Shown here: one piece after another, positions 1 through 64,000 of the stretch
Numbering within the stretch: the stretch's first letter is position 1
How the letters are laid out: every line of letters starts with the position of its first letter
Assembly (NCBI RefSeq): GCF_965641715.1
Contig: NZ_OZ282453.1
Reading direction: 5' to 3' (one strand)
Source: Escherichia coli
GTDB taxonomy: Bacteria; Pseudomonadota; Gammaproteobacteria; Enterobacterales; Enterobacteriaceae
Length of the DNA: 64,000 nucleotides
Made by a program: the position numbers and the translations under genes
The notes under the pieces: generated by a model
The model's database searches: none
Told to the model about the DNA's origin: nothing
What the model saw: only the letters and a program-made list of their open reading frames with translations

Positions 1-1022
1 GCATTATTCTCGGCGGCGATCATCTGGGGCCAAACTGCTGGCAGCAAGAAAATGCGGATGCGGCGATGGAAAAATCCGTCGAGCTGGTAAAGGCATATGT
101 TCGTGCTGGCTTCAGTAAAATTCATCTTGATGCGTCAATGTCCTGCGCGGGGGATCCCATACCGTTAGCACCAGAAACGGTTGCGGAACGAGCTGCTGTG
201 CTTTGCTTTGCTGCGGAAAGTGTGGCGACAGATTGCCAGCGTGAGCAACTGAGCTATGTCATTGGCACCGAAGTTCCGGTTCCGGGCGGTGAGGCCAGCG
301 CCATTCAGTCAGTACACATCACCCATGTTGAAGATGCCGCCAATACTTTACGTACGCATCAAAAGGCCTTTATTGCCCGTGGGCTGACAGAGGCGTTAAC
401 ACGTGTGATTGCCATCGTGGTGCAGCCGGGTGTGGAATTTGATCACAGCAATATTATCCATTATCAGCCGCAGGAAGCGCAGGCGCTGGCGCAATGGATA
501 GAAAACACCCGAATGGTTTATGAAGCACATTCTACCGATTACCAGACCCGGACGGCTTATTGGGAATTAGTCCGCGATCACTTTGCAATATTGAAAGTCG
601 GTCCCGCATTAACCTTTGCTTTACGCGAGGCGATATTTGCACTGGCACAAATTGAGCAGGAACTTATCGCCCCCGAAAATCGCAGCGGTTGCCTGGCGGT
701 AATTGAAGAAGTGATGCTCGACGAACCGCAATACTGGAAAAAATATTATCGCACGGGTTTTAACGATTCATTACTGGATATTCGTTACAGCCTGTCGGAT
801 CGTATTCGTTATTACTGGCCGCATAGTCGGATTAAAAATAGCGTTGAAACGATGATGGTGAATCTGGAAGGCGTGGACATCCCACTGGGCATGATTAGTC
901 AGTATCTTCCTAAACAATTTGAACGCATTCAGTCCGGGGAATTATCAGCAATACCGCATCAGCTGATTATGGATAAAATTTATGATGTTTTGCGCGCTTA
1001 TCGCTACGGCTGTGCGGAATAA
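1..1022 (+). CDS. gatZ: Tagatose-bisphosphate aldolase non-catalytic subunit GatZ, 5' end truncated by window edge (reading frame open from position 3)
   Basis: ORF translation matches remembered GatZ C-terminal region; followed by gatABCD in canonical order. Confidence 0.9.
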
Positions 1023-1031
1023 GGACGGTAT

Positions 1032-1484
1032 ATGACTAACCTGTTTGTTCGTAGCGGAATTTCTTTTGTCGATCGTAGCGAAGTTTTAACCCATATCGGT
1101 AATGAGATGCTCGCCAAAGGTGTGGTTCATGATACCTGGCCACAGGCATTAATTGCCAGAGAAGCAGAATTCCCTACCGGGATAATGCTTGAGCAGCACG
1201 CCATTGCAATACCGCATTGTGAGGCGATTCATGCTAAGTCGTCAGCCATTTATCTGTTAAGGCCAACAAATAAAGTTCATTTTCAGCAAGCGGATGATGA
1301 TAACGACGTGGCGGTATCGTTGGTTATTGCGTTGATTGTGGAAAATCCGCAGCAGCAATTGAAACTTTTACGCTGTTTATTTGGCAAGTTACAACAGCCC
1401 GATATCGTCGAGACACTAATCACTCTTCCTGAAACTCAGTTAAAGGAATACTTCACAAAGTATGTTTTAGATTCAGACGAATAA
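1032..1484 (+). CDS. gatA: Galactitol PTS enzyme IIA
   Basis: 150-aa ORF, size and position in gat operon. Confidence 0.9.
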   Translation: MTNLFVRSGISFVDRSEVLTHIGNEMLAKGVVHDTWPQALIAREAEFPTGIMLEQHAIAIPHCEAIHAKSSAIYLLRPTNKVHFQQADDDNDVAVSLVIALIVENPQQQLKLLRCLFGKLQQPDIVETLITLPETQLKEYFTKYVLDSDE

Positions 1485-1514
1485 ATCCCTCTGTAACAAT
1501 AAAAAGGACTATTT

Positions 1515-1799
1515 ATGAAACGCAAGATTATTGTCGCTTGCGGAGGCGCGGTTGCGACCTCTACGATGGCGGCGGAAGAAATTAAAGAGTTGTGTCAGAG
1601 TCATAATATTCCTGTTGAATTAATCCAGTGTCGGGTTAATGAAATAGAAACCTATATGGATGGCGTGCATTTGATATGCACCACTGCCAGGGTGGATCGT
1701 AGTTTTGGCGATATTCCGTTAGTTCACGGCATGCCTTTTGTTTCTGGTGTCGGTATCGAAGCATTACAAAATAAAATTCTGGCTATCTTACAGGGGTGA
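1515..1799 (+). CDS. gatB: Galactitol PTS enzyme IIB
   Basis: 94-aa ORF, conserved Cys near N-terminus, operon position. Confidence 0.9.
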
Positions 1800-1802
1800 C
1801 CT

Positions 1803-3158
1803 ATGTTTTCAGAAGTCATGCGTTATATTCTCGATCTCGGCCCTACGGTGATGTTGCCGATTGTCATCATTATTTTTTCTAAAATTTTAGGCATGAAGGC
1901 AGGCGATTGCTTTAAAGCGGGTCTGCATATCGGGATTGGCTTTGTTGGCATTGGCCTTGTGATTGGCTTAATGCTGGATTCCATTGGTCCGGCGGCGAAA
2001 GCGATGGCGGAAAATTTCGACCTGAATCTGCATGTGGTCGATGTCGGCTGGCCGGGCTCTTCACCAATGACCTGGGCGTCGCAAATTGCGCTGGTGGCGA
2101 TTCCGATTGCGATTCTGGTTAACGTGGCGATGTTACTGACCCGTATGACGCGGGTGGTAAATGTTGATATCTGGAATATCTGGCATATGACCTTCACCGG
2201 CGCGTTGCTGCATCTGGCAACCGGTTCATGGATGATAGGGATGGCAGGTGTGGTAATTCACGCGGCGTTTGTTTATAAGCTCGGCGACTGGTTTGCCCGC
2301 GATACCCGAAATTTCTTTGAGCTGGAAGGCATTGCAATCCCGCACGGTACGTCGGCGTATATGGGGCCAATTGCGGTGCTGGTCGATGCTATCATCGAGA
2401 AAATCCCAGGCGTTAACCGAATTAAATTTAGCGCCGACGATATTCAGCGCAAATTTGGTCCGTTTGGCGAGCCTGTCACCGTGGGTTTTGTGATGGGGCT
2501 GATTATCGGCATCCTCGCGGATTACGATGTCAAAGGTGTATTGCAGCTGGCGGTAAAAACGGCGGCAGTTATGCTGCTGATGCCACGGGTGATTAAACCC
2601 ATCATGGATGGTTTAACGCCCATCGCTAAGCAGGCCCGTAGTCGTTTACAGGCGAAGTTCGGCGGTCAGGAGTTCCTGATTGGCCTGGATCCCGCATTAC
2701 TGCTGGGGCATACGGCGGTGGTATCGGCAAGCCTGATTTTTATTCCACTCACCATTTTAATTGCTGTTTGTGTGCCGGGTAATCAGGTGCTGCCGTTTGG
2801 CGATCTTGCCACTATCGGCTTCTTTGTGGCGATGGCGGTCGCGGTGCATCGTGGAAATCTGTTCCGCACCTTAATCTCGGGTGTCATCATTATGAGCATC
2901 ACCCTGTGGATCGCGACGCAAACTATTGGTTTGCACACCCAACTGGCGGCTAATGCTGGGGCGTTAAAAGCCGGAGGTATGGTGGCTTCAATGGATCAGG
3001 GCGGTTCTCCCATTACCTGGTTACTGATTCAGGTTTTCTCCCCGCAAAATATTCCCGGTTTCATTATTATCGGCGCAATTTATCTTACCGGTATTTTCAT
3101 GACCTGGCGTAGAGCGCGTGGTTTTATTAAACAAGAGAAAGCCGTTCTCGCAGAATAA
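1803..3158 (+). CDS. gatC: Galactitol PTS enzyme IIC permease
   Basis: 451-aa highly hydrophobic ORF, operon position. Confidence 0.9.
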   Translation: MFSEVMRYILDLGPTVMLPIVIIIFSKILGMKAGDCFKAGLHIGIGFVGIGLVIGLMLDSIGPAAKAMAENFDLNLHVVDVGWPGSSPMTWASQIALVAIPIAILVNVAMLLTRMTRVVNVDIWNIWHMTFTGALLHLATGSWMIGMAGVVIHAAFVYKLGDWFARDTRNFFELEGIAIPHGTSAYMGPIAVLVDAIIEKIPGVNRIKFSADDIQRKFGPFGEPVTVGFVMGLIIGILADYDVKGVLQLAVKTAAVMLLMPRVIKPIMDGLTPIAKQARSRLQAKFGGQEFLIGLDPALLLGHTAVVSASLIFIPLTILIAVCVPGNQVLPFGDLATIGFFVAMAVAVHRGNLFRTLISGVIIMSITLWIATQTIGLHTQLAANAGALKAGGMVASMDQGGSPITWLLIQVFSPQNIPGFIIIGAIYLTGIFMTWRRARGFIKQEKAVLAE

Positions 3159-3205
3159 TTTTTACCTGAGGGGGAGGTTATCCCCCTTAACAATCAGGAG
3201 TTTTT

Positions 3206-4246
3206 ATGAAATCAGTGGTGAATGATACTGATGGTATCGTGCGCGTTGCAGAAAGCGTCATTCCTGAAATTAAACATCAGGATGAGGTGCGGGTAAAAAT
3301 TGCCAGCTCGGGCTTATGTGGTTCCGATTTACCCAGGATATTTAAAAATGGTGCACATTATTATCCAATAACGTTAGGCCATGAATTTAGCGGCTATATT
3401 GATGCGGTAGGATCCGGTGTTGATGATTTACACCCTGGCGATGCGGTTGCCTGTGTGCCGTTATTACCCTGTTTTACTTGTCCAGAGTGTCTGAAAGGGT
3501 TTTATTCCCAGTGCGCAAAATATGATTTTATTGGCTCACGGCGTGATGGTGGATTTGCCGAATATATTGTCGTTAAGCGAAACAATGTCTTTGCACTACC
3601 TGCGGATATGCCTATTGAGGATGGGGCTTTTATTGAACCGATTACCGTTGGCCTGCATGCTTTTCATTTAGCGCAAGGTTGTGAGAATAAAAACGTTATT
3701 ATTATTGGTGCCGGAACCATTGGCCTGCTGGCCATTCAGTGCGCTGTCGCGCTGGGAGCAAAGAGTGTGACGGCGATCGACATTAGCTCAGAAAAACTGG
3801 CACTGGCAAAATCTTTCGGTGCGATGCAAACATTTAACAGTAGCGAAATGAGCGCGCCGCAAATGCAGGGCGTTTTACGCGAGCTGCGCTTTAATCAGCT
3901 TATCCTCGAGACGGCTGGCGTACCGCAAACTGTGGAACTGGCGGTAGAGATTGCCGGTCCTCATGCCCAACTGGCGCTGGTGGGGACGTTGCATCAGGAT
4001 CTGCATTTAACATCGGCAACGTTTGGCAAAATATTGCGTAAAGAGCTGACGGTTATCGGCAGTTGGATGAACTACTCCAGCCCTTGGCCTGGGCAGGAGT
4101 GGGAAACGGCGAGCCGGTTGCTGACAGAACGTAAGTTAAGCCTGGAGCCATTAATCGCTCACCGTGGAAGCTTTGAATGCTTCGCCCAGGCGGTGCGTGA
4201 CATCGCTCGTAATGCTATGCCGGGCAAAGTGTTGCTCATTCCCTGA
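3206..4246 (+). CDS. gatD: Galactitol-1-phosphate 5-dehydrogenase (Zn-dependent MDR family)
   Basis: 346-aa ORF with zinc-ADH Cys/His pattern and GxGxxG Rossmann motif. Confidence 0.9.
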   Translation: MKSVVNDTDGIVRVAESVIPEIKHQDEVRVKIASSGLCGSDLPRIFKNGAHYYPITLGHEFSGYIDAVGSGVDDLHPGDAVACVPLLPCFTCPECLKGFYSQCAKYDFIGSRRDGGFAEYIVVKRNNVFALPADMPIEDGAFIEPITVGLHAFHLAQGCENKNVIIIGAGTIGLLAIQCAVALGAKSVTAIDISSEKLALAKSFGAMQTFNSSEMSAPQMQGVLRELRFNQLILETAGVPQTVELAVEIAGPHAQLALVGTLHQDLHLTSATFGKILRKELTVIGSWMNYSSPWPGQEWETASRLLTERKLSLEPLIAHRGSFECFAQAVRDIARNAMPGKVLLIP

Positions 4247-4251
4247 AACCG

Positions 4252-4274
4252 CGGGCCAGCGTGATGCTGGCCCG
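4252..4274. terminator. Stable hairpin (9-bp stem cgggccagc/gctggcccg) between gatD and gatR; possible terminator or attenuator
   Basis: Inverted repeat read directly; no strong T-tract follows. Confidence 0.3.
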
Positions 4275-4345
4275 GTATTGTGCAAAACAGATCATTCACC
4301 AATGGTCCCCCTTCGTTTACACTAGCCACAATTGAATATGGGTAA

Positions 4346-5125
4346 ATGACGATGAATTCATTCGAGCGAAGGAATAAGATCATCCAATTAGTGAATGAAC
4401 AGGGAACCGTGCTTGTTCAGGATCTGGCGGGAGTATTTGCTGCCTCGGAAGCGACAATCCGTGCCGATTTGCGCTTTCTCGAACAAAAAGGCGTGGTTAC
4501 GCGCTTTCATGGCGGTGCGGCGAAAATAATGTCCGGTAATAGTGAAACCGAGACCCAGGAAGTCGGGTTTAAAGAGCGATTTCAGCTCGCCAGCGCGCCA
4601 AAAAACAGAATAGCGCAGGCGGCAGTCAAAATGATCCACGAAGGGATGACCGTTATTCTCGACAGCGGAAGTACGACAATGCTTATCGCCGAAGGATTAA
4701 TGACCGCCAAAAATATCACGGTGATTACCAACAGTCTCCCGGCAGCGTTTGCCCTTTCCGAAAATAAAGACATTACTCTGGTCGTCTGCGGTGGCACGGT
4801 CCGCCATAAAACGCGCTCGATGCATGGTTCCATTGCCGAGCGTTCATTGCAGGATATTAATGCCGATTTAATGTTTGTCGGTGCTGATGGTATTGATGCG
4901 GTTAATGGTATTACGACCTTTAATGAAGGTTATTCGATTAGCGGGGCGATGGTCACCGCCGCTAATAAAGTGATTGCCGTTCTCGATTCATCGAAATTTA
5001 ACCGTCGCGGTTTTAATCAGGTACTGCCAATCGAAAAAATCGACATTATTATTACCGACGATGCTGTGTCAGAGGTGGATAAACTGGCATTGCAGAAGAC
5101 ACGGGTGAAATTAATTACGGTGTAG
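4346..5125 (+). CDS. gatR: DeoR-family repressor of the gat operon, intact
   Basis: 259-aa uninterrupted ORF with N-terminal HTH and C-terminal sugar-binding region. Confidence 0.85.
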   Translation: MTMNSFERRNKIIQLVNEQGTVLVQDLAGVFAASEATIRADLRFLEQKGVVTRFHGGAAKIMSGNSETETQEVGFKERFQLASAPKNRIAQAAVKMIHEGMTVILDSGSTTMLIAEGLMTAKNITVITNSLPAAFALSENKDITLVVCGGTVRHKTRSMHGSIAERSLQDINADLMFVGADGIDAVNGITTFNEGYSISGAMVTAANKVIAVLDSSKFNRRGFNQVLPIEKIDIIITDDAVSEVDKLALQKTRVKLITV

Positions 5126-5206
5126 TATTGTTCTGTATGCCGGATAAGGTATTTACACCGCATCCGGCATTACGGATTCTCCCTGGTTCAAGAGAGAATA
5201 GTTTGA

Positions 5207-6106
5207 TTAACGCAATAATGGACAATCTGGTGGTAATCGACAACGCAACGCCGCCGGAAGTATTTCAATATGGAAGTTTTGCCCACTCAACGGTTCGCCA
5301 TCAAGATTAAAAGTGATTTCGTGTGGGGCTTGTATATCAAACCACGACGAAGCGCCTTCGATAATATTCGGGTTATCTTCGTCAGATTTTAAGGTTGATA
5401 CGAGAGCCGGAAGAATTTCATCGCCGGTAAAAATGCGCAGTTGCAGCAAGCCATCGTTAATTAACGCGTTCGGACACAATTGCTGACCGCCACCGGCCTG
5501 ACGCCCGTTACCAATACCAATGACCAGGGCGTCACCTTGCCAGTGAAAGTTTTCACCGCGGATTTCACAACGGTCCGGTTGCAGAGTATCCATGCGCATT
5601 AAGCCATGAATGATGTAAGAGACGCCACCCAGCGCGGCTTTTAATTTTTCCGGCGTTTCTGTGGTAATACGTGTCCCAAACCCGCCTGTCGCCATATTAA
5701 TAAAACAGGTTTGTTTGTTGACCTGCGCCATATCTATCGCAATGGCGTTACCGGCAATTGCCAGTTTCAGCGCCTTATCCAGTGCCTCAGGAATCCCTAC
5801 ACTGGTGGCAAAATCATTGGCGGTTCCTAATGGCAAAATTCCCAGCGCGGGTATGTTATCCCCCTCACACTGAATCAACGCCGTAGAAACTTCATTAATG
5901 GTGCCATCGCCACCACCGGCAATCACCGTTGCGACGCCCAACTTCCGGGCCTCCTCTACATATCGTGCGGCATCGCCTTTCTCCCAGGTGACCCGCACAT
6001 GGATCGTCATTCCTTCCTCACGCAACAGCATAATTGCTTCGCGCAATGGTAAATTGTCAGTACTTTTGCCATTAAGAATCAGTAAGCTGGCGGGAAATTC
6101 TGCCAT
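5207..6106 (-). CDS. yegS: Lipid kinase YegS (diacylglycerol kinase-like fold)
   Basis: 299-aa ORF with GGDGT motif; position next to gatR as in K-12. Confidence 0.85.
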
Positions 6107-6519
6107 GATCGTATGTGCCTTTATGATTGGTCTGTAGATAGTGTAGAGCAGAAAAGAAAAGGTGGAGTCAGAACAGGATGAAAGTCGGAGGATAAAAAGT
6201 CAGTTCAAGTATGGGGGATTCAGTGGTTACCACCAGGAGCTTGCAATGGGAACAGCGAATATTAACGGTAGCCACCGATAAATTTCAAAAAAGAGCATAT
6301 GCCTAATATTCAACCAAACAGTGGCATCTTAAATATACTATTCCAAATATATTAAAGCCCCCATGGAGTTACCCGGAAGGGCCTCCATGTCCGTAATTCC
6401 TACTTATGTAGGAAATGTTGTACAGAACATTTATTATAATCCTATTCAAATATAATAATCAGCCATTATTATATTTAAACACTAGAGAGTGTCGTTGGTA
6501 TTTAATGGGGAAAGGTGAG

Positions 6520-6837
6520 ATGAAAAAGATAGCTGCTATATCATTAATTAGTATTTTTATTATGTCTGGTTGTGCTGTGCATAATGATGAGACAAGTATC
6601 GGTAAATTTGGTCTTGCATATAAAAGTAATATTCAGCGTAAACTCGATAACCAATACTACACCGAAGCCGAAGCTTCTTTAGCCAGGGGCAGAATATCTG
6701 GTGCAGAAAATATAGTAAAAAATGATGCAGCCCATTTCTGTGTTACTCAGGGCAAAAAAATGCAGATAGTTGACCTGAAGACAGAAGGTGCAGGATTACA
6801 TGGCGTCGCTCGTCTGACATTCAAATGTGGAGAGTGA
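6520..6837 (+). CDS. yegR: Small lipoprotein YegR (105 aa)
   Basis: Start chosen at MKKIAAISLISIFIMSGC lipobox signal peptide preceded by aaaggtgag RBS; the longer ORF from 6415 is rejected. Confidence 0.7.
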   Translation: MKKIAAISLISIFIMSGCAVHNDETSIGKFGLAYKSNIQRKLDNQYYTEAEASLARGRISGAENIVKNDAAHFCVTQGKKMQIVDLKTEGAGLHGVARLTFKCGE

Positions 6838-6995
6838 GAATATTTTTTGGTAAGCGTCAAACATGCGCGTTCTGGTTGTGCTTAGCCGGAACCTGTGCGA
6901 GCACGATGCCAATAAGTGAAAGGCATCGTGCTATGAAGGGAGATTCTATCGATGTGGTCAATGGAAGACGGTGACCAGGGATAGGGCTTATGCAT

Positions 6996-7017
6996 AAAAA
7001 ATAAGCCCGTGTAAGGG
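6996..7017. repeat. attL core: 22-bp direct repeat aaaaaataagcccgtgtaaggg shared with attR
   Basis: Exact repeat found at 6996..7017 and 38957..38978; matches the P2 att core as I recall it. Confidence 0.7.
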
Positions 7018-7101
7018 CGTTTATATACCCTTACAACAGGGGCTTTCAGCGGTGCAATGCGGGTTTGCGCGGCACGCAAGACCACTGAAAGCCATAATAA
7101 A

Positions 7102-8115
7102 CTACCCTACTGTGGACACTGTGTGGACACTCTGAGAGCCAACACCACCACGTAGAGGATTAAGCGTTATCGCGTCCTGTAGGTACTCAGGGGCGAAGTG
7201 CGCATATGTCATTGTCTGCTCAATTCTTGAATGCCCAAGTATTCTCTGAAGCGTGATAATGTTGCCTCCGTTTATCATAAAGTGCGTGGCGAAGCTGTGC
7301 CGCAATGCGTGCGTAGCCTGACCCGGTGGTAGGTCGGGTTTCAGCTCCTTCATTAGCCGTCTGAACGCGGGATAGTTAGCATCAGTGAACAGATAGCCAC
7401 GCTTACCCGTTGTGATCATTGTTGCCAGTTCCTCGGATATAGGAACGGTTCGCGGCTTGTTGGTTTTTGTCTTAACGAAAGTGACGCGATTTTGAATGAT
7501 ATTTTCCGCTTTCAGTTTTGCTGCCTCACTCCATCTCGCGCCGGTGCTAAGGCAAAGAATCGCAATTTTTTTATTATCACCGTCCACTTTTGACAGCAGA
7601 AGCGCGATCTCCTCTTGCGTCAGGTAGCCGGTTTCTGGCTTATCCTCTTTGAGTCTTTTAAGACCTCGGAAAGGATGCTCCCCGAAAAATAGCTCCGCAT
7701 CTATCAACGCGGTAAACATCCCGCTAAGACACGTTAAATCACGATTTATACTCGATGGCTTGATGCCTTGAGAACGCCGCACAGTGCTGTATTGGCTTAT
7801 CAATGACTTAGTAATCTGAAAGGCACAAGGGTCACTGGTTATCTTTGTGAACAACTCTAACTTGCCCAGGTAATCTCGGCCGTGAGTTTCATACTTGCCT
7901 TTCAGCTCCCACCAGATTTTTGTTAGCTCTGACAGATGCCGCTTATCTGTCGGTTTCGCCAACCATTTTTTGTTGTGATGGTTGTACTGGGTATGCTTCT
8001 CGAAAGCGATAGCTTCGCTTTTCTTGTCAAATTTCCTGCGGATGCGCTTTCCGTTGCGCCCTGCAGGTCTAATGTCCACTTCATAACGACCATCATCGAG
8101 CTTTTTAACAGACAT
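7102..8115 (-). CDS. int: P2-type tyrosine integrase (337 aa)
   Basis: Near-identical to remembered P2 Int; start set at MSVKKLDDGRYEV; catalytic R..HxxR..Y region present. Confidence 0.9.
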   Translation of the reverse strand: MSVKKLDDGRYEVDIRPAGRNGKRIRRKFDKKSEAIAFEKHTQYNHHNKKWLAKPTDKRHLSELTKIWWELKGKYETHGRDYLGKLELFTKITSDPCAFQITKSLISQYSTVRRSQGIKPSSINRDLTCLSGMFTALIDAELFFGEHPFRGLKRLKEDKPETGYLTQEEIALLLSKVDGDNKKIAILCLSTGARWSEAAKLKAENIIQNRVTFVKTKTNKPRTVPISEELATMITTGKRGYLFTDANYPAFRRLMKELKPDLPPGQATHALRHSFATHFMINGGNIITLQRILGHSRIEQTMTYAHFAPEYLQDAITLNPLRGGVGSQSVHTVSTVG

Positions 8116-8211
8116 AAAGCCTCCCGATGATGTTACTGCGTACTTCAATTTCCTGATTTAAATAACAAAAACTCACCGTGCATTTACTGCACAGATAAGC
8201 ACCGTAAATGG

Positions 8212-8508
8212 TTAGCCAGTTTTCTGGTCTGAGTGGGGTGACGTTGTTGTCTGCTGCCCAAAGTGCGCGAGAGCCGGTGCAATCTGCCCAGCTTCTGGTG
8301 ATATCGTCTCAGTCATGAACCACATGGTATATTTTTTGAACTGTGGATGATTCAAAATCTTCATCACTGCTTGTATGCCCATATCTTTTACTCCCTTCTC
8401 ATAACTAGAAAGAGAGCTATACGGAACTCCAGTTAAGTCACTGAATTCTTTTCTATTCATACGTTCCGACTCACGCATGATGGCCAGCTTCTCGTTGACG
8501 GGTATCAT
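8212..8508 (-). CDS. P2 immunity repressor C (99 aa)
   Basis: Matches P2 C C-terminus (TPQFTKYTMWFMTE..SPHS.QKTG); start set at MIPVNEK. Confidence 0.8.
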   Translation of the reverse strand: MIPVNEKLAIMRESERMNRKEFSDLTGVPYSSLSSYEKGVKDMGIQAVMKILNHPQFKKYTMWFMTETISPEAGQIAPALAHFGQQTTTSPHSDQKTG

Positions 8509-8643
8509 CGTAATTAACACTCCACTATTGATAGAAAAACGATAACGGAGTAATCTTCGCTTCGTTACCGCAGATTTATGGCTCCAATATGGCAATTAAA
8601 AGCCATTAGGAGCAATTAAAACACTAACGAGGAATAGTCACAA
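8509..8643. promoter_or_regulatory. Divergent immunity switch region between C and cox (expected Pe/Pc promoters and operators)
   Basis: Position between divergent C and cox genes; inferred from P2 organisation, individual sites not mapped. Confidence 0.45.
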
Positions 8644-8919
8644 ATGAATAGGGTCATTGAGAGCGCGAGCGACGCGGTTCCGTATCAGGAGTTTGCGCGT
8701 CTTATTGGTAAAACCCCTGCTGCTGTCAAAGGGATGATTGAGAAAGGCAAACTACCGATAGTTGAGATGACTGATCCGCAGTCTACAAGTGGGAGAGCAG
8801 GGGAATACCGGGTATATCTGCCAGCATGGAACAAAGGCATGAAGATGGCCTATGACAGTCGCCCTAAAGAAATTCGTGATGGTTGGTTGATGTGGTTGGG
8901 ATTAGGTGAACCAGCATAA
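8644..8919 (+). CDS. cox: Cox excisionase / transcriptional regulator (91 aa)
   Basis: Strong similarity to remembered P2 Cox (PYQEFA.LIGK...GRAGEY.VYLPAWN...PKEIRDGWLMWLGLGEP). Confidence 0.85.
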   Translation: MNRVIESASDAVPYQEFARLIGKTPAAVKGMIEKGKLPIVEMTDPQSTSGRAGEYRVYLPAWNKGMKMAYDSRPKEIRDGWLMWLGLGEPA

Positions 8920-9100
8920 GGAGCCAGAAATGAAAGAGCCACGTTGTATAGCTCAGTTACTGCGTAACGAAAGTCCACGCCCGATGAAGTTCAACATCAC
9001 TCATGGTAAAGGGCGTAAAGGCATCATCATCCGCACTCGCAAGCCTGGATTTATTGCTATGGCTAAACGCTTTATGAAATCCCGAGGGATATCGTTATGA
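8906..9100 (+). CDS. Hypothetical early-operon protein (64 aa)
   Basis: ORF in early operon between cox and B; basic small protein. Confidence 0.4.
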   Translation: MNQHKEPEMKEPRCIAQLLRNESPRPMKFNITHGKGRKGIIIRTRKPGFIAMAKRFMKSRGISL

Positions 9101-9597
9101 CGGTTATGACTCTTGCATTAGTTCAAAAACAACCTGCAGCTCTACGCGTCGTTATAGGAAAGCATCTTGCGGAACCTCGCTGGCACGATACCTGTGATTT
9201 TTATAATCAGATGATGGAGCGTGACCGCTTGACTGTCTGTTTTCATGCTCGGTTAAAACAGCGTCACGCAGTAATGCGCTTTGAAGAAATGAATGATGTC
9301 GACCGCGAACGTCTGGCTTGTGCTATCGATGAGCTGCGCGCTGCTTTTTCAAAACGTCGTCAGGTTGGCGCAAGTGAATCTGCATATATTAGTTTTCTAA
9401 CGGTGGGTCAGCGCCGCTCTTTATTTCTACACGCGGGATTGAGTGAGGTCGAGTTCAATCAGCCTTACTGGCGCATTGACGAAGATGCTTGTTATTGGCG
9501 AGAGAAACTATTCCGCGCTTTGCGTGAGCTTTTTGGGTTATTTGAACACGCGCCAACGATATTAACCTCGGTAAAGCCTGAGCAGTATTTACATTAA
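9097..9597 (+). CDS. P2 gpB-like replication protein (166 aa)
   Basis: Size and position as P2 B, translationally coupled to neighbours. Confidence 0.7.
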   Translation: MTVMTLALVQKQPAALRVVIGKHLAEPRWHDTCDFYNQMMERDRLTVCFHARLKQRHAVMRFEEMNDVDRERLACAIDELRAAFSKRRQVGASESAYISFLTVGQRRSLFLHAGLSEVEFNQPYWRIDEDACYWREKLFRALRELFGLFEHAPTILTSVKPEQYLH

Positions 9598-9645
9598 TTA
9601 ATCTGGATTCGTTTTATTACACGCCTTACTGCGTGGGGATTCCTT

Positions 9646-9882
9646 TTGTCTGGAGATAGGCAAATGCATAAACAAAATAAAGTGCCGACGTGTGTGCTCT
9701 CGGTACATCTGGCGCAAGCGTTGCGCGATGCGCAGCTCGATACCGCGACCCGTTTATCCTCTCATTTTGATCGCCTAATTGCGCACATCAGTAAGTTAGA
9801 ACTCAACCGCACCGAGATCATCGAGCTATTGGGGCAAGAGTCCGAAAAATTGCACAACTCAATTTTTCATTGTGCTTGCTAA
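9646..9882 (+). CDS. Hypothetical early protein (P2 orf80-position)
   Basis: ORF only; position. Confidence 0.4.
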   Translation: MSGDRQMHKQNKVPTCVLSVHLAQALRDAQLDTATRLSSHFDRLIAHISKLELNRTEIIELLGQESEKLHNSIFHCAC

Positions 9883-9904
9883 TCAATTTTAGAAGGAGAC
9901 AAAA

Positions 9905-10180
9905 ATGAGTATCCGTATCGAGATAAATCATCAGTATGTAGTTACAAGCGATCGCTACCAGTTCATTTTGCAGGAAAAGAAAGTGGCGACTGCTGGAAAA
10001 AATAAAGGTAGCGAATGGCTTGATACTGTCGGGTATTACCCGACGATTCAAAAACTGATTTCTGGTCTGGTACTACATGACCTTTTAAATGGCGGTGCTG
10101 ATAGTTTTGCGGCGTTGGGTGAGCAGGTCGAGCAGTTGGGACTGCAATGTCAGACCGCGTTTTGTGCTGATGGCCGTTGA
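9905..10180 (+). CDS. Hypothetical early protein (P2 orf81/82-position)
   Basis: ORF only; position, RBS aaggagac upstream. Confidence 0.4.
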   Translation: MSIRIEINHQYVVTSDRYQFILQEKKVATAGKNKGSEWLDTVGYYPTIQKLISGLVLHDLLNGGADSFAALGEQVEQLGLQCQTAFCADGR

Positions 10181-12461
10181 GACTCGGGGGCGTATTGCCC
10201 CCTCGCTAGCCCTGCCAATATCTAAGCGCACCGGCGATACTTTCGTTGGTGCTTATCCCTGGAATGCTCCCCGCGCTGCCATTGGCCGTGACAGACCCCT
10301 TACACGTGCCGAATTCCGTCAGGTGCAAGGTGTTTTATACCGGATTGACCGCCTGCCTTTCTTTCTTAAGACGTTGTTTACTTCCCGTTATAACTTCATT
10401 CGTCGCACAAAGAGCCCGCCCGGGGCGCTCTATTTCCTGAAAAACACCTTTGAGCGGAAGCTGTTGCCGCGTCTTGAGCGCGTTAACGAGCTGTGCGGGA
10501 TGAATGAATCTGCGTCGATTGGTTTCTTGTCTGAGCGTGACGAATATGCGCGCTTGCCTGATATGAATGACAAAGAGCTGAAAAAATTTGCGGCCAGAAT
10601 TGCCGCGCAGCTCTGGCGTAAATACGAGGAACTCAGCGACGAATGGGCTGAGGCATTCGGCGGTAAAGAGACCCTTTTCACCGATGAGGCGCAGGTGCAC
10701 ATATATGGTCAGGTGGCTGGTGTTGCACGCGCGTTCAACTTAACCCCGCTCTACTGGAAAAAATACCGTAAGGGTCAGATGACGATCCGCATGGCGTTTT
10801 CCGCTATTTCCCGTCTGATAAAAGATGATTGGTGGGTTAACCAGCTCAAGGCGCAGCGTATGCGCTGGCGCGAGGCGCTGCTTATCGCTGCCGGTGAAGT
10901 CAACAAAGACCGTTCACCTTACGCCAGCAAAATGGCGATCCGCGAGGTTCACTCGCGCCGGCTGGCTAATCTCGAATACCTGAAATCCTGTGAGCTGGAA
11001 AACAAAGTTACCGGCGAACGTATCGACCTCATCAGTAAAGTCATGGGGAGTATTTCAAACCCTGAAATACGCCGTATGGAGCTGATGAACACCATTGCCG
11101 GAATTGAACGCTATGCGGCCAGCGTTGGTGATGTGGGAATGTTTATCACGCTGACCACGCCGTCGAAGTATCACCCGACCCGACAGGTCGGCAAAGGTGA
11201 CAGCAAAACGGTGCAGCTCAATCACGGCTGGAACGAAACCGCATTCACCCCTAAAAACGGCCAGCGCTATCTGTGCCGAATCTGGAGCCTGATGCGTACC
11301 GCTTTCAAAGATAACGATTTGGAAGTGTATGGGATGCGCGTTGTCGAGCCGCACCACGACGGCACGCCACACTGGCATATGATGCTTTTTTGCAAACTCA
11401 GTCAGCGTAAAGCTATCAACGAAATTATGCGTCGTTATGCCCTCAAAGAGGACGGACACGAAAAGGGCGCGGCAAAACAGCGCTTTGAGTCGCGTCACCT
11501 TAATCAGGGGGGCGCGGCGGGTTATATCGCCAAATACATTGCCAAAAATATCGACGGCTACGCGCTTGACGGTCAGCTCGATCACGATACCGGCAAATCT
11601 CTGAAAGATACGGCCGCAGCCGTAACCGCATGGGCGTCTACATGGCGTATCCCTCAGTTTAAACCGATTGGCCTCCCGACAATGGGCGCTTACCGCGAAC
11701 TGCGTAAGCTGCCGCGCGGGGTGAGTATCGCCAGCGAGTTTGACGACCGTGTCGAGGCCGTCCGGGCTGCTGCAGATGAGGGGGAATTTGACCTGTACAT
11801 CAGCGCGCAGGGTGGGGCAAACATGCCGCGTGATGCTCAGGCGGTCAGGGTCGCCCGTAAGGTGACGGATGAGGTAAACGAATACGAGGAGGATATCGAG
11901 AAAGTGGTCGGTATTTATGCCCCTCATCTTGGGGTGAGCCGCGTACATGTAACCCGTACAGCGGAATGGCGCATAGTTCCAAAGGTTTTGGCCGTTGAGC
12001 CTTTGACCTTAAAAAGCGGCTCTGCCGCGCCTCGGAGTCCTGTCAATAACTGTGGAAAGCTTGCCGACGGTGGCGATCCAGTTATGACACCTACACCGTC
12101 TGAGCAAGCCGCAGCGGTGTTAAATCTGATTGAGGCCGGGGTTATCGGCTGGAATGAGCCAGACGTCATGAAGGTTCTTAACGGCGCGTTAAAAGCTGGC
12201 GCACCTCGCAATAATCGCCAGCAAAGAAGCAATGCGCCACTCAAAACGAGCGAGCAAGCTCCATCAGCCAGGATGACAACACCAGAAAGGGATCGCGTGG
12301 CGAAAATTCGTTTCGATTTGGCTCAGGAGGGCATTACCCCAGAACGGTGGGCGCTCGAAGCGCTGGCGCGTGGGGCAACGGTGATTTATGGCGATAAAAA
12401 AATCAAATACGCGGCTGCTGATGAGTGGCCGGGATTCTCAATTCAAGAGGAGCAGAATTAA
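10170..12461 (+). CDS. P2 gpA rolling-circle replication initiation endonuclease (~763 aa)
   Basis: Extensive identity to remembered P2 A; start placed at MAVETRG rather than the upstream extension. Confidence 0.9.
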   Translation: MAVETRGRIAPSLALPISKRTGDTFVGAYPWNAPRAAIGRDRPLTRAEFRQVQGVLYRIDRLPFFLKTLFTSRYNFIRRTKSPPGALYFLKNTFERKLLPRLERVNELCGMNESASIGFLSERDEYARLPDMNDKELKKFAARIAAQLWRKYEELSDEWAEAFGGKETLFTDEAQVHIYGQVAGVARAFNLTPLYWKKYRKGQMTIRMAFSAISRLIKDDWWVNQLKAQRMRWREALLIAAGEVNKDRSPYASKMAIREVHSRRLANLEYLKSCELENKVTGERIDLISKVMGSISNPEIRRMELMNTIAGIERYAASVGDVGMFITLTTPSKYHPTRQVGKGDSKTVQLNHGWNETAFTPKNGQRYLCRIWSLMRTAFKDNDLEVYGMRVVEPHHDGTPHWHMMLFCKLSQRKAINEIMRRYALKEDGHEKGAAKQRFESRHLNQGGAAGYIAKYIAKNIDGYALDGQLDHDTGKSLKDTAAAVTAWASTWRIPQFKPIGLPTMGAYRELRKLPRGVSIASEFDDRVEAVRAAADEGEFDLYISAQGGANMPRDAQAVRVARKVTDEVNEYEEDIEKVVGIYAPHLGVSRVHVTRTAEWRIVPKVLAVEPLTLKSGSAAPRSPVNNCGKLADGGDPVMTPTPSEQAAAVLNLIEAGVIGWNEPDVMKVLNGALKAGAPRNNRQQRSNAPLKTSEQAPSARMTTPERDRVAKIRFDLAQEGITPERWALEALARGATVIYGDKKIKYAAADEWPGFSIQEEQN

Positions 12462-12925
12462 TGAGCAAAATCCATGAGTTAAAAATTGCACCTGAGTATT
12501 TTAACTCTGTGATATCTCAGGAAAAACGTGCTGAATTTCGTCTCAATGACCGCGATTATTCTAGCGGTGATATTCTCGGGTTGCATGAATGGGAACCGGT
12601 AAACAGATATACCGGGAAACGTGTATCAGTGAGGGTGACAAACGTTACGGATTTATCTGAATGGGCGGAAAATTATGTGATGCTGAGTTTTCAGTTAATG
12701 ATGCCAGATGTCCAGTGCGGTATGTCCCTAATGAACTGGAAAGAGTTAAGCGAGAAGGGGCTTGTTTTCAGAGTTAATCACGAAATTCTACACCCGTTAG
12801 GGCTGGCTATTAGATATGAAACACTTAACAGCGTTTCTGGTAGGGCTTACATCGCTGATGATGGTGTCTGGCAATATTCCGACAAGTTGGTCGCAGATGC
12901 TAAAAAAAATGGGTGGTTAAAATGA
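12461..12925 (+). CDS. DUF3850-like (ASCH/PUA-like) protein, 154 aa
   Basis: N-terminal HELKIAPEYF...EFRLNDRDY..GDIL motif; ATG overlaps gpA stop (TAATG). Confidence 0.5.
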   Translation: MSKIHELKIAPEYFNSVISQEKRAEFRLNDRDYSSGDILGLHEWEPVNRYTGKRVSVRVTNVTDLSEWAENYVMLSFQLMMPDVQCGMSLMNWKELSEKGLVFRVNHEILHPLGLAIRYETLNSVSGRAYIADDGVWQYSDKLVADAKKNGWLK

Positions 12926-13161
12926 GTCATATGCGAATGATGCCAGTGCCGCCGATACATTCAACGCAAAACATTAAGCTGATGGCCGTCGTACATCGCC
13001 TGCAACAAATTATGATTAACGAGAATCTGACCCCTGACGAACTGGTCGGGTGTGCCGGTGTCGTCCGGGATAATCACCGCAAATACAGCGATATCAGCAA
13101 TCCGAAAATTGAGGCGTTTCGGCCACCAAATATGGCAAAGCCACCACCGCGTCGACCATAG
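12913..13161 (+). CDS. Hypothetical small protein (82 aa)
   Basis: ORF only, proline-rich basic C-terminus. Confidence 0.3.
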   Translation: MVKMSHMRMMPVPPIHSTQNIKLMAVVHRLQQIMINENLTPDELVGCAGVVRDNHRKYSDISNPKIEAFRPPNMAKPPPRRP

Positions 13162-13443
13162 CAAACGCCGCCGGTGCTGAAACTTGTTTTCAGTGCCAGC
13201 GGTGTTGAGCAACGAGCCCCGCGAGACGTTAGCCTGCACCGTAGAGACCACCCCCAACCGGCACGATTAAAGTCGGTTTTATTATGCAATTTTCCCACAA
13301 TTTCCCGGTTTTTTAGCCGTGCATGCAACAGGTGCATTTTTTTGCATACGTTGGGGATGCCTGTTCTGGCCGCGCGCCGCCAGAGCAGGCGCGGATCCAG
13401 AGTGGTCATGCAACTGCATTAAAAACGACCCATAAAGCGGGCA

Positions 13444-13462
13444 GGCGAGGCGGGGTAAGCGT
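13444..13462. other. cos-like 19-mer ggcgaggcggggtaagcgt (first 12 nt match the P2 cohesive-end sequence as recalled)
   Basis: Partial match to remembered P2 cos GGCGAGGCGGGGAAAGCAC; location between A region and Q is as expected. Confidence 0.3.
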
Positions 13463-13533
13463 TGCGCGCGCCTGTCAAAGATATTAAGATTGTCTCAAAA
13501 TCGATTGATTTTATTGAACTAATGGAGCTAGGA

Positions 13534-15090
13534 ATGATTAAGGGTATAGGTCTTCAAAACTTCAGGAGCTTTGTCAACAAAACGTTTATTGATTTAAAAC
13601 CAATTACAGTATTTGTTGGTAAGAACAGCAGTGGTAAAAGTTCCCTATTGCGCACATTTCCTTTACTTCGTCAATCTGTAGAAGAAAATACTACTGGCCC
13701 AATACTATGGTATGGGAGATATGTGGATTTTGGCGATTTTACAGATGTACTTTCCCGAAACTCTGAAAAAAAAGAAATTACGTTTAGTTTTTCACTCTCA
13801 ATTCCGCCAGAGGTTTCACAAAGATATACATATTATCGTTCTACTGATTTAGCAAAGCAACCAACAGATATTGAAGCAGAGTTAACTGTTTACTCTAAAG
13901 ATAAAAAAACAAAAACGAAAACGATTAAGCTTATATTGGCTGATTTAACAATATTTATTTCAATGGATGAGAGTAGTAATGTTAAATTACTCATTGAATC
14001 AGATGATAAAACAATAGAGCGTGATGGGATAATAGCTAAAAATCTTGGGCAGTTCATACCAAATCTAATTTTGAAGGGTAAGGAAGACAGTCCTCCTCCA
14101 AGCACATCATTCTATTTGAGACATTCTAGGCATGACAGGGCGTTAGAATTGTCATTTATTGATTCAGCGGCGAAATATATAAAGAAATATTTCCATACTA
14201 AATCTGATATAAATCAAGTGACAGAGGCATTCAAAAGAATTGGCTTTATACCCAAAGCGTACGCTAGTAAATTAGTTGCTTTTCTATTTAAGGAACAAAA
14301 AGTTTTTAGTAGAAACTTTGAATTTCAACATGATGAAATAATGAATGAGTTATATCCATTTATAATTGGATGGAATATTAATAATCTTATAGATATAATA
14401 AATACATCCTTGTCAGATTCATTCAGAAATGTAAAGTACATAGCTCCACTGCGTGCTACATCAGAAAGATTTTATCGTTTTCAAGATTTACAGGTTAATG
14501 AGATAGATCATACTGGTTCCAATCTTGCAATGCTTTTGAATTCATTAAGACCGGCTGATAAATCAAAATTTGAAGATTGGACAAAGTTAAATTTTGATTT
14601 CATTATCAAGGTTGAACAAAGTGGCTCTCACTTTGCAATTTTAATAAACACCGGTGAAAATAGTGAGAACTATAATGTTAGTGATATGGGGTTTGGTTAT
14701 TCTCAGGTTTTGCCGATAGTTACAGCCATTTGGCTTGAGACAGAACGTCGTGCTACCACGGTTAGAAAACCTATAACATTTATCATTGAGCAGCCAGAAT
14801 TGCATTTACATCCGTCATATCAGCATAATTTAGCAAGTATTTTTGCAAAAGTAGTAACTAAAGCAAAAGAAAATAATGTAGATTTGAAGATAATTTTTGA
14901 GACACATAGCCAGACCATGATTGAAGCACTTGGTGAATATATTGAGGAAAATGAAAGTCTTTCACAGGATGATATTTCAATACTGGTATTTGAAAAAGAT
15001 GATAAGCAGCAGACTATAGTTAAGAAATCTTATTTTGACGAGAATGGTTTCCTAAAAAATTGGCCGGTTGGCTTTTTCTCGGGTAAGTAG
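13534..15090 (+). CDS. OLD/AAA_21-like ABC ATPase (518 aa), first gene of cargo operon
   Basis: Start MIKGIGLQNFRSF with GGAG RBS; Walker A GKNSSGKSS (13618..13644); Walker B-like FIIEQPELHLHP (14779..14814); FETHS H-loop; AT-rich. Confidence 0.8.
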   Translation: MIKGIGLQNFRSFVNKTFIDLKPITVFVGKNSSGKSSLLRTFPLLRQSVEENTTGPILWYGRYVDFGDFTDVLSRNSEKKEITFSFSLSIPPEVSQRYTYYRSTDLAKQPTDIEAELTVYSKDKKTKTKTIKLILADLTIFISMDESSNVKLLIESDDKTIERDGIIAKNLGQFIPNLILKGKEDSPPPSTSFYLRHSRHDRALELSFIDSAAKYIKKYFHTKSDINQVTEAFKRIGFIPKAYASKLVAFLFKEQKVFSRNFEFQHDEIMNELYPFIIGWNINNLIDIINTSLSDSFRNVKYIAPLRATSERFYRFQDLQVNEIDHTGSNLAMLLNSLRPADKSKFEDWTKLNFDFIIKVEQSGSHFAILINTGENSENYNVSDMGFGYSQVLPIVTAIWLETERRATTVRKPITFIIEQPELHLHPSYQHNLASIFAKVVTKAKENNVDLKIIFETHSQTMIEALGEYIEENESLSQDDISILVFEKDDKQQTIVKKSYFDENGFLKNWPVGFFSGK

Positions 15091-15092
15091 TT

Positions 15093-16205
15093 ATGTTGAT
15101 TAATATCGAAAATGCGACACCTGAGAAGGTGCTAAATAACTCATTTGCCATAGCGGTTGAAAATATACTTCGGGCATTCGCTGAACAAAAACACTTGGTT
15201 ATAGGGGCAAGGGTTTTTTTTAAAACTATTATCAATGATCAAAGCGGGCTTTATAGCCTTTCATCAAAAAGTTACGCGCAAGAGGCTTTGTCGGGTCTAA
15301 CAGAGTACTATGCTATCTTGGATCAGGTCTCATTTTATGTATCTGTCGACTTTAATATTAGTGATAAATCATTTAAATGGGTTCAGATCGGTGAATCTTT
15401 TAAATTTGTTTGTGGTCCATTGTATTTTAATGACTCGGCACAATTGCAAAAAACGAAAATAGTATGTGAAAATCCTTTGGATTCTGATTTTTTTAAGGTT
15501 ATAGCGGCTCATTATGCCGAAGGTATTAACTTATCTCGCTGCGAAATGGGTTTTATCGCTCTAAATGGCGGTGGGGGCAGTACTAAGGATATATTCGAGC
15601 GTGCAATTCAAAATAATGAGATAGTTTTTTGTATTGTGGATAATGACAAAAAACATCCTGGAGCCCCATTCGGAGGTACTTGCTCACATTTTTTGGGCTC
15701 ACAAATTACTCGCTCAGGTTTCGTGGAGATTTTAGATGTACATGAAATAGAATCTCTAGTTCCTTTATCGACAATTGAAGATGTATTAAGAAGTCAAAGT
15801 CAATTGCAACAAAAAGAAAAATCTCTCATTTTCTTTAAGCATCTTTGCTCCGTAGATGAATCAGTAAAATTTTATATTGACCATAAAAAAGGTTTTGATT
15901 TTAAAACAGCCCTTGAACTCGATCGAAAACATGGTGCATATTGGCGTCCGATATTAAAGAAGCTTGATATAAAATATGATTGTGAGTATATCGAATCAAA
16001 ACGTTGTAGCTGCAACGCTGCTTGTGTAAGTTATGATGGTTTTGGAGAGAATTTGCTCAGCAATACATTGAAATATATACAAAAGGGAAGTTTAAAAAAA
16101 TATAATCCTCACCTAACACCAGTGCTTTCTGATAAATGGTATAAGTTAGGTAAGAATTTCTTTAGTTGGAGTTGTGGTCCATATAAAAAAGCAAGGGTTG
16201 GTTAA
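15093..16205 (+). CDS. Partner protein (370 aa) with Toprim-like signature, possible nuclease effector
   Basis: ATG 2 nt after ATPase stop; YAEG (15519..15524), GGGG, IVDNDKKHP (DND at 15639..15647); C-terminal Cys cluster; AT-rich. Confidence 0.65.
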   Translation: MLINIENATPEKVLNNSFAIAVENILRAFAEQKHLVIGARVFFKTIINDQSGLYSLSSKSYAQEALSGLTEYYAILDQVSFYVSVDFNISDKSFKWVQIGESFKFVCGPLYFNDSAQLQKTKIVCENPLDSDFFKVIAAHYAEGINLSRCEMGFIALNGGGGSTKDIFERAIQNNEIVFCIVDNDKKHPGAPFGGTCSHFLGSQITRSGFVEILDVHEIESLVPLSTIEDVLRSQSQLQQKEKSLIFFKHLCSVDESVKFYIDHKKGFDFKTALELDRKHGAYWRPILKKLDIKYDCEYIESKRCSCNAACVSYDGFGENLLSNTLKYIQKGSLKKYNPHLTPVLSDKWYKLGKNFFSWSCGPYKKARVG

Positions 16206-16210
16206 ATTAT

Positions 16211-16235
16211 CACAGCCCCGATAAAGTGGGCTGTG
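16211..16235. terminator. Hairpin (cacagccc/gggctgtg) downstream of cargo operon, possible terminator
   Basis: 8-bp inverted repeat followed by T-rich stretch. Confidence 0.35.
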
Positions 16236-16300
16236 ATGTTATTATCTGTGGTTCTTGAGTTACAGGGCTGAATATAATGTTGAGATGTTTATTTTGAAAA

Positions 16301-17308
16301 TCAAAGTGAATATTTTTTAAATCTTATAACTTCCATTTCTAACCAGTTGTTTAGTTCTTTGAACCGTTCCTGTAAAGGAGTTAACTCATTTCGGACAAAC
16401 ACTTGTGCAGCTTTTACAACATCACCAAAACCGCCAACATTGTCAGGCATAATTCCCATCATTTGTGGTGGTACCCTATGAGCACTCAACAAATCTTCTG
16501 CACTAACCTTTTTGATATTGAAAAAATCATCTTTCGTGGCGACTTCACTCAACGGCACAATCTTGATGCCATCCGGTTTCCCGTTGGGCGCGTAGAAAAA
16601 CAGGTTTTTGAAATTCCCGAGTCCTTTTGAGTCGCGCATCGCGTTACGGAGAGATTCAACATCGGTGCTGCTCTGTGCCGCGTCGGTGACATACATGATG
16701 TACCCCGCATGTGCGCCATTCTGATAATACTTGCGGCGAAACAGGGTAGCGGATTCATTCAGCCAGGCGGAATTAAGCGCGCTCAGGTATTCCGGCATCC
16801 CGTACAGCTCCTGATTGATATCGGGCTCAAGCAGGTGACACACAGAACCGGGGGCGAACGGGTGCGGCTGGGTGTAGCTCGACACGTACCAGTAAACGCC
16901 ATCTTCGACACCCCGGCGGGTGTATTTGGCCGGTGAGGTTTCCAGTTTTAAGAGCTGGCCGGTGACGCTCATGCGCTTCTCAAGATAGCCGTTGGCAAAA
17001 ACCAGATAATCAAGCACAAGGCGACTGAAATCCTGACGTGACAGCAACGGGTGCGGGATATAGGTGCTCGTCAGAATGTTACGTTTCACGTAAATCGGCG
17101 AGCTGTGATGGACGGCGGCGCGCAGGCTTTTTGCCAGTCCCGAGAAATTGACCGGCGGCTCGTACCATTTCCCGTTATTGATACACTCTACGTAGTCGAG
17201 GATGTCGCGGCGATCCAGAACGGGAGAAGGCTCACCAAAGGTGAACGCCTCCATTTTTTGCGGTGCGCTGGCGGTCATTGTGGCGGGTTTCTTCTGTCGT
17301 TTTTTCAT
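16301..17308 (-). CDS. Portal protein (P2 gpQ-like)
   Basis: 335-aa ORF, position opposite terminase P, similarity to P2 Q from memory. Confidence 0.85.
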   Translation of the reverse strand: MKKRQKKPATMTASAPQKMEAFTFGEPSPVLDRRDILDYVECINNGKWYEPPVNFSGLAKSLRAAVHHSSPIYVKRNILTSTYIPHPLLSRQDFSRLVLDYLVFANGYLEKRMSVTGQLLKLETSPAKYTRRGVEDGVYWYVSSYTQPHPFAPGSVCHLLEPDINQELYGMPEYLSALNSAWLNESATLFRRKYYQNGAHAGYIMYVTDAAQSSTDVESLRNAMRDSKGLGNFKNLFFYAPNGKPDGIKIVPLSEVATKDDFFNIKKVSAEDLLSAHRVPPQMMGIMPDNVGGFGDVVKAAQVFVRNELTPLQERFKELNNWLEMEVIRFKKYSL

Positions 17309-17309
17309 C

Positions 17310-19079
17310 TTAGTTAATATCCAGAATTGAGGTTGATTGCATGCCGCTACCGGCGGAAAGCGGCTCGTTTAACAGGGCGTGCATGGTCGCCCACGCAATA
17401 TCCGCGTGACTGGCTTCCTCGCTGCGGCTGGCTTCATAGGTGGCACTGCGCCCGCTGCTGGTCATGGTTTTACGGATCGCCATAAATGACTGCGTGATGT
17501 CGGTTGCTCCGGCGTCATATTCCAGACACCCGCGTCGGATGGTGTCTTTCGCTTTCAGCACCATCGCGGTTTTCATTTCCGGCGTGTAGCGAATGGCGCG
17601 CGCTGCCGGGAAGAAGGAGCGCACGAGCTGGTAAACACCCTGGCCGATGCCGGTCGCATCGATGCCGATATACTCGACGCAATATTTCTCTGTCAGCTCG
17701 CGGATGGCCTCGGCCTGCGTCGCAAAACCCATCCCTTTCCACTGGTGACGCTCAAGGATGCGGAACTTGCCACCGGCAACCAGTGGCGGAGCCAGTACCG
17801 CACAGCCTGCGCTGTCGCCGGTGTGCGACGGGTCATAGCCAATCCAGACCGGACGCCAGTTAAACGGACGGTCAGAGAACGGCGCAAAGTCCTCCCATTC
17901 TTCCATCGCATCGACCATGCAGCGCTGCAGCTCCTCGAACGGGAATACCGACGCTTTATCGTCGACGAATTCGCACATGAAGAGGTTGCGGAAATCGTCG
18001 GCGCTGTTTTCCTGTTTCAGTTGATCCAGATTAAACAGGGTGCAGCCACCGGCGAGGGCATCCTCAATGGTGACGATCTGCCGCCACTGCCCGTCCGGGC
18101 ACAGCACGCCACCGGCGAGCGCCTTATGACTGATGTCAATGTCGACACGCTCACTCGCGCTGCTGCGTCCCCTGTTGAACAGCTCACCTGACCAGAACGG
18201 ATACGCGCCGTGCGCCAGCGTCGAAGGGGTTGAAAAATAGGTGGTGCGCAGGTGGGATTGTGACGCCATCCCCGAGGCCACTTTACGCAGCCGCTGAAAG
18301 TTGGGGATCCAGAAGATTTCATCGACATACAGGTCGCCGTTATGGCTCTGCGCGGTGTTGGAGTTTGTCCCGAGGAAAATCAGCTCTGCACCGTTGTTGC
18401 CGATAACAATCGGGTCGCCTGACAGGTCGACGTCGACCATGCGCGCAAAGGCGATGATGTACTTTCGGAACACGTAAGCCAGCGTCTTACTGGCTGACAA
18501 AAATATCTGGTTTTGCCCGGTTTTGAGGGCGCGCAGTAATGACTCACGGGCAAAGTAGAACGTCGCGCCAATCTGGCGTGATTTGAGGATGTGGCGAATA
18601 CGGTGCGCGATACCGGCCTTGTGCCAGTTGAGCTGATACTCAAAGGACTGGTCGAAGAAAATCTCTTCCAGCTTTTCGATGGCCTCATCGCTGAAAAAAT
18701 TGCGTTTCGGCTTGCGGCGATCGCCCTTGTTACGACTGGCAATGTTGGGGTTTAAATCCACTTCATTACCGGTCTGGCCGTAGCGGTTGATGCGTGCGAA
18801 CCGTTCCATCTGGCGTGACAGAAAGTCAGCGACCTTAAAGTCATGCGGCGTCAGGTCAGGCTTTGCATAAAGCTGAATCAGGCGCGCCTCGAGCGTCGTT
18901 TCCACGCGGTTAAGCGGGGCGGTTTCCTCCCACCCGTCACGCTGTTTCCAGCTCTGCACGGTCGGGCGCTTAACCTGCAGTGTGTCGGCGATTTGTGGCA
19001 CGGAAAATCCCTGCCAGAACAACAGCCGCGCCTGTCGTCGCGGGTCATGCAAAAGGGAGAGGTCAGTCGAAATGGTCAT
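17310..19079 (-). CDS. Terminase large subunit (P2 gpP-like, 589 aa)
   Basis: Start at ATG giving MTISTDLSLLHDPRRQARLL as in P2 P; the TTG at 19109 is rejected. Confidence 0.9.
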   Translation of the reverse strand: MTISTDLSLLHDPRRQARLLFWQGFSVPQIADTLQVKRPTVQSWKQRDGWEETAPLNRVETTLEARLIQLYAKPDLTPHDFKVADFLSRQMERFARINRYGQTGNEVDLNPNIASRNKGDRRKPKRNFFSDEAIEKLEEIFFDQSFEYQLNWHKAGIAHRIRHILKSRQIGATFYFARESLLRALKTGQNQIFLSASKTLAYVFRKYIIAFARMVDVDLSGDPIVIGNNGAELIFLGTNSNTAQSHNGDLYVDEIFWIPNFQRLRKVASGMASQSHLRTTYFSTPSTLAHGAYPFWSGELFNRGRSSASERVDIDISHKALAGGVLCPDGQWRQIVTIEDALAGGCTLFNLDQLKQENSADDFRNLFMCEFVDDKASVFPFEELQRCMVDAMEEWEDFAPFSDRPFNWRPVWIGYDPSHTGDSAGCAVLAPPLVAGGKFRILERHQWKGMGFATQAEAIRELTEKYCVEYIGIDATGIGQGVYQLVRSFFPAARAIRYTPEMKTAMVLKAKDTIRRGCLEYDAGATDITQSFMAIRKTMTSSGRSATYEASRSEEASHADIAWATMHALLNEPLSAGSGMQSTSILDIN

Positions 19080-19109
19080 GGTTGCCTCGTACTGGTGAAT
19101 ACGGGGCAA

Positions 19110-19245
19110 GGCTAAGGAAATAGCCGGGTATTATCGCTAACCCCCTGTTGTGTCAGGGGTTGCACTTCCGCAAGCGGTGGCTGATGTGGGGCGGAGTCGG
19201 GAAACTACCCCCGAACCGAAAACCCAACATCAGGACACCTGAACA
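19110..19245. promoter_or_regulatory. Divergent late promoter region between P and O (Ogr-dependent promoters expected); partial TGT..ACA dyad ctgttgtgtcaggggttgcac
   Basis: Position plus partial dyad; by analogy with P2 PP/PO. Confidence 0.35.
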
Positions 19246-20100
19246 ATGGCAAAGAAAGTTTCTAAATGGTTTCGCATTGGCGTCGAGGGTGACACCTGCG
19301 ATGGCCGTGTCATCAGCGGTGATGACATTCAGGAAATGGCGGATTCCTTCGACCCGCGTGTCTATGGCTGTCGCATTAACCTCGAACACCTGCGCGGCAT
19401 TCTGCCCGACAGTGTGCTCAAACGTTATGGCGACGTGACCGAAGTAAAAGCGGAAATCATCAGCGATGACTCTGCCCTGAATGGCAAAAAGGCGCTGTTT
19501 GGCAAAATCGCACCGCTGGACGAACTGGTCAGCATGGTGCGCAGCGGTCAGAAAGTTTACACCTCGATGGAGATCCGCCCTAACTTCGCCAACAGCGGCA
19601 AATGTTATCTCGTTGGCCTGGCGGTGACCGATGACCCGGCAAGCCTCGGCACCGAATACCTCGAATTCTGCAGCCGTGCGACCCAGAACCCGTTGGCCGG
19701 TAAAAAAGCTCACCCTGACGACCTGTTTTCCGTTGCCACGCTGGCTGAGCTGGAATTCGAGGACGTCCCCGACACTGTCCTCAACAGCCTGACCGACAAG
19801 GTCAAAGCCATTTTCAGCCGCAAGCAGGCGAGCGATGACGCGCGTCTGGCAGATGTGCATGAGGCGGTCACTACTGTCACTGAGCAGGTGCAGACCAGCC
19901 TGAGCAATAGCGAAAAACGTGTAACCGAACTCGAAACCGCGTTTGCGCAGTTTAAGCAGGATGTGACCCGCCAGACCGAAGAAAACGCGCAGGCGTTTAC
20001 CACGCTGAAAAGTTCCCTCGATAACACCGAGAGCCATCGCCAGCCGCGCCGCGAGAAGTCGAAAGGCGGAACGGGCGACGAGCTGCTGACCAACTGCTGA
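19246..20100 (+). CDS. Capsid scaffolding protein (P2 gpO-like)
   Basis: 284 aa, identical length to P2 O, position. Confidence 0.85.
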   Translation: MAKKVSKWFRIGVEGDTCDGRVISGDDIQEMADSFDPRVYGCRINLEHLRGILPDSVLKRYGDVTEVKAEIISDDSALNGKKALFGKIAPLDELVSMVRSGQKVYTSMEIRPNFANSGKCYLVGLAVTDDPASLGTEYLEFCSRATQNPLAGKKAHPDDLFSVATLAELEFEDVPDTVLNSLTDKVKAIFSRKQASDDARLADVHEAVTTVTEQVQTSLSNSEKRVTELETAFAQFKQDVTRQTEENAQAFTTLKSSLDNTESHRQPRREKSKGGTGDELLTNC

Positions 20101-20160
20101 TAACCCGCCGGGTGCGCGTCACCCGGCCTGATGCCCCTTTTTAGAAAAACAGGAATAACA

Positions 20161-21228
20161 ATGCGTAAAGATACCCGCTTTAAATTTAATGCTTACCTGT
20201 CCCGCGTGGCGGAGCTGAACGGCGTCGACACCGACGATGTGGCAAAGAAATTCACCGTCGAGCCGTCCGTGACGCAAACCCTGATGACCACCCTGCAGGC
20301 GTCATCTGCGTTTCTGACCAAAGTGAATATCGTGCCGGTCGACGAGCTGAAAGGCGAAAAAGTCGGGGTGGGCGTCAACGGTACGATTGCCAGCACCACT
20401 GACACCGCCGCTGATGATGAGCGTAAGACCGCTGATTTTACCGCGCTCGAATCCAACAAATACGAATGTGCGCAAATCAACTTCGATTTCCATATTCGTT
20501 ACAAACAGCTCGATCTGTGGGCGCGATTCCAGGACTTTCAGACCCGTATCCGTGACGCGATTATCAAGCGCCAGTCGCTCGATTTCATCATGGCCGGTTT
20601 CAACGGTATTACCCGTGCGGCGACCTCCAACCGTAAGCAGAACCCGCTGCTGCAGGATGTCGCGGTGGGCTGGCTGCAAAAGTACCGCAATGAAGCTGCG
20701 GCACGCGTGATGTCAAAAATCACCGACGAAGACGGCAAGGTGATTTCCGATGTGATCCGCGTGGGTAAAAACGGTGACTATGAAAACCTCGATGCGCTGG
20801 TCATGGATGCGACCACCAACCTGATTGATGAGATTTATCAGGATGACCCGGAGCTCGTCGTTATCACTGGCCGTAAGCTGATGGCGGATAAATATTTCCC
20901 GCTGGTCAACAAGGCGCAGGAAAACAGCGAAACGCTGGCCGCTGACATCATCATCAGCCAGAAGCGGATCGGCAACCTGCCCGCCGTGCGCGTGCCGTAC
21001 TTCCCGGCGAATGCCCTGATGGTGACGCGCCTCGATAACCTGTCGATTTACTTCATGGATGATGCGCACCGCCGCGCCATCATTGAAGAGCCGAAAAAAG
21101 ACCGTATCGAAAACTACGAGTCAATGAATATTGACTATGTGATCGAGGCTTACGCGGCCGGTTGCCTGATTGAGAACATCAATTTAGGTGACTTCACTGC
21201 ACCTGCCGCACCGGAAAGCGGGGAGTAA
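20161..21228 (+). CDS. Major capsid protein (P2 gpN-like)
   Basis: Start at MRKDTRFKFNAYLSRVAELNG matching P2 N N-terminus. Confidence 0.9.
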   Translation: MRKDTRFKFNAYLSRVAELNGVDTDDVAKKFTVEPSVTQTLMTTLQASSAFLTKVNIVPVDELKGEKVGVGVNGTIASTTDTAADDERKTADFTALESNKYECAQINFDFHIRYKQLDLWARFQDFQTRIRDAIIKRQSLDFIMAGFNGITRAATSNRKQNPLLQDVAVGWLQKYRNEAAARVMSKITDEDGKVISDVIRVGKNGDYENLDALVMDATTNLIDEIYQDDPELVVITGRKLMADKYFPLVNKAQENSETLAADIIISQKRIGNLPAVRVPYFPANALMVTRLDNLSIYFMDDAHRRAIIEEPKKDRIENYESMNIDYVIEAYAAGCLIENINLGDFTAPAAPESGE

Positions 21229-21231
21229 GCC

Positions 21232-21987
21232 ATGACGAGTCCCGCAGCGCGTCACATGATGCGGGTCTCGGCCTCTGAAACTGCGCGGCGGGCTGCTGCT
21301 CCGCTGCGCAATGCAACTGCCTATGAGCAGATGCTCGTCAAGCTGGCCGCAGACTGTCGCACGTTAAAACAAATCCGCTCCAACGAGCGCAAGGCAGACA
21401 AAAAACGTGAGCTGTTACCGTTTTATCTGCCGTGGGTGGCTGGAGTCATCGCCAGTGGCAAAGGGGCACAGGATGACATCGTCATGACCGTCATGCTCTG
21501 GCGTCTTGATGCTGATGACATTGCCGGTGCGCTGGAAATCGCCCGCTACGCGATGACGTATGGCCTGACCATGCCGACCGGCGGCCACCGCCGCACAACG
21601 CCGTATTTACTGGCCGAAGAGGTCGCCCTGTCAGCGCAGCGCTTGCTTGATGCAAAACAGCCAGTCGTGCTGTCGCTCCTGCTCGACACCATCGCACTGA
21701 CCGAACGTGCAGACATGCCCGATATCGTGCGCGCGAAGTTGTACAAAATCACCGGCTACGTGCTGCGTGATGCTGGCAACCTGACTGACGCGCTGGCGCA
21801 CCTGCAGCGTGCGATCCAGTTAGAACGGACTATCGGTGTGAAAAAGGATATTGAGCAGCTTGAACGCGCGCTGAGACCCAAACCAGAACCTGCACCCAAA
21901 CAGAATAAACCGCGTACGCGCAAACCTGCCGCTAAACCGGCGGCACAGCGCGGGCGTCCCCCGAAAGCGGCAAAAGCCGCAGGTTAA
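21232..21987 (+). CDS. Terminase small subunit (P2 gpM-like)
   Basis: 251 aa, position, basic PKP-rich C-terminus. Confidence 0.8.
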   Translation: MTSPAARHMMRVSASETARRAAAPLRNATAYEQMLVKLAADCRTLKQIRSNERKADKKRELLPFYLPWVAGVIASGKGAQDDIVMTVMLWRLDADDIAGALEIARYAMTYGLTMPTGGHRRTTPYLLAEEVALSAQRLLDAKQPVVLSLLLDTIALTERADMPDIVRAKLYKITGYVLRDAGNLTDALAHLQRAIQLERTIGVKKDIEQLERALRPKPEPAPKQNKPRTRKPAAKPAAQRGRPPKAAKAAG

Positions 21988-22086
21988 CCGAGCGCTCCCC
22001 GAGCCGGGCGGCACGCCGGTCAATGCGGGTATTGATTGCCCTGACTGCGACCGGCGTCCACCGCCCACCCATTACCCGAGGTTGTC

Positions 22087-22593
22087 ATGACGACAGTGAT
22101 TATTGAGCCAAAAAAAGAGCCGCAGGACGTGCCGGGCGTGGTGATACCGCCACCGGGCGTGAGTGAGCCGGCAATAAAAAACACCTTCTTTTTTCCTGAT
22201 GTTGATCCGAAGCGCGTGCGTGAGCTGATGCGTCTGGAGCAGACCGTTTCCCCGCTGCGCCTGAATGATGCGATTAAAGCCGGTATGGCCGAAACCAATG
22301 CGGAGCTTGCCCTGTGGCGGGTTGACCAGATGGCCGCAGGTCATCAGACGCTGGCAGATGTGCCTGCCGATGATATCGACGGTGAAAGCGTGCGCTGTTT
22401 CCACTATTTCCGCGCCGTCTGCGCCATGACCAGCGCCACCCTGTTTGAACGCTATCGCGGCATCGATGCGACGGCGAAAGGTGACCGCAAGGCGGAAAGC
22501 ACCGAGGCGGTTATCGATGAACTGTGGCGGGATATGCGCTGGTCTGTGGCGCGTATTCAGGATAAGCCGCGCTGCATTGTCGGCCAAATCTGA
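22087..22593 (+). CDS. Capsid completion protein (P2 gpL-like)
   Basis: 168 aa, position. Confidence 0.8.
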   Translation: MTTVIIEPKKEPQDVPGVVIPPPGVSEPAIKNTFFFPDVDPKRVRELMRLEQTVSPLRLNDAIKAGMAETNAELALWRVDQMAAGHQTLADVPADDIDGESVRCFHYFRAVCAMTSATLFERYRGIDATAKGDRKAESTEAVIDELWRDMRWSVARIQDKPRCIVGQI

Positions 22594-22796
22594 TGAAGGT
22601 TTACGCGATGCAGGGTGACACCCTTGATGCGATTTGCGCCCGGTATTACGGGCGCACTGAGGGCGTCGTTGAAACGGTGCTGCAGGCGAATCCGGGGCTG
22701 TCAGAGTTGGGCGTTATTCTACCGCACGGCACGGCCATTGAACTGCCCGAAACCGACAGCGCCCCGAAAACCGAAACGGTGATTCTATGGGACTGA
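22593..22796 (+). CDS. Tail protein X-like (67 aa)
   Basis: Size and position as P2 X. Confidence 0.65.
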   Translation: MKVYAMQGDTLDAICARYYGRTEGVVETVLQANPGLSELGVILPHGTAIELPETDSAPKTETVILWD

Positions 22797-23008
22797 GTGT
22801 GGAAAAAATCACGACCTTTATCGCTTACTGGCTGGCCGTGGGGCTGGCGTATTTCGGGGCGATGTCGCCCGAAAAGCTGGCGCTGTATGTGGGGAGTGCC
22901 TGCGCCATTTTTACCGCGCTGACGAATTACTGGTTTAAGCGCAAAACCTTTCGCTATCTGAAATCGCTCGGACTCGATAAGGGGGCGATACGTGAGCTCA
23001 ATCATTAA
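22787..23008 (+). CDS. Putative holin/pinholin (73 aa, two hydrophobic segments)
   Basis: Small membrane protein immediately upstream of SAR endolysin. Confidence 0.5.
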   Translation: MGLSVEKITTFIAYWLAVGLAYFGAMSPEKLALYVGSACAIFTALTNYWFKRKTFRYLKSLGLDKGAIRELNH

Positions 23009-23501
23009 ACGCTGCAGTGTGGCCGCCGTGCTGGCGCTGGCGGCACTGGTGCCTGACTTTCGTCTGCTTAACACCTCGCCCGAGGGGCTGGCGCTGATTG
23101 CTGACCTTGAAGGATGTCGCCTGACGCCTTACCAGTGCAGCGCGGGCGTGTGGACGTCGGGCATTGGCCACACTGCCGGGGTTGTCCCGAAAGGGGATAT
23201 TACCGAACAGCGCGCGGCGGAAAACCTCGTCGCGGATGTGCTCAACACTGAGCAACGGCTCGCGGTCTGTGTGCCGGTGGATATGCCACCGCGCGTCTAT
23301 GACACGCTGGTCAGTTTTGCCTTTAACGTGGGAACGGGGGCCGCCTGCCGGTCGACGCTGGTCTCGTATATCAAACGTCATCAGTGGTGGCAGGCGTGCG
23401 ACCAGCTCACCCGCTGGGTGTATGTGAAGGGTGTCCGAAACCGGGGGCTGGAAAACCGCCGCGATCGGGAGTGGGCTTACTGCGTTAAGGGGATGCAATG
23501 A
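22992..23501 (+). CDS. SAR endolysin (phage lysozyme family) with N-terminal signal-anchor-release segment
   Basis: N-terminal hydrophobic CSVAAVLALAALV; lysozyme-like core (GLALIADLEGCRLTPY...GIGHT). Confidence 0.8.
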   Translation: MSSIIKRCSVAAVLALAALVPDFRLLNTSPEGLALIADLEGCRLTPYQCSAGVWTSGIGHTAGVVPKGDITEQRAAENLVADVLNTEQRLAVCVPVDMPPRVYDTLVSFAFNVGTGAACRSTLVSYIKRHQWWQACDQLTRWVYVKGVRNRGLENRRDREWAYCVKGMQ

Positions 23502-23923
23502 AAGTGCTGATTATTCTGCTGGCCGGGTTGCTCGCCATGGTGCTGTGGCTGCGCCACGATAACGCGAATTTATCCCGCTCCTTTGAAAAGGCGAACCGGG
23601 TCGCCAATGAGCAAAAGACGACGATTGGCATGCTGAAAAATCAGTTTGCCGTATCGCAGCGCATCGCCAGGACGAATGAAGCCGTGCAGGTCAGGCTCAG
23701 TGACGAGCTGAACGCCGCCGGAGAGCTGGCGGCAAGACGTGAACAAACCATAACGAGGCTGCTGAATGAAAACGAGGATTTGCGCCGCTGGTATAGCGCT
23801 GATTTGCCTGATGCTGTGCGCCGGTTGCACATCCGCACCGGCTGCGCCTCCGCTGCCTATTGTTTACAACGCCTGCCCGAAGGTGAGCTTCTGCCCGATG
23901 CCGGGCAGCGATCCCACGACTAA
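23498..23923 (+). CDS. i-spanin (LysB/Rz-like)
   Basis: N-terminal TM segment, coiled-coil rich, position after endolysin. Confidence 0.6.
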   Translation: MKVLIILLAGLLAMVLWLRHDNANLSRSFEKANRVANEQKTTIGMLKNQFAVSQRIARTNEAVQVRLSDELNAAGELAARREQTITRLLNENEDLRRWYSADLPDAVRRLHIRTGCASAAYCLQRLPEGELLPDAGQRSHD

Positions 23924-24056
23924 CGGCGACCTGAGTGCTGATATTCGCAGGCTTGAGCACGCGCTCACCGCCTGCGCGCTAAAGGTCGAAACCATCAAAG
24001 ACTGTCAGGATAAAATCGATGCAGAAAATGAAAAGCCTGCGCCAGGCGCTTACTGA
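23766..24056 (+). CDS. o-spanin (LysC/Rz1-like lipoprotein) embedded out of frame in i-spanin gene
   Basis: Lipobox LCAGC, proline-rich, overlaps end of i-spanin. Confidence 0.55.
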   Translation: MKTRICAAGIALICLMLCAGCTSAPAAPPLPIVYNACPKVSFCPMPGSDPTTNGDLSADIRRLEHALTACALKVETIKDCQDKIDAENEKPAPGAY

Positions 24057-24486
24057 CGCCGTGCCGCAGTTAAAAAACAATCCCGAAATGATGCGCATCT
24101 TTGCCGATGAGGGAAATATCTATGCGCGTCTCGCGGCCTCGCTGTCTCATGAAAAGAATTACACCCTGAATGTGATCGTCTGCGATTTTGTGGGCGACCC
24201 TGACCTGATTTTCGTGCCGGTGGCGGCATGGCTGCGTGAGAACCAGCCGGATATCTGCACGCTGGATGAGGGGCGCAAAAAGGGCTATCGGTTCCAGATG
24301 GATTTAAACGACGGTGATAATGTGGATATCAGTATCAGCCTGCAGCTCACCGAGCGCACTCTCGTCAGGGATGAAAATGGTGCGCTGCACGTCAGCTATG
24401 CGCCTGAACCACCTTTACCCGAGCCGGTGACGCGGCCAACTGAGCTGTATATCAATGGCGAACTGGTGAGCAAATGGGATGAATGA
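24019..24486 (+). CDS. Tail completion protein R-like
   Basis: 155 aa as P2 R, position. Confidence 0.7.
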   Translation: MQKMKSLRQALTDAVPQLKNNPEMMRIFADEGNIYARLAASLSHEKNYTLNVIVCDFVGDPDLIFVPVAAWLRENQPDICTLDEGRKKGYRFQMDLNDGDNVDISISLQLTERTLVRDENGALHVSYAPEPPLPEPVTRPTELYINGELVSKWDE

Positions 24487-24946
24487 ATTTAAACCTTTTG
24501 ATGACAAGCTTGCGGGGTTGATTGCGGCAATATCACCGGCGGGTAGGCGTAAGCTGGCCGCTGAAATAGCAAAGCAACTGCGCAGATCGCAACAGCAACG
24601 CATCAAACAGCAAATTGCGCCTGATGGCACGCCGTATCAGGCTCGTAAGCGCCAGCCGCTCAGGGCAAAATCGGGGCGAATCAAAAGGTCGATGTTCCAG
24701 AAATTGCGAACCAGTCGCTACATGAAAGCCAGTGGCCGCAATGATGCCGCCGTGGTGGAGTTTACCGGCAAAGTGCAACGCATCGCCCAGATTCATCAGC
24801 TCGGACTCAAAGACCGGCCAAACCCTCATGCTCAGGACGTGCAATACCCGGAACGCCAGTTACTCGGATTTAGCATGACTGATAAGGAGTTGATTGAACT
24901 GTTAATTAACATGCATTTCAGAAAAAATACTGTGGCTGAATGCTGA
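24479..24946 (+). CDS. Tail completion protein S-like
   Basis: 155 aa, position. Confidence 0.7.
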   Translation: MNEFKPFDDKLAGLIAAISPAGRRKLAAEIAKQLRRSQQQRIKQQIAPDGTPYQARKRQPLRAKSGRIKRSMFQKLRTSRYMKASGRNDAAVVEFTGKVQRIAQIHQLGLKDRPNPHAQDVQYPERQLLGFSMTDKELIELLINMHFRKNTVAEC

Positions 24947-25038
24947 GAGTCCTAAGAAAATAGAGAAAGCAGATATTATACAAAAAAGATAATATCTGCT
25001 GCTGGGTCGATATTTGAATGTATTTATTTAATCTATTG

Positions 25039-25791
25039 CTAACGTTCGAATATTATTATCACCCCAAGAGTGAGATGTATATGATCTTCTATTTGTTCAT
25101 ATTCTTCTTGGGTGTAAGAAAGTTTAGCTAATTCTTCTGTTGCTGAAAAGACATCAATGGATACTTGGACGCCTGATGGGATTTCATTTTTTATTTCATT
25201 AATGTATTTGTTGTATTTTCTTGTGATTAGTATTATTGCGCGATCTCTGTCGACGGTGGTTGAGCAATATCGATTGGATTTGCTGTTGTTATTGTGGAAT
25301 GATTCGAATGCGCAATTGAGGGCAAGTCTTAGATTTGATGATCCTGTATTTCCAGTGTGATTGAAGTATTCTATGTTTCTTCTTAAGTCTTCAAATAGTT
25401 TTGCCTTATTTGGATTGTCCCCTTTAACTTCAATAGCACATTTTGGATAATCAAACCCATTATTATTGCCTAGTATGGCAATGTCTATCCTACCTTTTCT
25501 GGTTGTGTTTGCTTTGATTCTTAGTATTTGCCTTGAAAATATTTTCCCCGGCGTTAGTCTTTTTGAAAATGGCACCGTTGAAGTTATAAAATCCCCTGTA
25601 TCATATTCAAAAATTATTTTCTCATCATCTATGTGAAAATTTTTACTATCAAGTAGGGCTTTGCCTATTGATACAGTAGCGACGTATTCGGTATTGATTT
25701 TACCACCAGAACTGAAATTCATTAAACGTGTGATTTTAGCTGCATTGGACATGCCATCCTTTACTGCTGTGATTATTTCGTAATTGTCCAT
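25039..25791 (-). CDS. AT-rich cargo protein (250 aa) with PD-(D/E)xK-like nuclease motif
   Basis: Opposite strand to flanking tail genes; motif GRIDIAIL..(17 aa)..AIEVKGDN (D103, E121, K123; 25423..25485); strongly AT-rich. Confidence 0.6.
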   Translation of the reverse strand: MDNYEIITAVKDGMSNAAKITRLMNFSSGGKINTEYVATVSIGKALLDSKNFHIDDEKIIFEYDTGDFITSTVPFSKRLTPGKIFSRQILRIKANTTRKGRIDIAILGNNNGFDYPKCAIEVKGDNPNKAKLFEDLRRNIEYFNHTGNTGSSNLRLALNCAFESFHNNNSKSNRYCSTTVDRDRAIILITRKYNKYINEIKNEIPSGVQVSIDVFSATEELAKLSYTQEEYEQIEDHIHLTLGVIIIFER

Positions 25792-26109
25792 ATTATTTAC
25801 TCAGGTAACTGTTTTATTTTGATTGTTCTTACTGGATGTTTTATAAGTATAATAATTTGGATTATGCTAATCAACTAGTCTTCTTTCGGCTTTTACTAAT
25901 GACTCATTTATGAATGATAATGTTATGATTCCAGCAACCGAAGTGGGTATTTTTTTGCACCCAAGTGATCGTTTTGTGGAACTAATATGAGTCTATAAGT
26001 ATCCCTATTTCACTAGTAGGTTGAGACGTCACACTTGCTGGCTGTTGTTTCATGCCCCACAAAACTCAGCTCAATTGTCGCTGGCCTCACTAGGCGGCAT
26101 CCTTTCCCC

Positions 26110-26751
26110 ATGAATACTTTAAATTCCATTCAGGATATCGCCCGAGCGATCCGAAACCTTATCCGCACCGGCATTGTGACTGCAGTCAATCCCGATGAGG
26201 GGCTTTGTCGTGTCCAGACCGGCGGCATGCAAACCACCTGGCTAAACTGGCTGACCTGCCGCGCCGGTCGCTCGCGTGTCTGGTGGGCTCCCTCGGTTGG
26301 CGAGCAGGTGCTTATTCTTGCCATTGGTGGCGAGCTTGACACCGCCTTTGTGCTGCCTGGTATTTTCTCTGATGACCATCCCGCGCCGTCGACCTCGCCC
26401 GATGCGTTTCACGTCACTTTTCCTGACGGGGCGGTTATCGAGTACGAGCCCGAAAACGGGGCGCTCACCGTGTCCGGTATCAAAACTGCCGACGTTACCG
26501 CATCGGAGTCCATCACCGCCACCGTGCCGGTGGTGCTGGTTAAGGCATCGACCTGCATCACCCTCGATACACCCGAGGTGGTGTGTACCAACAAGCTGAC
26601 AACCGGCACGCTCGAAGTGAAAAAAGGCGGGACGATGTCGGGGAACATCGAGCACACCGGCGGGAAATTTACCTCGAACGGCGTGCAGGTCGATGACCAC
26701 GACCACGGCGGCGTGAAGCGGGGCGATGACAGAACGGTGGGGACACAATGA
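26110..26751 (+). CDS. Baseplate spike protein V-like
   Basis: Start at MNTLNSIQDIARAIRNLIRTG; position. Confidence 0.85.
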   Translation: MNTLNSIQDIARAIRNLIRTGIVTAVNPDEGLCRVQTGGMQTTWLNWLTCRAGRSRVWWAPSVGEQVLILAIGGELDTAFVLPGIFSDDHPAPSTSPDAFHVTFPDGAVIEYEPENGALTVSGIKTADVTASESITATVPVVLVKASTCITLDTPEVVCTNKLTTGTLEVKKGGTMSGNIEHTGGKFTSNGVQVDDHDHGGVKRGDDRTVGTQ

Positions 26752-27098
26752 TGGTGCGTTATCTGGGAATGAACAGCCACACCGGTCTCAGTATTTCTGA
26801 GGTGGAACACATCAGGCAAAGCGTGCGCGACATTCTGGTCACGCCGGTGGGCTCGCGGGTCATGCGTCGGGAATATGGCTCGCTACTGTCTGCACTGATT
26901 GACCAGCCGCAGACCCCGGCGCTGCGCCTGCAGATTATGGCCGCGTGCTACTCGGCTATCCAGAAGTGGGAACCGCGCGTCAGTTTGTCGACCATCGCCT
27001 TTGAACGCGGAGAGGATGACGGAGCGATGTACGTCGATATGACCGGCACGCGTTCGGCATCAGGCCAGCCTTTTTCTATCACCCTTCCACTGAGTTAA
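26748..27098 (+). CDS. Baseplate protein W-like
   Basis: 116 aa, position. Confidence 0.8.
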   Translation: MMVRYLGMNSHTGLSISEVEHIRQSVRDILVTPVGSRVMRREYGSLLSALIDQPQTPALRLQIMAACYSAIQKWEPRVSLSTIAFERGEDDGAMYVDMTGTRSASGQPFSITLPLS

Positions 27099-27103
27099 AC
27101 GTT

Positions 27104-28012
27104 ATGGCTATTGTTGACCTGAGCCAGCTCGCCGCACCTGATGTTGTGGAAGAGCTGGACTATGAAACCATCCTGACAGAGCGAAAGGCGACGCTCGTCT
27201 CGCTGTATCCCGAAGAGCAACAAGACGCGGTCGCGCGCACGCTGACGTTTGAATCAGAGCCGATCGTGAAACTGCTGCAGGAAAATGCTTATCGGGAGGT
27301 TATCTGGCGTCAGCGTGTCAATGAGTCGGCACGGGCGGTGATGCTGGCTTACGCTGCCGGTCATGACCTCGATAACCTTGGCGCAAATTACAACGTTGAA
27401 CGTCTCGTTATTACGCCTGCTGATGAAACCACGCTGCCGCCGACACCTGCTGTGATGGAGTCGGACACCGATTATCGCCTGCGTATTCAACAGGCTTTTG
27501 AGGGAATGAGTGTTGCCGGGTCGACCGGTGCGTATCAGTTTCATGGCCGCAGCGCTGACGGGCGGGTCGCCGATATTTCTGTTATCAGCCCGGAGCCTGC
27601 CTGCGTGACCGTGTCGGTGCTGTCCCGGGAGAATAACGGCGCGGCATCCGGGGAACTGCTCGCCGTGGTGCGTAATGCGCTGAACGATGAGGATGTGAGG
27701 CCGGTTGCTGACCGTGTGACCGTGCAGTCGGCGGTCATTGTCGACTACACCATTGATGCCGCGCTTTATCTTTATCCCGGCCCCGAAAGCGAGCCGGTGC
27801 TCAGTGCGGCAAAAGCGAAGCTGCAGACCTATATCAACGCGCAGCACCGGCTCGGGCGTGACATCCGCAAGTCTGCCATCTATGCAGCACTCCACGTTGA
27901 GGGCGTGCAGCGTGTCGAACTTGTCGCGCCGGTGGCTGACATCGTACTCAATGAGACGCAGGCGTCATATTGCACTGCGTACAGTGTAAATATCGGGGGC
28001 AACGATGAGTGA
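27104..28012 (+). CDS. Baseplate protein J-like
   Basis: 302 aa as P2 J. Confidence 0.85.
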   Translation: MAIVDLSQLAAPDVVEELDYETILTERKATLVSLYPEEQQDAVARTLTFESEPIVKLLQENAYREVIWRQRVNESARAVMLAYAAGHDLDNLGANYNVERLVITPADETTLPPTPAVMESDTDYRLRIQQAFEGMSVAGSTGAYQFHGRSADGRVADISVISPEPACVTVSVLSRENNGAASGELLAVVRNALNDEDVRPVADRVTVQSAVIVDYTIDAALYLYPGPESEPVLSAAKAKLQTYINAQHRLGRDIRKSAIYAALHVEGVQRVELVAPVADIVLNETQASYCTAYSVNIGGNDE

Positions 28013-28535
28013 TACCCGTCTGCTGCCGGTGGGCTCGTCGCCGCTTGAGGTGGCGGCGGCGCGCGCCTGCGCGGATATCGAAAATACCCCTGTCCCGCTG
28101 CGTCGCCTCTGGAACCCTGACAACTGCCCCGCAAACCTGCTGCCGTGGCTGGCCTGGGCGTTTTCGGTTGATCGCTGGGATGAGAGCTGGCCGGAAGAAA
28201 CCAAACGCGAGGTTATCCGCAGCGCGTGGTTTATCCATGCGCACAAAGGGACGATAGGTGCGGTGCGTCGTGTGGTCGAGCCGCTCGGGTATCTGATTAA
28301 CGTGACGGAGTGGTGGGAGACGAACGACCCGCCGGGCACGTTTCGCCTTGATATCGGCGTGCTGGAGACCGGCATCACCGAGGAAATGTATTACGAAATG
28401 GAGAGGCTTATTGCTGATGCAAAGCCAGCCAGCCGCCATCTTATTGGCCTGAATATTATCCAGGACATACCGGGTTATCTCTTCACCGGAGCCCTGACCT
28501 ATGACGGCGACATCATCACGGTTTACCCCGGATAA
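28005..28535 (+). CDS. Baseplate protein I-like
   Basis: 176 aa as P2 I. Confidence 0.8.
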
Positions 28536-28546
28536 GTGAGAACACA

Positions 28547-30229
28547 ATGACAGTGAAATATAAAACCGTTATCACCCGAGCCGGTGCGGAAAAACTGGCG
28601 GCGGCGACGCTCCCGAACGGGAAAAAAGTCAATTTTGCGGTGATGGCCGTCGGGGACGGTGGCGGTAAGCTTCCCGAGCCGGACGCCAGTCAGACAAAAC
28701 TCGTCAATGAGGTCTGGCGTCATGCGCTGAACAAAATCTGCCTGGACAAAAAACATAAAAATTATGTCGTGGCGGAGCTGGTGATCCCCCCGGAGACCGG
28801 CGGTTTCTGGCTGCGTGAAATGGGGCTTTACGATGACACCGGCACGCTGATTGCGGTCGGCAATATGGCCGAAAGTTATAAGCCCGAACTGGCGGAAGGG
28901 TCAGGCCGCGCACAGACGCTGCGCATGGTGATCATGGTGAGCGATATCGACACCGTCGAGCTGTCCATCGATACAACACTGGTGATGGCGACGCAGGATT
29001 ATGTCGACGATAAACTCGCAGAGCATGAGCAGTCCCGTCGCCATCCTGACGCCACGCTGAAAGAAAAAGGGTTCACGCAGTTAAGCAGTGCGACCGACAG
29101 CACGTCTGAGGCGCTCGCCGCGACGCCGAAAGCGGTCAAAGTGGCGTATGACCTTGCGAAAGGTAAATACACGGCTCAGGACGCGACCACGGCGCAGAAA
29201 GGGATTGTCCAGCTCAGTAGCGCCACCGACAGCGTGTCTGAGACCCTCGCCGCGACGCCGAAAGCGGTTAAGGCGGCGAATGATAATGCTAATGGCCGCG
29301 TTCCTTCCTCGCGCAAAATTAACGGACATTCCCTGAATGCTGACATCAGTGTCACCTCGCAGGATATTTTCGACGGTCAGGCTATTGGGCTGGTAATGGA
29401 GGATTTAGATACCCTGAAAACGCCGGGTATTTACTTTCAGCCAGCGAACGCCAATACCTCAGCCGCCAGACATTACCCTGAAAATAACGCCGGGACGCTG
29501 GTCATTTATAAAAATGCCGGAGTGACTCAGGTATACCGGGTTTATAACAGCTCCCGGAGCTACTCGCGCAGCCAGTATTCAACAGGTGCATGGACACCGT
29601 GGACGCCTGATGATGTTTTTCCGGTAGGCGCGCCCGTTGCGTGGCCGTCTGACAGTGTTCCTGCTGGTTATGCCGTCATGCAGGGACAAACTTTTGATAA
29701 AGCCGCTTATCCGCTTCTTGCGGCTGTGTACCCATCGGGTGTTATTCCTGATATGCGGGGCTGGACAATCAAAGGTAAACCGGCCAGCGGTCGTGCAGTG
29801 CTTTCACAGGAACTGGATGGCATCAAGTCACATACTCACAGCGCAAGTGCATCAAATACAGACTTAGGTACTAAATCAAGCAGTGCATTTGATTACGGTA
29901 CTAAAACGGCCAGCACATTTGACTATGGTACTAAAACCACTAACAGCACCGGAGCGCATGCGCACGGTATTTCTGTTGGTAACACAGGCGCAGGTAATGG
30001 TATTTCAGCAGGTTACAACTCAGGGCTGGGCAATGGAACGACGGGGAGTGCAGGTGCGCACGCCCATACGGTCGGTATTGGCGCTCACAACCACACCGTT
30101 GGAATTGGTGCTCACAGTCATACTGTGGCAATAGGGGCTCACGGACATAACATCACTGTTAACGCAGCCGGTAACGCTGAAAACACCGTCAAAAACATCG
30201 CATTCAACTATATCGTGAGGCTTGCCTGA
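28547..30229 (+). CDS. Tail fibre protein H-like (560 aa) with internal repeats and HxH-repeat C-terminal tip
   Basis: Conserved N-terminus ([28 protein letters not shown]), duplicated [17 protein letters not shown] repeats, C-terminal GAH.HT repeats. Confidence 0.85.
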
Positions 30230-30807
30230 TGACTTTCAAAATGACCGGGAAAAGCCGGACAATCACTGTTTATAACTATCGCGCAGATACCTGTGAATTT
30301 ATTGGAAAAGGTGACGCCCTGATCCCACCATTTACCGGACTCCCTGCCTGTTGTACCAGTGAAAAACCGCCAGAAACCAGCGCGGGATGTATTCCCGTTT
30401 ACGACACTGAAAGCGGACGATGGAACATCACTGAAGACCACAGGGGTGAGGTTGTCTATGACACTGAAACAGGTCATCAGATGGAGATAACCGAACCGGG
30501 TAAATATCCGACAGGGACAACAACCGCTGCACCTGAAAACCCGTGGCAAAAATGGAATGGTAAAGCATGGATTGATGATGCTGATGCAGAACGGAATGCA
30601 TTGACTGAGTCTGCGAAAAACAACAAAAGCATGCTTCTTAAGCAGGCCAATACTGCGGTTGCGACATTACAGGACGCTGTTGATCTGGAGATGGCAACCG
30701 AAGATGAAAAAGCACAGCTCGCGGCATGGAGGAAATACCGTGTTTTACTGAGCCGCATCCAGCCAGAGAATGCCCCGGATATTGAATGGCCGCCGCTGCC
30801 AGTCTGA
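30229..30807 (+). CDS. Tail fibre assembly chaperone (G-like)
   Basis: 192 aa, translationally coupled to H. Confidence 0.75.
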   Translation: MTFKMTGKSRTITVYNYRADTCEFIGKGDALIPPFTGLPACCTSEKPPETSAGCIPVYDTESGRWNITEDHRGEVVYDTETGHQMEITEPGKYPTGTTTAAPENPWQKWNGKAWIDDADAERNALTESAKNNKSMLLKQANTAVATLQDAVDLEMATEDEKAQLAAWRKYRVLLSRIQPENAPDIEWPPLPV

Positions 30808-30941
30808 TCCGACATCCGGCGGGCAGTTGCCCGCCTTTTCCTTTCCCGTCGTTGTGCCAGACCTTAGCCAACCCTGACAAATAGCCCCTCATCACCACAC
30901 AACAGAAAATACACTCACCCCTTAACCACGGAGTTAAACGG

Positions 30942-32135
30942 ATGAGTGACTATCATCACGGCGTCGAGGTCATCGAGATTAACGATGGCGTGCGCACCAT
31001 TTCCACCGTTTCAACCGCCATTATCGGCATGGTCTGTACGGCCAGCGATGCTGACGAGAAAACATTTCCCCTCAATGAGCCGGTACTCATTACGAACGTG
31101 CAGAGTGCTATCGGTAAGGCTGGCAAAAAGGGCACGCTGTCGACGTCCCTGCAGGCTATCGCTGACCAGTGCAAACCTGTCATCGTGGCCGTGCGTGTGG
31201 CCGAAGGTATTGAAGATCCGGAGAACCCCGAAGCGGCGCACAAACAGACCATTTCCAATATCATCGGCACCACCGATGAAAACGGCAAATATACCGGGCT
31301 GAAAGCCCTGCTGACGGCGAAAACCGTCACCGGCGTTAAGCCACGGATTCTCGGCGTGCCGGGGCTGGATTCGCAGGAAGTGGCGACCGCGCTCGCGTCC
31401 ACCTGTCAGAGCCTGCGCGCCTTTGGCTATATCAGCGCGTGGGGCTGTAAAACCATTTCCGATGCCATCGACTACCGCGAGAATTTCAGCCAGCGTGAGC
31501 TGATGGTCATCTTCCCTGATTTTCTGGCATGGGACACCACGGCGAACGCGACCGCGACAACCTGGGCGACGGCGCGCGCACTCGGCCTGCGTGCCAAAAT
31601 CGACCAGACGGTCGGCTGGCATAAAACCCTGTCTAACGTTGGCGTTAACGGTGTGACCGGCGTCAGTGCCTCAGTATCGTGGGATTTGCAGGAACCGGCG
31701 ACCGACGCCAACCTGCTGAATCAGGCTGGTGTCACTACGCTTATCCGCAATGATGGTTTCAAATTTTGGGGAAACCGTACCTGCTCAGATGATCCGCTTT
31801 TCCTGTTTGAAAACTACACCCGCACCGCGCAGGTGCTGGCCGACACGATGGCGGAGGCGCACGCGTGGGCGATGGATAAACCCATTACCCCGACCCTCAT
31901 TCGCGATATCGTTTCCGGTATCAATGCCAAATTCCGCGAGCTGAAAACCAACGGTTATATCGTTGACGGCTTCTGCTGGTACGACCCGGAGTCGAACGAC
32001 ACCGCGACCCTGAAAGTGGGGAAACTGTATATCGATTACGACTACACCCCCGTCCCGCCGCTGGAAAATCTGACCCTGCGCCAGCGCATCACCGATACCT
32101 ATCTGGCGAACCTGTCAGACTCGGTCAACAGCTAA
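30942..32135 (+). CDS. Tail sheath protein FI-like
   Basis: 397 aa as P2 FI. Confidence 0.9.
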   Translation: MSDYHHGVEVIEINDGVRTISTVSTAIIGMVCTASDADEKTFPLNEPVLITNVQSAIGKAGKKGTLSTSLQAIADQCKPVIVAVRVAEGIEDPENPEAAHKQTISNIIGTTDENGKYTGLKALLTAKTVTGVKPRILGVPGLDSQEVATALASTCQSLRAFGYISAWGCKTISDAIDYRENFSQRELMVIFPDFLAWDTTANATATTWATARALGLRAKIDQTVGWHKTLSNVGVNGVTGVSASVSWDLQEPATDANLLNQAGVTTLIRNDGFKFWGNRTCSDDPLFLFENYTRTAQVLADTMAEAHAWAMDKPITPTLIRDIVSGINAKFRELKTNGYIVDGFCWYDPESNDTATLKVGKLYIDYDYTPVPPLENLTLRQRITDTYLANLSDSVNS

Positions 32136-32147
32136 GGAGCTCTGAGC

Positions 32148-32666
32148 ATGGCGTTACCCCGCAAACTGAAATACCTGAACATGTTCAACGATGGCCTCAG
32201 CTATATGGGCGTTGTTGAATCCGTCACCCTGCCAAAACTGACCCGCAAGCTGGAGAAATATCGCGGCGGCGGAATGCCGGGGGCGGTGTCGGTTGACCTC
32301 GGCCTCGATGATGATGCGCTGTCGCTTGAGTGGACGCTCGGTGGTCTGCCTGACATTGAATTGTGGGTGCAGTACGCCTCGCCGGGTGCTGACAGTGTGC
32401 CGCTGCGCTTTACCAGCTCTTATCAGCGTGACGACACCGGCGCGATTTCTGCCGTCGAGGTAGTGATGCGTGGCCGTCATAAAGAATACGACGGCGGTGA
32501 AAACAAGCAGGGCGAAAGCGGCACGACCAAAATGGCGACCGAGTGCGCCTATTACCAGCTCACGATTGATGGCAAAGAAGTCATCGAAATTGACGTGATC
32601 AACATGGTGCTGAAAGTCGACGGTGTCGACCGTATGGCAGAGCATCGCAAGGCGATTGGCCTGTAA
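32148..32666 (+). CDS. Tail tube protein FII-like
   Basis: 172 aa as P2 FII. Confidence 0.9.
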   Translation: MALPRKLKYLNMFNDGLSYMGVVESVTLPKLTRKLEKYRGGGMPGAVSVDLGLDDDALSLEWTLGGLPDIELWVQYASPGADSVPLRFTSSYQRDDTGAISAVEVVMRGRHKEYDGGENKQGESGTTKMATECAYYQLTIDGKEVIEIDVINMVLKVDGVDRMAEHRKAIGL

Positions 32667-32720
32667 TCCCTCAACCGGTCAGCGGGGCTGGCCGGTCACT
32701 TACCCTGATGAGAAATTCGC

Positions 32721-33035
32721 ATGAAAAATATCAATGAAACTGCTGTTGCTGGCACTGAAAACGTCAATCCGAATGTCGTTATTTTTGACACGCCGCTGAT
32801 GCGTGGTGAGCAGAAAATTGAACAGGTCACCTTAACCAAACCAAACGCGGGAACCCTGCGCGGGGTGTCGCTGGCCTCGCTGGCAAGTTCCGACGTTGAC
32901 GCGCTGATTAAGGTGCTGCCGCGCATGACGTATCCGGCACTGACCGAGCACGAGCTCGCGCGTCTGGATGCGTCAGACCTGATTTCGCTGGCCGGTAAGG
33001 TGGTCGGTTTTTTGTCACCGGCTTCGGGTCGCTGA
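32721..33035 (+). CDS. Tail assembly chaperone E-like
   Basis: 104 aa, position before tape measure. Confidence 0.75.
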   Translation: MKNINETAVAGTENVNPNVVIFDTPLMRGEQKIEQVTLTKPNAGTLRGVSLASLASSDVDALIKVLPRMTYPALTEHELARLDASDLISLAGKVVGFLSPASGR

Positions 33036-33190
33036 CCTTCCCGGAAAAACTGTCGGTCGATGACCTGATGGCGGATATCGCGGTGATCTTCCACTGGCCG
33101 CCATCAGAGCTAAATTCCCTGAGCGTGACCGAGCTCCTGACATGGCGCGATAAGGCGCTGCAACGAAGCGGAAGCCATCATGAGCAATAA
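32721..33190 (+). CDS. E+E' product by programmed -1 frameshift at slippery T-TTT-TTG (33008..33014)
   Basis: Slippery heptamer near end of E; -1 frame stays open to the TAA at 33188..33190, overlapping the T start. Confidence 0.55.
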
Positions 33191-35621
33191 CGTCAGAATC
33201 GAGGTGCTGCTGAACGCAGTCGACCGGGCAAGCCGCCCGCTTAAAGCGATTCAGAACGCCAGCAAATCCCTGTCCGGTGATATCCGCAATTCACAAAAAA
33301 GCCTGCGCGAACTTAATGCGCAGGCGTCCCGTATTGACGGATTCCGCAAAGCCAGCGCACAGCTTGCCGTGACCGGTCACTCGCTTGAGAAAGCGAAACA
33401 GGAAGCGCAAGCCCTTGTCACGCAATTTAAAAACACCGAGCGCCCGACACGTGCGCAGGCGCAGGTGCTTGAATCGGCAAAGCGTGCCGCCGACGGGCTG
33501 CAGACGAAATACAACAGCCTAACTGAGTCTGTGAAACGCCAGCAACGCGAGCTCGGTGCTGTCGGGATTAATACCCGTAATCTGGCAAATGATGAGCGGG
33601 GGCTCAAATCGCGCATCAGTGAGACGACTGCGCAGCTCAATCGGCAGCGTGAGGCACTGGCGAAAGTCAGCGCACAGCAGGCAAAGTTAAGCCGGGTGAA
33701 AGCGCGGTATCAGGCCGGTAAATCGCTTGCCGGTAGCATGGCGGCGGCTGGCGCGGCCGGTGTCGGTATTGCGACAACAGGAACCATGGCCGGGGTCAAG
33801 CTGCTGACGCCGGGTTATGAATTTGCACAGAAAAACTCAAAGCTGCAGGCAGTGCTCGGTGTCGACAAACAGTCGCCTGAAATGCAGGCGCTGCGTAAAC
33901 AAGCGCGCCAGCTCGGTGACAATACCGCTGCCTCTGCCGATGATGCGGCGGGTGCGCAGATTATCATCGCGAAAAGCGGCGGTGATGCGGCGGCCATTCA
34001 GGCGGCGACGCCGGTCACACTGAATATGGCGCTGTCCAACAAGCGCACGATGGAAGAGAACGCCGCGCTGCTGACGGGCATGAAATCCGCTTTCCAGCTC
34101 TCTAACGATAAAGTCGCGCATATTGGCGATGTTCTCTCGATGACGATGAACAAAACCGCCGCTGACTTTGACGGGATGAGCGATGCGCTGACCTATACCG
34201 CGCCGGTGGCGAAAAATGCCGGGGTGAGTATCGAAGAAACCGCCGCGATGGTGGGGGCGCTGCACGATTCTAAAATCACCGGCTCGATGGCGGGTACAGG
34301 GAGCCGTGCCGTTCTGAGTCGCCTGCAGGCGCCGACCGGTAAAGCCTACGACGCCATCAAAGAGCTCGGCATTAAAACGAGCGACAGCAAAGGCAATACG
34401 CGCCCGATATTTTCCATCCTGAAGGAAATGCAGCGCAGTTTTGAGAAAAACAATCTCGGAACGGGTCAGAAAGCCGAATACATGAAAACCATTTTCGGTG
34501 AAGAAGCCAGCTCAGCGGCCGCTGTGCTGATGGCCGCCGCATCAAACGGCAAGCTCGACCAGCTCACCGCCGCGTTTAAAGCCTCGGACGGCAAGACTGA
34601 GGAGCTGGTTAAGGTTATGCAGGATAACCTCGGCGGCGACTTTAAAGAGTTTCAGTCAGCCTATGAGGCGGTTGGCACTGACCTGTTTGATCAGCAGGAG
34701 GGCTCACTGCGTAAGCTGACGCAGACGGCCACGCAATATGTGCTCAGGCTCGACGGCTGGATCCAGAAAAATAAAGGGCTGGCGACCACCATCGGCGTGG
34801 TGGTCGGGGGTGCGCTGGCGCTGATTGGTGTAATGGGCGGGATTGGCCTTGTCGCATGGCCGGTGGTAATGGGGATTAATGCCATCATTGCGGCGGCTGG
34901 CGTGCTCGGTGTGGTTTTCAGTACGGTTGGAGGCGCGATTGTCACGGCCATTGGCGCAATCAGCCTGCCGGTGCTGGCGGTTGCCGGTGCCGTGGTGGCC
35001 GGTGCGTTGCTGATCCGTAAATACTGGGAGCCGCTCGGTGCATTTTTCTCGGGCGTGGTGGAGGGACTGAAAGCCGCCTTTGCACCGGTGGGGGACATGT
35101 TTACCCCGCTCGCGCCGGTGTTTGACGCCATCGCTGAAAAGCTGGGTGTCGTCTGCCAGTGGTTTAAAGACCTGCTTGCGCCGGTGAAAGCCACGCAGGA
35201 CACGCTCTCCAGTTGCAAAAATGTCGGCGTTACTTTTGGTCAGGCGCTGGCTGATGCGCTGATGATGCCGCTCAAGATGTTTAACAGCCTGAGCGGCAAG
35301 GTCGGCTGGCTGCTGGAGAAACTCGGCGTTATCAAAAAAGAATCCAGCGACCTCGACCAGACCGCAGCGAAAGCGAATAAGGCGTCCCCGAATGGCGGGT
35401 ATATCCCTGCGACCGCAGGTTATGGCGGGTATCAGGCGTATCAGCCGGTCACAGCGCCCGCAGGCCTGTCTTATATCGACCAGAGCAAAAGCGAATACAA
35501 CATCAACCTGCAGGGCGGAGTCGCACCGGGCAGTGACCTTGACCGCCAGCTCCGTGACGCGGTCGACAAACTTGACCGCGAGAAACGTGCGCGTCAGCGA
35601 TCCAGTATGAGACTCGACTGA
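33180..35621 (+). CDS. Tail tape measure protein T-like
   Basis: 813 aa, coiled-coil N-terminus, glycine/alanine-rich TM-like core. Confidence 0.85.
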   Translation: MSNNVRIEVLLNAVDRASRPLKAIQNASKSLSGDIRNSQKSLRELNAQASRIDGFRKASAQLAVTGHSLEKAKQEAQALVTQFKNTERPTRAQAQVLESAKRAADGLQTKYNSLTESVKRQQRELGAVGINTRNLANDERGLKSRISETTAQLNRQREALAKVSAQQAKLSRVKARYQAGKSLAGSMAAAGAAGVGIATTGTMAGVKLLTPGYEFAQKNSKLQAVLGVDKQSPEMQALRKQARQLGDNTAASADDAAGAQIIIAKSGGDAAAIQAATPVTLNMALSNKRTMEENAALLTGMKSAFQLSNDKVAHIGDVLSMTMNKTAADFDGMSDALTYTAPVAKNAGVSIEETAAMVGALHDSKITGSMAGTGSRAVLSRLQAPTGKAYDAIKELGIKTSDSKGNTRPIFSILKEMQRSFEKNNLGTGQKAEYMKTIFGEEASSAAAVLMAAASNGKLDQLTAAFKASDGKTEELVKVMQDNLGGDFKEFQSAYEAVGTDLFDQQEGSLRKLTQTATQYVLRLDGWIQKNKGLATTIGVVVGGALALIGVMGGIGLVAWPVVMGINAIIAAAGVLGVVFSTVGGAIVTAIGAISLPVLAVAGAVVAGALLIRKYWEPLGAFFSGVVEGLKAAFAPVGDMFTPLAPVFDAIAEKLGVVCQWFKDLLAPVKATQDTLSSCKNVGVTFGQALADALMMPLKMFNSLSGKVGWLLEKLGVIKKESSDLDQTAAKANKASPNGGYIPATAGYGGYQAYQPVTAPAGLSYIDQSKSEYNINLQGGVAPGSDLDRQLRDAVDKLDREKRARQRSSMRLD

Positions 35622-35634
35622 GGGAGGGATAAAA

Positions 35635-36099
35635 ATGTTAATGGGGCTGGGCTTTTTCGTGTTTGAACGGCGCACCCTGCCGCATCAGTCAATGCAGTAT
35701 TCGAAGGACTACCGCTGGGTGTCAAATGACCGTATCGGAAAACCCCCGGCTTATCAGTATCTCGGGGAGGGGGAAACCTCGCGTACCCTGTCGGGCACGC
35801 TTTACCCTGAAATCACCGGCGGGCGTCTGTCACTGATGGCCATCGAACTGATGGCCGATGAGGGGCGCGCATGGCCGCTGATTGACGGAACCGGCATGAT
35901 CCACGGGATGTATGTCATCGATAAAGTGACTCACAACCACACCGAGTTATTCAGCGACGGCGCGGCTAAAAAAATCGAGTTTAGCCTGTCGCTTAAGCGG
36001 GTGGATGAATCCCTCGCGGCCATCTACGGCGACCTGAAAACGCAGGCTGATAATCTGGTCACGTCTGCCGGTAACTGGCTCGGGGGGCTGGCGGGATGA
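35635..36099 (+). CDS. Tail protein U-like
   Basis: 154 aa, position. Confidence 0.8.
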   Translation: MLMGLGFFVFERRTLPHQSMQYSKDYRWVSNDRIGKPPAYQYLGEGETSRTLSGTLYPEITGGRLSLMAIELMADEGRAWPLIDGTGMIHGMYVIDKVTHNHTELFSDGAAKKIEFSLSLKRVDESLAAIYGDLKTQADNLVTSAGNWLGGLAG

Positions 36100-37259
36100 T
36101 AACGGGAATGACTATTCAGGCCGGGGCGCGCATTGCTCCTGATTTTATGCTCACGCTCGGTGGCGCAGATATCACACAGAATTTCAGCGACCGGCTTATC
36201 GGGCTGACCATGACCGACAATCGCGGATTCGAGGCTGACCAGCTTGATATCGAGCTCGATGATACCGATGGACTGGTCGAGCTGCCGCCGCGCGGGGCAT
36301 CGCTGACCCTGTGGCTGGGCTGGCAGGGCTCGGCGCTGATTAACAAAGGGAGTTTTACGGTTGACGAAATCGAGCACCGGGGCGCGCCTGACAGGCTGAC
36401 TATCCGGGGACGCAGTGCGGATTTTCGCGGGACGCTGAACTCGCGCCGCGAGCAGTCATGGCACGACACCACGCTCGGGGTGATTGTCGAGACTATCGCG
36501 CAGCGTAACAAACTGACGGCCAGCGTGGCTGATACCCTGAAAGCTGTTGCTGTGCCGCATATTGACCAGTCTCAGGAATCCGACGCGGCGTTTTTGTCCC
36601 GACTGGCGGATCGCAACGGGGCAACGGTTTCGGTCAAGGCCGGGAAATTGTTATTCCTGAAAGCCGGTAGCGCGATGACGGCCAGTGGTAAGGCCATCCC
36701 GCAAATGACCGTCGAACGCGGCGACGGCGACCGGCATCAGTTTGCCATAGCCGACCGCGAGGCATACTCCGGCGTAACCGCTAAATGGCTGCACACCAGA
36801 GACCCGAAACCGCAAAAGCAAAAGGTGAAGCTCAAGCGCAAACCCAAAGAGCAGCACCTGCGTGCGCTGCAGCACCCGAAGGTTGCTAAAACATCGGCAA
36901 AGGCTAAAAAGAAGAAGGTGCAGGAAGCGCGGGAAGGTGAGTATATGGCCGGTGAGTCCGACAATGTTCTGGAACTCACGACCATCTACGCGACAAAGGC
37001 GCAGGCCATGCGCGCAGCTCAGGCAAAGTGGGACAGGATACAGCGTGGGGTGGCGGAGTTTTCGATCACGCTCGCCACTGGCCGCGCTGATTTATTTCCT
37101 GAAACGCCGGTGGCAGTGAAAGGCTTTAAGCGCGTTATAGACGAGCAGGCGTGGATAATCAGTCGTGTGGTACACAGCCTCAACGGGAGCGGCTTCACGA
37201 CGGGCTTAGAGCTTGAGGTTAAGGTTTCTGATGTGGAGTATGAAAGCGAGGAAGTTTAA
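36096..37259 (+). CDS. Tail/late control protein D-like
   Basis: 387 aa as P2 D. Confidence 0.85.
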   Translation: MITGMTIQAGARIAPDFMLTLGGADITQNFSDRLIGLTMTDNRGFEADQLDIELDDTDGLVELPPRGASLTLWLGWQGSALINKGSFTVDEIEHRGAPDRLTIRGRSADFRGTLNSRREQSWHDTTLGVIVETIAQRNKLTASVADTLKAVAVPHIDQSQESDAAFLSRLADRNGATVSVKAGKLLFLKAGSAMTASGKAIPQMTVERGDGDRHQFAIADREAYSGVTAKWLHTRDPKPQKQKVKLKRKPKEQHLRALQHPKVAKTSAKAKKKKVQEAREGEYMAGESDNVLELTTIYATKAQAMRAAQAKWDRIQRGVAEFSITLATGRADLFPETPVAVKGFKRVIDEQAWIISRVVHSLNGSGFTTGLELEVKVSDVEYESEEV

Positions 37260-37339
37260 CGGTGTGTGTTGTTTATGTGTTTGTTTTATAAATAAAAATT
37301 AGTAAAATTAACACATTGAATACGCCGGAGACCCTCATC

Positions 37340-37561
37340 ATGTTTCATTGTCCGAAATGCCATCATGCCGCCCACGCCCGCACGAGTCGCTATTTTACTG
37401 ATACCACAAAAGAGCGGTATCACCAGTGCACAAACATTAACTGCAGCTGCACGTTTGTGACCACTGAAACAGTCGAGCGTTTTATCGTGTCGCCGGGGGA
37501 AGTAGTACCCGCGCCGCCGCATCCGACATCATCAGGTCAGCAACAAATTCACTGGATGTGA
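37340..37561 (+). CDS. ogr: Ogr zinc-finger late transcription activator
   Basis: MFHCPKCHHAAHARTSRYFTDTTKERYHQC matches remembered P2 Ogr; Cys4 zinc finger. Confidence 0.85.
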   Translation: MFHCPKCHHAAHARTSRYFTDTTKERYHQCTNINCSCTFVTTETVERFIVSPGEVVPAPPHPTSSGQQQIHWM

Positions 37562-37572
37562 CAAACGAGAAA

Positions 37573-37595
37573 GCCCCGCGAATGCGGGGCTTTTT
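37573..37595 (+). terminator. Rho-independent terminator after ogr (gccccgc-gaat-gcggggc + TTTTT)
   Basis: Perfect 7-bp GC stem followed by T5. Confidence 0.65.
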
Positions 37596-37866
37596 GCAAC
37601 TTTTAGATCAGTTATGTTAAGTACATTTCCGTCGGCAAAGTGCCAGGAGCGGGTTCTAGAGAGTGACTAACGTTAGTTATATGTGTAAAATTCCTTAAAA
37701 ATAAGAAGGATATATATCCATGACAGCAATTGCATATTGGATTAACTGAGAATCAATTGAGAAATTTTTGGGGGGCAAAAAATAAACTAGCTAATTAAAT
37801 TTTTATAAATAACGAATATAAGACTGCAAGCCATTTAACAAAAGTTTATAAATAAAGGAGTCAGTT

Positions 37867-38718
37867 TTGAACAATATCCCCATATCTACTCAATGGACTT
37901 TAGACGCTACGGGTGAAGTTGGACGCTCATCAGTAAATTCTGTTTATATGATTATATGTCCTGCGACAGGCTCGAAAGGATCTGGTTTTTTAATAGATAA
38001 TGGGTTAATAGTAACGAACGAGCATGTTATCACTGGATGCTCTACAAATCAGATTTTCGCAATTTCAGCTTATGGACAGAAGATTCCAATTTCTCAAAAA
38101 TGGATAGATTCTGATCGCGATTTAGCTGTGCTGAGACCTGCCATTACCCAGACTGGTGGGCTAAGTATTGTTAAGGATAATGATCTTAAAGTTGGTGAAT
38201 CAGTAACAACTTGGGGATACCCATTAGGATACAACGGTCCTGCACCGTTACTATCCGTTGGTTATCTAGCAGGATTTAACTCATACCAAACCGCCAAGGG
38301 ACAAAAAAAACATCTAGTGGTAAATGGGGCATTTAACTCAGGAAATTCTGGTGGAGCTCTTTTAAAAGCTTCAGATAATAAAGTAATAGGTATTGTAGTG
38401 AGTAAGCATGCTCCTATCAGTCAATACCATCAATCAGCTATTGAAGCTTTGTCTGAAAATATGAGTGGCGTCACCTATACCGCTACTAATGACGCTGGAG
38501 AAACTAAAAGTTTTGTAGAATCTCAAATTGTAGCAGAATTATTGATTCATATGAGAAGTCTAACTCAAGTTATGATTGGAGAAGCAATTGCAGCAGAGGA
38601 ATTACTTTCGATGCTTAGCGAAATTGACTTGAGTCCACCACAATCTATGTCAAGAAATGCCTTATGTCATTGCGGGAGTGGAAAACGCTTCAAAGAATGT
38701 CATGGAAAGATATCCTAG
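37867..38718 (+). CDS. AT-rich cargo: trypsin-like (S1/chymotrypsin fold) serine protease with C-terminal SEC-C zinc-binding motif
   Basis: TTG start with strong aaaggag RBS 7 nt upstream; catalytic-triad-like TNEHV / DLAVL / GNSGGAL; C-terminal CHCGSGKRFKECHG (38662..38703). Confidence 0.65.
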   Translation: MNNIPISTQWTLDATGEVGRSSVNSVYMIICPATGSKGSGFLIDNGLIVTNEHVITGCSTNQIFAISAYGQKIPISQKWIDSDRDLAVLRPAITQTGGLSIVKDNDLKVGESVTTWGYPLGYNGPAPLLSVGYLAGFNSYQTAKGQKKHLVVNGAFNSGNSGGALLKASDNKVIGIVVSKHAPISQYHQSAIEALSENMSGVTYTATNDAGETKSFVESQIVAELLIHMRSLTQVMIGEAIAAEELLSMLSEIDLSPPQSMSRNALCHCGSGKRFKECHGKIS

Positions 38719-38888
38719 TAAGTACTTATATCAGTCTGATAATGGCTCTTCAAATACAAAAGACTTCACTTACTCTGCCGTCATCTCTGCTCCTCGCTTA
38801 TTGCAGACGGTCAAAAGCTTACAAGCTGTTGACTAGATGTGTTCTTACATTGTCAGTTAAAACAAAAGCCCCGCAAATGCGGGGCTTT

Positions 38889-38911
38889 TTGTATCGATGT
38901 GGTCAATGTGT
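38889..38911 (+). terminator. Rho-independent terminator after protease cargo (gccccgc-aaat-gcggggc + TTTTT), near-duplicate of the ogr terminator
   Basis: Same stem sequence as 37573..37595. Confidence 0.65.
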
Positions 38912-38956
38912 GGACATTGATAGAAATAAATCCATTTATTTCAGTAAGTTACATGC

Positions 38957-38983
38957 AAAAAATAAGCCCGTGTAAGGGAGATT
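38957..38983. repeat. attR core aaaaaataagcccgtgtaagggagatt (matches the 27-bp P2 att core as recalled), overlapping cyaR 3' end
   Basis: Direct repeat with attL; identity to remembered P2 attP core. Confidence 0.75.
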
Positions 38984-39043
38984 ACACAGGCTAAGGAGGT
39001 GGTTCCTGGTACAGCTAGCATTTTATGGGTTATGTTTTTCAGC
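38957..39043 (-). ncRNA. cyaR: CyaR (RyeE) Hfq-dependent sRNA
   Basis: Reverse complement reads GCTGAAAAACATAACCCATAAAATGCTAGCTGTACCAGGAACCACCTCCTTAGCCTGTGTAATCTCCCTTACACGGGCTTATTTTTT, matching remembered CyaR. Confidence 0.75.
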
Positions 39044-39077
39044 GAAGCGGATGATAACCTTAATAAATGCAGCTGTA

Positions 39078-39093
39078 TGTGATCGGTTTCTAA
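39078..39093 (-). promoter_or_regulatory. Putative CRP site (TCACA half-site perfect) centred about 42 bp upstream of cyaR 5' end (class II)
   Basis: tgtgatcggtttctaa on + strand; spacing to inferred TSS; CyaR is known to be CRP-activated. Confidence 0.5.
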
Positions 39094-39127
39094 GAATTTT
39101 CCATCCGGGAAAAATAATCGAAATTAA

Positions 39128-40489
39128 TCACTTACCGTGGGGGTTACGCGTGGTTTCCCCGGAGAAATTACGCATCAGCAGCGCGTAATTTAGCTCAAGA
39201 TCCTGCGGCACCGGGAGCCACACAGTATAACCATCGCCTGGTGCTATCGGCATAGCTTCGCCTTTGGCGTTTTCCATGTGCTCAAGGGTAAAGTTAATGT
39301 TGCCTTGCGGCGTCATCAGCTCAAGGCTGTCGCCAACGGAGAATTTATTTTTCACCGCTACCGCCGCGAGGTCCCCCTTGCGCTCACCGGTAAACTCACC
39401 AACAAACTGCTGGCGGTCAGAAACCGAATAACCGTATTCGTAGTTCTGATAATCGTCGTGAGTATGACGACGCAGGAAACCTTCGGTATAGCCACGATGC
39501 GCCAGACCTTCCAGAGTTTCTAGCAGGCTGGTATCGAACGGTTTGCCCGCAGCGGCATCATCGATAGCTTTGCGGTAAACCTGTGCGGTGCGTGCGCAAT
39601 AGTAGAAAGATTTAGTACGGCCTTCGATTTTCAGCGAATGCACGCCCATTTTGGTCAGGCGTTCTACATGGGCGATGGCGCGCAGATCTTTCGAGTTCAT
39701 GATGTAAGTGCCGTGCTCATCTTCAAACGCGGTCATATACTCGCCCGGACGCTGGGCTTCTTCGATCATAAACACTTTGTCGGTTGGCGCGCCGATACCC
39801 AGCGTCGGCTCAACATTTTGCACCGGAATCGGCTCGTACTTGTGTACGATGTTGCCAACATCATCTTCTTTCCCTTCCTGGACGTTGTACTCCCAGCGGC
39901 AGGCGTTGGTGCAGGTACCCTGGTTCGGATCGCGCTTGTTGATATAGCCAGAGAGCAGGCAGCGACCGGAGTAGGCCATGCACAGTGCGCCGTGAACGAA
40001 GATCTCGATCTCCATATCCGGCACCTGATTGCGGATCTCTTCAATCTCTTCCAGCGACAGCTCGCGAGAGAGGATCACGCGGGTCAGGCCCATTTGCTGC
40101 CAGAATTTCACCGTTGCCCAGTTTACGGCGTTAGCCTGCACCGAGAGGTGGATCGGCATTTCAGGGAAGTGCTCACGCACCAGCATAATCAGCCCTGGAT
40201 CGGACATAATCAGCGCATCCGGCCCCATTTCCACCACCGGTTTCAGGTCACGGATAAAGGTTTTCAGCTTGGCGTTGTGCGGTGCAATGTTGACCACGAC
40301 ATAAAACTTTTTCCCCAGCGCGTGGGCTTCATTGATGCCGAGCTGAAGATTTTCGTGGTTGAATTCGTTGTTGCGCACACGCAGGGAGTAACGCGGCTGG
40401 CCCGCATAAACAGCATCTGCGCCATAAGCGAAAGCGTAACGCATATTTTTCAGCGTTCCCGCCGGGGAAAGGAGTTCCGGTTTAAACAT
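39128..40489 (-). CDS. yegQ: Peptidase U32-family protein YegQ (TrhP)
   Basis: 453-aa ORF matching remembered YegQ; synteny. Confidence 0.85.
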   Translation of the reverse strand: MFKPELLSPAGTLKNMRYAFAYGADAVYAGQPRYSLRVRNNEFNHENLQLGINEAHALGKKFYVVVNIAPHNAKLKTFIRDLKPVVEMGPDALIMSDPGLIMLVREHFPEMPIHLSVQANAVNWATVKFWQQMGLTRVILSRELSLEEIEEIRNQVPDMEIEIFVHGALCMAYSGRCLLSGYINKRDPNQGTCTNACRWEYNVQEGKEDDVGNIVHKYEPIPVQNVEPTLGIGAPTDKVFMIEEAQRPGEYMTAFEDEHGTYIMNSKDLRAIAHVERLTKMGVHSLKIEGRTKSFYYCARTAQVYRKAIDDAAAGKPFDTSLLETLEGLAHRGYTEGFLRRHTHDDYQNYEYGYSVSDRQQFVGEFTGERKGDLAAVAVKNKFSVGDSLELMTPQGNINFTLEHMENAKGEAMPIAPGDGYTVWLPVPQDLELNYALLMRNFSGETTRNPHGK

Positions 40490-40591
40490 AATTCTCTCGT
40501 TCTGATGACAGGTCAGATCCGCTTCACCTGATGAAGCGGTTAGGGGAGTGCCCCCACTTTAAGGGCGGGCATTGTAGCGCAATCGGCGGGT

Positions 40592-40888
40592 TTAGCTCCA
40601 GTGTAAATGTCTGGTGGCGTCCTGGTTTTGGTTAAGGATACGAATGACGATAATTTCCCCTGGTGATTGCAGGAAATAAATTACGTGGCGTTCAAAAGGA
40701 AGAACAAAAATACCTTCGCCTAATTCAGGTCTGGGCGTACCTATATTATTGTTACTCAGAATCTGGAGAACGTCTGAAAGATGTTCCACATATCTGTCGG
40801 CTTGTGGTTCGCCGAAATGGTGATAACTGTAATACCAGATGCCTTCTAAATCTTCATTGGCTTTTGGCATGAGTTTAATAATACGCAC
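40592..40888 (-). CDS. ParE/RelE-superfamily toxin (98 aa)
   Basis: ParE-like pattern (EDLEGIWYY..., GTPRPELGEGIFVLPFERHVIYF..IIVIRILNQNQD); immediately downstream of antitoxin. Confidence 0.7.
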   Translation of the reverse strand: MRIIKLMPKANEDLEGIWYYSYHHFGEPQADRYVEHLSDVLQILSNNNIGTPRPELGEGIFVLPFERHVIYFLQSPGEIIVIRILNQNQDATRHLHWS

Positions 40889-40889
40889 A

Positions 40890-41141
40890 TTATTTCCTTA
40901 TCCCTGCTTTCACCTTCCGTAAAAACGCGTCCTTTTCCCACGGCTGAGCTTCACCACTACTCAACCCTTCTGCAAGCATGTCACGTAACGCTTGCAGGCG
41001 AGACTCTGCTTGCTTTTCTCGAAGTAAGCGCAGTGACTCACGGATCACTTCGCTTTGGGTGCGATAGTCGCCGGATTCAATTAAGGACTCGATAAATTCA
41101 CGCAACTCATCGCCGAGATCAACCGTCATCGTTCTGGCCAT
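40890..41141 (-). CDS. ParD-like (RHH/CopG-type) antitoxin (83 aa)
   Basis: N-terminal ribbon-helix-helix-like MARTMTVDLGDELREFIESLIESGDYRTQSEVIRESLRLLRE; upstream of toxin with 1-nt gap. Confidence 0.7.
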   Translation of the reverse strand: MARTMTVDLGDELREFIESLIESGDYRTQSEVIRESLRLLREKQAESRLQALRDMLAEGLSSGEAQPWEKDAFLRKVKAGIRK

Positions 41142-41384
41142 GTTTATGCTCTCCTGTAAGTAAAAATCTTACATCAGTGTATGTCATAAACCGGATAGCG
41201 TCACGAAAAGTATTAGAAGATATTTTGGCAGATGAACATGTTCAGGAGGATAAGCATGGAGATGTTAAACAAAGAAAGCACAATGAGTATTCATCAGTGT
41301 CCACTATTTTAATGGCGCAGGTAAATAAATAAGCGTTATTTGGAAATAAAGCCGGACGCCAACAATCCACGCCCGGCATCGTAA

Positions 41385-41717
41385 TTACGTATTGTCTTTC
41401 ACCGTCTGGCTTGTGCCATTGGCTTTAACGGAGGCAATTCCGGTTTCACGAGATTGCGCGGTGGCATACATCTGGCTGGAGCCGATAATTTGATGATTGG
41501 CGGCTTTCAGATTGAAATAGAATTTGCCGTTGCTTGCCGTTTTTTTCTCATAGCGTTCTTCTTGCGGGCTGTTGCTACGCACCGACGCGATGCCCTTTTC
41601 CGCAGAGGCTTTTGAAGTATACAGCTCGCTGGTGAGGATAGTCTCACCATTGCCCGCTTTTAGCACAAACCGGAACTGATTATCACTGCTCTTAGTGAGT
41701 TCAAACCAACCAGCCAT
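41385..41717 (-). CDS. yegP: YegP (UPF0339/DUF1508 tandem-repeat protein, 110 aa)
   Basis: Start at MAGWFELTKSS; two DUF1508-like repeats; synteny. Confidence 0.75.
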   Translation of the reverse strand: MAGWFELTKSSDNQFRFVLKAGNGETILTSELYTSKASAEKGIASVRSNSPQEERYEKKTASNGKFYFNLKAANHQIIGSSQMYATAQSRETGIASVKANGTSQTVKDNT

Positions 41718-41907
41718 AATGACTCCTTGATTGAAATTGCGTATCGAAAACAGCATCTAAAGGTGCTGTTTACCGATTAAAGTATGAGCGATTTTCTGGT
41801 GCCTGCTAGGGCGGAGAGATAATGTCAGTTTGCTGACCATGCGTGGGATAATGTTGCCGGATCGGGTCTGAACGCCATCTCCGGCTAACAAAGTCATGTC
41901 GCTAAAA

Positions 41908-42630
41908 CTAAACGATGCGGCAGGCGTCGGCTTCCCAGCGGTAACCAACGCCGTAAACGGCGCGGATAAATGACTGTTCGGCGTCGAGAGATTCCAGCTT
42001 GCGGCGCAGGTTTTTAATGTGGCTGTCGATGGTGCGGTCGGTTACTACGCGGTAGTCGTCATAAAGATGATTGAGCAATTGCTCGCGGGAGAACACTTTT
42101 CCTGGTTCATGAGAGAGCGTTTTCAGCAGACGAAATTCCGCAGGCGTCAGGTCAAGCATTTTACCGCGCCATGAAGCCTGAAAACGACCTTCGTCGATAA
42201 TCAACGGGCTTTCAGCATCCTGTTGCTGCAACTCACGCTGCGGTTTGCAACGGCGCAAAATGGTTTTGACACGCGCTACCACTTCCCGTGGGCTGTACGG
42301 CTTGCAGATGTAGTCATCTGCGCCAATCTCCAGCCCCAGCAGGCGGTCGATCTCTTCGATTTTTGCTGTCACCATCACGATAGGAATGTCAGAAAAACGA
42401 CGAATTTCCCGGCACAGCGTCAAGCCATCGGTGCCAGGGAGCATCAGATCCAACAGGATCAGATCCGGTGGTGTCTGGCGCACATACGGCAGTACCTGAT
42501 CGCCGTGGCTGATAAGCGTCGGCGCATAGCTCGCAGCACGCAGATAATCAATGAGCAACTGCCCCAGCTTCGGTTCATCTTCCACGATCAAAATACGCGG
42601 TGTGTTTTCGTCGATTGGTAACTCGGTCAT
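41908..42630 (-). CDS. baeR: Envelope-stress response regulator BaeR (OmpR family)
   Basis: 240-aa receiver + winged-helix protein, coupled to baeS. Confidence 0.9.
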
Positions 42631-44030
42631 ACTTCTCTCTGTAAATCCCGTTCCAGCGGTAACTCTACTGTAATGCTTACCCCGCCAAAAGGCGAATGGG
42701 CAGCAATAATGCGGCCATTATGTGCTTCAACAATGTTCAGGCAAATCGCCAACCCCAGCCCGGAACCGCCGCTGGCACGGTTGCGGGAACCTTCGGTGCG
42801 ATAAAAACGTTCAAACAATTTTTGTAGCTGATCGTCACTGACACCTGGCGCACTGTCGGCAAAGGTCAGGCGCACCGTTTTGTCGTGCTGCTCGGCAGAG
42901 ATTTTCAGGCTGCCGCCGCTGTCAGTGTAGCGCAGGCTGTTTTCCAGTAAATTATTGAACAACTGCATTAAACGGTCGCGATCGCCAAATACGGTAATAC
43001 TGTCTGGCAGGGAAAATTGCAGTTTCAGGCCACGGCTGGCGAATCGTTCGCGAAATGCGCCGCCCGCCACTTCCAGCAGTGGGATCAAATCTACCGGTGC
43101 TTTTTGATAGGCGAGAGCGCCTTCATCAGACATCGACAACTGATGAAGATCGTCAACCAGTTTGGTCAGTGTACCGACCTCCGCCTGTAAAGACGCCACC
43201 GTCTCCGGCGTGAATTTGCGCACGCCATCCTGAATGGCTTCCAGTTCACCGCGCAGCACCGCTAATGGCGTACGCAGTTCGTGAGAAATATCGGCCATAA
43301 AATCGCGCCGCATTTGCTGGTTTTTCTCCAGCGTGCTGGCGAGCTGGTTGAAGTCTTGCGCCAGTTTGCCCAGTTCATCTTCACTGGTGGGCGTTACGCG
43401 GGTAGTGAAATCGCCCGCCGCCAGTTTGTGCGTGCCGTCCACCAGCCGTTTGACCGGGGCCAAAAGACCACGCGCCAGCAGAAAGGTGGCGAGCGCCGCG
43501 AGTAACGTTGCCAGGGCGACAATCAGCCAGCTGGTTTGCCGCTGTTGTTTATCGAAATTGATATCAGTATTGCGCGTTAACCGCTCAACGGGGGAGGCGA
43601 TCACCGCGCCAACTTCCGCACCGTTGACCAGAATGGGTCGCCGTGTACCGTCAGGTGGAATCGGCGCTCGCGGACCAACCAGCACTTTGTTGTTTTGATC
43701 AACCACCCAGAACTGGGTACGCCAGCCGTGCGGTGGCATACCCGGGCCGGGTTTATCTTCCGAATTATCGTGTTCAAATGAACGCAGGATCTGAAAGACA
43801 AAGCGATCATTGTTGCGCAGGAAGCGCCAGTTACCATGCTGCGCATACTGCTCGCCAAGCGCATCACTTAACAGTTGTAATCGCTGTTCATTACCATGCT
43901 TGATGTAATCAATAAAGCCACGCTCAAAACTGATACGCACCGCCCAGTGCATACTGATCAGCAAGACAATGCAGGTGGCGAAAATCGCCAGAAACAGTTT
44001 GCCGGTAATACCGGGTCGCCAGAACTTCAT
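42627..44030 (-). CDS. baeS: Sensor histidine kinase BaeS
   Basis: 467 aa with TM segments, HAMP, H-box (SHELRTP) and ATPase domain. Confidence 0.9.
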
Positions 44031-45442
44031 TGCGCGCTCCTTTTTCGCCGCGAAATAGCTACATTTTGATGCGTATCGTTCGGCACTCTGGCAAAGATGA
44101 ACGCCGGAAGGGCGATGATAAACGCCATGCTAAGCCAGGTGTACATAAAGACGGTTTGTGTGGTGCCGCTGTCGACGCTGACATGCTGCGAACCAAAAAG
44201 TCCCAGCAACAGCCCGGCGATGGTGACGCCGATACTCATCGACAATTGCATAATCATCGACAGCAGACTGTTGCCGCTGCTCGCCAGATTGTCCGGGAGA
44301 TCTTTCAGCGTCAGGGTGTTCATGGAGGAGAAACGGGTCGAGTTGACCATCCCTTGTAAAAACAGGACGAACGGCAAAACGTAGTACCAGCCCAACAGAG
44401 CGGTAGTCATAAACAACAGGGTGACCAGCGACAGACCCAGCGTGGTCGCTACCAGTACCCGACGATAACCAAAGCGATTCACCACCTGTACAACAATCCG
44501 CTTCATCCCCATGCTGCCAAGCACCATCGGGATCATCATCAGTCCGGCATGAAACGGTGAGAAGCCAAGGCCAATTTGCAGGAAAACCGGCGTCATAAAG
44601 GGCAACATGCCGCTACCGATACGTCCGGCAAAGCTCCCCGCCAGGCCCAGCGAAAAGGTACGAGTGCGGAACAGTTTCAGACTGAAAAGAGCGCGGTTGT
44701 TATTTCTGGCGTGCAGCAGATAAAGCACCAGTGCCACCACACCAACTGCGACCAGGCCAGTAATCGCCAGCGGCGATAAACCTGTACCTTTACTGCCGTC
44801 CAGCGCCAGGGTTAATACCGCCATGCCAACCGCCAGCAATAAAAAGCCGGAAAGATCAAAGCGCCGCGTCTGCATGGTGTAGTTCGGCATTAACATCAAT
44901 GTGGCGATCGCACCGATAATCCCCACCGGAATGTTGATCAAAAAGATCCAGTGCCACGACGCGTACTCCACCAGCAGACCGCCGAGCGCCGGACCGAGCA
45001 GCGGACCGACCTGACCGGGTAACGTGACAAAGGTCATCGCCGCCATATATTGCTCGCGCGGTACGATTTTCATCACCGTCAATCTGCCGACCGGCACCAT
45101 CATCGCGCCGCCAACGCCCTGTAACGCGCGTGCCAGCAACAGTTCGTTCAGCGTGCCGGAAAGCGCGCAAAACAATGAACCGAGAGTAAACAGCACGATG
45201 GCGGTAAAGAAAATATTGCGCACGCCGACTTTGTCCGCCAGCCAGCCGCTGGCGGGCAGCATCACCGCCACGGTCAGTACATAAGAGACAATGACCATGT
45301 GCATATGCAACGGACTTTCCCCGAGGCTTTGCGCCATTGAGGGAAGGGCGGTGTTTACGATGGTGGTGTCCAGCGACTGCATAAAGAAGCCGAAAGCCAC
45401 AATCCACAATTGCCAGCGGGTGCTGTCGGGAAGATCTGTCAT
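44027..45442 (-). CDS. mdtD: MFS transporter MdtD
   Basis: 471-aa polytopic membrane protein; operon position. Confidence 0.9.
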
Positions 45443-48400
45443 TTACTCGGTTACCGTTTGTTTAGGTTTACGCGAAAAACGCAGCCGCAGACGGTCGAAA
45501 AAGAGATATACCACCGGCGTGGTATACAGCGTCAGGAGCTGACTCATCACCAGACCGCCGACAATGGTGATCCCCAAGGGTTGCCGCAGCTCCGAGCCGT
45601 CACCGCCCGACAACACCAGCGGCAGCGCGCCAAACAGCGCCGCCAGGGTAGTCATCATAATCGGGCGAAAACGCAGCAGACAGGCCTGGAAAATAGCTTC
45701 CTGCGGCGTCAGGTTACCGTGCCGTTGGGCTTCAAGCGCAAAATCGACCATCATAATGGCGTTTTTCTTCACAATGCCGATTAATAGCATGATCCCTATC
45801 ATGGCGATTAGGCTGAACGGGGCATTGAACAGCTCCAGCGCCAGCAGCGCTCCAACGCCCGCCGAGGGCAGGGTGGAGAGAATCGTCAGCGGATGTACGT
45901 AACTCTCGTAAAGGATACCCAGCACGATATACACCGTGGCGATGGCGGCGATAATCAGGATCACCTGTGAGTTCATCGTCTCCTGGAACACCTGCGCCGT
46001 GCCGGCAAAACTGCCGCGCACCGTCGAAGGCACACCAAGCTGGGTCATTGCGCGGTCGATTGCCGCACTGGCGTCCGAGAGCGATTTTCCGGTCGGCAGG
46101 TTGAACGAGATGGTCGAGGCTGCCGATAATCCCTGATGATTCACCGATAGTGGGGCATTCGCCGGTTGCCATTTAGCGAAATACGACAGCGGGATCGCTT
46201 TTCCTTCGTTATTGATTACGAACATTTTTTCCAGCGCACTGATGTCCTGGGTATAGCGCGGATCCACTTCCATCACCACTTTGTACTGGTTCATCGGCTG
46301 GTAAATGGTCGAGATTTGCCGCTGACCGAAGGCGTTATTTAACAGGCTGTTGGCGGCCTGTACGTCGATTCCCAGCCGTGCCATGGTGTCGCGATCGTAA
46401 ACCAGATTCATCTCCGCGCCGTTATCCTGCTGATCGGAGTTCACGTCCGCCAGTTCCGGTAACGTTGCCAGTTTTTTGCGGATTTTCGGCTCCCATTCGC
46501 GCAGTGCCGCCAGGTCGTCGGATAACAACGTGTACTGGTAACTGGCGTTCGACTGACGTCCGCCAACGCGAATATCCTGTACCGCCATCAGGAACAGATT
46601 CGCCCCCGGTTCTTTCGCCAGTTTCACCCGCAGACGGTCGATAATTTGCTGCGCCGTTTCGCTGCGTTCGCCGCGTGGCTTGAGGGTGATAAACATCATC
46701 CCGCTGTTCACCCGCGAACCGCCGGTAAAGCCGGTGACATTATCCACTGCCGGATCGTCACGGATAATTTTCATGAAATCCTGCAATTTTCCGCGCATCG
46801 CCTGAAACGAAATACTCTGATCCGCCTGTATCCCGCCCATCAACACGCCGGTGTCCTGCTCCGGGAAGAAGGTTTTCGGGATCGAGATATAGAGCCAGAT
46901 ATTCAAAGCAATGGTGCCAAGCAGCACCACGCCCACCAGACGGGTATGATTGAGCACCCATTTCAGTGACTTACCATAGCCTTGTTGCAGGGCTACCAAC
47001 ATGCGACCAAAACCACGCAGTCGCTTTTGCTCGCGCGGCTTGCTGGCTTTCAGCATCCAGCCACACATCATTGGCGTTAATGTCAGAGAAACCAGCAACG
47101 AAATACCAATGGCGACAGAAAGCGTCACGGCAAACTCGCGTAACAGTCGGCCCGGCAATCCGCCCATCAACAGCAGCGGCAGGAACACCGCCACCAGTGA
47201 CAGACTCATCGACAGCACCGTAAAGCCGACTTCGCGAGTACCTTGTAGCGCGGCCTGTAGTGGTTTCATCCCCGCTTCCAGATGACGGGCAATGTTTTCC
47301 AGCACCACGATGGCGTCATCCACCACGAAACCAGTAGCGATGGTGAGCGCCATTAACGACAGGTTATTGAGACTGAATCCGCACAGGTACATCGCCGCAA
47401 ACGTACCAATCAGCGAAACCGGCACCGCAACGGCGGGAATAATAGTGGCGCGACCCGAGCGCAGGAATAAAAAGACCACCAGAATCACCAGCGCCACCGA
47501 GATAATCAGCGTTTGCTCGACTTCTTCCAGCGAGGCGCGAATGGTGGGGGAGCGATCCTGAGCAATTTGCAGATCAATCGCCGCCGGAATGGTCTCCTGC
47601 AACTCCGGTAATTTTGCCCGGATGCTGTCTACCGTCTGGATAATATTGGCTTCCGGCAGTTTGCGGATCATCAGCAAAATAGCCGGTTTGGCGTTGGTCA
47701 TCCCGGCGTTGCGCACATCCTGCACTGAGTCGGTTACCGTTGCCACATCGCCCAGACGAACCGCACCACCATTGTTGTAGTGAATAATCAGCGGCTGATA
47801 TTCAGCGGCGGTTTTCAGTTCATCGTTGGTCTGGATCTGCCAGCGGTGAGTGCCATCTTCCAGCGCCCCCTGCGGTTTACGCACGTTGGCATTGCTGATG
47901 GCAGTGCGTACGTCGTCCAGCGACACGCCCTGATTAAACAGCGCCTGCGGGTTCAGCCCGACGCGCACGGCGGGCAGCGAGCTGCCGCCGACATCGACAT
48001 CACCGACGCCGTCGATTTGCGAAATCGTCGGAGCCAGCTGCGTCGAGGCGAAATCGTACAATTCACCCTGCGAATAAGTATCGGAGGTTAGCGTCAGGAT
48101 CATAATTGGCGCATCCGACGGGTTCGCTTTGCGATAAGTCGGGCGGCTGGGCATCCCACTGGGCAGCAGACTTTGTGCGGCGTTGATCGCCGCCTGCACA
48201 TCACGCGCCGCACCGTTGATATCCCGGTCAAAATCAAACTGCAAAATAATACGCGTGCTGCCGAGCGAACTGCTGGAGGTCATTTCACTGACCCCGGCAA
48301 TGCGCCCAAGTGAACGCTCCAGCGGCGTGGCAACGGAAGACGCCATTGTCTCCGGCGACGCACCGGGCAGCGAGGCGCTGACCATAATCACCGGAAAATC

Positions 48401-48520
48401 GACCTGCGGCAGCGGGGCGACCGGCAGCATACGGAAACCCAGTATGCCGCACAGGGTAATGGCGACCGACAGTAAAATCGTCGCCACCGGGCGGTAAATG
48501 AAGAGGGCAAAAAACTTCAC
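45443..48520 (-). CDS. mdtC: RND multidrug efflux transporter MdtC
   Basis: 1025 aa RND permease, position. Confidence 0.9.
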
Positions 48521-51500
48521 TTACGCCTCCTCTTCATGGCGAGCAAAGCGACTTTTGGTCCACAATGCCAGGCGGTCGAATAGCAGATAAATCACCGGCG
48601 TGGTAAACAGAGTCAGCACCTGGCTGACAACCAGACCACCGACCATACCAATGCCTAACGGACGACGCAGTTCTGCGCCGACCCCGGTACTTAACATCAG
48701 CGGTAGCGCGCCGAGCAGTGCCGCCAGAGTGGTCATCAGGATCGGACGAAAACGCAGCAGACAAGCCTGATAGATGGCATCGCGCGGCGACATGCCTTGC
48801 TCGCGTTCGGCAGCCAGCGCGAAGTCGATCATCATGATGGCGTTCTTCTTCACAATACCGATCAACAAAATAATGCCGATAATCGCGATCACATCCAGTT
48901 CGCTACCGGCAATCAGTAACGCCAGTAGTGCGCCGACCCCTGCCGTGGGCAACGTCGAGAGAATGGTGATCGGATGAATAAAGCTTTCGTACAGAATACC
49001 CAGCACGATATACATCGCCACTACTGCCGCGACAATCAGCCAGACAGTACTGCCCAGCGCCGACTGGAAGGCGAGGGTGCTGCCCTGGAATTGTGTGGTG
49101 ATATCCACTGGCAGATTCAGCGTTTTTTCGGTATCCATAATCGCCTGCACCGCATCGCCCAGCGAATAGTTATCCGGCACGTTAAAGGAGATGGTCGTTA
49201 CCGGGAACTGATCCAGATGGTTGATGGAAAGCGGCGCAAAACGCTGCTCAACTTTGGCAATTGAGCTTAACGGCACCACGCCGCCATCGCTGCTGGTAAG
49301 GCGAATGGTATCCAGCGCCGCAAGCCCTGGGGTATTTTCGGTGTTGTGCTCCAGCACCACGCGATACTGGTTGGCCTGAGTATAAATGGTGGAAATCAGC
49401 CGCTGACCAAACGCGTTGTACAGGGCGTTATCGACGTCCGCCATGCTGATCCCCAGACGGCTGGCGCTGTCGCGATCAACATTGACATACGCCACCAGCC
49501 CTTTGTCCTGCCAGTCGCTGGAGACATCAGATAGCTGTGGCAGCTGCTGGAGTTTTTCCATCAACTGTGGCACCCAGGTACTGAGCGCATCCAGTGACGT
49601 GGCCTGCAAGGTAAACTGGTACTGGGTGCGGCTGACCTGAGTATCGATGGTCAGGTCCTGCGTTGGTTGCAGGAAGAGATCGACGCCCGGCACTTTATCC
49701 ACCGCCGTTTGCAGACGGGCGATGACTTTTTGCACCCGATCATCACGTTCATCCAGCGGTTTGAGGTTGATCTGTAAACGCGCACTGTTCAGCGACGGGT
49801 TAGTGCCATCAACGCCAACAAATGAGGTCAGACTTTGCACTGCCGGATCCTGCAAAATCACGTCCGCGACCTGGCGTTGCCGCTGGGCCATATTGGTAAA
49901 GGAGCTGGATTGCGGTGCCTGCAAAGTGCCCTGAATAATGCCGTTGTCCTGTACCGGGAAGAAACCTTTCGGAATGAACACCCACAATAGAACGCTAAGC
50001 AGCAGCGTGCTGAGCGCCACGCTTAAGGTCAGCCACGGATGATTCAGCACTTTCGCCAGTCCACGTCCATAGGCGGCGATTATCCTGTCGAACATTTTCT
50101 CCGAGGCACGGGAGAAGCGGTTCTGTTTACGCAGCGACTCCTGGCTGAGCATCCGCGCGCACATCATCGGTGTCAGGGTCAGCGACACCACCGCTGAGAT
50201 CAAAATCGCTACCGCCAGGGTAATAGCAAATTCGCGGAACAGTCGCCCGACGATATCGCCCATAAACAGCAGTGGGATCAACACCGCAATCAGTGAGAAG
50301 GTCAGCGAGATAATGGTAAAGCCGATTTCACCTGCGCCCTTGAGCGCCGCCGCCAACGGTTTTTCGCCTTTTTCGATATAGCGGGAAATATTTTCGATCA
50401 CCACGATGGCGTCATCGACCACGAACCCGGTGGCGATAGTTAACGCCATCAGCGTCAGGTTATTGATTGAAAAATCGAGAAACACCATAACCGCAAAAGT
50501 GCCGATTAACGACAGCGGCACGGCAACACCGGGAATGATGGTCGCCGGAATATTGCGCAAAAACAGGTAGATAATCATGACTACCAGCGCGATAGCCATC
50601 ATCAGCTCAAACTGGGTATCGTCGACGGATGCGCGGATATTGGTGGTACGGTCAGAAAGTACCGTCACCTTCACCGATTTCGGCAGACTCTCGGTGAGCT
50701 GCGGCAGCATCTGCCGGATGCTGTCGGCGGTGGAGATAATGTTAGCACCGGGCTGGCGCTGAACATTCATCACAATGGCCTGTTCTTTATTCGCCCATGC
50801 GCCGAGCCAGCTGTTTTCTGCACCTTGCTCTACGGTTGCGACATCGCCCAGACGAATCGGCGCGCCGTTCTGGTAGGCGATAATCAACTGGCGATATTCT
50901 TCCGCAGATTGCATTTGGTCATTCGCGGAAAGCGTAACCGCGCGGGAAGGGCCGTCGAGGCTACCTTTTGCAGAGTTAACGTTAGCGCCGGTAATGGCGG
51001 TGCGCACGGTTTCGCTGGTCAGGCCGAGGGCGGCAATCGCCTGAGCGTTAAGTTTGACGCGAACAGCCGGACGCTGCCCGCCGGAAAGCGTCACCAGGCC
51101 GACGCCGGAAATCTGCGAGATTTTCTGCGCGACGCGGGTTTCCACCATATCTTCCACTTGCGTCATCGGCATGGCTGTTGAGGTGACGGCGAGCGTCATG
51201 ATCGGCGGATCTGCCGGGTTCACTTTGCTGTAAACCGGCGGGTTAGGCAGATCGCTCGGCAACAAGTTGGTCGCAGCGTTAATCGCGGCCTGCACTTCCT
51301 GCTCGGCGACATCGAGCGGTAATGTTAGCTGGAACTGCAAAGTGATAACTGACGCACCGCCGGAACTTTGCGACGACATCTGTTTCAGGCCAGACATCTG
51401 CCCGAACTGGCGTTCGAGCGGCGCGGTAACGGCAGAGGTTATGACATCCGGGCTCGCACCTGGGTAGAGCGTGACCACCTGAATGGTCGGATAGTCCACT

Positions 51501-51643
51501 TCCGGCAGCGCCGAAACGGGCAGGGCGCGATAACCGATAATCCCGGCGAGTAAGATCGCCACCATCAACAGCGTGGTGGCGACAGGACGCATAATAAACA
51601 GGCGCGACGGGCCGCCTGTGCTGCTCGGGGGTAACACCTGCAT
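48521..51643 (-). CDS. mdtB: RND multidrug efflux transporter MdtB
   Basis: 1040 aa RND permease, position. Confidence 0.9.
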
Positions 51644-52890
51644 CAGGAGCGAGCTCCTTTTTTCGCGTATTCGCGGCTGGTGGCTTTCTCTTCCGGAGTG
51701 GTGGCGCTCTGGGCTTCCACCACTTCCACTTTCGCCCCTTCGGTCAGGCGATCAATGCCGTCTGTCACCACGCGATCGCCCGCAGAAATACCTGCGCGGA
51801 TCACCACTTTCTGACTGTCCTGAATGCCCGGCGTCACCAGATGTTTGCTGACCTTGTTTTCGCTATTCAGCACCCAGACAAAATGGCCTTCATTGCCCAT
51901 TTGCAGGGCGGCGGTGGGGATCACTACGGCGTTTTGTTCGGTGTCGACTAACATGCGCGCGTTAACAAACTGATTGGGAAACAGCGCATCATCCTGATTA
52001 TTAAAGCGTGCTTTCACTTTAATCGTACCGGTAGTGGCATCGATTTGGTTATCGAGACTTAACAGCGTGCCTTCACTTAATTTCTTCGAGTTGGTGCGAT
52101 CCCAGGCTTCTACCACCAGCGGTTTTCCGGCTTTTTGCGCCTGCACAACGGTAGCGATATCGCTTTCCGGCAGGGTAAAGAGCAAATCGATAGGATGCGT
52201 CTGGGTGATCACCACAATTCCGGTGGTATCACCACTGGAGATTTGGTTACCAACATCAACCTGCTTGAGACCAACGCGACCATCGACTGGTGCGGTGATG
52301 CGGCTCCAGTCGAGTTGCAGCTGTGCGCTGGCGACGCTTGCTTCATCAGCCTTAATGGTGCCTTCGGTTTCACTGACCAGCGCTTGTTGGGCATCCAGTT
52401 CCTGACGAGATACGAGATTGGTTTTTACCAGTTGTTGATAACGCGCCAGGTCACGGCGGGCGTTGGCAAGCGTGGCTTTATCTTTTGCCAGTTGGCCCTG
52501 GGCTTGTGCTAATGCAACTTTGAACTGGCTGGGGTCAATTTCTGCCAGTAAATCGCCTGCTTTGACCTGCTGGCCTTCCTGGAAATGTAACGCCATCAAC
52601 TGACCATCTACGCGGCTGCGCACCGTAACGGTGTTAGCAGCGGTAATGGTGCCAAGCCCGGTGAGGTAACGCGGAACTGCCTGTTCTACGGCGGTCGCCG
52701 CCTGAACCGGGGCTAATGGGCCGGAACGCATACCACGGCGACCACCCGCTGGCGATTGCTGCGCTTGTTTCGTCGCCCCTGGGGCTGCACTCTGGGAGTC
52801 ATTGCGGCCTTGCCAGAACCAGAATGCGGCGATGGCGGCGATAACCACCACGATTACGATTACCCAACGGGATTTATAACTACCTTTCAT
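51643..52890 (-). CDS. mdtA: Membrane fusion protein MdtA (415 aa)
   Basis: Start at MKGSYKSRW with TM anchor; upstream extension of the listed ORF rejected. Confidence 0.85.
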
Positions 52891-53120
52891 CGTTAAGAGT
52901 TTCTCTTCCTGAAACGTTTCGCGGAATGATACTAGTGTAGCCAGCCAATAAGGGAGAAAAATGGAGGAATTATGAAACACTATCGGGAATCGTCTGAATG
53001 GCGGGCACATTTGCGAGCACGCATCCAGTAATAACACAGGAAACTATTTTATCTACGCGTTAGCGATAGACTGCTTGCATGGCGAAAGGAGGTAAGCCGA
53101 CGATTTCAGCGGGACGCTGA

Positions 53121-53265
53121 AACGGGAAAGCCCCTCCCGAGGAAGGGGCCATAAATAAGGAAAGGGTCATGATGAAGATACTCATCATCGTGGTGCTCTT
53201 AGTGATTAGCTACCCAGCATACTAAGACTACCAGGGCGGGGGAACCCCCGCTCTACCCTCACTCC
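53121..53265 (-). ncRNA. Sib-family antisense sRNA antitoxin (copy 1), approximate ends
   Basis: Antisense to ibs copy 1; minus-strand hairpin ggcccctt..gaggggc + U-tract to the left of ibs start; ends estimated. Confidence 0.4.
53169..53225 (+). CDS. Ibs-family type I toxin peptide, variant MMKILIIVVLLVISYPAY
   Basis: 18-codon hydrophobic ORF with Ibs pattern. Confidence 0.6.
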   Translation: MMKILIIVVLLVISYPAY

Positions 53266-53448
53266 TGAAAGTATGCCTTCACGTTCAGAATGTCAATCCG
53301 CAGGCTTTGCAGTCTGCGATCCTGCCAGCAAATATTCTTTGCGAGACGTTACGCAATAATCACACTTGAAACTATTTTATCCGCAAGTCAGCGATAGACT
53401 GCATACAGGGCGAAAGGAGGTAAGCCGAAGATTTCAGCGGGACGCTGA

Positions 53449-53593
53449 AACGGGAAAGCCCCTCCCGAGGAAGGGGCCTTAAATAAGGAAAGGGTCATGA
53501 TGAAGTGGATCATCATCGTGGTGCTCTTAGTTATTAGCTTGCCGGCTTACTAAGTCATCAAAGCGGGGGAAACCCCGCTCTACCCTCACTCCT
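53449..53593 (-). ncRNA. Sib-family antisense sRNA antitoxin (copy 2), approximate ends
   Basis: As copy 1, by repeat register. Confidence 0.4.
53497..53553 (+). CDS. Ibs-family type I toxin peptide, variant MMKWIIIVVLLVISLPAY
   Basis: 18-codon hydrophobic ORF with Ibs pattern. Confidence 0.6.
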   Translation: MMKWIIIVVLLVISLPAY

Positions 53594-53775
53594 GAAAGTA
53601 TGCCTTCACGGTCAGATTGTCAATCCGCAGGCTTTGCAGTCTGCGATCCTGCCAGCAAATATTCTTTGCGAGGCGTTACGCAATAATCACACTTGAAACT
53701 ATTTTATCCGCAAGTCAGCGATAGACTGCATACAGGGCGAAAGGAGGTAAGCCGAAGATTTCAGCGGGACGCTGA

Positions 53776-53920
53776 AACGGGAAAGCCCCTCCCGAGGAAG
53801 GGGCCTTAAATAAGGAAAGGGTCATGATGAAGCTACTCATCATCGTGGTGCTCTTAGTCATAAGCTTCCCCGCTTACTAAGACTACCAGGGCGGGGGAAC
53901 CCCCGCTCTACCCTCATTCC
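53776..53920 (-). ncRNA. sibB: SibB-like antisense sRNA, approximate ends
   Basis: Antisense to ibsB; by repeat register. Confidence 0.4.
53824..53880 (+). CDS. ibsB: IbsB toxin peptide MMKLLIIVVLLVISFPAY
   Basis: Matches remembered IbsB. Confidence 0.7.
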   Translation: MMKLLIIVVLLVISFPAY

Positions 53921-54103
53921 TGAAAGTATGCCTTCACGGTCAGATTGTCAATCTGCAGGCTTTGCAGTCTGCGATCCTGCCAGCAAATATTCTTTGCGAG
54001 ACGTTACGCAATAATCACACTGGAAACTATTTTATCCGCAAGTCAGCGATAGACTGCATGCATGGCGAAAGGAGGTAAGCCGACGATTTCAGCGGGATGC
54101 TGA

Positions 54104-54251
54104 AACGGGAAAGCCCCTCCCGAGGAAGGGGCCTTAAATAAGGAAAGGGTTATGATGAAGCACGTCATCATACTGGTGATACTCTTAGTGATTAGCTTCC
54201 AGGCTTACTAAGAACACCAGGGGGAGGGGGAAACCTCTCCTAACCCTCACT
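54104..54251 (-). ncRNA. sibA: SibA-like antisense sRNA, approximate ends
   Basis: Antisense to ibsA; by repeat register. Confidence 0.4.
54152..54211 (+). CDS. ibsA: IbsA toxin peptide MMKHVIILVILLVISFQAY
   Basis: Matches remembered IbsA. Confidence 0.7.
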   Translation: MMKHVIILVILLVISFQAY

Positions 54252-54430
54252 TCTGAAATTATGTCACTCCGCCCTTAGTGTCAATCGACGGCTCTCCGTT
54301 CTTGCGAGGCGAATAGCAAAATTTTCTGCGCCGCCGGGCCTAATTCTGAAAGTTTCTTCGTTTGCTCTTATTTCATTATTGCAATCGGTATGATACCGGA
54401 CCTCAATAATTCTCTAAGAAAGGATTTCTT

Positions 54431-55090
54431 ATGAGCGAACAAATCACGTTTGCCACCAGCGATTTTGCCAGTAACCCGGAACCACGTTGCCCCTGCATTC
54501 TGCTGCTGGATGTATCTGGCTCGATGAGCGGCAGACCTATTAATGAACTTAACGCCGGATTGGTTACCTTTCGTGATGAACTGCTTGCTGATCCGCTGGC
54601 TTTAAAAAGAGTGGAACTCGGCATTGTGACGTTCGGCCCGGTGCATGTGGAACAACCCTTTACCAGCGCCGCTAACTTTTTCCCGCCCATCCTGTTTGCC
54701 CAGGGGGATACGCCTATGGGGGCCGCCATTACCAAAGCCCTGGATATGGTTGAAGAGAGGAAACGTGAGTACCGCGCAAATGGTATTTCGTATTATCGCC
54801 CGTGGATTTTCCTGATCACCGATGGCGCTCCAACCGATGAGTGGCAGGCTGCCGCCAACAAAGTGTTTCAGGGGGAAGAAGATAAGAAGTTTGCCTTCTT
54901 TTCCATCGGTGTTCAGGGGGCGGATATGAAGACTCTGGCACAAATCAGCGTTCGTCAGCCTTTGCCACTGCAGGGATTACAATTCCGTGAACTGTTTAGC
55001 TGGTTATCCAGTTCGCTGCGTTCGGTTTCCCGCTCCACGCCGGGAACGGAAGTTGTGCTGGAAGCGCCAAAAGGCTGGACGTCAGTGTGA
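54431..55090 (+). CDS. yegL: vWA-domain protein YegL
   Basis: 219 aa with MIDAS-like DVSGSMSG motif. Confidence 0.85.
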
Positions 55091-55848
55091 GCTGGCGTCT
55101 GGTTTATGCATCCGCTGTTGGAACGTTGCACATTAGCGCTGATTTACCTTGTCAGGATGCCTGCCAGATGCAGGTTGCTTGGCTAAATGACCAGCAGCCA
55201 TTACTGGTGATGTTCCTTGCTGATGGCGCAGGTAGCGTTTCGCAGGGAGGAGAAGGCGCGAAGCTCGCCGTCAATGAAGCGATGGCGTTTATGGTGCAAA
55301 AAGTACAGGACGGTGAATTGGGGCTTAATGATGTTCTCGCCACAAATATGGTACTGACCATTCGTCAACGACTTTTTGCCGAGGCAGAAGCCAAAGCATT
55401 AGCAGTTCGCGATTTTGCCTGCACGTTTCTGGGATTGATTTCATCGGATAACGGCACATTGATTATGCAAATTGGCGACGGCGGTGTAGTGGTGGATTTG
55501 GGTCGTGGTCTGGAACTGCCGCTCACGCCGATGGTGGGTGAATATGCCAATATGACGCATTTCATTAGCGATGAAGATGCTGTTTCCAGACTGGAAACTT
55601 TCACCAGCACTGAGCGTGCGCATAAAGTTGCAGCATTTACGGATGGTATTCAGCGACTGGCGTTAAATATGCTGGATAATTCTCCTCATGTGCCTTTCTT
55701 TACCCCGTTTTTCAATGGACTGGCGTCAGCAACGCAGGAACAACTCGATTTATTACCTGAATTGTTAAAGCAGTTTTTGTCCAGCCCGGCGGTAAACGAG
55801 CGTACCGATGATGATAAAACGTTGGCACTGGCGCTGTGGTTACCATGA
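55087..55848 (+). CDS. yegK: PP2C-like Ser/Thr phosphatase YegK
   Basis: 253 aa, acidic metal-binding motifs ([12 protein letters not shown]), coupled to yegL and yegI. Confidence 0.8.
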
Positions 55849-57785
55849 AACCCACTTTATATACTGCTACTGGTGAGTGCGTTACGCCAGGCCGTGAACT
55901 GGGCAAAGGCGGTGAAGGTGCGGTTTATGATATCGAGGAGTTTGCCGATAGCGTCGCCAAGATTTATCACACGCCGCCACCCGCCTTAAAACAGGACAAA
56001 CTTGCCTTTATGGCTGCGACAGCTGACGCGCAGTTGTTGAATTATGTCGCCTGGCCGCAGGCAACGCTTCACGGTGGACGAGGCGGAAAAGTTATCGGTT
56101 TTATGATGCCAAAAGTTTCTGGTAAAGAACCGATTCATATGATCTATAGCCCGGCACATCGTCGCCAGAGTTACCCTCATTGTGCGTGGGATTTTCTACT
56201 CTATGTTGCGCGCAATATTGCTTCATCTTTTGCTACGGTTCACGAGCACGGGCACGTCGTGGGTGACGTAAACCAGAACAGCTTTATGGTAGGTCGCGAC
56301 AGCAAAGTGGTGTTGATCGATAGTGACTCCTTTCAGATTAACGCCAATGGCACACTGCATTTATGCGAAGTCGGCGTGTCGCATTTTACGCCGCCAGAGC
56401 TACAAACCTTGCCATCATTTGTCGGTTTTGAACGTACCGCGAATCACGATAATTTTGGCCTTGCGTTGCTGATTTTTCACGTCTTGTTTGGTGGGCGGCA
56501 TCCTTATTCTGGTGTGCCGCTTATCTCTGATGCGGGTAATGCGCTGGAGACGGATATTGCCCATTTCCGTTATGCCTACGCGTCAGATAATCAGCGACGT
56601 GGTTTAAAACCGCCGCCACGATCTATTCCGCTGTCGATGTTACCGGGAGATGTTGAAGCCATGTTTCAGCAGGCATTCACGGAAAGTGGCGTGGCAACGG
56701 GGCGTCCGACGGCAAAAGCGTGGGTAGCGGCACTTGATTTACTACGCCAACAGTTAAAGAAATGTACCGTTTCGGCAATGCATGTTTACCCCGGTCATTT
56801 GACTGACTGCCCGTGGTGTGCGCTGGATAATCAAGGCGTTATCTATTTTATTGATCTCGGCGAAGAGGTCATTACCACCAGCGGTGATTTTGTGCTGACG
56901 AAAGTCTGGGCGATGGTGATGGCGTCAGTAGCACCGCCAGCATTGCAATTGCCATTACCCGATCATTTCCAACCGACTGGCAGGCCGCTTCCTTTAGGCC
57001 TGTTACGGCGCGAATACATCATTCTGATTGAGATCGCACTGTCAGCGTTATCGCTGTTGCTTTGCGGCCTTCAGGCAGAACCGCGTTATATTATTTTGGT
57101 TCCTGTGCTGGCGGCTATCTGGATTATTGGCAGTCTGACAAGCAAAGCTTATAAAGCAGAAATCCAGCAACGCCGTGAGGCATTTAATCGCGCGAAAATG
57201 GACTATGACCATTTAGTCAGCCAGATCCAACAGTTGGGCGGGCTGGAAGGTTTTATCGCCAAACGGACGATGCTCGAAAAAATGAAGGAAGAAATTCTCG
57301 GGTTACCGGAAGAAGAAAAACGTGCTCTGGCAGCACTTCACGACACTGCAAGGGAACGGCAGAAGCAGAAGTTTCTGGAGGGATTTTTTATTGATGCTGC
57401 CTCTATTCCCGGCGTTGGTCCTGCGCGTAAAGCGGCGTTACGGTCTTTTGGTATTGAAACAGCAGCGGATGTTACCCGTCGTGGCGTTAAGCAAGTTAAA
57501 GGGTTTGGCGACCATCTGACCCAGGCGGTTATCGACTGGAAAGCGAGCTGTGAACGCCGTTTTGTGTTCAGGCCGAACGAAGCGGTAACGCCAGCAGACA
57601 GACAGGCGGTAATGGCGAAAATGGCCGCCAAACGACATCGGCTGGAATCGGCGTTGACTGTCGGCGCGACAGAGTTGCAGCGATTCCGCCTTCATGCTCC
57701 AGCACGGACCATGCCGTTGATGGAACCGTTACGTCAGGCGGCAGAAAAACTGGCTCAGGCGCAGGCAGATTTAAGCCGCTGCTGA
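55845..57785 (+). CDS. yegI: Eukaryote-like Ser/Thr protein kinase YegI with C-terminal TM and coiled-coil/HhH-like region
   Basis: Kinase motifs GKGGEGAVY, HVVGDVNQNS, DSDSF; ATG overlaps yegK stop (ATGA). Confidence 0.85.
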   Translation: MKPTLYTATGECVTPGRELGKGGEGAVYDIEEFADSVAKIYHTPPPALKQDKLAFMAATADAQLLNYVAWPQATLHGGRGGKVIGFMMPKVSGKEPIHMIYSPAHRRQSYPHCAWDFLLYVARNIASSFATVHEHGHVVGDVNQNSFMVGRDSKVVLIDSDSFQINANGTLHLCEVGVSHFTPPELQTLPSFVGFERTANHDNFGLALLIFHVLFGGRHPYSGVPLISDAGNALETDIAHFRYAYASDNQRRGLKPPPRSIPLSMLPGDVEAMFQQAFTESGVATGRPTAKAWVAALDLLRQQLKKCTVSAMHVYPGHLTDCPWCALDNQGVIYFIDLGEEVITTSGDFVLTKVWAMVMASVAPPALQLPLPDHFQPTGRPLPLGLLRREYIILIEIALSALSLLLCGLQAEPRYIILVPVLAAIWIIGSLTSKAYKAEIQQRREAFNRAKMDYDHLVSQIQQLGGLEGFIAKRTMLEKMKEEILGLPEEEKRALAALHDTARERQKQKFLEGFFIDAASIPGVGPARKAALRSFGIETAADVTRRGVKQVKGFGDHLTQAVIDWKASCERRFVFRPNEAVTPADRQAVMAKMAAKRHRLESALTVGATELQRFRLHAPARTMPLMEPLRQAAEKLAQAQADLSRC

Positions 57786-57796
57786 GCCATTTTCTT

Positions 57797-59149
57797 TTAA
57801 CGAAATACCACTTCCGCCCAGCGTGCCAGCCCGGCGGTGACGGAGCCAAAGTCATCGCCGCCTGCAATCGGAATGCCCGGCAACTGTTCTGCCAGCGCTT
57901 TTTTAATCAGCGGCGAACGGGCGCTACCGCCGGTCAGGTATATAACGTCCGGTTTTTCCTGGGCGTTATCCAGCGCCAGTTGCACCTGTTCCAGAATCCG
58001 CGCCAGTGGCTGGCTGAGGGCGCTTTCCAGCCCTTGCTGGCTAATCAGCGTAGCCAGTTCATCGCTGATAAACGGCAGTGAGGCGCGGGTTTCCGCTACG
58101 CTTGAAAGAGCGATTTTGCTCTCTTCTGCGCTGCGTACCAGGCGATAGCTTAAACGCTGACGCCAGACTTTCTGTAGCAGGGCCACTTTTTCCGGTTCGC
58201 GGGCATCGCGTACCAGATCGTTAAGCAGACGACCGTTGGCACTACTGTAGAAATCACTCTGCGCAGGTACGTCGTTGATGGCAACCGCATTCCACCACGG
58301 CAGAATCGGCAGGGCGATGCCTTTTTCGGTTTCGCCACCCATGCCCAGTAACGGCATCAGGTTTTTAAACGCCAGCGCGATATCCAGATCGTTACCGCCA
58401 ATACGGCAACCACTGTGACCCAGCAGGCTGGCTTCACGATCGAGACGCGAACGCCACTGCGGCCCCATCAGCAGCAATGAACAGTCAGTCGTACCACCGC
58501 CGATATCCACCACCAGCACCCGTTTTTCTTCCTGCAAGGTGGCTTCGTAATCCAGCCCAGCCGCGACCGGCTCGTACTGGAATACCACGTCCCTGAATCC
58601 GGCACGCTTCGCCGCGCGTTCCAGAATCCCTTGCGCCTGGGCGTTTGCTTCATCGCCGCCCAGCCCCTGGAAGTTGATCGGGCGACCAATCACCGCCTGA
58701 GTAATCGTTTCTGGCAGCTGTGCCTGCGCCTGCTGGCGAATGTGCAACATCATTGCGCAGACCAGATCCTCAAACAGCGCTACCTGCTGCGGTTTTAAGC
58801 CGCTGGCACCGAGGAACGATTTTGGTGATTTCACAAACCACACTTCTTCCGGATCATCAATGTACTGTGCCAGTGAGGAAAGACCGAACTGCACGCTTTT
58901 CGCCGTAACATCGATATCTTCTTCGCGGTTATAACGAATCGCCCGACGCAACAGCGCCTGCGTTTCATCGTCGTCTGCCGGAACATCATGATGGCGGTAC
59001 AGCCATTCGCTTACCGCTTCACGCGTTGGCGCGCAAAGCATTGAAGGCAGCAGCGTGCTGTCGTTTTCCATTTTTAGCAAGTGCGGTTTACCGTCACGCA
59101 TGACCGCCACTGAACAGTTTGCTGTACCGTAATCAAAACCAATAAACAC
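57797..59149 (-). CDS. yegD: Hsp70/actin-fold ATPase YegD (450 aa, GTG start)
   Basis: Start set to GTG giving (M)FIGFDYGTANCSVAV; Hsp70-like phosphate-binding motifs. Confidence 0.8.
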   Translation of the reverse strand: MFIGFDYGTANCSVAVMRDGKPHLLKMENDSTLLPSMLCAPTREAVSEWLYRHHDVPADDDETQALLRRAIRYNREEDIDVTAKSVQFGLSSLAQYIDDPEEVWFVKSPKSFLGASGLKPQQVALFEDLVCAMMLHIRQQAQAQLPETITQAVIGRPINFQGLGGDEANAQAQGILERAAKRAGFRDVVFQYEPVAAGLDYEATLQEEKRVLVVDIGGGTTDCSLLLMGPQWRSRLDREASLLGHSGCRIGGNDLDIALAFKNLMPLLGMGGETEKGIALPILPWWNAVAINDVPAQSDFYSSANGRLLNDLVRDAREPEKVALLQKVWRQRLSYRLVRSAEESKIALSSVAETRASLPFISDELATLISQQGLESALSQPLARILEQVQLALDNAQEKPDVIYLTGGSARSPLIKKALAEQLPGIPIAGGDDFGSVTAGLARWAEVVFR

Positions 59150-59282
59150 GAAATAATCCCCATGCCGGTGAAGAAGGGGCGTGACTTTAGCGAAATGTTG
59201 CCGTCGCGACAACCGGAATATGAAAGCAAAGCGCAGCGTCTGAATAACGTTTATGCTGAAAGCGGATGAATAAGGAGATGCG

Positions 59283-60131
59283 ATGTATACCCTGAACTGG
59301 CAGCCGCCGTATGACTGGTCGTGGATGTTGGGATTTCTCGCCGCCCGTGCAGTGAGCGGTGTGGAAACGGTCGCGGACAGTTATTATGCCCGTAGTCTGG
59401 CGGTGGGCGAATATCGCGGCGTGGTGACTGCTATTCCGGATATAGCCCGCCATACTCTGCACATAAATTTAAGTGCAGGTTTAGAACCTGTTGCCGCAGA
59501 GTGTCTGGCGAAAATGAGCCGCCTGTTTGATCTGCAATGTAACCCGCAGATTGTTAACGGTGCGTTGGGCAGGTTAGGCGCGGCGCGGCCCGGATTGCGT
59601 TTACCCGGCTGTGTTGATGCTTTTGAGCAGGGCGTGCGGGCGATTTTAGGCCAACTGGTGAGCGTGGCGATGGCGGCAAAATTGACTGCCAAAGTGGTAC
59701 AACTTTATGGCGAACGGCTGGATGATTTTCCGGAGTATATCTGCTTCCCCACGCCTCAGCGGCTGGCAGCAGCCGACCCGCAGGCATTAAAAGCGTTAGG
59801 CATGCCGTTGAAACGGGCAGAGGCGCTGATTCATCTGGCAAATGCGGCGCTGGAGGGCACCTTACCAATGACAATACCGGGCGACGTAGAACAAGCGATG
59901 AAAACGCTGCAAACTTTTCCGGGTATCGGGCGCTGGACGGCGAATTATTTCGCTTTACGTGGCTGGCAGGCGAAAGATGTTTTCCTGCCGGATGATTATC
60001 TGATTAAACAGCGATTTCCGGGAATGACACCGGCGCAAATCCGCCGTTATGCCGAGCGCTGGAAGCCCTGGCGTTCTTATGCGCTGTTGCATATCTGGTA
60101 TACGGAAGGCTGGCAGCCAGACGAAGCATGA
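59283..60131 (+). CDS. alkA: 3-methyladenine DNA glycosylase II
   Basis: 282-aa ORF with HhH-GPD region (FPGIGRWTANYFALRG); synteny. Confidence 0.9.
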   Translation: MYTLNWQPPYDWSWMLGFLAARAVSGVETVADSYYARSLAVGEYRGVVTAIPDIARHTLHINLSAGLEPVAAECLAKMSRLFDLQCNPQIVNGALGRLGAARPGLRLPGCVDAFEQGVRAILGQLVSVAMAAKLTAKVVQLYGERLDDFPEYICFPTPQRLAAADPQALKALGMPLKRAEALIHLANAALEGTLPMTIPGDVEQAMKTLQTFPGIGRWTANYFALRGWQAKDVFLPDDYLIKQRFPGMTPAQIRRYAERWKPWRSYALLHIWYTEGWQPDEA

Positions 60132-60231
60132 CGTTGGTCGCCGGAAGCGGTGCGAGCGCCTTGCGGAATGAGCGATTTGTAGGCCTGATAAGACGCGTTA
60201 GCGTCGCATCAGGCAATGGGCAAACGCTCCC

Positions 60232-63200
60232 TCAGTTAATCGCGAAATAACTACTATTCACCAGCAAATCCAGCGGTTGGGCATCGGCAATCACATTACC
60301 ATAAATCAGATCGACGCCGATGCCAGAAAGCGTATCCATCACTAAGGGTAAAACGACTGGCCCGGCGATGGTTTTCATCCCGAGTCGCTGAGCGTGCCCC
60401 TGAATAATCGTAATCAGCATCTCATCCATCAAATTACCCTGCACGTTGGCGCATAACTCATCATCGAGTAGCAGGTAATCTGCCATATTCGCTTTCAGCG
60501 AGTTGAAGATTTGCAGATCGCGGCCCACCTGACTGAATATGATCCGACATCCCCCCAGCCGCAGTTTTTGCACGCTTTCTGCGTGATCTAAAATCGCTTC
60601 AGCCGGAATAATCAGATGTAATAACCGTGGTGGTAGAGGGCTATTTTCCAGCTGCTCAAGCAGGTCATTCACCAGCATGGCGCTACTCAAACCGGCAACG
60701 GAAAGGGGGAGGGCGATGCTTATGCCTTTACTGGCAACCGCTTTTGCGGCCTGCTGGAAAAATTCGTGGAATACCCGGCGGTCAAGAGCATGGCTAAGCG
60801 CCGGATCGCTGAAGCTACGACGAAATGTTTGTTCATCAATAATCTCGCCTTCGCAACTCCAGAGCTTAAGTGAAATCAGCCACAAATTACGCGCTTCCGG
60901 GATCCGTGGCGAAGCGACACCGTGGGCGAGCATCATCAACTGATTCTCTTTAATCATACGCCACTGTTCATCAAGCGACATCGCCGCCCGTTCGCTATGT
61001 GCGGCAGCTTGCTGCGGTTCGTAAACCGTCACCCGGCCCCGGCCACCATTTTTGGAGGCATAACAGGCGATATCAGCCTGCGACATCACTTCTGCCGCCT
61101 GATGATTGTTGTCATCGATCAAGGTAATCCCGGCGCTGGCACCTACCCGATGTACCCGGCCTTCCCATATAAAGTGATAGTCATTCACAGCACTGATAAT
61201 ACGTGTAGCGATAAAACGAGCGCTTTCAACATTGCAGTCTGGCAGCAGCAGACCAAATTCATCACCGCCGAGCCGCGCCAGCACGTCACTGGAGCGCAGC
61301 ATACTCAGCATCAACGACGCCAGTTCGCGCAGCAAAGCGTCGCCCGCCGCATGCCCGGCGCTGTCATTCACCGCTTTAAAGCGATCAAGATCGATAAACA
61401 CCAGTGCATGTCGCTGATGCGTACTGTTTACCGTTTGCAGCAGGATACGCAGTTGTTTCTCAAAACTGGCGCGGTTGGCGAGATGCGTCAGTGCATCATG
61501 GGAGGCGCTGTAGCTCAGCTGGCGCAGCATTTTGCGTGATTCGGTGACGTCCTGAATCACCAGAACCGAGCCTATATTGCTGCCGTCCAGAGTACTTAAC
61601 GGCGTAATACTGTAATGCACGTCGTAGCTGCCGCCGCTCCGGCAGTGCAATACCACATCTTGTTCAATCGCGGAACGTGAGGTGTCGGCACTGTAAATGT
61701 TCTCCATTAATGGTCCGTTGTCGCCAAAAGTAATATGCAACACCGTCAGGAGCGGAACACCTAATGCTTCTTCCTGCGTCCAGCCGCTCATCTTCTCCGC
61801 CACTGGATTCATAAAGGTAATTTTCATCGCCATATCAATACAGACCACGGCTTCACCGATGGAATCAAGCGTAATGTGCAGGCGCTCTTTTTCCTGAAAC
61901 AATGCCTCGTTAAGCTGTTTAACCTCGGTCATATCCATATTAATGCCGAGCAGACGTTCGACTTCGCCTTCTTTATTCAGTACCCGGTTGGCGAGGGCGC
62001 GGATATGGCGGATGCCATCTTTCACGGCAATGCGAAATTCCAGCTTAAAGGGCGAGCGCGATTGCAATGAATCGCGAATCACTTTTTCGGCGTGTTGCCG
62101 ATCTTCCGGCAGCACGCACTCGTACCACACCTGCCAGTTCGGTTTGATATGCGGAGGAATTTCATACAGCTCGAACATCCGCTTATCCCAGCTAAAAATA
62201 TTCGGCTTCAGCTCCCACTCCCAGATGCCAATCCCGCCCGCTTCGTTAGCCAGCGTGATGCGCTCCATCAGTTGCTGATTGACCTGTTCGGTGCGTTTTA
62301 GCTCGTTAATGTCTTCAATCTGAGCGATAAAATAGAGCGGCGTGCCATCCGTGTGGCGCACCAGAGAGACGGCAAGCAACGCCCAGACAACATCGCCATT
62401 GCGGTTGTAGTAACGTTTTTCCATTGAATAGGTGTTTATTTCACCGCTTATCAGCTTTTCAACCTGTTGGAGATCTTTATTGAGATCCTCCGGCCAGGTC
62501 AGTTGCTGAAAGGTGAGTCCGCGCAGCTCTTCCTGACTGTAACCGAGAAACTGGCAGAGTGCTTTGTTGGATTGCAGCCATTGTCCCTCGGTGCCCACTA
62601 ACGCCATACCGATAGCGGAATATTCCATCGCGTTTCGAAAGCGGGTTTCGCTTTCGGAAATGTGTTTGCGTTCCGCACGAAAGGCATACATCACCATGGT
62701 CATGATGTTGGCGGGCAGCAGGATCAGCAAAAACGGTAGCCACGGCATATGGCTCATCAGGTATGTACGCGGCGTAGCAAGCAGGGAGGGATCCGCGGCC
62801 ATCATCAGCGACACCATCATCACCGTGGTAAGGAAGATCAAAAAGGCTTCCATTCGTGGCAGGCGCACGGCGCTCCACATCAACAGCACAATAATGAAAG
62901 TAAAAGGCCACGGCAGATACAGCATCGAAAGCCAGCTTAACGTCAGTGTGATGGCTAACGTGAGCAGCGACTCAAAAAGCAACCTTGGGTTGCGATGGCG
63001 CAGCAGATAGTGTGGTTTAAATAACAATCCCAGCGGCACCAATGCCAGGGCGCCGATGGATTCTGACAGTACCCATATCAAAAATGCCTTGAGAGGATCG
63101 TCTCCGGGCGTCAGCAGGACAACCAGAACACCCCCTAACAGAGGTGGAACAATGGCGCTGCCGAATGCCAGACGCAGCCAGTCAGCCAGATTTTGCAAGG

Positions 63201-63549
63201 GGTTATACCACGGCAGCAATTTACGTAGCAGCACTGCCCCGACCACGGCTTCAACAATATTGATGGTCGTCCAGGTCATGTTCAGCGAGCTGGTGGAAAA
63301 AAGCAGGATGGATGCGGCGATATTTCCCAGCGAACAGCTCAGCGCAATTCCCGGCCACATGCGCCCGGCATGGCGATAAAACGCCACCATCATGATGGAC
63401 GTCGGGAACCACAGTGGGGCGAGTTGGGTGCCAAACTGCGAAAGCTCAAGCGAGAAAAGGGTAAAGATAAACGAGACTAAACCTAAACTGACCAGGTGAA
63501 GCAGCGGGTGGGGCAGGGCAATTAATACATGCTGTGATTGTTTGCTCAT
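60232..63549 (-). CDS. dgcE: Diguanylate cyclase DgcE (YegE): MASE1 membrane domain, PAS domains, GGDEF, degenerate EAL
   Basis: 1105 aa; GGDEFG motif present; synteny udk-yegE-alkA. Confidence 0.9.
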   Translation of the reverse strand: MSKQSQHVLIALPHPLLHLVSLGLVSFIFTLFSLELSQFGTQLAPLWFPTSIMMVAFYRHAGRMWPGIALSCSLGNIAASILLFSTSSLNMTWTTINIVEAVVGAVLLRKLLPWYNPLQNLADWLRLAFGSAIVPPLLGGVLVVLLTPGDDPLKAFLIWVLSESIGALALVPLGLLFKPHYLLRHRNPRLLFESLLTLAITLTLSWLSMLYLPWPFTFIIVLLMWSAVRLPRMEAFLIFLTTVMMVSLMMAADPSLLATPRTYLMSHMPWLPFLLILLPANIMTMVMYAFRAERKHISESETRFRNAMEYSAIGMALVGTEGQWLQSNKALCQFLGYSQEELRGLTFQQLTWPEDLNKDLQQVEKLISGEINTYSMEKRYYNRNGDVVWALLAVSLVRHTDGTPLYFIAQIEDINELKRTEQVNQQLMERITLANEAGGIGIWEWELKPNIFSWDKRMFELYEIPPHIKPNWQVWYECVLPEDRQHAEKVIRDSLQSRSPFKLEFRIAVKDGIRHIRALANRVLNKEGEVERLLGINMDMTEVKQLNEALFQEKERLHITLDSIGEAVVCIDMAMKITFMNPVAEKMSGWTQEEALGVPLLTVLHITFGDNGPLMENIYSADTSRSAIEQDVVLHCRSGGSYDVHYSITPLSTLDGSNIGSVLVIQDVTESRKMLRQLSYSASHDALTHLANRASFEKQLRILLQTVNSTHQRHALVFIDLDRFKAVNDSAGHAAGDALLRELASLMLSMLRSSDVLARLGGDEFGLLLPDCNVESARFIATRIISAVNDYHFIWEGRVHRVGASAGITLIDDNNHQAAEVMSQADIACYASKNGGRGRVTVYEPQQAAAHSERAAMSLDEQWRMIKENQLMMLAHGVASPRIPEARNLWLISLKLWSCEGEIIDEQTFRRSFSDPALSHALDRRVFHEFFQQAAKAVASKGISIALPLSVAGLSSAMLVNDLLEQLENSPLPPRLLHLIIPAEAILDHAESVQKLRLGGCRIIFSQVGRDLQIFNSLKANMADYLLLDDELCANVQGNLMDEMLITIIQGHAQRLGMKTIAGPVVLPLVMDTLSGIGVDLIYGNVIADAQPLDLLVNSSYFAIN

Positions 63550-63866
63550 TACCGCTTTATCCGCAAGGCCAGGTCGCCAGTATTCGTTTCTGTGTTTATG
63601 CTAGTACAAAAGTTTTACATTTTATATGCGAATTGCTCATAAAGTGACGTAAAGGCGGATAATTTGCGCAACTGCGTATAACATTTTTTACCTTACATAA
63701 AACTAATCAACGTAATTTGCCACCGGGAATTCTTTGTCAACAATTAACTCTGAGCGCGCGGCAACGCTATTCGACTGGTATCAGGCGGATGAAATCCCTA
63801 TAATTGCCGCGTTTGGCGCTTCGTCGCCCCCTTCCTAACATCCAGGTTAATCAGGTCGCTAAATAT

Positions 63867-64000
63867 ATGACTGATCAGTCTCATCAGTGCGTCATTATCG
63901 GTATCGCTGGCGCATCGGCTTCCGGCAAGAGTCTTATTGCCAGTACCCTTTATCGTGAATTACGTGAGCAAGTCGGTGATGAACACATCGGCGTAATTCC
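63867..64000 (+). CDS. udk: Uridine kinase, 5' part only (truncated by window end)
   Basis: [44 protein letters not shown] with P-loop GASASGKS. Confidence 0.8.

Follow-up and report, generated by a model that had tools for sequence, protein, structure and literature searches.

P2-type cos ends are 5'-extruding (PMC3931495), and a 55-bp core is credited to Ziermann and Calendar (1990) by several later papers (PMC5694545, PMC9594776, PMC3931495). In the P2 record (NC_001895) cosL is annotated at positions 1-19 as GGCGAGGCGGGGAAAGCAC, and in the record of phage 186 (U32222) cos is annotated at 1-19 as GGCGTGGCGGGGAAAGCAT, with the remark 'top strand cut at 5' end and bottom strand cut at 3' end'. 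The surroundings of cos are also described as a place for accessory genes. A cos-proximal defence hotspot between A and Q was described by Rousset et al., 2022 (PMC9122126), and PMC5694545 reports additional ORFs in the interval from cosL to the Q homologue and suggests a hotspot there (with reference to Dodd and Egan 1996 and Nakayama 1999); phiCTX and phiRSY1 carry foreign genes in this slot. Here a P2-like locus from Escherichia coli was compared with these systems. Since all of these features have been published, from the cos sequence and its 55-bp core to the cosL-Q slot and the defence hotspot next to cos, the site is an ordinary one of an already described kind.

The window, by which we mean the whole analysed stretch of 64,000 nucleotides, contains a prophage that spans 6996-38978. 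Its borders are two exact direct repeats of the 22-bp sequence AAAAAATAAGCCCGTGTAAGGG on the + strand, attL at 6996-7017 and attR at 38957-38978, from which a unit length of 31,961 bp was obtained. The flanking chromosome is E. coli-like (mdtC-mdtD-baeSR-yegQ, up to 99.1% identity). The int gene (7108-8115) adjoins attL and is 84% identical to P2 Int. The replication endonuclease gene A follows on the + strand at 10089-12461 (Phage_GPA, 5.8e-109; 74% to P2 A, with the alignment to P2 A beginning at 10170, inside the gene), and the final conserved gene before cos, at 12425-12925 on the + strand, encodes a DUF3850 protein similar to P2 orf91 (DUF3850, 1.8e-18; 53% to P2 Orf91). On the - strand lie the portal gene, the homologue of P2 Q (16301-17308; Phage_portal, 1.1e-15; 75% to P2 Q, aligned over residues 1-339 free of stops), and the large terminase gene, the homologue of P2 P (17310-19109; Terminase_6N, Terminase_6C and Terminase_5; 83% to P2 P). 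The gene of the small, endonuclease subunit of the terminase, the homologue of P2 M, is found on the + strand at 21232-21987 (68% to P2 M over the full length) and is labelled 'terminase endonuclease subunit' in an E. coli relative. The local order is A, the DUF3850 gene, a small ORF, about 280 bp of non-coding DNA, cos, the cargo, Q (-) and P (-).

A tblastn comparison of P2 proteins with the window gave full-length or near-full-length matches free of stops for Q, P, O, N, M, L, X, R, S, V, W, J, I, FI, FII, E, T, U, D, ogr, int, C, cox, B and A, and partial matches for H, G and lysB. The lysis proteins Y, K and lysA gave no tblastn match anywhere in the window. ORFs of similar size are located at 22800-23550, where P2 has Y, K and lysA, and non-homologous genes appear to have taken the place of the lysis cassette. 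Judged on the P2 genes tested, the prophage is intact-looking.

At 13444-13462 the + strand reads GGCGAGGCGGGGTAAGCGT, the string ggcgaggcggggtaagcgt being confirmed at these positions. A first-pass annotation had called this stretch cos-like on the strength of 12 initial nucleotides shared with the P2 cohesive end, and this was correct, as positions 1-12 are identical to the cosL annotated in NC_001895. The alignment to the cos regions of P2 and 186, which had been proposed there as a check, was carried out; the 19-mer agreed at 16 of 19 positions with each of the annotated cos sequences of P2, 186 and P4, and the flanks were conserved as well. The site shares with cos of P2 and 186 its position between the A side and Q and the right half-site TGCGCGC, and the cognate M and P terminase genes are present in the prophage. 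It differs from them by a T at position 13, which is also found in its E. coli relatives, and by a private G at position 18. Among P2-like IMG/VR loci the commonest cohesive-end allele was GGCGAGGCGGGGATAGCAC (62/85), so the AAAGCAC of the P2 reference is not the commonest form; variation in these loci was confined to positions 5, 13, 14 and 19, together with singletons at positions 8, 17 and 18, the last being the window's own G.

To compare the whole core, the right and left genome ends of P2, 186 and P4 were joined. The core of the window (13415-13469) consists of 29 nt on the right-end side, the 19-mer and TGCGCGC, that is TGCATTAAAAACGACCCATAAAGCGGGCA, GGCGAGGCGGGGTAAGCGT and TGCGCGC, corresponding to TGCATTAAAACCGCCCCGTGAAGCGGGCG, GGCGAGGCGGGGAAAGCAC and TGCGCGC in P2. 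Identity over the core was 47/55 to P2, 50/55 to 186 and 46/55 to P4. Anchoring 80 unique related sequences on the site showed near-invariance from -36 to +26. A longer universal left arm of cos was considered and rejected: ungapped pairwise walking is confounded by indels around -37, so the support is limited to the near-invariant island from about -36 to +26. On the other side conservation breaks off exactly 7 nt past the right edge of the 19-mer, which is explained by the near-symmetric 7-nt half-sites at the nicks. The right half-site TGCGCGC (13463-13469) has the reverse complement GCGCGCA, which mirrors GCGGGCA; the 7 nt located 5' of the predicted nicks are thus GCGGGCA on the top and GCGCGCA on the bottom strand, symmetric at 6/7 positions in the window, and the corresponding rotational symmetry in P2, 186 and P4 is 5-6/7.

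Upstream of the core, a non-coding right-end flank (13162-13414, + strand) is common to 186-type phages. The segment 13162-13443, about 280 bp and non-coding, is 85.5% identical to positions 30342-30624 of 186, and 89% identical to Yersinia Eganvirus phages; inverted repeats are present in the flank at 13359-13401. A 411-bp query around the site matched 109 phage records, all of P2/186 type, and the linear records of 186, Erwinia EtG, Salmonella SEN1 and PSP3 stop at query position 294, which is window position 13443, the base directly 5' of the 19-mer. Homology, these record ends opposite 13443, the synteny from A and orf91 to Q, and intact P and M genes support the identification of 13444-13462 as cos of the P2-like prophage, as the first-pass annotation had conditionally assumed. 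On this evidence we regard it as very likely that 13444-13462 is the cosN of the P2-like (Peduoviridae) prophage at 6996-38978, cut by the prophage's own terminase, and that a swappable putative defence cassette lies beyond 13469.

Because a 19-mer is short, a chance GC-rich match was considered, as was a cos belonging to a P4-like satellite or to another remnant unrelated to the surrounding prophage. Nothing beyond the shortness of the sequence spoke for such an origin. When the P2 19-mer was searched with up to 3 mismatches on both strands of the 64-kb window, 13444-13462 was the single site recovered, against 0.01 matches expected by chance from dinucleotide-preserving shuffles. The flanking homology to 186 breaks off exactly where the cut falls, P4 genes are absent from the vicinity, and P2-type A and Q enclose the site within att-bounded P2-like DNA. 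Flank homology, chance expectation and P2 gene context thus refute an origin by chance or from a remnant, to which we assign a negligible probability. It is also very improbable that the block has been conserved for transcription, as a leftward terminator or a promoter of the cargo, and not for packaging. A terminator-like hairpin with a T-run does lie on the - strand at 13442-13428, within the left half of the cos core, and a weak promoter-like match, TTGCGC-17-TAAGAT (8/12 in a manual reading), overlaps 13462-13490. However, the stem of the hairpin comprises no more than 5 pairs, two being G-T, and no compensatory changes were seen between P2 and the window, for which reason it was rejected as the cause of the conservation. 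The promoter-like match did not reach the scan threshold, nor is it conserved among the other filled slots; it was therefore not accepted as the cargo promoter, and a consensus scan of 13470-13534 called none. Moreover, the block coincides exactly with cos as defined by experiment in P2, 186 and P4.

The private G at position 18 (13461) raises a further alternative, namely that the site is a true cos homologue which has been inactivated or weakened by an A-to-G change, leaving a grounded or poorly packaged prophage whose genome end is merely historical. At this position an A is found in 84 of 85 aligned sequences, and P2, 186, P4 and about 80 IMG/VR loci examined all have A. The 34 complete E. 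coli genomes that carry the same locus have 79/80 identity to the window and an A at 13461, and direct alignment of the window with one of these genomes and with one IMG/VR contig confirmed the G as the sole difference in 80 bp. The exact 19-mer had no match in IMG/VR, a pattern covering the window and E. coli variants (R at position 18) followed by TGCGCGC had none in GTDB species representatives, and no perfect match to the 80-bp region around the site was found among complete E. coli genomes, so that the G18 allele is a singleton. It is located 2 nt from the predicted bottom-strand nick, and cleavage could be reduced. Against this, G18 is only one of about 12 differences in 9.6 kb from an E. 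coli relative and therefore resembles ordinary drift. Its neighbours at positions 5, 13, 14 and 19 vary among working phages, and distant P2-like phages differ throughout positions 13-19 of the cohesive end (PMC3931495, PMC5247547, PMC5694545). The two cohesive ends would still be complementary since both derive from one site, and all tested P2 packaging and structural genes are intact. Loss or weakening of cos function is accordingly held to be unlikely, although it is the alternative to which we give most weight, and a working cosN remains the preferred reading.

If the site is a working cosN, the prophage terminase (M, 21232-21987; P, 17310-19109) would, after excision and replication, recognise the core at 13415-13469. 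By homology to P2 and 186, the top strand would be nicked at 13443/13444 and the bottom strand at 13462/13463, and the expected product is a linear genome of 31,961 bp with 19-nt 5' overhangs. Sequence beyond 13469 (+26) and up to the Q stop is presumably dispensable for packaging, as natural cassettes and P4 replace the sequence there. The site thus fixes the predicted physical ends of the prophage and the length of its unit, and the comparative survey amounts to a natural deletion analysis of the P2-family cos, in which no sequence to the right of the cohesive end is kept past its first 7 nt, in agreement with P4. The current understanding of cos is left unchanged by these results.

P2 and 186 have a GT-rich spacer of about 160 bp and the tQ terminator after cos, whereas the window has a low-GC cargo cassette of 2.84 kb (13470-16310, + strand) in the place of the cos-tQ spacer of about 160 bp found in cargo-free relatives. 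Its left edge lies 8 bases past the 19-mer, at the junction 13469/13470. All external homology ends at 13469, both in phage records and in E. coli prophages that lack this cargo, the matches of the latter ending at query position 65. DNA homology to Q of cargo-free relatives restarts at 16310-16317, by the Q stop codon, and these two limits together identify the 2.84-kb cassette as a replacement of spacer and tQ. In agreement with this, the GC content per 100 nt is 0.20-0.46 from 13501 to about 16500, compared with 0.5-0.6 in the flanks. The sharp junctions most likely reflect the limits of essential sequence, the cos core on one side and Q on the other, and to judge by their positions the cassettes are probably swapped by recombination in the conserved flanks. 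Between the cargo stop and the Q stop an inverted repeat, TCACAGCCC...GGGCTGTGA, is present at 16210-16245; the consensus scan did not call it, and it may be a bidirectional terminator that replaces tQ.

A cargo boundary inside Q was considered and rejected, because homology to cargo-free Q reaches to about 10-15 nt from the stop codon; this places the cassette boundary at the Q stop. A sharp shift in SNP density at about 16,500 is a separate mosaic junction. The latter, inside Q, was seen in comparison with the prophage of E. coli WP2-S18-ESBL-07, from which the window differs at about 12 positions over 6900-16500 and by about 30 differences per 500 bp from 16500 onward. This jump indicates that the early region with the cargo and the late genes have different recent histories.

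The cargo operon between cos and Q was found where the first-pass annotation had placed it, at 13534-16205, with cos at 13444-13462 and Q at 16301-17308. It begins 64 nt past the cos core, with the ATPase gene first. Cargo gene 1 (13534-15090, + strand) encodes a 518-aa ABC/OLD-type ATPase with a DUF3696 tail, similar to NsnB. Pfam matches were AAA_15 (2.4e-27), AAA_21 (7e-19) and DUF3696 (3.6e-7), and PADLOC matches were NsnB (3.7e-55), PDC-M55A (6.9e-46) and AriA (3.1e-31), the NsnB profile covering mainly residues 277-515. Cargo gene 2 (15093-16205, + strand) encodes a 370-aa partner with a weak PADLOC match to PDC-M55B (2e-4) and no Pfam family even at E 0.1. It always occurred together with gene 1, in six IMG/VR loci. 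Five P2-like loci carry members of this cargo family in the equivalent slot, with 73-100% amino acid identity and next to three different 19-mers. Once the pair of ATPase and partner was found outside a P2 context (locus L094, 6001-8669; 72% and 60% amino acid identity), where neither cos nor A nor Q of P2 type lies within 6 kb; this is a different mobile context.

A DUF3696 tail is a feature of NsnB in the Menshen system, NsnABC (PMC12065111), and gene 1 shares with NsnB the combination of an ABC ATPase with a C-terminal DUF3696 helix. However, NsnA, a ParB/DUF262 protein, is encoded upstream of NsnB in Menshen, and there is no DUF262 gene in 13470-16310. In PARIS (AriAB) an AAA_15/21 ATPase is accompanied by AriB, a DUF4435/Toprim protein, whereas the 370-aa partner in the window has no Pfam match. 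The downstream gene does sit at the position of NsnC or AriB. As both a DUF262 NsnA and a DUF4435 AriB are missing, the pair was filed under neither system; the PADLOC candidate PDC-M55 is matched by gene 1 through PDC-M55A and, weakly, by gene 2 through PDC-M55B. From its profile matches (NsnB, PDC-M55A, AriA-like) the two-gene cassette is a putative anti-phage system, and the exact borders of this main cargo cassette, 13470-16310, should be useful for follow-up on the NsnB-like pair.

The window cassette lies in the same slot as the foreign genes of phiCTX and phiRSY1 between cosL and Q (PMC5694545). As in the P2 hotspot of Rousset et al. (PMC9122126), where variable, low-GC, short operons of defence type lie between gpA and gpQ by cos, the window locus has accessory genes between gpA and gpQ that adjoin cos and vary among relatives. 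In P2 itself, tin and old are found across cos, at the right end of the genome, whereas the cargo of the window is in the left-end sub-slot. To see how this slot is used, 80 IMG/VR loci were gathered via the Q protein, and cos, the end of A and the Q stop were located in each. All three landmarks were present in 71 loci, a sample that is biased to close Q relatives and whose members are not independent. In these the distance from cos to Q ranged over 177-2842 bp (177-194 bp in 58 loci, 390-717 bp in 4 and 1.7-2.8 kb in 9) and that from A to cos over 538-4776 bp. Other cassettes of at least 1.5 kb thus fill the left slot in 9/71 related loci, at the same junction and in the same orientation as in the window. 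The nine inserts have a GC content of 0.35-0.38, start directly after TGCGCG(C) and contain two + strand genes that point away from cos. Their PADLOC matches comprised a CBASS cyclase with a 2TM effector, PD-T4-4, DUF262 proteins (NsnA/PD-T4-2-like), PDC-S02 and a DndB-like protein; two proteins had no match. Across loci the left slot holds at least 8 different contents. Where it is filled (at least 1.5 kb), the median distance from A to cos is 992 bp, compared with 2248 bp (Mann-Whitney p = 2e-4, in this biased and non-independent sample), which suggests that cargo is usually present on one side of cos or the other and not on both.

P4, which is packaged by the P2 terminase, diverges from P2 directly after the core, and its own cargo gop-beta starts there, with gop at 247. 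As in the window, an accessory or defence operon transcribed outward follows the core cos of P4 on the left-end side, immediately past YGCGCGC. P4 differs from the window in that the context of A and Q is missing and the cargo is a different one (the gop-beta-cII hotspot). Exchange of cassettes between P2 and P4 via the shared cos core was considered and rejected, as the cargo turned up in no P4 context and, according to a 2026 preprint, defence genes hardly ever pass between P2 and P4 (10.64898/2026.02.27.708500). Given this near absence of exchange, the common layout is read as parallel use of one dispensable position and not as a sharing of cassettes.

By its coordinates the cargo operon is 90-2,762 nt away from the left end predicted for the virion DNA, that is within 0.3-8.6% of the genome. 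The first-pass annotation had reasoned that, were the site cos, the operon would enter or leave the capsid ahead of all other DNA; as an either/or this holds, as it does for any end-proximal gene, and neither alternative is singled out. A full-text literature search found no statement as to which end of P2 or 186 enters the capsid first, and strict last-in-first-out ejection has been questioned for lambda (PMC10287942). Defence genes act from the prophage, for which distance from cos is irrelevant, and the order of entry and exit is probably irrelevant to the function of the cargo. A more far-reaching, and in our view unlikely, proposal is that the cos core of roughly 60 bp forms a fixed island which splits the A-Q hotspot into two seldom co-filled slots, one per virion end, and that placement at the left end is selected. 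In the left-end slot, which P4 uses as well, operons always read away from cos and start no more than 1 nt from the bottom-strand half-site. The recognition sequences on the right-end side suggest that P2 could be packaged right end first; if so, defence operons in the left slot would be the last DNA in, and if ejection were also last-in-first-out, a new host would receive them before any other DNA. Left-end placement would then possibly be selected rather than merely tolerated.

Two further low-GC positions of the prophage carry genes with PADLOC matches. A Tin homologue is encoded on the - strand at 25042-25791 (PADLOC Tin, 5.6e-93; 56% to P2 Tin) and occupies the low-GC slot between S and V, where P2 carries orf30; in P2, tin adjoins old in the slot between A and cos. 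Between ogr and attR, at 37867-38718 (+ strand), a low-GC gene encodes a protein of 283 aa that combines a Trypsin_2 peptidase domain with a SEC-C motif at its C terminus and that matched RT-Protease_XI protease regions and PDC-M35A in PADLOC. The ogr-attR position is thereby a third cargo slot of the same prophage.

What the first reader, a model, noticed from the sequence alone, without database searches (positions are those of the whole stretch)
14779..14814. Cargo ATPase has Gln at the position of the Walker B catalytic glutamate (IIEQPE instead of the usual DEPE/EEPE)
In ABC/OLD-type ATPases the residue right after the Walker B acidic residue is the catalytic base. Here the local sequence reads TFIIEQPELHLHP, so if my alignment is right the protein naturally resembles an E-to-Q hydrolysis-deficient variant. 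That would point to an ATP-binding sensor or scaffold rather than a turnover ATPase. The alignment is by eye and may be off by one or two residues.
Basis: inference. Interest (0 to 1): 0.55.

Follow-up and report, generated by a model that had tools for sequence, protein, structure and literature searches.

The report
Defence ATPase naturally lacking catalytic glutamate
A prophage-carried two-gene anti-phage module encodes an ABC-type ATPase whose catalytic glutamate is replaced by glutamine, and this is a strictly conserved hallmark of a whole ATPase clade, so these systems probably use ATP differently from their studied relatives.

Summary
FIIEQPELHLHP is encoded at 14779-14814, and Gln420 (CAG, 14791-14793) aligns with the catalytic Glu of P2 Old (E300), Thermus OLD (E277) and PtuA; by motif position it corresponds to AriA E393. 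Structural biologists engineer E-to-Q at this same PtuA column.

It is not peculiar to this gene. All 381 homologues that cover the motif have Glu-Gln. So do full-length members of the PDC-M55 and HEC-03 families, and Menshen NsnB has Glu-Asn, which is already published. Both Gln codons occur and a Glu codon is one base away, so the amide is under selection. The ATP-binding motifs are intact.

The gene is the first of a coupled pair in the gpA-gpQ defence hotspot of an E. coli P2-like prophage. The pair is an AAA_15 + DUF3696 ATPase (518 aa) and a 370-aa partner with an OLD-type Toprim fold and a full set of acidic motifs. It is a divergent branch of the untested PADLOC candidate PDC-M55. It is PARIS-like in architecture but not PARIS.

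Most likely the ATPase is an ATP-bound switch or scaffold with slow or gated hydrolysis that restrains the nuclease. That is inference. Rewired catalysis (invariant H-loop His, clade-specific Glu456) is not excluded. Interest is moderate.

The parts
13534..15090 (+). ATPase gene, 518 aa (longest ORF starts at TTG 13462; the annotated ATG at 13534 follows GGAGCTAGGA). It has an AAA_15 / OLD-ABC core plus a C-terminal DUF3696 tail.
   Evidence: AAA_15 1.8e-26, DUF3696 1.2e-6; PADLOC NsnB 4.9e-55, PDC-M55A 7.5e-46, HEC-03B 1.8e-37, AriA 7e-31; RefSeq WP_000589623.1 'DUF3696 domain-containing protein'.
13618..13641 (+). Walker A / P-loop GKNSSGKS (G29-S36, Lys35).
   Evidence: Invariant in 30 family members and across subfamilies.
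14452..14454 (+). Arg307, which takes the place of the Q-loop Gln. An almost invariant loop follows it to residue 330.
   Evidence: Invariant. The Menshen paper reports the Q motif replaced by Arg in NsnB. Residues 306-328 have pLDDT below 50.
14683..14706 (+). Signature-like motif DMGFGYSQ (GxG in place of SGG).
   Evidence: G386 and G388 are invariant clade-wide and S390 nearly so. The same substitution is described for NsnB.
14779..14814 (+). Walker B strand end and D-loop, FIIEQPELHLHP. Glu419 is the Walker B acidic residue, Gln420 (CAG 14791-14793) sits at the catalytic-Glu column, Glu422 is the 'PE' Glu, and His426 is the D-loop His.
   Evidence: alignments; strand 414-419; 381 of 381 EQ.
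14899..14910 (+). H-loop ETHS. His458 is the switch His. Glu456 is a clade-specific invariant Glu two residues before it.
   Evidence: Invariant. E[T/S]H occurs in 380 of 383 sequences. Canonical relatives have S or T there: P2 Old ISTHS, Thermus OLD YSTHS and Eco8 YSTHS, PtuA ITTHS.
14962..15078 (+). DUF3696 C-terminal tail ending in the NWPVGFF motif.
   Evidence: Pfam PF12476. W510, F514 and F515 are invariant clade-wide. In Menshen models the paired DUF3696 tails clamp the effector.
15093..16205 (+). Partner/effector gene, 370 aa. Its ATG lies 2 nt after the ATPase TAG stop (15088-15090). It has an N-terminal domain, an OLD-type Toprim core and a Cys-rich C-terminal region.
15468..15482 (+). 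Toprim Glu motif E126-x3-D130 (CENPLDSD).
   Evidence: Invariant. It matches the P2 Old E398/E402 pattern listed.
15639..15647 (+). Toprim DxD motif, D183-N-D185 (followed by K186/K187).
   Evidence: Invariant. It aligns to CIIDSD of PDC-M55B.
15735..15752 (+). Second acidic cluster D215-V-H-E218-I-E220, a candidate metal-B site.
   Evidence: D215, V216, H217, E218 and E220 are invariant in A2. E218 and E220 are invariant across distant partners. It is analogous to the D541/E543 pair of P2 Old.
15987..16025 (+). Cys cluster C299, C305, C307, C311, a possible zinc knuckle.
   Evidence: C305 and C311 are invariant, C299 and C307 nearly so. The local pLDDT is low, about 60.
10089..12461 (+). P2 gpA-type replication endonuclease, the left boundary of the hotspot.
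   Evidence: phrog_91, 2.8e-297. RefSeq 'replication endonuclease'.
16301..17308 (-). P2 gpQ-type portal gene, the right boundary of the hotspot.
   Evidence: phrog_68, 5.6e-172. RefSeq 'phage portal protein'. The gpA-gpQ interval is the P2 defence hotspot.

Best explanation
The finding lies in the first gene of a two-gene anti-phage module carried as AT-rich cargo in the gpA-gpQ (old/tin) hotspot of an E. coli P2-like prophage.

Gene 1 is an OLD-type ABC ATPase with a DUF3696 tail. Gene 2, probably translationally coupled to it, is an OLD-type Toprim nuclease.

The ATPase keeps every element needed to bind Mg-ATP and to form an ATP-sandwich head dimer: Walker A Lys35, Walker B Glu419, a GxG signature, D-loop His426 and H-loop His458. 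At the catalytic-base position it carries an invariant, positively selected Gln. This is a hallmark of the whole DUF3696 clade, which has Gln in the two-gene systems and Asn in Menshen NsnB.

The most likely consequence (inferred) is that intrinsic ATP hydrolysis is very slow or gated. The resting state would then be a long-lived ATP-engaged oligomer, like engineered E-to-Q ABC proteins, whose paired DUF3696 tails hold the nuclease inactive. A phage cue or a fall in ATP would open the dimer and release or activate the nuclease, which would stop the infection.

Shown here: the alignment, the conservation, the selection, the module architecture and the hotspot location. Inferred: weak hydrolysis, the clamp-and-release step and the trigger.
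For: Alignment of Gln420 to the catalytic Glu: P2 Old DEPE, Thermus OLD EEPE, PtuA wild type DE versus engineered DQ. AriA is D392/E393 by motif position.

Structure: the Walker B strand spans 414-419 in the model. The fold matches Rad50, PtuA, GajA and Eco8.

Conservation: EQ in 119/119, 141/141 full-length representatives of 50%-identity clusters and 120/120 HEC-03-type proteins. EQ also occurs in ten plasmid loci from five phyla, and EN in three Menshen loci.

Selection: CAA and CAG are both used, flanking codons show synonymous turnover, and Glu is one base away. The only EE copy found is frameshifted.

ATP-binding motifs are invariant.

Precedents: AriA E393Q abolishes hydrolysis, defence and AriB release. 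GajA binds nucleotide, lacks hydrolysis and is inhibited by ATP. NsnB models show two DUF3696 tails clamping the effector.

Defence role: the module sits in the gpA-gpQ hotspot. It has a GC of 0.32-0.36 against 0.52-0.59 in the flanks. The same pair occurs in other prophages and defence islands. The related HEC-03 is an experimentally validated defence system in which both genes are required.

Partner as Toprim.
Against: No biochemical data exist for any DUF3696 ATPase in the searched literature.

The strict invariance of H-loop His458, D-loop His426 and clade-specific Glu456 is more than a pure ATP-binding scaffold would seem to need, and it hints at retained chemistry.

Only Gln or Asn is tolerated. 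Ala, Ser and Asp never occur. This suggests the amide has an active role and is not simply the absence of a carboxylate.

The HEC-03 inference uses a family member, not the tested clone.

This particular module has not been tested for defence.
Confidence: 0.55

Rival explanations
1. The ATPase is still a real, possibly trigger-stimulated, hydrolase with a rewired active site. One version has the carboxamide orienting the attacking water, as the catalytic Gln does in Ras-like GTPases. In another, the base is supplied by the longer Walker B Glu419, by the clade-specific Glu456 next to H-loop His458, or in trans by the invariant 306-328 loop, the partner or a phage trigger.
For: His458, His426, Glu419, Glu422 and Glu456 are invariant across subfamilies. 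Glu at H-loop-2 occurs in 380 of 383 clade members, but is S or T in P2 Old, Thermus OLD, Eco8 and PtuA. Only Q or N ever occupies position 420. The invariant loop 306-328 is disordered in the monomer model. From my own recollection, not from the searched papers: E-to-Q mutants of some ABC proteins, such as HlyB, keep residual His-dependent activity.
Against: In every tested relative, E-to-Q or E-to-A at this column abolishes ATPase activity (AriA E393Q and E393A). The one EE variant also has Glu456, so Glu456 is a clade trait and not a strict compensatory partner. No coordinates were available to measure the Glu456 geometry.
Confidence: 0.3
2. The alignment is misleading, and the true catalytic glutamate is Glu422 of the 'PE' dipeptide. 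The site would then be a normal turnover ATPase.
For: Glu422 is invariant and lies two residues from the canonical position.
Against: The same Glu is present in relatives that also keep the canonical Glu: P2 Old DEPE, Thermus OLD EEPE, PtuA DEIE. It is therefore not a compensating gain. Four independent alignments agree on the register. The predicted strand ends at Glu419.
Confidence: 0.05
3. The Gln marks a decaying or inactive gene, a pseudo-enzyme remnant riding in the prophage with no function.
For: None beyond the missing catalytic Glu.
Against: Both ORFs are intact, and the pair is conserved from 100% to about 26% identity across phyla. IEQPELHLHP is invariant with synonymous codon turnover. 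The cargo is present in 57 of 5426 complete E. coli genomes, 34 of them at 99% identity or more. Related EQ and EN systems (HEC-03, Menshen) defend experimentally.
Confidence: 0.02

Closest known systems
PADLOC candidate PDC-M55 (A: DUF3696 ATPase; B: partner)
   Same: Same two-gene order. The ATPase matches PDC-M55A (7.5e-46). The partner profile aligns to a true PDC-M55B over the Toprim core (hhalign 95%, E 3e-8). A true PDC-M55 ATPase from a Bacillus plasmid also reads IIEQPELHLHP.
   Different: The window proteins match the PDC-M55 models only partly or weakly: A covers model positions 161-400 of 421, and B scores 19 bits with E 2e-4. The ATPase is about 50 residues longer, with a larger insert. 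PDC-M55 is itself an untested candidate, and no paper mentions it.
PARIS (AriA ABC ATPase + AriB Toprim nuclease)
   Different: AriA has a canonical D392-E393, and E393Q kills its function. Here Gln is natural. The partner has no DUF4435 match, which the PARIS detection rule requires. The ATPase has a DUF3696 tail and is closer to NsnB than to AriA.
Menshen (NsnA DUF262/ParB + NsnB ATPase + NsnC effector)
   Same: NsnB is the best PADLOC hit (4.9e-55). It shares the AAA_15 + DUF3696 architecture, the Q-loop Arg, the GxG signature, and an amide at the catalytic-Glu column (EN published; ENPE in three loci). Some NsnC effectors are Toprim-fold.
   Different: No DUF262/NsnA gene is present. The residue is Gln, not Asn. 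The partner is unrelated to NsnC by profile comparison. The ATPase is about 150 residues longer than the Menshen NsnB proteins sampled here (365-428 aa).
HEC-03 (DUF3696 ABC ATPase + PIN protein), experimentally validated
   Same: The ATPase belongs to the same clade (1.8e-37). A full-length HEC-03 family member reads MEQPEIHLHP, and 120 of 120 of its relatives are EQ. Both genes are required for defence.
   Different: The effector is a small VapC-like PIN protein, not a Toprim protein, and is unrelated to the partner here.
P2 Old / Class 1 OLD nucleases and Gabija GajA
   Same: The same ATPase superfamily and Toprim nuclease chemistry. P2 Old occupies the very same gpA-gpQ hotspot. GajA is a precedent for an OLD-ABC domain that binds but does not hydrolyse ATP.
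   Different: ATPase and Toprim are fused in one polypeptide. The Walker B is a canonical DE (P2 Old) or EE (Thermus OLD). The H-loop is STHS, not ETHS. There is no DUF3696 tail.

Membership tests
ABC ATPase superfamily, OLD-ABC / AAA_15 branch | Walker A GxxxxGK[ST], N-terminal beta-hairpin, Walker B hhhh[D/E], ...LHP D-loop, THS H-loop, Rad50/SMC-like fold | tested here: met
   Pfam AAA_15 1.8e-26 over residues 25-487. Motifs are invariant. Foldseek finds Rad50, PtuA, GajA and Eco8 at E 1e-12 to 1e-9.
ABC ATPase superfamily, OLD-ABC / AAA_15 branch | Catalytic glutamate directly after the Walker B acidic residue | tested here: not met
   Gln420 occupies this column. EQ is present in 381 of 381 relatives.
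DUF3696 ATPase clade (NsnB / HEC-03 / PDC-M55 type) | AAA_15 core plus C-terminal DUF3696 tail with the W-P-x-G-F-F motif | tested here: met
   PF12476 1.2e-6. W510, F514 and F515 are invariant clade-wide. RefSeq names it 'DUF3696 domain-containing protein'.
DUF3696 ATPase clade (NsnB / HEC-03 / PDC-M55 type) | Walker B E-[Q/N], Q-loop Arg, GxG signature, E-[T/S]-H-S H-loop. This is the clade signature derived here, and part of it is published for NsnB. | tested here: met
.
PARIS | AAA_15 or AAA_21 ATPase adjacent to a DUF4435 (PF14491) protein, the detection rule of Rousset et al. 2022 | tested here: not met
   The ATPase passes (AAA_15, 94 bits). The partner has no Pfam hit even at E<=10. 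The rule is quoted.
PARIS | AriA Walker B D-E, with hydrolysis required for trigger-induced AriB release | tested here: not met
   The sequence is E-Q here, against AriA D392/E393. The hydrolysis requirement itself cannot be tested with these tools.
Menshen | NsnA (ParB-DUF262) gene immediately upstream of the NsnB-like ATPase | tested here: not met
   The upstream genes are gpA, a DUF3850 protein and a small phage ORF. True Menshen loci L010, L011 and L014 do show DUF262 upstream.
Menshen | NsnC effector with an inPIN N-terminal domain | tested here: not met
   There is no PADLOC NsnC hit for the partner. hhalign against an NsnC gives probability 0.2%. Whether the partner's N-terminal domain is PIN-like in fold was not resolved.
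PDC-M55 (PADLOC candidate) | Both PDC-M55A and PDC-M55B models matched by adjacent genes | tested here: inconclusive
   A: 7.5e-46, but only over model positions 161-400 of 421. B: E 2e-4, 19 bits. Profile-level homology of B is supported. A true PDC-M55 pair scores 8e-80 and 2.5e-26.
OLD-type Toprim nuclease (partner) | Toprim fold with a conserved Glu, a DxD motif, a second acidic pair and a Lys (two-metal site) | tested here: met
OLD family nuclease (Class 1/2) | ATPase and Toprim domains fused in a single polypeptide | tested here: not met
   There are two separate ORFs with a TAG stop and a 2-nt spacer.
Anti-phage defence system | Confers protection against phage when expressed | not testable with these tools
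   Only contextual support is available: the P2 gpA-gpQ hotspot, defence-island neighbours at other loci, and the validated relative HEC-03.

The most novel reading that the evidence does not exclude
The DUF3696 clade has not lost catalysis but re-engineered it into a gated timer. The invariant carboxamide (Gln/Asn) would orient the attacking water as in Ras-like GTPases. The clade-specific Glu456, beside H-loop His458, would act as a relocated base, or a residue would be supplied in trans by the invariant 306-328 loop, the nuclease partner or a phage trigger. The result would be a homomeric ABC ATPase that holds ATP until a phage cue acts like a GAP and fires hydrolysis to release the nuclease.
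Probability: 0.2. Interest if true: 0.75.

Novelty: new variant of a known kind. Interest (0 to 1): 0.5.

Why it matters
ABC-ATPase-plus-nuclease pairs (PARIS, Septu, Gabija, Menshen, HEC systems) are among the commonest phage defences. An open question, stated explicitly in the HEC preprint, is whether ATP binding or ATP hydrolysis drives them. In PARIS the engineered E393Q mutant cannot release its nuclease.

This study shows a large natural clade, with 2,882 clusters at E<=1e-30, in which every protomer already carries that 'mutation', and at least two member systems defend cells. Either these systems work from the ATP-bound state alone, or they hydrolyse ATP by a non-canonical route. Both outcomes would be informative.

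The E. coli P2 cargo gives an easy test bed: a two-gene module in a native host, with Q420E and Q420A as one-codon changes.

It also matters for annotation. Such proteins should not be assumed to be active ATPases. This module is also missed by PARIS detection rules and by Pfam for its effector.

Tried and rejected
1. Direct sequence search of the ATPase and of a 91-aa Walker B fragment against the PDB gave only weak hits and never reached AriA or GajA. I therefore could not print a residue-level AriA alignment. AriA's D392/E393 come from the paper.

2. A profile of the partner against PDB sequences gave only a spurious TGF-beta receptor hit. Pfam, NCBIfam and PHROGs gave nothing for the partner.

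4. I tested whether the partner is an NsnC-like or HEC-03 PIN-like protein. This was rejected (probability <=0.2%).

5. I tested the idea that Glu456 strictly co-varies with loss of the catalytic Glu. The only EE member also has Glu456, so it is a clade trait and not a proven compensation.

6. The promoter and terminator scan around the cargo found nothing above shuffled expectation, so the operon's promoter is undefined.

7. Literature searches for PDC-M55 and for NsnB ATP hydrolysis found no experimental work.

8. The pseudogene or decay reading was rejected on conservation and codon evidence.
Full report
**1. Observation**

Window 14779-14814 on the + strand reads ttt atc att gag cag cca gaa ttg cat tta cat ccg, which translates to FIIEQPELHLHP. 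It lies in frame inside ORF 13462-15090. RefSeq starts the gene at the ATG at 13534, which is preceded by GGAGCTAGGA. That gives 518 aa, the length of the homologues. In this numbering the motif is E419-Q420-P421-E422, and Q420 is CAG at 14791-14793.

**2. Is Gln at the catalytic-glutamate column?**

Four independent comparators agree on the register.

| Comparator | Motif aligned to IIEQPELHLHP | Evidence |
|---|---|---|
| Thermus OLD (6p74) | IIEEPEMYLHP | |
| Phage P2 Old | FIDEPELYLHP (BLASTP E 1e-5) | |
| Retron PtuA, wild type | IDEIELHLHP | |
| Retron PtuA, PDB entries 9nnb and 9nnk | IDQIELHLHP | |

- The Thermus OLD paper names E276 as the Walker B acidic residue, H283 as D-loop and H310 as H-loop. 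These map to E419, H426 and H458, which puts E277 opposite Q420.
- P2 Old is the classical occupant of this same locus. Its Walker B is D299, its D-loop H306 and its H-loop H332.
- The Q in the two PtuA entries is presumably an engineered hydrolysis-trapping mutation. It sits exactly where the window protein has its natural Gln.
- The AlphaFold model (pLDDT 81.5) has a strand at 414-419 with Q420 right after it. Its fold matches Rad50, PtuA, GajA and Eco8.

The alternative that the following 'PE' Glu422 is the real catalytic residue is weak. That Glu is equally present in all these relatives that also keep the canonical Glu.

**3. It is a clade hallmark, not a lesion**

Counts of Walker B Glu-Gln in each set:
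- 119 of 119 homologues down to 40% identity. A 120th, P0022, reads EQPELHLHS.
- 141 of 141 full-length representatives of 50%-identity clusters. The library holds 28,197 hits at E<=1e-3 and 2,882 at E<=1e-30.
- 120 of 120 relatives of a HEC-03-type ATPase.
- In total, 381 of 381 sequences that cover the motif.

Plasmid relatives at 25-42% identity from Proteobacteria, Firmicutes, Actinobacteria, Deinococcus and Bacteroidetes gave the following:
- EQPE[L/I]H[L/I/V]HP in ten two-gene loci. One is a true PDC-M55 pair and one is a full-length HEC-03 pair.
- ENPE[A/S]HLHP in three loci that have DUF262 upstream and NsnC downstream, which makes them Menshen.
- A single EEPE copy from Acinetobacter. 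That gene is frameshifted between the ATPase body and its DUF3696 tail.

Both Gln codons occur (CAA six times, CAG six times), neighbouring codons show synonymous turnover, and GAA/GAG is one transversion away. The amide is therefore maintained by selection.

[quoted passage not shown] It does not interpret this. I found no mention of the EQ state of the wider clade in the searched literature.

**4. What else is conserved at the site**

Invariant residues across the EQ and EN subfamilies (alignment A4; family alignment A1):

| Element | Residues |
|---|---|
| Walker A | G29, N31, G34, K35, S36 |
| Q-loop substitute | R307 |
| Signature-like | G386-x-G388 (S390 nearly invariant) |
| Walker B / D-loop | E419, P421, E422, H424, L425, H426, P427 |
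| H-loop | E456, H458, S459 |
| DUF3696 tail | W510, F514, F515 |

ATP and Mg binding and head-to-head dimerisation therefore look intact.

Two features are unusual.
- **Clade-specific Glu456.** It lies two residues before the H-loop His and occurs as E[T/S]H in 380 of 383 sequences. P2 Old, Thermus OLD and Eco8 have Ser there, and PtuA has Thr.
- **A near-invariant loop after R307.** Residues 306-328 are almost invariant in the family but have pLDDT below 50 in the monomer model.

**5. The module and its setting**

The ATPase TAG stop (15088-15090) is followed 2 nt later by the ATG of a 370-aa ORF at 15093-16205.

The pair has a GC of 0.32-0.36 against 0.52-0.59 in the flanks. It sits between a P2 gpA replication endonuclease and the gpQ portal and terminase genes. 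This is the cos-proximal hotspot that carries old and tin in P2 and many defence systems in E. coli (PMC9122126). The cargo is found in 57 of 5426 complete E. coli genomes, always on the chromosome.

Distant EQ-type ATPases are each followed immediately by a 368-370-aa partner at 26-42% identity with the same invariant residues. These come from a Rahnella P2-like prophage, a Vibrio island beside smpB, and an Erwinia island.

The partner has no Pfam, NCBIfam, PHROG or PDB sequence match, but other evidence supports a Toprim nuclease:
- Its model is confident (pLDDT 90.2, pTM 0.88).
- Its invariant residues E126-x3-D130, D183-x-D185, E218-x-E220 and K265 reproduce the two-metal pattern listed for P2 Old: E398/E402, D453/D455, D541/E543 and K550.
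- Profile comparison links it to PDC-M55B (95%, E 3e-8) and to the Ruegeria partner (96%, E 2e-9). It does not link to the HEC-03 PIN protein or to NsnC.

A conserved Cys cluster (C299, C305, C307, C311) suggests a zinc knuckle.

**6. Mechanism**

*Shown here:* an ATP-binding-competent OLD-ABC ATPase with a selected amide at the catalytic-base column, paired with a predicted active Toprim nuclease, in a phage defence hotspot.

*Known from relatives:*
- AriA E393Q loses ATPase activity and defence, and no longer releases AriB on Ocr (PMC10802264). E393A is ATPase-dead (PMC11464382).
- GajA binds nucleotide without hydrolysing it and is inhibited by ATP (PMC10568477).
- NsnB is predicted to form a GajA-like tetramer whose paired DUF3696 tails clamp the effector.
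- HEC-03 defends E. coli, and both genes are needed.

*My best inference (about 0.55):* the resting state is a long-lived ATP-engaged oligomer that restrains the nuclease. A phage cue or a fall in ATP opens it. Hydrolysis is slow or gated and does not act as a motor.

*Main rival (about 0.3):* catalysis is rewired. The invariant His458 and the clade-specific Glu456, together with tolerance of only Gln or Asn, argue that the side chain does something active. It might orient water as in Ras-like GTPases, perhaps with stimulation in trans. The misalignment and pseudogene readings are unlikely.

**7. Comparison and membership**

The module works like PARIS in having a split ABC ATPase and Toprim nuclease in a P2/P4 hotspot. 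It is not PARIS, because the partner fails the DUF4435 rule and the Walker B is not DE.

The ATPase belongs to the DUF3696 clade together with Menshen NsnB, HEC-03 and PDC-M55. The module is not Menshen, because it has no DUF262 gene and no NsnC-type effector.

It is best filed as a divergent branch of the untested PADLOC candidate PDC-M55. The PADLOC labels HEC-03A and HEC-03B are swapped relative to the preprint.

**8. Verdict**

It is worth a bench test, because nature has fixed across thousands of defence ATPases the very substitution that inactivates PARIS. Interest is 0.5, and I rate it a new variant of a known kind.

Noticed in passing
window 14449-14517 (ATPase residues 306-328): The loop LRATSERFYRFQDLQVNEIDHTGSN directly after the Q-loop substitute Arg307 is almost invariant in the family (R307, R312, Y314, R315, Q317, D318, Q320, D325, H326, G328, S329, N330). 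It is nevertheless predicted with pLDDT below 50 in the monomer model. It could be an interface or a trans-acting element.
   Followed up: partly
window 14899-14901 (ATPase Glu456): A Glu two residues before the H-loop His is clade-specific and invariant (E[T/S]HS in 380 of 383 sequences). P2 Old, Thermus OLD, Eco8 and PtuA have Ser or Thr there. It may be a relocated catalytic residue or a His partner. It is also present in the single EE variant, so it is not strictly compensatory.
   Followed up: partly
L017:1904-3269 (Acinetobacter soli plasmid pAS843-2): This is the only clade member found with a canonical-looking Glu-Glu Walker B (IIEEPESHLHP). The gene is frameshifted between the ATPase body and its DUF3696 tail and is annotated as two CDSs. 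It may be a decaying copy or a sequencing error.
   Followed up: partly
protein P0241 (representative library): A lone family member reads ETQS instead of ETHS, with the H-loop His replaced by Gln, while keeping EQPELHLHP.
   Followed up: no
window 15987-16025 (partner residues 299-311): A conserved Cys cluster, C-x5-C-x-C-x3-C, lies downstream of the Toprim core. The model confidence there is low (about 60). It is probably a zinc knuckle, which OLD, AriB and GajA are not described as having.
   Followed up: no
window 15093-15450 (partner residues 1-120): The partner has an extra, confidently modelled N-terminal alpha/beta domain before the Toprim core. By analogy with the NsnC inPIN adaptor it may be the ATPase-docking domain. 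Profile comparisons to NsnC and to the HEC-03 PIN protein were negative, and a domain-level fold search could not be run.
   Followed up: partly
window 12425-13161: Two small genes lie between gpA and the cargo. One is a DUF3850/ASCH-like protein (phrog_1812, also hitting an 'RNA-binding protein' PHROG). The other is an 82-aa ORF (phrog_11386). Both are phage families, and the GC dips to 0.44 here. There is no sign that they belong to the defence module.
   Followed up: partly
PADLOC-DB models PDLC04147 / PDLC04148: The database labels are swapped relative to the HEC preprint. 'HEC-03B' (458 positions) is the ATPase and 'HEC-03A' (159 positions) is the PIN protein, whereas the paper calls the ATPase HEC-03A.
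   Followed up: yes
window 13162-13533: The 370-nt interval upstream of the ATPase gene has no sigma-70-like promoter on the + strand in the consensus scan. It does have a terminator-like hairpin on the minus strand at 13442-13428. How the cargo is transcribed in the lysogen is unclear.
   Followed up: no
window 1-64000: ARAGORN finds no tRNA or tmRNA gene anywhere in the 64-kb window, so the prophage attachment site is not at a tRNA within this stretch.
   Followed up: no

Follow-up and report, generated by a model that had tools for sequence, protein, structure and literature searches.

ABC ATPases coupled to Toprim nucleases, as in Old, Gabija, PARIS and retron effectors, are among the commonest designs in bacterial immunity. 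In the OLD nucleases (P2 Old in class 1, BpOLD and GajA in class 2, retron Ec67/Eco8 in class 3) ATPase and Toprim domain share one polypeptide, whereas in PARIS an AAA_15/AAA_21 ABC ATPase gene (AriA) stands beside that of a DUF4435 Toprim nuclease (AriB). PARIS responds to anti-restriction proteins, and the AriB dimer that is then set free is reported to cleave tRNA; P2 Old, too, has recently been reported as a tRNase. PARIS, HEC-03 (an ATPase with a PIN effector) and WonAB (an OLD-ABC ATPase with a PD-(D/E)xK nuclease) are all anti-phage pairs of ABC ATPase and nuclease in which both genes are needed, and in WonAB the nuclease is predicted to dock on the dimerised extensions at the C-terminus of WonA; HEC-01, an ATPase with a Toprim protein, gave no defence in its one test. 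Menshen comprises three proteins, the NsnA sensor (ParB-DUF262), the NsnB ATPase with its DUF3696 tail and the inPIN-effector NsnC, whose N-domain is predicted to be clamped by two of the NsnB tails (PMC12065111). [quoted passage not shown]

The locus lies in a P2-like prophage within a 64,000-nt stretch of Escherichia coli DNA (the window), and consists of an ATPase gene and a partner gene that starts 2 nt past the ATPase stop codon. We found no published study of this ATPase-partner pair in the literature. Its features are as follows.

13444..13462, plus strand: cos-like cohesive-end site, GGCGAGGCGGGGTAAGCGT; left edge of the cargo island, some 70 nt before the ATPase start
13534..15090, plus strand: ABC (OLD-ABC / AAA_15) ATPase, 518 aa, with DUF3696 C-terminal tail; RefSeq start ATG 13534
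13618..13641, plus strand: Walker A, GKNSSGKS, G29-S36, with K35 at 13636..13638; G29, N31, S32, G34, K35 and S36 invariant in seven diverse homologues
14788..14814, plus strand: Walker B region, IIEQPELHLHP; E419-P427 invariant in the seven homologues
14962..15078, plus strand: DUF3696 C-terminal tail (Pfam, residues 501-539 of a 542-aa ORF)
15093..16205, plus strand: partner gene, 370 aa, with N-terminal alpha/beta domain, OLD-type Toprim core, helical domain and Cys4 cluster
15093..15452, plus strand: N-terminal three-layer alpha/beta domain, residues 1-120, without conserved catalytic residues
15453..15764, plus strand: Toprim core, residues 121-224
15765..15980, plus strand: helical domain 3' of the Toprim core (helices 225-295 in the model), with D263-x-K265-x-G267 at 15879..15893
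15981..16175, plus strand: Cys4 cluster, C297 (15981), C305 (16005), C311 (16023) and C361 (16173)
16210..16236, no strand assigned: terminator-like hairpin, TCACAGCCC-N9-GGGCTGTGA, read from the sequence, in the gap where the partner gene and portal gene Q converge

The pair forms an island of 33-35% GC (ATPase 32.8%, partner 35.0%) in a prophage of 50-54% GC, between cos and portal gene Q. This gpA-cos-Q region of P2-like phages is a documented defence hotspot (PMC9122126), and the island adjoins the slot occupied in P2 by old/tin, such that P2 Old itself sits in a neighbouring position of the same hotspot. The cos-like site matches P2 cosR, GGCGAGGCGGGGAAAGCAC, with its flanks conserved too, and the same motif closely precedes the ATPase gene in loci L001, L002 and L015-L019; the program-called ATPase ORF, beginning at TTG 13462, would overlap it. 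Between cos and the ATPase start, a promoter scan gave no convincing sigma-70 promoter, with site counts equal to the shuffled expectation, and a consensus terminator scan did not report the hairpin at 16210..16236. A DUF3850 gene and a small upstream ORF lie on the opposite side of cos from the pair. Between gpA and Q the window contains no NsnA/DUF262 gene, and no NsnA-type gene accompanies the pair in L008, L010 or L011; a third conserved gene in the role of an NsnA-like sensor was rejected, as the neighbours vary by locus.

The upstream gene encodes a presumed sensor and regulator of the same OLD-ABC (AAA_15) group as the OLD proteins, with Pfam matches to AAA_15 (1.8e-26), AAA_21 and DUF3696 (1.2e-6). 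Among PADLOC models it scores best with NsnB (4.9e-55), followed by PDC-M55A (7.5e-46, spanning only profile positions 161-400 of 421), HEC-03B (1.8e-37) and AriA (7.2e-31); NsnB is likewise the top match for all seven homologues (8/8 with the window protein), and in all eight both NsnB and PDC-M55A outscore AriA. The window ATPase qualifies as an NsnB-type protein down to a comparable deviation in Walker B: in place of the canonical D-E dyad it has E419-Q420, with Gln at the catalytic-base position, where NsnB has EN, and a GxG signature is common to both (PMC12065111). EQPE and MGFGxSQ are invariant across the window ATPase and its seven homologues. With Gln at the catalytic-base position, the ATPase may bind ATP without splitting it, so that its regulation may differ from that of PARIS. 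By analogy with Menshen, the DUF3696 tail is a candidate docking surface for the partner. Unlike in Menshen, NsnA/DUF262 is missing from the window and the related loci examined, and the partner is unmatched by the NsnC models of PADLOC.

For the partner, the initial annotation had proposed, from motifs, a Toprim-like effector coupled to the upstream ATPase, and both parts of that proposal hold up computationally, given a confident model, OLD fold matches, conservation of the glycine run and DxD, and strict gene pairing. In the AlphaFold2 model (pLDDT 89.4, pTM 0.88), a parallel four-stranded sheet flanked by helices runs in the order beta1-alpha-beta2-alpha-beta3-alpha-beta4 expected of the Toprim superfamily, with a glutamate ending beta1, glycine past beta2 and DxD past beta3, and the five best PDB fold matches are all OLD-type Toprim nucleases, led by the C-terminal region of BpOLD. 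The partner is very probably, on model and sequence, a metal-dependent Toprim nuclease of the OLD/PARIS type. Its N-terminal domain gave no specific fold match in the fold search, PIN included; a role for this alpha/beta domain as a possible adaptor is a guess for that reason.

Sequence comparisons recovered little of this kinship. The partner has zero Pfam matches, whether searched as a single sequence, with 19 sequences or with 145 family members, and neither OLD-like_TOPRIM (PF20469) nor DUF4435 (PF14491) is hit by any of the 145; DUF4276 and RloB are likewise unmatched in that Pfam search, as are NCBIfam and PHROGs for the partner. Phmmer and hmmsearch against PDB sequences, OLD, GajA and AriB included, returned chance-level matches only, and a family-profile search retrieved family members only, all named hypothetical, with no weak tail into named Toprim families. 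Aligning the family alignment to P2 Old alone by hhalign was not significant, nor was aligning it to a four-sequence OLD mini-profile (P2 Old and one homologue, plus TsOLD and GajA fragments; probability below 1%), which nonetheless aligned the glutamate and the glycine motif. This null does not count against homology, because the OLD template is too thin, and a homologue search for a fuller OLD Toprim profile yielded five fragments only. The exception is PADLOC, in which the partner matches PDC-M55B at 2e-4 (positions 100-255 of 315); seven of 11 proteins of the family match it (best E-value 1.4e-7, the others giving none); AriB is absent from the matches of the window partner and reaches 0.003 in one family member. 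PDC-M55 is a PADLOC candidate, presumably among its authors' 145 candidates, and each window protein covers only part of the corresponding model. Since the partner matches are weak and confined to the Toprim core, the partner family looks like a sister of PDC-M55B and not the identical family.

Conservation across 145 diverse partner homologues (18-48% identity, mean column identity 24%) identifies the residues that matter, and corrects the motif reading in one of its three elements. Translation confirms that the segment originally quoted covers residues 139-189, with E143 at 15519..15521, D183-N-D185 at 15639..15647, the GGGG run where it was placed and CSCNAAC at residues 305-311. The glycine run and DxD were rightly recognised as Toprim elements: G159-G161 (15567..15575) are kept in 142, 131 and 145 of the 145 homologues, respectively, D183 in 144 (the other has E) and D185 in all. 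E143-G144, by contrast, does not stand as the acidic-Gly motif, for E143 sits at the end of helix 128-144 in the model and positions 143 and 144 are unconserved, being mostly K/S/F and K/S/W. The invariant Toprim glutamate is instead E126 (IVCENPLD, 15468..15470; 145/145), which closes strand 122-125. Four residues past it, D130 (15480..15482) is at least 90% conserved; in E218-I-E220 (15744..15752) E220 is invariant and E218 conserved too, and D263, K265 and G267 are kept in 93%, 97% and 98%, respectively. The significance of these motifs comes from conservation, not composition, as EG (1 seen, 1.4 expected) and DxD (2 seen, 1.1 expected) are at chance level in the partner and GGGG is its sole compositionally unusual motif (0.006 expected).

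Along the sequence, these residues come in the order known from OLD nucleases: the Toprim Glu, an acidic residue at +4, Gly and DxD, and further on a candidate acidic pair and a candidate Lys. Counted from the Toprim Glu, the partner offsets are +4, +57/+59, +92/+94 and +139, against +4, +55/+57, +106/+108 and +162 in BpOLD, whose second metal site is formed by E404, T506 and E508 and whose catalytic Lys is K562 (PMC6755086). D130, E218/E220 and K265 stand in the same order as that second site and K562, with spacing that is approximate and read from sequence alone, and K265 is a candidate equivalent of K562 on this residue order. The motifs of P2 Old (LLVEGKTE, AVDGKGS, ILADCD and GDIEAV) can be aligned by eye with those of the partner. 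The partner differs from OLD in being encoded by a gene separate from the ATPase, in having ExE where OLD has TxE as the metal-B pair, and in its added N-domain and Cys4 cluster.

This correction bears on experimental follow-up. A mutant of E143 would probably still be active, and would falsely appear to refute the Toprim reading; the residues suited to mutagenesis are E126, D130, D183, D185, E218, E220 and K265, together with C297/C305/C311/C361. The CSCNAAC cluster had been put forward as possibly metal-binding, and of its cysteines C305 and C311 belong to the conserved set but C307, a cysteine in only 21 of 145 homologues, does not; C297 and C361 complete it. All four columns are cysteine in 108/145, in many other homologues the last Cys has moved by one position (WC versus WxC), and one subclade without the Cys loop also lacks C361. 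This joint loss suggests a metal site, and the Cys4 set is probably a structural one, putatively for Zn, as read from the alignment. Model confidence drops to pLDDT 64-68 at residues 290-310.

The pairing of the two genes recurs across genomes. Wherever a locus extends far enough upstream to tell (L002-L012 and L015-L021), an AAA_15 ATPase gene lies directly upstream of the partner, mostly with 2-3 nt between stop and start; these loci come from Enterobacterales, Vibrio, Desulfuromonadales, cyanobacteria, Thiothrix, a Pf-like filamentous phage and a lambdoid prophage; a contig scan with narrow peptide patterns found five loci only. Chromosomal copies adjoin TA genes and transposases, and copies in L002, L004 and L008 are degraded or IS-disrupted. 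Clustering at 50% identity divides the family into at least 1,865 groups (1,413 representatives at an E-value of 1e-10 or better), and it spans Proteobacteria, Cyanobacteria, Deinococcota, Chloroflexota and Bacillota. Its 150 best representatives are mostly about 370 aa long (189-396), none long enough for an ATPase fusion. Among complete E. coli genomes the pair occurs in 57 of 5,426 (~1%), with the partner labelled 'hypothetical protein'.

We put at roughly two in three the probability of the reading that follows, in which the pair is a two-gene anti-phage module, carried as cargo of a P2-like prophage and predicted by analogy to act by PARIS/OLD-like abortive infection. Computation itself shows the protein fold, the residue conservation, the pairing of the genes and the low-GC setting in a mobile hotspot; how the two proteins assemble and dock, what triggers them, what is cut and that the infection aborts we infer from analogous systems. 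The ATPase, of the OLD-ABC/NsnB lineage, would oligomerise and keep the partner inactive, the likely contact being between its DUF3696 tails and the N-terminal alpha/beta domain of the partner. The partner would be an OLD/AriB-type Toprim nuclease with a predicted two-metal site, in which E126 and D183/D185 would hold metal A, D130 and E218/E220 metal B, and K265 would lie near the scissile phosphate; a Cys4 knuckle, probably with Zn, would stabilise its C-terminal part. Upon infection by a competing phage, a phage-derived cue acting on the ATPase would release or activate the nuclease, and cutting of nucleic acid would abort the infection. tRNA or other RNA is the favoured target, by analogy with AriB and P2 Old.

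The substrate is where the strongest alternative arises, namely that, with the architecture unchanged, the Toprim partner degrades or nicks DNA, of the invading phage or of the host, and is not a tRNase. The top fold match, the BpOLD C-terminal region, is a DNA exo/endonuclease, GajA is a site-specific DNA nickase and class 1 and 2 OLD nucleases have been described as acting on DNA; around its DxD the partner reads VDND, similar to TDND in GajA. Zn-binding modules beside Toprim domains occur in the DNA enzymes RecR, DnaG and topoisomerase I, which we count in favour of a DNA target. Nothing in the partner sequence discriminates RNA from DNA, however, and AriB and P2 Old, the closest functional analogues with in vivo data, cleave tRNA, while WonAB arrests translation and leaves DNA undegraded. 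We consider a DNA target unlikely on this evidence, if well short of fanciful.

Far less probable is that the pair is a true but very divergent PARIS, with a hexameric AriA scaffold, anti-restriction proteins such as Ocr as trigger and tRNA-Lys cleavage. The arrangement of ATPase gene beside effector is that of PARIS, but the DUF4435 that defines AriB is lacking in all 145 partner members, the scores of the eight ATPases favour NsnB and PDC-M55A over AriA, and the DUF3696 tail and EQ Walker B of the window ATPase are NsnB-like. The partner further carries an extra 120-aa N-domain and the Cys4 set, and the AriB paper is silent on zinc and cysteine.

We give equally little credence to a role outside defence, in which the pair would serve the prophage by processing, recombining or repairing DNA, as ATPase-nuclease pairs of the Rad50/SbcC type do, or would be an addiction module that stabilises the element. 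In Pseudomonas phage 62-2 the annotations of the homologous pair read 'DNA double-strand break repair ATPase' and 'putative OLD family nuclease', the N-terminal part of the ATPase has weak matches to RecF, SMC and Rad50 models, and an archaeal OLD-family ATPase is reported to work in the cell cycle and not in defence (PMC12796447). The RecF and SMC matches, however, are limited to the Walker A region, and the pair sits where P2-like phages keep defence cargo, in a low-GC accessory island that is exchangeable among unrelated phage types (P2-like, lambdoid and filamentous) and chromosomal sites beside TA genes and transposases; its presence in 57 of 5,426 E. coli genomes argues against a core phage function. 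That the Toprim domain is catalytically dead and only binds nucleic acid or protein, as inactive Toprim-like and PIN-like domains such as the NsnC inPIN do occur in such systems, can scarcely be credited, as all expected two-metal residues are invariant or nearly so in 145 sequences otherwise ~24% identical, the signature of an active enzyme.

Returning to the reading of the pair as an anti-phage module, we tentatively propose, as a possibility that we would not yet favour, that it founds an unnamed, widespread defence family in which an NsnB-type ATPase, with no NsnA, directly controls a Zn-bearing OLD-type Toprim nuclease via an N-terminal adaptor. PARIS has a different effector family, and HEC-03 and WonAB have effector folds other than Toprim. 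If true, parts of two known systems would be newly combined, the E-Q ATPase would perhaps be an ATP-binding switch more than a hydrolase, the cue would differ from that of PARIS, and the RNA or DNA target might differ as well. As Pfam, NCBIfam and PHROGs are blind to the partner family and PADLOC nearly so, defence-annotation pipelines miss it. The pair joins an ATPase of the Menshen-type lineage to an OLD-type effector, with the sensor of Menshen missing, and having two proteins only it is a simple system in which to ask how ATPases with a DUF3696 tail sense infection.

The 370-aa partner protein (ORF 15093..16205, +), which starts 2 nt past the ATPase stop codon, matches nothing in Pfam, NCBIfam, PHROGs or the PDB sequences. 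The initial annotation had proposed a Toprim core from an acidic-Gly motif (E143-G144), a glycine run and a DxD, all of which do lie within residues 139-189 (E143 at 15519..15521, D183-N-D185 at 15639..15647), as well as a C-terminal CSCNAAC at 305-311. By composition, neither EG (1 seen, 1.4 expected) nor DxD (2 seen, 1.1 expected) is remarkable, GGGG being rare (0.006 expected), and the chance-level occurrence of EG and DxD meant that the motif reading needed a test by conservation and structure. Across 145 aligned family sequences, which share 18-48% identity with the query and average 24% identity per column, E126, G161, D185 and E220 are invariant; D130, G159, G160, C180, D183, P189, G194, T196 and P224 are at least 90% conserved, as are, on the C-terminal side, D263, K265, G267, W284 and the Cys columns. 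This pattern marks the glycine run and the DxD as genuine signatures of the family. EG is not one: columns 143 and 144 are mostly K/S/F and K/S/W, and the conserved upstream acidic residue is the invariant E126, within IVCENPLD. The Toprim interpretation was correct in kind, with one key residue misplaced.

The structure model, on which the initial annotation had suggested checking the fold, has a strand and helix order that fits Toprim: strand 122-125, E126, helix 128-144, strand 155-158, GGG, helix 163-173, strand 178-183, DND, strand 209-214 and E218-x-E220. BpOLD coordinates metal A through E400, D455 and D457 and metal B through E404, T506 and E508; its K562, in the helical domain, is directed at the scissile phosphate (PMC6755086). 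The conserved residues of the partner follow in the same order: E126 and D130 are offset by +4, D183/D185 lie at +57/+59 from E126 (BpOLD, +55/+57), E218/E220, where the post-Toprim helix begins, at +92/+94 (BpOLD, +106/+108), and K265, in the helical domain, at +139 (BpOLD, +162). Corresponding blocks are readable in P2 Old (LLVEGKTE, AVDGKGS, ILADCD, GDIEAV). Fold and catalytic-type residues are established computationally, and these residues would cluster in space.

The C-terminal cluster held up in part, as C305 and C311 are conserved and C307 is Cys in only 21 of the 145 sequences. The family-conserved cysteines, in the numbering of the window protein, are C297, C305, C311 and C361; all four columns carry Cys in 108/145, and in many others the last Cys comes one position earlier (WC, not WxC). 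Furthermore, a subclade of ~340-aa members in which the Cys-rich loop 297-311 is deleted also lacks the fourth Cys (e.g., family members P0106, P0113, P0116, P0117, P0152 and P0173). This joint loss argues for a single structural unit, most simply a putative Cys4 Zn site, of which the loop-deleted proteins would be natural Zn-free variants. Model confidence drops to 64-68 precisely over the Cys region.

Wherever the sequence of a related locus extends far enough upstream, the ATPase gene directly precedes the partner gene, with 2-3 nt between stop and start in most cases, and no third conserved gene was found among these loci. This computationally obligate pairing was seen in:

Zobellella
Desulfuromonadales
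Vibrio sinensis
Pectobacterium (L002), decayed, ATPase and partner fragmented
Morganella (L004), decayed, ATPase and partner fragmented
Thiothrix unzii (L008), ATPase interrupted by an IS insertion with HTH and DDE_3 genes
Geitlerinema
a lambdoid prophage
Pf-like filamentous Pseudomonas phage 62-2 (L007, OR621022.1), 4399..7035

In Thiothrix unzii, the two genes have a further transposase and the toxin-antitoxin pair BrnT/BrnA as neighbours. In phage 62-2 (12.6 kb), the pair adjoins the repressor and fills about one-fifth of the genome, and the depositors labelled its partner 'putative OLD family nuclease'. Seven IMG/VR contigs also carry the pair, five of them P2-like with the order gpA ... 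pair ... Q, P.

In the window, the pair belongs to an E. coli P2-like prophage with integrase, cox, gpA, portal Q, terminase and capsid genes, whose relevant features are:

10089..12461, replication endonuclease gpA
13444..13462, cos-like site GGCGAGGCGGGGTAAGCGT (P2 counterpart GGCGAGGCGGGGAAAGCAC)
14788..14814, ATPase Walker B region IIEQPELHLHP (E419-P427)
16210..16236, hairpin TCACAGCCC-N9-GGGCTGTGA with a 9-bp stem, where the partner and portal genes converge
16301..17308, -, portal Q
25039..25791, -, homologue of the P2 exclusion protein Tin, 250 aa (PADLOC Tin, 5.6e-93)
37867..38718, +, trypsin-like (HtrA/MarP-type) serine protease, 283 aa, with a C-terminal SEC-C/SWIM-like metal-binding motif

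The cos-like site, ~70 nt 5' of the ATPase start, places the pair at the packaged genome's left end, between cos and Q; seven related P2-like loci (L001, L002, L015-L019) repeat this placement. RefSeq starts the 518-aa ATPase at ATG 13534; an ORF called mechanically from TTG 13462 would extend into cos. The gpA-Q region of P2-like phages is a documented hotspot for anti-phage cargo (PMC9122126), and in P2 it also holds tin and old, but on the opposite side of cos from the pair. GC content is 32.8% in the ATPase gene and 35.0% in the partner gene, against 54% in gpA and 50% in Q. Of 5,426 complete E. coli genomes, 57 carry the pair (2.9 kb), chromosomal in every case and annotated as 'DUF3696 domain-containing protein' and 'hypothetical protein'; computationally, it is mobile, low-GC hotspot cargo. 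The hairpin was not reported by a consensus terminator scan.

Elsewhere in the prophage, the gpA-cos interval (12425..13161, +) holds a DUF3850 (ASCH-like) ORF starting at the gpA end and an 82-aa ORF of unassigned function, both ruled out as island members by their ~48% GC and their position across cos. A second low-GC islet (33.5% GC, 25001..26000) sits amid tail and morphogenesis genes and encodes the Tin homologue, which gives this prophage tin at another locus than in P2; at that position the reference genome NZ_AP021944 carries another hypothetical gene, of 328 aa. The serine protease, at the far prophage end past an ogr-like regulator, has PADLOC hits to RT-Protease_XI, over its protease part (7e-21), and to PDC-M35A, and may be further defence cargo.

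The ATPase matches AAA_15 (1.8e-26), AAA_21 and C-terminal DUF3696 (1.2e-6) in Pfam, and in PADLOC NsnB (4.9e-55) ranks ahead of PDC-M55A (7.5e-46), HEC-03B (1.8e-37) and AriA (7.2e-31); NsnB, then PDC-M55A, also score highest for seven homologues from other loci. Walker A is intact (GKNSSGKS), the signature reads MGFGxSQ, and Walker B has E-Q instead of the usual D-E dyad, invariant in seven homologues. NsnB of Menshen deviates in parallel, with EN (Walker B) and GxG (signature) (PMC12065111). Judged from sequence, a Gln in place of the catalytic base points to slow ATP hydrolysis, and the ATPase may serve as an ATP-binding switch. The substitution resembles the E-to-Q change classically used to make ABC ATPases hydrolysis-deficient.

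The design of an OLD-ABC ATPase with a separate nuclease is already known from several systems. In PARIS, an AriA hexamer sequesters the DUF4435 Toprim protein AriB, which is freed upon sensing of phage proteins and then cuts tRNA; HEC-01 (ATPase and Toprim protein) gave no defence in the assays performed; HEC-03 (ATPase and PIN protein) is validated, both genes being required; WonAB (ATPase and PD-(D/E)xK nuclease) arrests translation; Menshen comprises NsnA, NsnB and NsnC, with a Toprim fold in some NsnC effectors; and P2 Old, a fused version, is an abortive tRNase according to a 2026 preprint. The pair matches PDC-M55, presumably one of 145 candidates called untested by its authors, only in part. 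Assignment to PARIS, Menshen or the OLD proteins proper fails, since the partner lacks the defining DUF4435, no NsnA gene accompanies the pair, and ATPase and Toprim are unfused with no PF20469 match. Rather, the pair is a separate family, presumably working like these systems, with an NsnB-type ATPase and an OLD-type Toprim partner to which an extra N-domain and the Cys4 cluster are added.

As a best estimate, with a probability of about 0.65 for the whole mechanism, an ATPase oligomer would keep the nuclease inactive until a phage cue shifts the ATPase to another nucleotide-dependent state; the nuclease, set free or activated, would then cut nucleic acid via a two-metal site, and infection would abort. 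What we infer is the complex itself, its docking surfaces, the trigger, the substrate and the outcome. DNA is the main alternative as a target; the favoured one is tRNA or other RNA.

A word-indexed search gave 31 clusters of the partner, Enterobacterales predominating, and an HMM scan of 1.84 billion representatives recovered 1,865 proteins at E-value <=1e-3 (1,413 at <=1e-10), mostly ~370 aa long (range 189-396) among the best 150 of the 1,865. Foldseek against AFDB50 returned full-length matches (TM 0.75-0.99) from Proteobacteria, Cyanobacteria, Deinococcota, Chloroflexota and Bacillota, every one named 'Uncharacterized protein', and a Pfam match was found in 0/145 diverse family members. 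The partner family is worth knowing, being both large and unannotated.

Follow-up and report, generated by a model that had tools for sequence, protein, structure and literature searches.

The lysis cassette carried by an apparently intact P2-like (Peduoviridae) prophage of Escherichia coli is most probably a known variant of the P2-like type, in which a class II holin of the HP1/S21 superfamily and an endolysin of the P1 Lyz-type SAR class take the place of the P2 proteins Y, K and LysA, the overlapped, two-component spanin LysB/LysC being retained; the manner in which it would bring about lysis is reconstructed from homologous systems. The arrangement is real but already known, having been annotated in Fels-2, in HP1, in phage Midge and in many E. 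coli genomes, and the surprise implied by the first-pass annotation of this DNA is not warranted, many P2-like phages carrying the same cassette.

The prophage occupies approximately 7.1–37.6 kb of the window, by which is meant the whole 64,000-nucleotide stretch of DNA analysed, and also carries an integrase, gpA, the portal, gpD and Ogr. Profile searches identified P2 M, L and X upstream of the cassette, and R and S downstream of it. The relevant features of the locus are the following:

22593..22796, + strand: gene X (P2 tail protein X; PF05489, 1.7e-28), the upstream boundary of the lysis cassette
22751..23589, + strand: segment without DNA homology to P2 (blastn of the window against the P2 locus)
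22787..23008, + strand: class II (two-TMD) holin of the HP1/S21 superfamily, 73 aa (PHROG_20 holin, 3e-21)
22992..23501, + strand: GH24 lysozyme-type endolysin, predicted P1 Lyz-type SAR class, 169 aa (PF00959, 6e-36)
23013..23054, + strand: putative SAR (signal-arrest-release) segment, Cys8–Pro21 (CSVAAVLALAALVP), an uncharged run preceded by K6-R7
23109..23156, + strand: catalytic/regulatory motif E40-G-C42-x6-C49-x5-T55, from residue-by-residue alignment to 1XJT
23498..23923, + strand: lysB, i-spanin, 141 aa (TIGR03495, 128.6 bits)
23766..24056, + strand: lysC, o-spanin lipoprotein, 96 aa (NF038368, 123.7 bits; PF23793, 3.9e-14)
24019..24486, + strand: gene R (tail completion; PF06891, 4.3e-44), the downstream boundary of the cassette

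The four cassette ORFs are found at exactly the coordinates, within 22787–24056, at which they had first been placed, and their profile matches indicate that they are not chance ORFs. A scan for sigma-70 promoters and terminators found nothing inside the cassette, the matches clustering instead in the AT-rich tin region, a result that fits a late-operon location but is uninformative in itself.

The proposal that holin and endolysin have been swapped relative to P2 Y and K, and that the 73-aa protein does not resemble Y, is borne out at both the protein and the DNA level. BLASTP yielded no alignment at E ≤ 100 either between the holin and P2 Y or between the endolysin and P2 K; PF04550, matched by P2 Y at 2.6e-42, is not matched by the holin, in which hydropathy analysis reveals two TMDs as opposed to the three of Y, and P2 K, unlike the endolysin of the window, has no PF00959 match. 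Furthermore, the DNA homology to P2 stops at 22750 and restarts at 23590, the intervening segment standing in for Y, K, lysA and the first ~30 codons of lysB. The absence of lysA is a point that the first-pass annotation had missed; a tblastn search over the whole window for relocated LysA, Y and K, as well as for the small Fels-2 ORFs, returned nothing above chance.

The spanins, on the other hand, have been kept, as had been recognized from the start. LysB exceeds the cut-off of its equivalog model (92.75 bits), is 61% identical to P2 LysB and has an N-terminal TMD at residues 3–18 by hydropathy; its ATG overlaps the endolysin stop (ATGA), and exactly the same protein is found in public E. 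coli genomes as “LysB”. LysC, for which the equivalog cut-off is 27 bits, begins with the signal peptide MKTRICAAGIALICLMLCAG, followed by Cys21, and shares with P2 LysC the lipobox MLCAGC. It is a side observation that annotations often place the beginning of the o-spanin too far downstream, so that the signal peptide is lost. The lipoprotein gene, earlier described as embedded out of frame, is indeed out of frame, starting 268 nt downstream within lysB in the +1 frame and overlapping the last 158 nt of lysB, but is to be called “overlapped” and not “embedded” because its end lies 133 nt past the lysB stop, where it runs into the beginning of R. The “overlapped” spanin class has P2 as its type example (Kongari 2018, PMC6139136).

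The endolysin gene starts with a GTG preceded by a strong Shine-Dalgarno sequence (AAGGGGG) and overlaps the 3′ end of the holin gene by 17 nt. Its product matches PF00959 with 123.9 bits (cut-off 22.3), and its nearest relatives of solved structure are the two prototype SAR endolysins, matched in the PDB as 1XJT (P1 Lyz) at 7e-22 and 3HDE at 4e-18, R21 coming behind P1 Lyz. E40, C42, C49 and T55 align with E42, C44, C51 and T57 of P1 Lyz, so that a catalytic cysteine (Cys49) is found in place of Asp, a second cysteine (Cys42) at position E+2 and a third (Cys8) in the N-terminal segment; in the alignment of endolysin homologues the conservation of both C42 and C49 is 90% or more, and the KRC-x12-P core of the N-terminus is conserved across the subfamily. 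Since the first set of homologues, all with identities of 78% or more, was too similar to reveal covariation, the association between these cysteines was evaluated in a library of representatives at 50% identity having a hydrophobic N-terminus: an N-terminal cysteine is present in 30 of the 33 that have the C...C motif and in none of the six of the R21 type (Fisher p = 2.6e-5). The AF2 model (pLDDT 93.7) packs residues 11–30, at 96–97, and the putative SAR segment, at 96, onto the enzyme body, and its fold matches the lysozymes of P1 (Lyz), phage 21 (R21), P22 and T4; the best match is 1XJT, with a TM of 0.85, compared with 0.58 for 1XJU, these two entries being, according to their PDB titles, active P1 Lyz and the secreted inactive form, respectively.

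Taken together, sequence and model point to a SAR endolysin of the P1 Lyz type and not of the R21 type, for which membrane tethering and release are predicted. In this respect the first reading of the locus is to be amended: a hydrophobic N-terminal segment is present and is accompanied by the cysteine signature of P1 Lyz, but R21 is not the appropriate model and the uncharged run, enclosed between R7 and D22, comprises only 14 residues, compared with 24 in both R21 and P1 Lyz and 16 in HP1. That this stretch is shorter than that of any prototype is an observation that speaks against the main reading. The endolysin is annotated as “SAR endolysin” in Midge and RCIP0057, while the exact protein of the window is named “lysozyme” in E. 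coli; in some annotations, such as that of Fels-2, the SAR N-terminus is cut off.

The 73-aa protein had been called a “pinholin-type” holin. It has two hydrophobic segments, TMD1 (approximately residues 8–28) and TMD2 (approximately 31–50), and a basic C-terminus with a net charge of +5, as judged from hydropathy and charge. The identical sequence exists in public E. coli genomes under the name “HP1 family phage holin”, and the holin is widely mislabelled “primosomal protein”. The Pfam HP1 holin model (PF16080) gives 22.6 bits for the window protein and 28.0 for the Midge holin, the cut-off being 28.8, and a match to this model is precomputed for close homologues (79–86% identical); the P21 holin model (PF04971) gives 18.3 bits, under the gathering cut-off of 26. 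In pairwise BLASTP, the holin finds the Fels-2 holin at 3e-11 (26% identity) and S21 at 4e-5, whereas HP1 Hol is found at an E of 0.24 only; profile comparison with S21 by hhalign gives a probability of 89.6% and an E of 1.9e-6 over an alignment that spans both TMDs. These comparisons suggest a homology with S21 that is weak though significant. Within TMD2, a stripe of small residues, A32/G36/A40/A44, lies in ungapped register with G40/S44/G48 of S21, the zipper residues as read from the S21 sequence, and G36, A40 and A44 do not vary across 18 homologues. The existence of a glycine zipper motif in S21 is documented (PMC9025707).

The profile homology with S21, the TMD2 register and the precedent of HP1 make the designation of the holin as a pinholin plausible, if unproven. 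A SAR endolysin does not by itself make its partner a pinholin, because canonical holins can fill that role too, LydA doing so for Lyz in P1 (PMC9025707). By this precedent, the protein of the window could be an ordinary large-hole class II holin with which the SAR endolysin merely co-exists, an alternative that is somewhat unlikely but retains appreciable weight. In its favor, the best 17-mer of TMD1 has a KD of 1.54 and a G+A+S+T fraction of 0.41, compared with 0.49 and 0.65, respectively, in the membrane-escaping TMD1 of S21; both Pfam holin scores fall under their cut-offs; and the expert annotators of Midge wrote “holin class II” only. On the other hand, TMD1 of HP1 Hol, with a KD of 1.44 (Fels-2 being higher, at 2.10), is close to that of the window holin and yet HP1 Hol is experimentally pinholin-like (PMC7312051); moreover, the S21 profile homology covers both TMDs, the conserved small-xxx-small stripe is in the register of the S21 glycine zipper and the protein, of 69–73 aa, is very small. 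The pinholin designation thus keeps its support from the S21 profile and from TMD2, but has against it the sub-cut-off Pfam scores and a TMD1 more hydrophobic than that of S21.

The two possible lengths of the holin derive from an alternative start, GTG 22799, which would yield a product of 69 aa instead of 73, and gene callers are divided between the two. It could be imagined that ATG 22787 and GTG 22799 constitute a functional antiholin/holin dual-start pair comparable to S21-71/S21-68, but this is unlikely. Codon 5 of the holin is indeed Met in most homologues, aligning with Met4 of S21 at which S21-68 starts, and the upstream ATG has a reasonable Shine-Dalgarno sequence (GGTGAT, −9.2 kcal/mol); however, codon 5 is Leu or Thr in some homologues and the extension, MGLS, has no positive charge, whereas it is such a charge that gives S21-71 and lambda S107 their antiholin character. 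In addition, HP1 hol has no dual start (PMC7312051). Overall, no antiholin is evident in the cassette, LysA being absent and the N-terminal extension uncharged. The invariance of the initial M-G-L of the holin was also considered as a support for the upstream start and rejected: ATG 22787 sits within the last codons of gene X, L-W-D-stop (CTATGGGACTGA), and since X ends LW(D/E)-stop also in P2 and Fels-2, both of which lack a holin gene overlapping X, the conserved end of the X protein fully explains the invariance.

As to LysA, its role in P2 has been described as that of antiholin to Y, a holin of class I. The lysA gene is absent from the same cassette in the window, in KV7 and in RCIP0057, and present in Midge and in E. 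coli A15; because it occurs in some carriers of this cassette and not in others, it might be speculated, albeit with considerable doubt, that LysA regulates lysis independently of the holin type, for instance through membrane energization or SAR release instead of binding to Y, and that the lysA-less variants time lysis by the charge-less 73/69-aa dual-start pair.

The weakest alternative concerns the endolysin, the N-terminus of which might be a Sec signal peptide that is cleaved off, the enzyme then being secreted with neither tether nor SAR regulation; this is very unlikely, since, although a hydrophobic core of 13–14 residues following a basic n-region (K6, R7) resembles an h-region, a scan by the −3/−1 rule offers the candidate sites ALA|A at 17 and a weak LNT|S at 28, and SignalP so calls the N-terminus of HP1 Lys (PMC7312051), these candidate sites lie inside the h-region or in the first helix of the lysozyme domain, which is conserved, the residue at −1 is Ile or Val in several homologues and no signal-peptidase site is conserved, the co-occurrence of the N-terminal Cys with the C...C motif makes sense only for a segment that is kept, the AF2 model integrates the segment with confidence into the fold, in the manner of full-length active P1 Lyz, and HP1 Lys, having a similarly short stretch, acts as a SAR endolysin. 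The −3/−1 scan alone being undecisive, it is the cysteine co-occurrence and the structural model that were taken as the basis for preferring the SAR endolysin.

By analogy with the homologous systems, a SAR endolysin and a probable pinholin would operate as follows. The cassette genes would be transcribed late, as part of the Ogr-dependent late operon, and the holin would build up harmlessly in the inner membrane, while the endolysin would be exported by Sec and remain tethered through its short N-terminal segment, in a form kept inactive by a disulfide locking the catalytic Cys49 with Cys42. Triggering of the holin, probably with formation of small “pinholes”, would depolarize the membrane and cause the SAR segments to exit the bilayer; the thiol of Cys8 could then isomerize the disulfide to C8–C42, freeing Cys49, and the N-terminal segment would refold onto the enzyme body, whereupon the murein would be degraded. 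Disruption of the outer membrane, presumably by the LysB–LysC complex, would come last.

The cassette illustrates the well-documented mosaicism of lysis modules among P2-like phages, in which X and lysB are conserved and the holin and endolysin genes between them are exchanged together, accompanied by lysA or not, while the spanins remain with the structural backbone. Beyond correct annotation it is of little importance, its practical value being one of annotation hygiene, and the shortness of the SAR segment (14 residues) and the variable presence of lysA are minor points. A full-text search of the literature on SAR endolysins, with or without pinholins, in P2-like phages returned only tangential papers; it is the HP1 study (PMC7312051) that is decisive.

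Among the known systems, P2 itself has its lysis genes in the same late-operon position, between X and R, but Y is a 93-aa class I holin with three TMDs (PF04550), K a soluble endolysin and LysA a protein with four TMDs, and the window contains no counterpart to any of them; the overlapped +1 architecture of P2 LysB/LysC, in agreement with a RefSeq note, is on the contrary identical. The Salmonella phage Fels-2 (Felsduovirus, NC_010463) displays the same order as the window, namely X, a putative two-TMD holin (71 aa), an endolysin “similar to P1 Lyz”, LysB-like, LysC-like and R, with an endolysin 62% identical to that of the window; it differs by two small extra ORFs between endolysin and lysB and by a longer uncharged N-terminal run, G/Q replacing D22/R24.

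The nearest sequenced phages are Escherichia phage Midge (PV287706), Klebsiella phage RCIP0057, Erwinia phage EtG and the Yersinia vB_YpM phages, in which the DNA from L to S is ~76% identical to the window, the holin ~81% and the endolysin 84–86%, the annotations in this group being “holin class II” and “SAR endolysin”. Midge has an ATG at holin codon 5 where the window has GTG and, like E. coli A15, has between endolysin and lysB an extra LysA-like “putative antiholin” gene of ~480 bp that the window lacks.

Phage 21 resembles the window in its holin, since S21 is likewise of class II with homologous TMD1 and TMD2, an SP motif in the loop, LTN-x-[YW]-F-K and the zipper register, and in having, with R21, a GH24 SAR endolysin. 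However, TMD1 of S21 is far less hydrophobic and its dual-start extension is charged, R21 has Asp as the second catalytic residue and no regulatory cysteines, and Rz1 is fully embedded in Rz, unlike lysC in the window; the regulatory cysteines being absent, R21 is activated by steric refolding. P1 Lyz (PDB 1XJT/1XJU) is the best match of the endolysin in both sequence and fold, with an identical E-G-C-x6-C-x5-T motif and a cysteine in the N-terminal segment, but its SAR consists of 24 uncharged residues with Cys13 in mid-helix, as opposed to the 14 of the window endolysin, in which Cys8 lies at the cytoplasmic edge, and its gene is unlinked to that of the main P1 holin, LydA.

Finally, in HP1, a P2-like phage of Haemophilus, a small two-TMD holin is overlapped by a P1 Lyz-type lysozyme and followed by a LysB-like gene, as in the window, and the lysozyme likewise combines a cysteine in a short N-terminal segment with EGC...C...T, even though the two endolysins are only 30% identical and the HP1 cassette is placed after the tail tube genes instead of after X. 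HP1 Hol and Lys behave experimentally as a pinholin and as a SAR endolysin having only 16 uncharged N-terminal residues (PMC7312051), and it is from HP1 that the family of the window holin takes its name in NCBI and Pfam.

Four plus-strand ORFs constitute the lysis cassette of the P2-like (Peduoviridae) prophage, and their matches to family profiles rule out a chance origin for any of them:

22787–23008, plus strand: holin, 73-aa ORF (PHROG holin, 3e-21)
22992–23501, plus strand: endolysin, 169-aa ORF with a GTG start and AAGGGGG 5′ of it (PF00959 lysozyme, 6e-36)
23498–23923, plus strand: lysB, 141-aa ORF whose ATG overlaps the endolysin stop as ATGA (TIGR03495, 128.6 bits; cut-off 92.75)
23766–24056, plus strand: lysC, 96-aa ORF in the +1 frame relative to lysB (NF038368, 123.7 bits; cut-off 27)

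By Pfam and PHROGs the flanks are P2-type, with M (small terminase), L (head completion) and X (tail protein) on the 5′ side and R and S (tail completion) on the 3′ side, within a prophage that has integrase, gpA, portal, gpD and an Ogr-type late activator and is bordered on either side by chromosomal genes. Since the Ogr-type zinc-finger gene (MFHCPKCHHAAHARTSRY..., 37316–37561, plus strand) follows gpD, the P2 control of late transcription appears intact. Directly to its right, at or just past the prophage end, lies a trypsin-like peptidase of 283 aa that carries a SEC-C motif at its C-terminus (37867–38718, plus strand). Between tail genes S and V, in the slot of P2 orf30, an AT-rich 250-aa ORF (25039–25791, minus strand) matches the PADLOC model of Tin (5.6e-93), the P2 protein responsible for exclusion of T-even phages; P2 itself carries tin beside old, and sigma-70-like promoter matches cluster round the ORF. 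The slot where P2 has old and tin, which lies between the portal gene Q and the gene A region, is occupied by a two-gene cargo (13462–16205, plus strand), likely an anti-phage defence system of uncertain type: a 542-aa AAA_15/AAA_21/DUF3696 ATPase (PADLOC NsnB 5e-55, PDC-M55A 7.5e-46, AriA 7e-31) and a 370-aa partner with zero Pfam matches and a weak one to PDC-M55B (2e-4).

Comparison with P2 (NC_070904) bears out the first-pass annotation in its premise that the lysis module has been swapped while LysB/LysC-like spanins were kept. DNA homology to P2 ends at 22750, just within the 3′ end of X, and restarts at 23590, ~30 codons into lysB, an 840-bp segment standing in place of ~1360 bp of P2 (Y, K, lysA and the 5′ end of lysB). 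Neither the 73-aa protein with P2 holin Y nor the 169-aa protein with P2 endolysin K gives a BLASTP alignment even at E ≤ 100; P2 Y is a PF04550 protein with three hydrophobic segments, the window holin having two, and P2 K lacks the PF00959 match of the window endolysin. On the other hand, LysB is 61% identical to its P2 counterpart, LysC and P2 LysC have in common the signal and lipobox MLCAGC, and both spanins score above the cut-offs of NCBI's equivalog models of the P2 proteins. The loss of lysA, which has no counterpart anywhere in the 64-kb window, had been overlooked.

By sequence, the endolysin lies closest among solved structures to the two SAR endolysin prototypes, P1 Lyz (1XJT, 7e-22) and then R21 of phage 21 (3HDE, 4e-18). 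The motif E40-G-C42-x6-C49-x5-T55 aligns (to 1XJT) with E42/C44/C51/T57 of P1 Lyz; as in that enzyme, the catalytic position is a Cys, where R21 uses Asp, and C42 lies at E+2, whose Cys cages the catalytic one in P1 Lyz. An additional Cys (C8) opens the N-terminal hydrophobic segment. The uncharged run is unusually short, 14 residues (C8–P21, bounded by R7 and D22) versus 24 in R21 and P1 Lyz, which raises the real alternative that the N-terminus is a cleavable signal peptide, and a weak L-x-T|S signal-peptidase site is indeed present after the core. However, no site at this place is conserved, L-x-T|S having Ile/Val at −1 in several homologues, whereas the KRC-x12-P core is kept throughout the subfamily. 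Furthermore, among 150 representatives at 50% identity, the segment contains a Cys in 30 of the 33 proteins in which a hydrophobic N-terminus is combined with the C...C motif but in none of six R21-type proteins (Fisher p = 2.6e-5), a co-occurrence that makes sense only if the segment is retained. The AlphaFold2 model (pLDDT 93.7, pTM 0.89) likewise speaks against cleavage: residues 11–30 sit on the enzyme body (pLDDT 96–97), and the best match is full-length active P1 Lyz (1XJT, TM 0.85), followed by full-length R21/DLP12 (0.79), with secreted inactive P1 Lyz far behind (1XJU, 0.58). HP1 Lys, the endolysin of Haemophilus phage HP1, behaves in experiments as a Sec-dependent SAR endolysin despite an uncharged N-terminal run of just 16 residues (PMC7312051). 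We conclude that the window enzyme is a predicted SAR endolysin, as proposed from its hydrophobic N-terminus, its type being that of P1 Lyz (C42/C49/C8) and not of R21. The endolysin of Salmonella phage Fels-2 as annotated (NC_010463 locus, 1825–2301) starts MAVLAIAATLPGF... and is missing the KRC N-terminus; starting at an ATG farther upstream in the same frame yields MNPSIVKRCLVVAVLAIAATLPGF..., restoring the Cys-containing SAR segment.

The holin has two hydrophobic segments (8–28, 31–50) and a basic C-terminus by hydropathy, i.e., class II architecture. It resembles the Fels-2 holin (BLASTP 3e-11) and S21, the holin of phage 21 (BLASTP 4e-5), and an alignment of 18 family members matches S21 across both TMDs (hhalign probability 89.6%, E = 1.9e-6). 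An ungapped register anchored on the common LTN motif places G40/S44/G48, which we take to be the zipper positions of S21 TMD2, on A32/G36/A40; G36, A40 and A44 are invariant across the family. A glycine zipper in S21 TMD2 is cited in PMC9025707. Formal family membership does not follow, since the Pfam scores for the HP1 (22.6 bits) and P21 S (18.3 bits) families fall under the gathering cut-offs. TMD1 hydrophobicity (KD 1.54), close to that of HP1 Hol (1.44), far exceeds that of S21 (0.49) and counts against a strictly S21-like mechanism. A SAR endolysin does not by itself require a pinholin, as P1 exemplifies. The protein is almost certainly a class II member of the S21/HP1 holin superfamily, and the initial "pinholin-type" label is somewhat favored. 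The family is named "primosomal protein" in many NCBI/UniRef records, which looks like a propagated misannotation, and elsewhere, correctly, "HP1 family phage holin".

A functional dual start (ATG 22787 and GTG 22799) is suggested by the alignment of codon 5, a GTG in the window, with Met4 of S21, the start of S21-68, most homologues reading MGLS-M-EK, but appears unlikely. The end of X (22785–22796, L-W-D-stop, CTATGGGACTGA, CTA TGG GAC TGA) contains an out-of-frame ATG found in many P2-like phages, which in the window lineage falls in frame with the holin and yields an apparent upstream start; the L-W-D-stop sequence also occurs in P2 and Fels-2 without an overlapping holin, and the invariant M-G-L is therefore accounted for by conservation of the X C-terminus. 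Moreover, MGLS lacks the positive charge seen in the antiholin extensions of S21-71 and lambda S107. The Shine-Dalgarno sequence is stronger at the upstream ATG (GGTGAT, −9.2 kcal/mol) and weak at the GTG; RefSeq places the start at the former, the annotators of Escherichia phage Midge at the latter.

Of the two spanins, LysB bears a TMD at its N-terminus, and the LysC signal peptide ends MLCAG|C. lysC starts 268 nt inside lysB, out of frame as first described, but ends 133 nt past the lysB stop, and a RefSeq note on a homologous gene reads "substantially overlapping although not fully embedded", so that "embedded" was wrong in detail; the arrangement is of the "overlapped" class, typified by P2 (Kongari et al. 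2018, PMC6139136). O-spanin starts are inconsistently annotated: RefSeq PGAP picks the internal Met16 (window 23811; 1519–1764 in a homologous locus), leaving MLCAG before the lipobox Cys, the Midge (PV287706 locus, 3216–3374) and P2 (NC_070904 locus, 3154–3312) records hold just a 52-aa C-terminal fragment, and the 96-aa form with the full signal peptide is absent from a 15-billion-protein collection.

Gene content, homologies, residue patterns and fold are direct results; the following sequence of events is borrowed from homologous systems. The cassette would be transcribed late from an Ogr-dependent operon, the holin accumulating in the inner membrane while Sec would export the endolysin in tethered form, C49 locked to C42. 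Holin triggering would depolarize the membrane, probably through pinholes; upon release of the SAR segment C8 may attack the C42–C49 disulfide, freeing C49, and the N-terminus would refold onto the enzyme body. Murein degradation would then be followed by disruption of the outer membrane by LysB–LysC.

Exact window sequences of holin, endolysin and LysB occur in 486, 39 and 37 public E. coli contigs, respectively, under the names "HP1 family phage holin", "lysozyme" and "Rz-like lysis system protein LysB", and 55 of 5426 complete E. coli genomes carry the cassette in its entirety (top identity 95.1%). A LysA-like gene (~480 bp, 4-TMD) lies between endolysin and lysB in Midge (2388–2819 of its locus; 41% identity to P2 LysA) and E. 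coli A15 (1209–1637; 38%) and is absent from that interval in the window (23491–23541), E. coli KV7 and Klebsiella RCIP0057; in these otherwise collinear cassettes lysA is an insertion/deletion polymorphism. The first-pass interpretation was right in its core, the corrections concerning the lysA loss, the endolysin type, the pinholin grade and the "overlapped" spanins; mildly notable are the extreme shortness of the SAR segment, the start of the holin, and LysA beside an unrelated holin in some relatives. The cassette is a variant of the P2-like lysis module that was already known and annotated, carried also by RCIP0057, Erwinia EtG, thirteen Yersinia pestis phages and others. Long-annotated Fels-2 has the same architecture (X, 2-TMD putative holin, endolysin "similar to P1 Lyz", LysB-like, LysC-like, R), and Midge, with 76% DNA identity, is annotated with "holin class II" and "SAR endolysin". 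P2-like phages swap holin, endolysin and antiholin but keep LysB/LysC (Lynch et al. 2010, PMC3091744), and one of them, HP1, has a pinholin and a SAR endolysin by experiment (PMC7312051).

Follow-up and report, generated by a model that had tools for sequence, protein, structure and literature searches.

Tin is, to our knowledge, among the oldest known prophage-encoded exclusion genes, and since 1997 the way it works has received little renewed attention. In phage P2, tin is annotated as [quoted passage not shown] and lies in the A-Q region, downstream of old and on the old-tin transcript. As relayed in passages of two papers citing Mosig 1997 (PMC8594841 and bioRxiv 10.1101/2022.08.27.505566), Tin acts on T-even DNA replication via the single-stranded DNA (ssDNA)-binding protein gp32, and the published model, as those citing passages convey it, is one of gp32 "poisoning" and not of DNA cleavage. 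When the BASEL panel was set against P2 Tin, all Tevenvirinae were sensitive and none of the other phages were, and PMC9122126 describes immunity from cloned old-tin. In bioRxiv 10.1101/2022.08.27.505566, Tin is listed beside Retron-Eco8, Hachiman, Nhi, and ShosTA, which phages escape via mutations in SSB or replication proteins. Like Tin, these systems are keyed on an abundant essential replication protein, although their components are unrelated and comprise several genes or domains, whereas Tin is one protein of about 250 amino acids (aa).

P2 carries another accessory gene in the gap between tail genes S and V, where the nonessential orf30 lies on the minus strand between the O-operon terminator and the V-promoter activator site. 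The orf30 site has been named, together with the TO and Z regions, as a site of horizontally acquired genes in P2-like phages (PMC3091744). The hotspots discussed in the accessible portions of PMC9122126 and bioRxiv 10.1101/2024.10.15.618418 are A-Q, Z/fun, and D-to-C, and those portions do not mention S-V.

We analysed a stretch of 64,000 nucleotides (the window) from contig NZ_OZ282453.1 of Escherichia coli assembly GCF_965641715.1. The host is identified by the mdtCD-baeSR chromosomal flank, which matches E. coli genomes with 99.6% identity, and the window contains a prophage with approximately 75% DNA similarity to P2-like phages, whose integrase, A, and portal genes were recognised using PHROGs. 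A 22-bp direct repeat, AAAAAATAAGCCCGTGTAAGGG, frames the prophage (copies at 6996-7017 and 38957-38978). Its right-hand copy and the 3' end of the CyaR/RyeE sRNA gene (38960-39045) overlap, indicating that the phage integrated at the end of cyaR and regenerates it. Gene order around the S-V gap is R, S, gap, V, and W (a wedge protein gene) according to PHROGs, followed by J, I, H, and G as in P2; S is 77 to 86% identical to that of related prophages, and V is 85 to 92% identical to V elsewhere. The features at and around the gap are as follows.

6996..38978, no strand: P2-like (Peduovirus) prophage of about 32 kb, with a 22-bp direct repeat at both ends
24019-24486: tail terminator gene R, from PHROGs
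24479..24946, plus strand: tail completion gene S, the left flank, phrog_26
24947..26035, no strand: AT-rich cargo island, from the S stop codon to the conserved region upstream of V, GC 0.335
24968..25000, minus strand: terminator-like feature between S and tin, which converge here: a 12-bp perfect inverted repeat (loop of 9 nt) and then a U-rich tract
25039..25791, minus strand: coding sequence of a 250-aa tin homologue (Tin family, S-V clade), an open reading frame (ORF) with an ATG start and a PADLOC Tin match
25846..25874, minus strand: weak sigma-70-like promoter candidate TTGATT-17-TATACT, 55 nt upstream of the tin ATG
26110..26751, plus strand: baseplate spike gene V, the right flank, phrog_6142 and phrog_9992

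The initial annotation had pointed out a 250-aa minus-strand ORF at the position of P2 orf30 and had described it as far more AT-rich than the tail genes, and both observations hold. The ORF shares its position and strand with P2 orf30, and its GC content is 0.347, compared with 0.335 for the whole 1.09-kb island and 0.50 to 0.57 for the prophage backbone. In sliding windows, GC content falls to 0.31 to 0.37 over about 24950 to 26000, against 0.55 to 0.62 in the flanking tail genes. The ATG assigned to the gene aligns with the N terminus in all 25 homologues compared, and no second plausible ORF was found in the island, leaving the tin homologue alone at a boundary where one late operon ends and another begins, with the tail genes running in the opposite direction.

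The inverted repeat just downstream of the tin gene has a predicted RNA fold of -15.6 kcal/mol, which does not differ significantly from shuffled sequences (z = -1.46), and a scan for consensus terminators did not pick it up; in P2, a terminator is annotated at the corresponding position behind S. Sigma-70-like sites, such as the candidate listed above, are common in DNA this rich in AT (9 observed in the region versus 4.6 ± 2.2 expected from shuffles). Since the promoter and terminator assignments are both weak, expression of the gene in the lysogen is an assumption. The backbone just upstream of V (about 26036 to 26109) is common to other S-V cassettes, and the remainder of the island is specific to this cassette; the first 100 or so alignment columns upstream of V are conserved in the window and in two further loci (L002 and L011). 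Alignment of the upstream regions across the S-V loci and the P2 tin locus revealed conservation in the phage backbone close to V alone and no common promoter or insertion scar, and no flanking direct or inverted repeats hinting at cassette mobility were found at the island. The locus is a solitary AT-rich cassette, acquired horizontally, that occupies the S-V (orf30) variable site in an E. coli P2-like prophage.

Other variable sites of the prophage were also inspected. Its own A-Q (old/tin) hotspot (12425-16205; GC 0.338) holds different cargo, namely, a DUF3850/Orf91-like gene, a small ORF, a gene for a 542-aa ABC-type ATPase, and a gene for a 370-aa partner that is overlapping-adjacent to the ATPase gene. 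The ATPase matches PADLOC NsnB (4.9e-55), PDC-M55A (7.5e-46), and AriA (7e-31), and the sole match of its partner is a weak one to PDC-M55B (2e-4); the two genes probably constitute a second, two-gene defence system of the prophage. A 283-aa ORF (37867-38718) flanked by tail gene D and the right att site occupies the D-to-C region, called a third hotspot in bioRxiv 10.1101/2024.10.15.618418. The encoded protein has a protease-like domain matching the protease part of PADLOC RT-Protease_XI (7e-21) and PDC-M35A (6e-13), and it may represent a third cargo or defence gene. The Z/fun hotspot (G-FI, 30807-30942) is empty, with a gap of 134 bp. Besides, the window has a minus-strand array of type I toxin-antitoxin repeats (ibs/sib) at 53154-54284, between the mdt operon and the next genes, with four Sib antitoxin sRNA genes in tandem.

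The S-V gene looks anonymous in general databases, since searches of Pfam (with both the protein and a 61-sequence alignment), NCBIfam, and PDB by sequence or profile returned nothing significant, and the PHROG to which it belongs (phrog_9821) is labelled "unknown function". The initial annotation accordingly recognised no named system here, and this is the claim that has to be revised. The PADLOC model "Tin" (PDLC02359) matches the protein with an E value of 5.6e-93 over profile positions 2 to 238 of 239, and no other PADLOC model does. When 50,697 phage records were searched by tblastn, the annotated tin gene of phage P2 was the sole match, its product being 55.6% identical across the whole protein (100% coverage; E = 3e-81). 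P2 Tin (NP_046797) and the window protein are collinear over their full lengths (253 and 250 aa) and have all family-invariant residues in common, and both are encoded by a single AT-rich accessory gene of an E. coli P2-like prophage. In contrast, the window gene occupies the S-V (orf30) slot opposite in strand to the tail genes, whereas P2 tin follows old in the A-Q "TO" hotspot. With this homology and the lack of any partner ORF, the proposal that the gene is a single-gene defence or exclusion factor gains support, and we regard it with high confidence as a Tin-family exclusion gene on the basis of sequence. Exclusion of T-even phages by a replication block, with escape through gene 32, is known for P2 Tin and is predicted for the window allele.

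The family is small. Among 5.8 billion proteins it forms 25 clusters at 90% identity, belonging to Enterobacterales throughout where named, and a profile search retrieved 182 representatives at 50% identity, mostly full length at about 250 aa. Only four Tin loci were found in 2.9 million viral contigs, which marks the family as rare. In a neighbour-joining tree, the window protein groups with P0002, P0003, P0005, and P0007, apart from the clade of P2 Tin and other old-linked members; the contexts examined in the window clade (those of the window, P0002, and P0005, with P0003 and P0007 left out) are all S-V gaps. Overall, Tin homologues occur as lone cargo in five kinds of mobile-element context, as follows.

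S-V gap: the window, P0002 (72%), and P0005 (67%)
A-Q region, adjoining old: P2, P0017, and three IMG/VR contigs
AlpA-type islands: Pectobacterium and Klebsiella aerogenes
Adjoining an integrase: a Morganella prophage
A ParAB-bearing element, the vicinity of a lambdoid terminase, and an H-NS/YafO island

Remoter relatives, all of them unnamed singletons, were located in transposase-rich DNA and where a myovirus tail module ends. In Pectobacterium (L005/L006, 3516-3779) and on a metagenomic contig (L025, 1937-2335), two unrelated islands have an H-NS-family gene adjoining the Tin homologue, and these neighbours may reflect xenogeneic silencing of AT-rich Tin cassettes or may be a coincidence. 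On a 36-kb IMG/VR contig (L020, 1161-1909), the homologue appears as two overlapping tblastn segments split at about residue 129, suggesting a frameshifted pseudogene or a sequencing error. Another homologue, P0010, is located approximately 860 bp downstream of a truncated-looking gene for a 373-aa GpA_ATPase protein (lambda-type large terminase; L026/L027, 1017-3753), and its cassette may have been inserted into or beside a decaying lambdoid prophage.

We then considered what kind of protein Tin is. The initial annotation had seen a textbook PD-(D/E)xK arrangement in the ORF, and the strings on which it relied (GRIDIAIL, AIEVK, and FHIDDEKIIFEYD) are all present in the window protein. The codons concerned are as follows.

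25420..25500, minus strand: codons of R98 to G124, the predicted PD-(D/E)xK catalytic core, from family invariance and fold
25483-25485, minus strand: codon of D103
25429-25431, minus strand: codon of E121
25423-25425, minus strand: codon of K123

The bare motif is no evidence by itself, because the pattern D-x(10-30)-[DE]-x-K turned up in 83% of composition-matched shuffles of the window protein; its weight comes from invariance in the family and from the predicted fold, and in this form the claim stands. The blocks G100-R-I-D103 and C118-A-I-E-V-K-G124 are invariant across 26 close sequences. Across 61 relatives that are 19 to 56% identical to the window protein, invariance is confined to seven columns, namely, E35, E62, D103, E121, K123, D135, and R138.

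A confident AlphaFold2 model built from the family alignment (pLDDT, 84.6; pTM, 0.84) has the α-β-β-β-α-β core fold of the PD-(D/E)xK superfamily. D103 is placed at the start of a strand (101-108) and E121 and K123 within another (115-125); a helix bearing E35 (34-48) precedes this core, and a helix with D135 and R138 (129-144) and a strand (156-166) follow it, a layout that we take to be canonical for PD-(D/E)xK proteins. The D...(D/E)-x-K signature thus falls on β2 and β3 with an acidic residue upstream, as judged from placement in the model and from invariance and not from residue superposition. The nuclease-like fold expected by the initial annotation was borne out in that the core of the model matches and its closest structural neighbours are type II restriction enzymes; a Foldseek search against PDB gave no significant result. 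The BamHI/OkrAI/BglII group of type II endonucleases and other PD-(D/E)xK proteins have 8 to 11% identity to the window protein and no profile-level match, and, compared with that group, the window protein has an additional N-terminal helix and a C-terminal α/β extension. The two also differ in role, in that the Tin family is linked to phage exclusion through gp32, whereas type II enzymes perform sequence-specific restriction. From the model and the conservation we infer that the effector part of Tin would be a restriction-endonuclease-like PD-(D/E)xK site composed of E35, E62, D103, and E121-x-K123, together with D135 and R138.

These features lead to the reading that we prefer and consider reasonably probable: the gene encodes a full-length Tin member, carried in an S-V cassette, whose PD-(D/E)xK effector site would act via gp32-coated intermediates. 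The protein would be made in the lysogen; on infection by a T-even-type phage, gp32-coated intermediates of replication or recombination would recruit or activate it, and the PD-(D/E)xK site would then cut DNA at these intermediates, so that replication stops. Given the modelled structure and the conservation of the site, a gp32-dependent nuclease appears most likely, rather than purely stoichiometric "poisoning" of gp32. Catalysis by this modelled site may also be required for Tin action, a narrower point on which our judgment is close to balanced and inclines slightly to the negative.

The strongest competitor is the classical noncatalytic model, in which Tin would bind gp32 or gp32-ssDNA filaments stoichiometrically and the PD-(D/E)xK-like core would serve as a scaffold for binding DNA or protein. 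It agrees with the literature that we searched, covering few subscription journals, where neither a nuclease activity nor a structure was found described for Tin. On the other hand, it does not account for the metal-ligand and catalytic-type residues E35, E62, D103, E121, and K123 (with D135 and R138) being the sole invariant residues down to about 20% identity, and we consider it rather unlikely, if well worth keeping in view.

Somewhat less likely again is that Tin is a nuclease of this fold with another trigger or range, such that the S-V clade would be keyed to a different SSB or replication protein of phages and would act against non-T-even phages. The separate clade of the window protein is consistent with this possibility, as is the unevenness of its divergence from P2 Tin, with 61% identity over residues 1 to 165, which include the core, and 39% over residues 166 to 235 (approximately 39 to 45% for the C-terminal half). 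Column entropy in the family likewise peaks at residues 160 to 235, and we offer the more variable C-terminal half (about 166-235) as a speculative candidate for the specificity region. Furthermore, relatives occur in Pectobacterium, Morganella, Musicola, and Klebsiella aerogenes, which meet other phages. The full-length collinearity with P2 Tin, by contrast, fits the same target; at 56% identity to P2 Tin, the window allele may still differ from it in target range.

A gene without a defensive role is improbable; it would be an orphan endonuclease of the restriction or homing type, a selfish insertion, or a silenced remnant that does nothing for the lysogen. Such an origin would be in line with the type II restriction enzymes as nearest structural neighbours of the model, with an AT-rich island that could be silenced by H-NS (H-NS-like genes adjoin two unrelated Tin homologues, as noted above), and with the one viral-contig copy that looks frameshifted. 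Against it, the gene has neither a methyltransferase nor any other partner beside it, its reading frame is unbroken in a background of 35% GC and keeps all family-invariant residues, and anti-phage activity has been demonstrated for the homologous P2 gene. Two more specific identities were rejected. The neighbours of the gene are S and V, with no methyltransferase beside it, which speaks against a type II restriction-modification system. NucC, the nuclease that serves CBASS and type III CRISPR systems as effector, is activated by cyclic tri-AMP from a partner cyclase. The window protein has no sequence similarity to NucC, the cyclase partner is absent in that no cyclic-oligonucleotide synthase lies in or next to the island, and the only PADLOC match is Tin, so that a CBASS/NucC-type effector was also discarded.

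Returning to our preferred reading, a broader version of it can be put forward tentatively, as possible but doubtful in its entirety: the Tin family would consist of SSB (gp32)-gated PD-(D/E)xK nucleases, contrary to the 1997 poisoning model, the S-V clade would read other phage SSBs via its C-terminal half, and the S-V gap would be a further, as yet unmined defence hotspot beside A-Q and Z/fun. In the searched literature, again with few subscription journals covered, no paper stated the idea of Tin as a nuclease or of the S-V gap as an under-explored cargo slot.

Comparison of the S-V junction across P2-like prophages showed that the gap has differing contents or none at all. The window tin allele was not present between S and V in any of the 5,426 complete E. 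coli genomes; the gaps of other E. coli P2-like prophages either have no insert or carry unrelated genes, with cargo on the minus strand in every case, and Orf30 is also among its contents in the complete genomes. P2 Orf30 resembles the window gene in slot, strand, size (261 aa), and nonessential status, but differs from it in having no detectable homology and no PADLOC match, and with an hhalign probability of 0.2% it was rejected as a Tin relative. A structural or assembly gene of P2-like tails, suggested by nothing except position within the tail cluster, can be dismissed as virtually impossible, since the gene is absent from most P2-like prophages, whose gaps are empty or unrelated in content, Orf30 is unrelated and annotated as nonessential, and Tin homologues also occur outside tail clusters.

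Other cargo in this gap was recorded at four E. coli loci (L013, L014, L015, and L016), comprising proteins of 309, 287, and 398 aa and a HIT-family gene accompanied by a gene for a 173-aa protein. The 287-aa protein has a weak match to PD-T4-7 (4.8e-9), and most of the E. coli S-V cargo is without a PADLOC match. Together these uncharacterised genes are a reservoir of candidate accessory or defence functions.

The locus does not represent a novel type of system, as both Tin and the variable site were already known, and what is new here is modest: a diverged natural tin allele from a separate clade, supplied by a different cargo slot. More generally, the S-V gap of P2-like prophages is a variable slot whose cargo is mostly unannotated and which could be mined like the A-Q hotspot. 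For Tin itself, the family analysis narrows the question of mechanism to whether D103, E121, and K123 matter; if they do, Tin would join the growing class of defence nucleases that are triggered by phage replication proteins.
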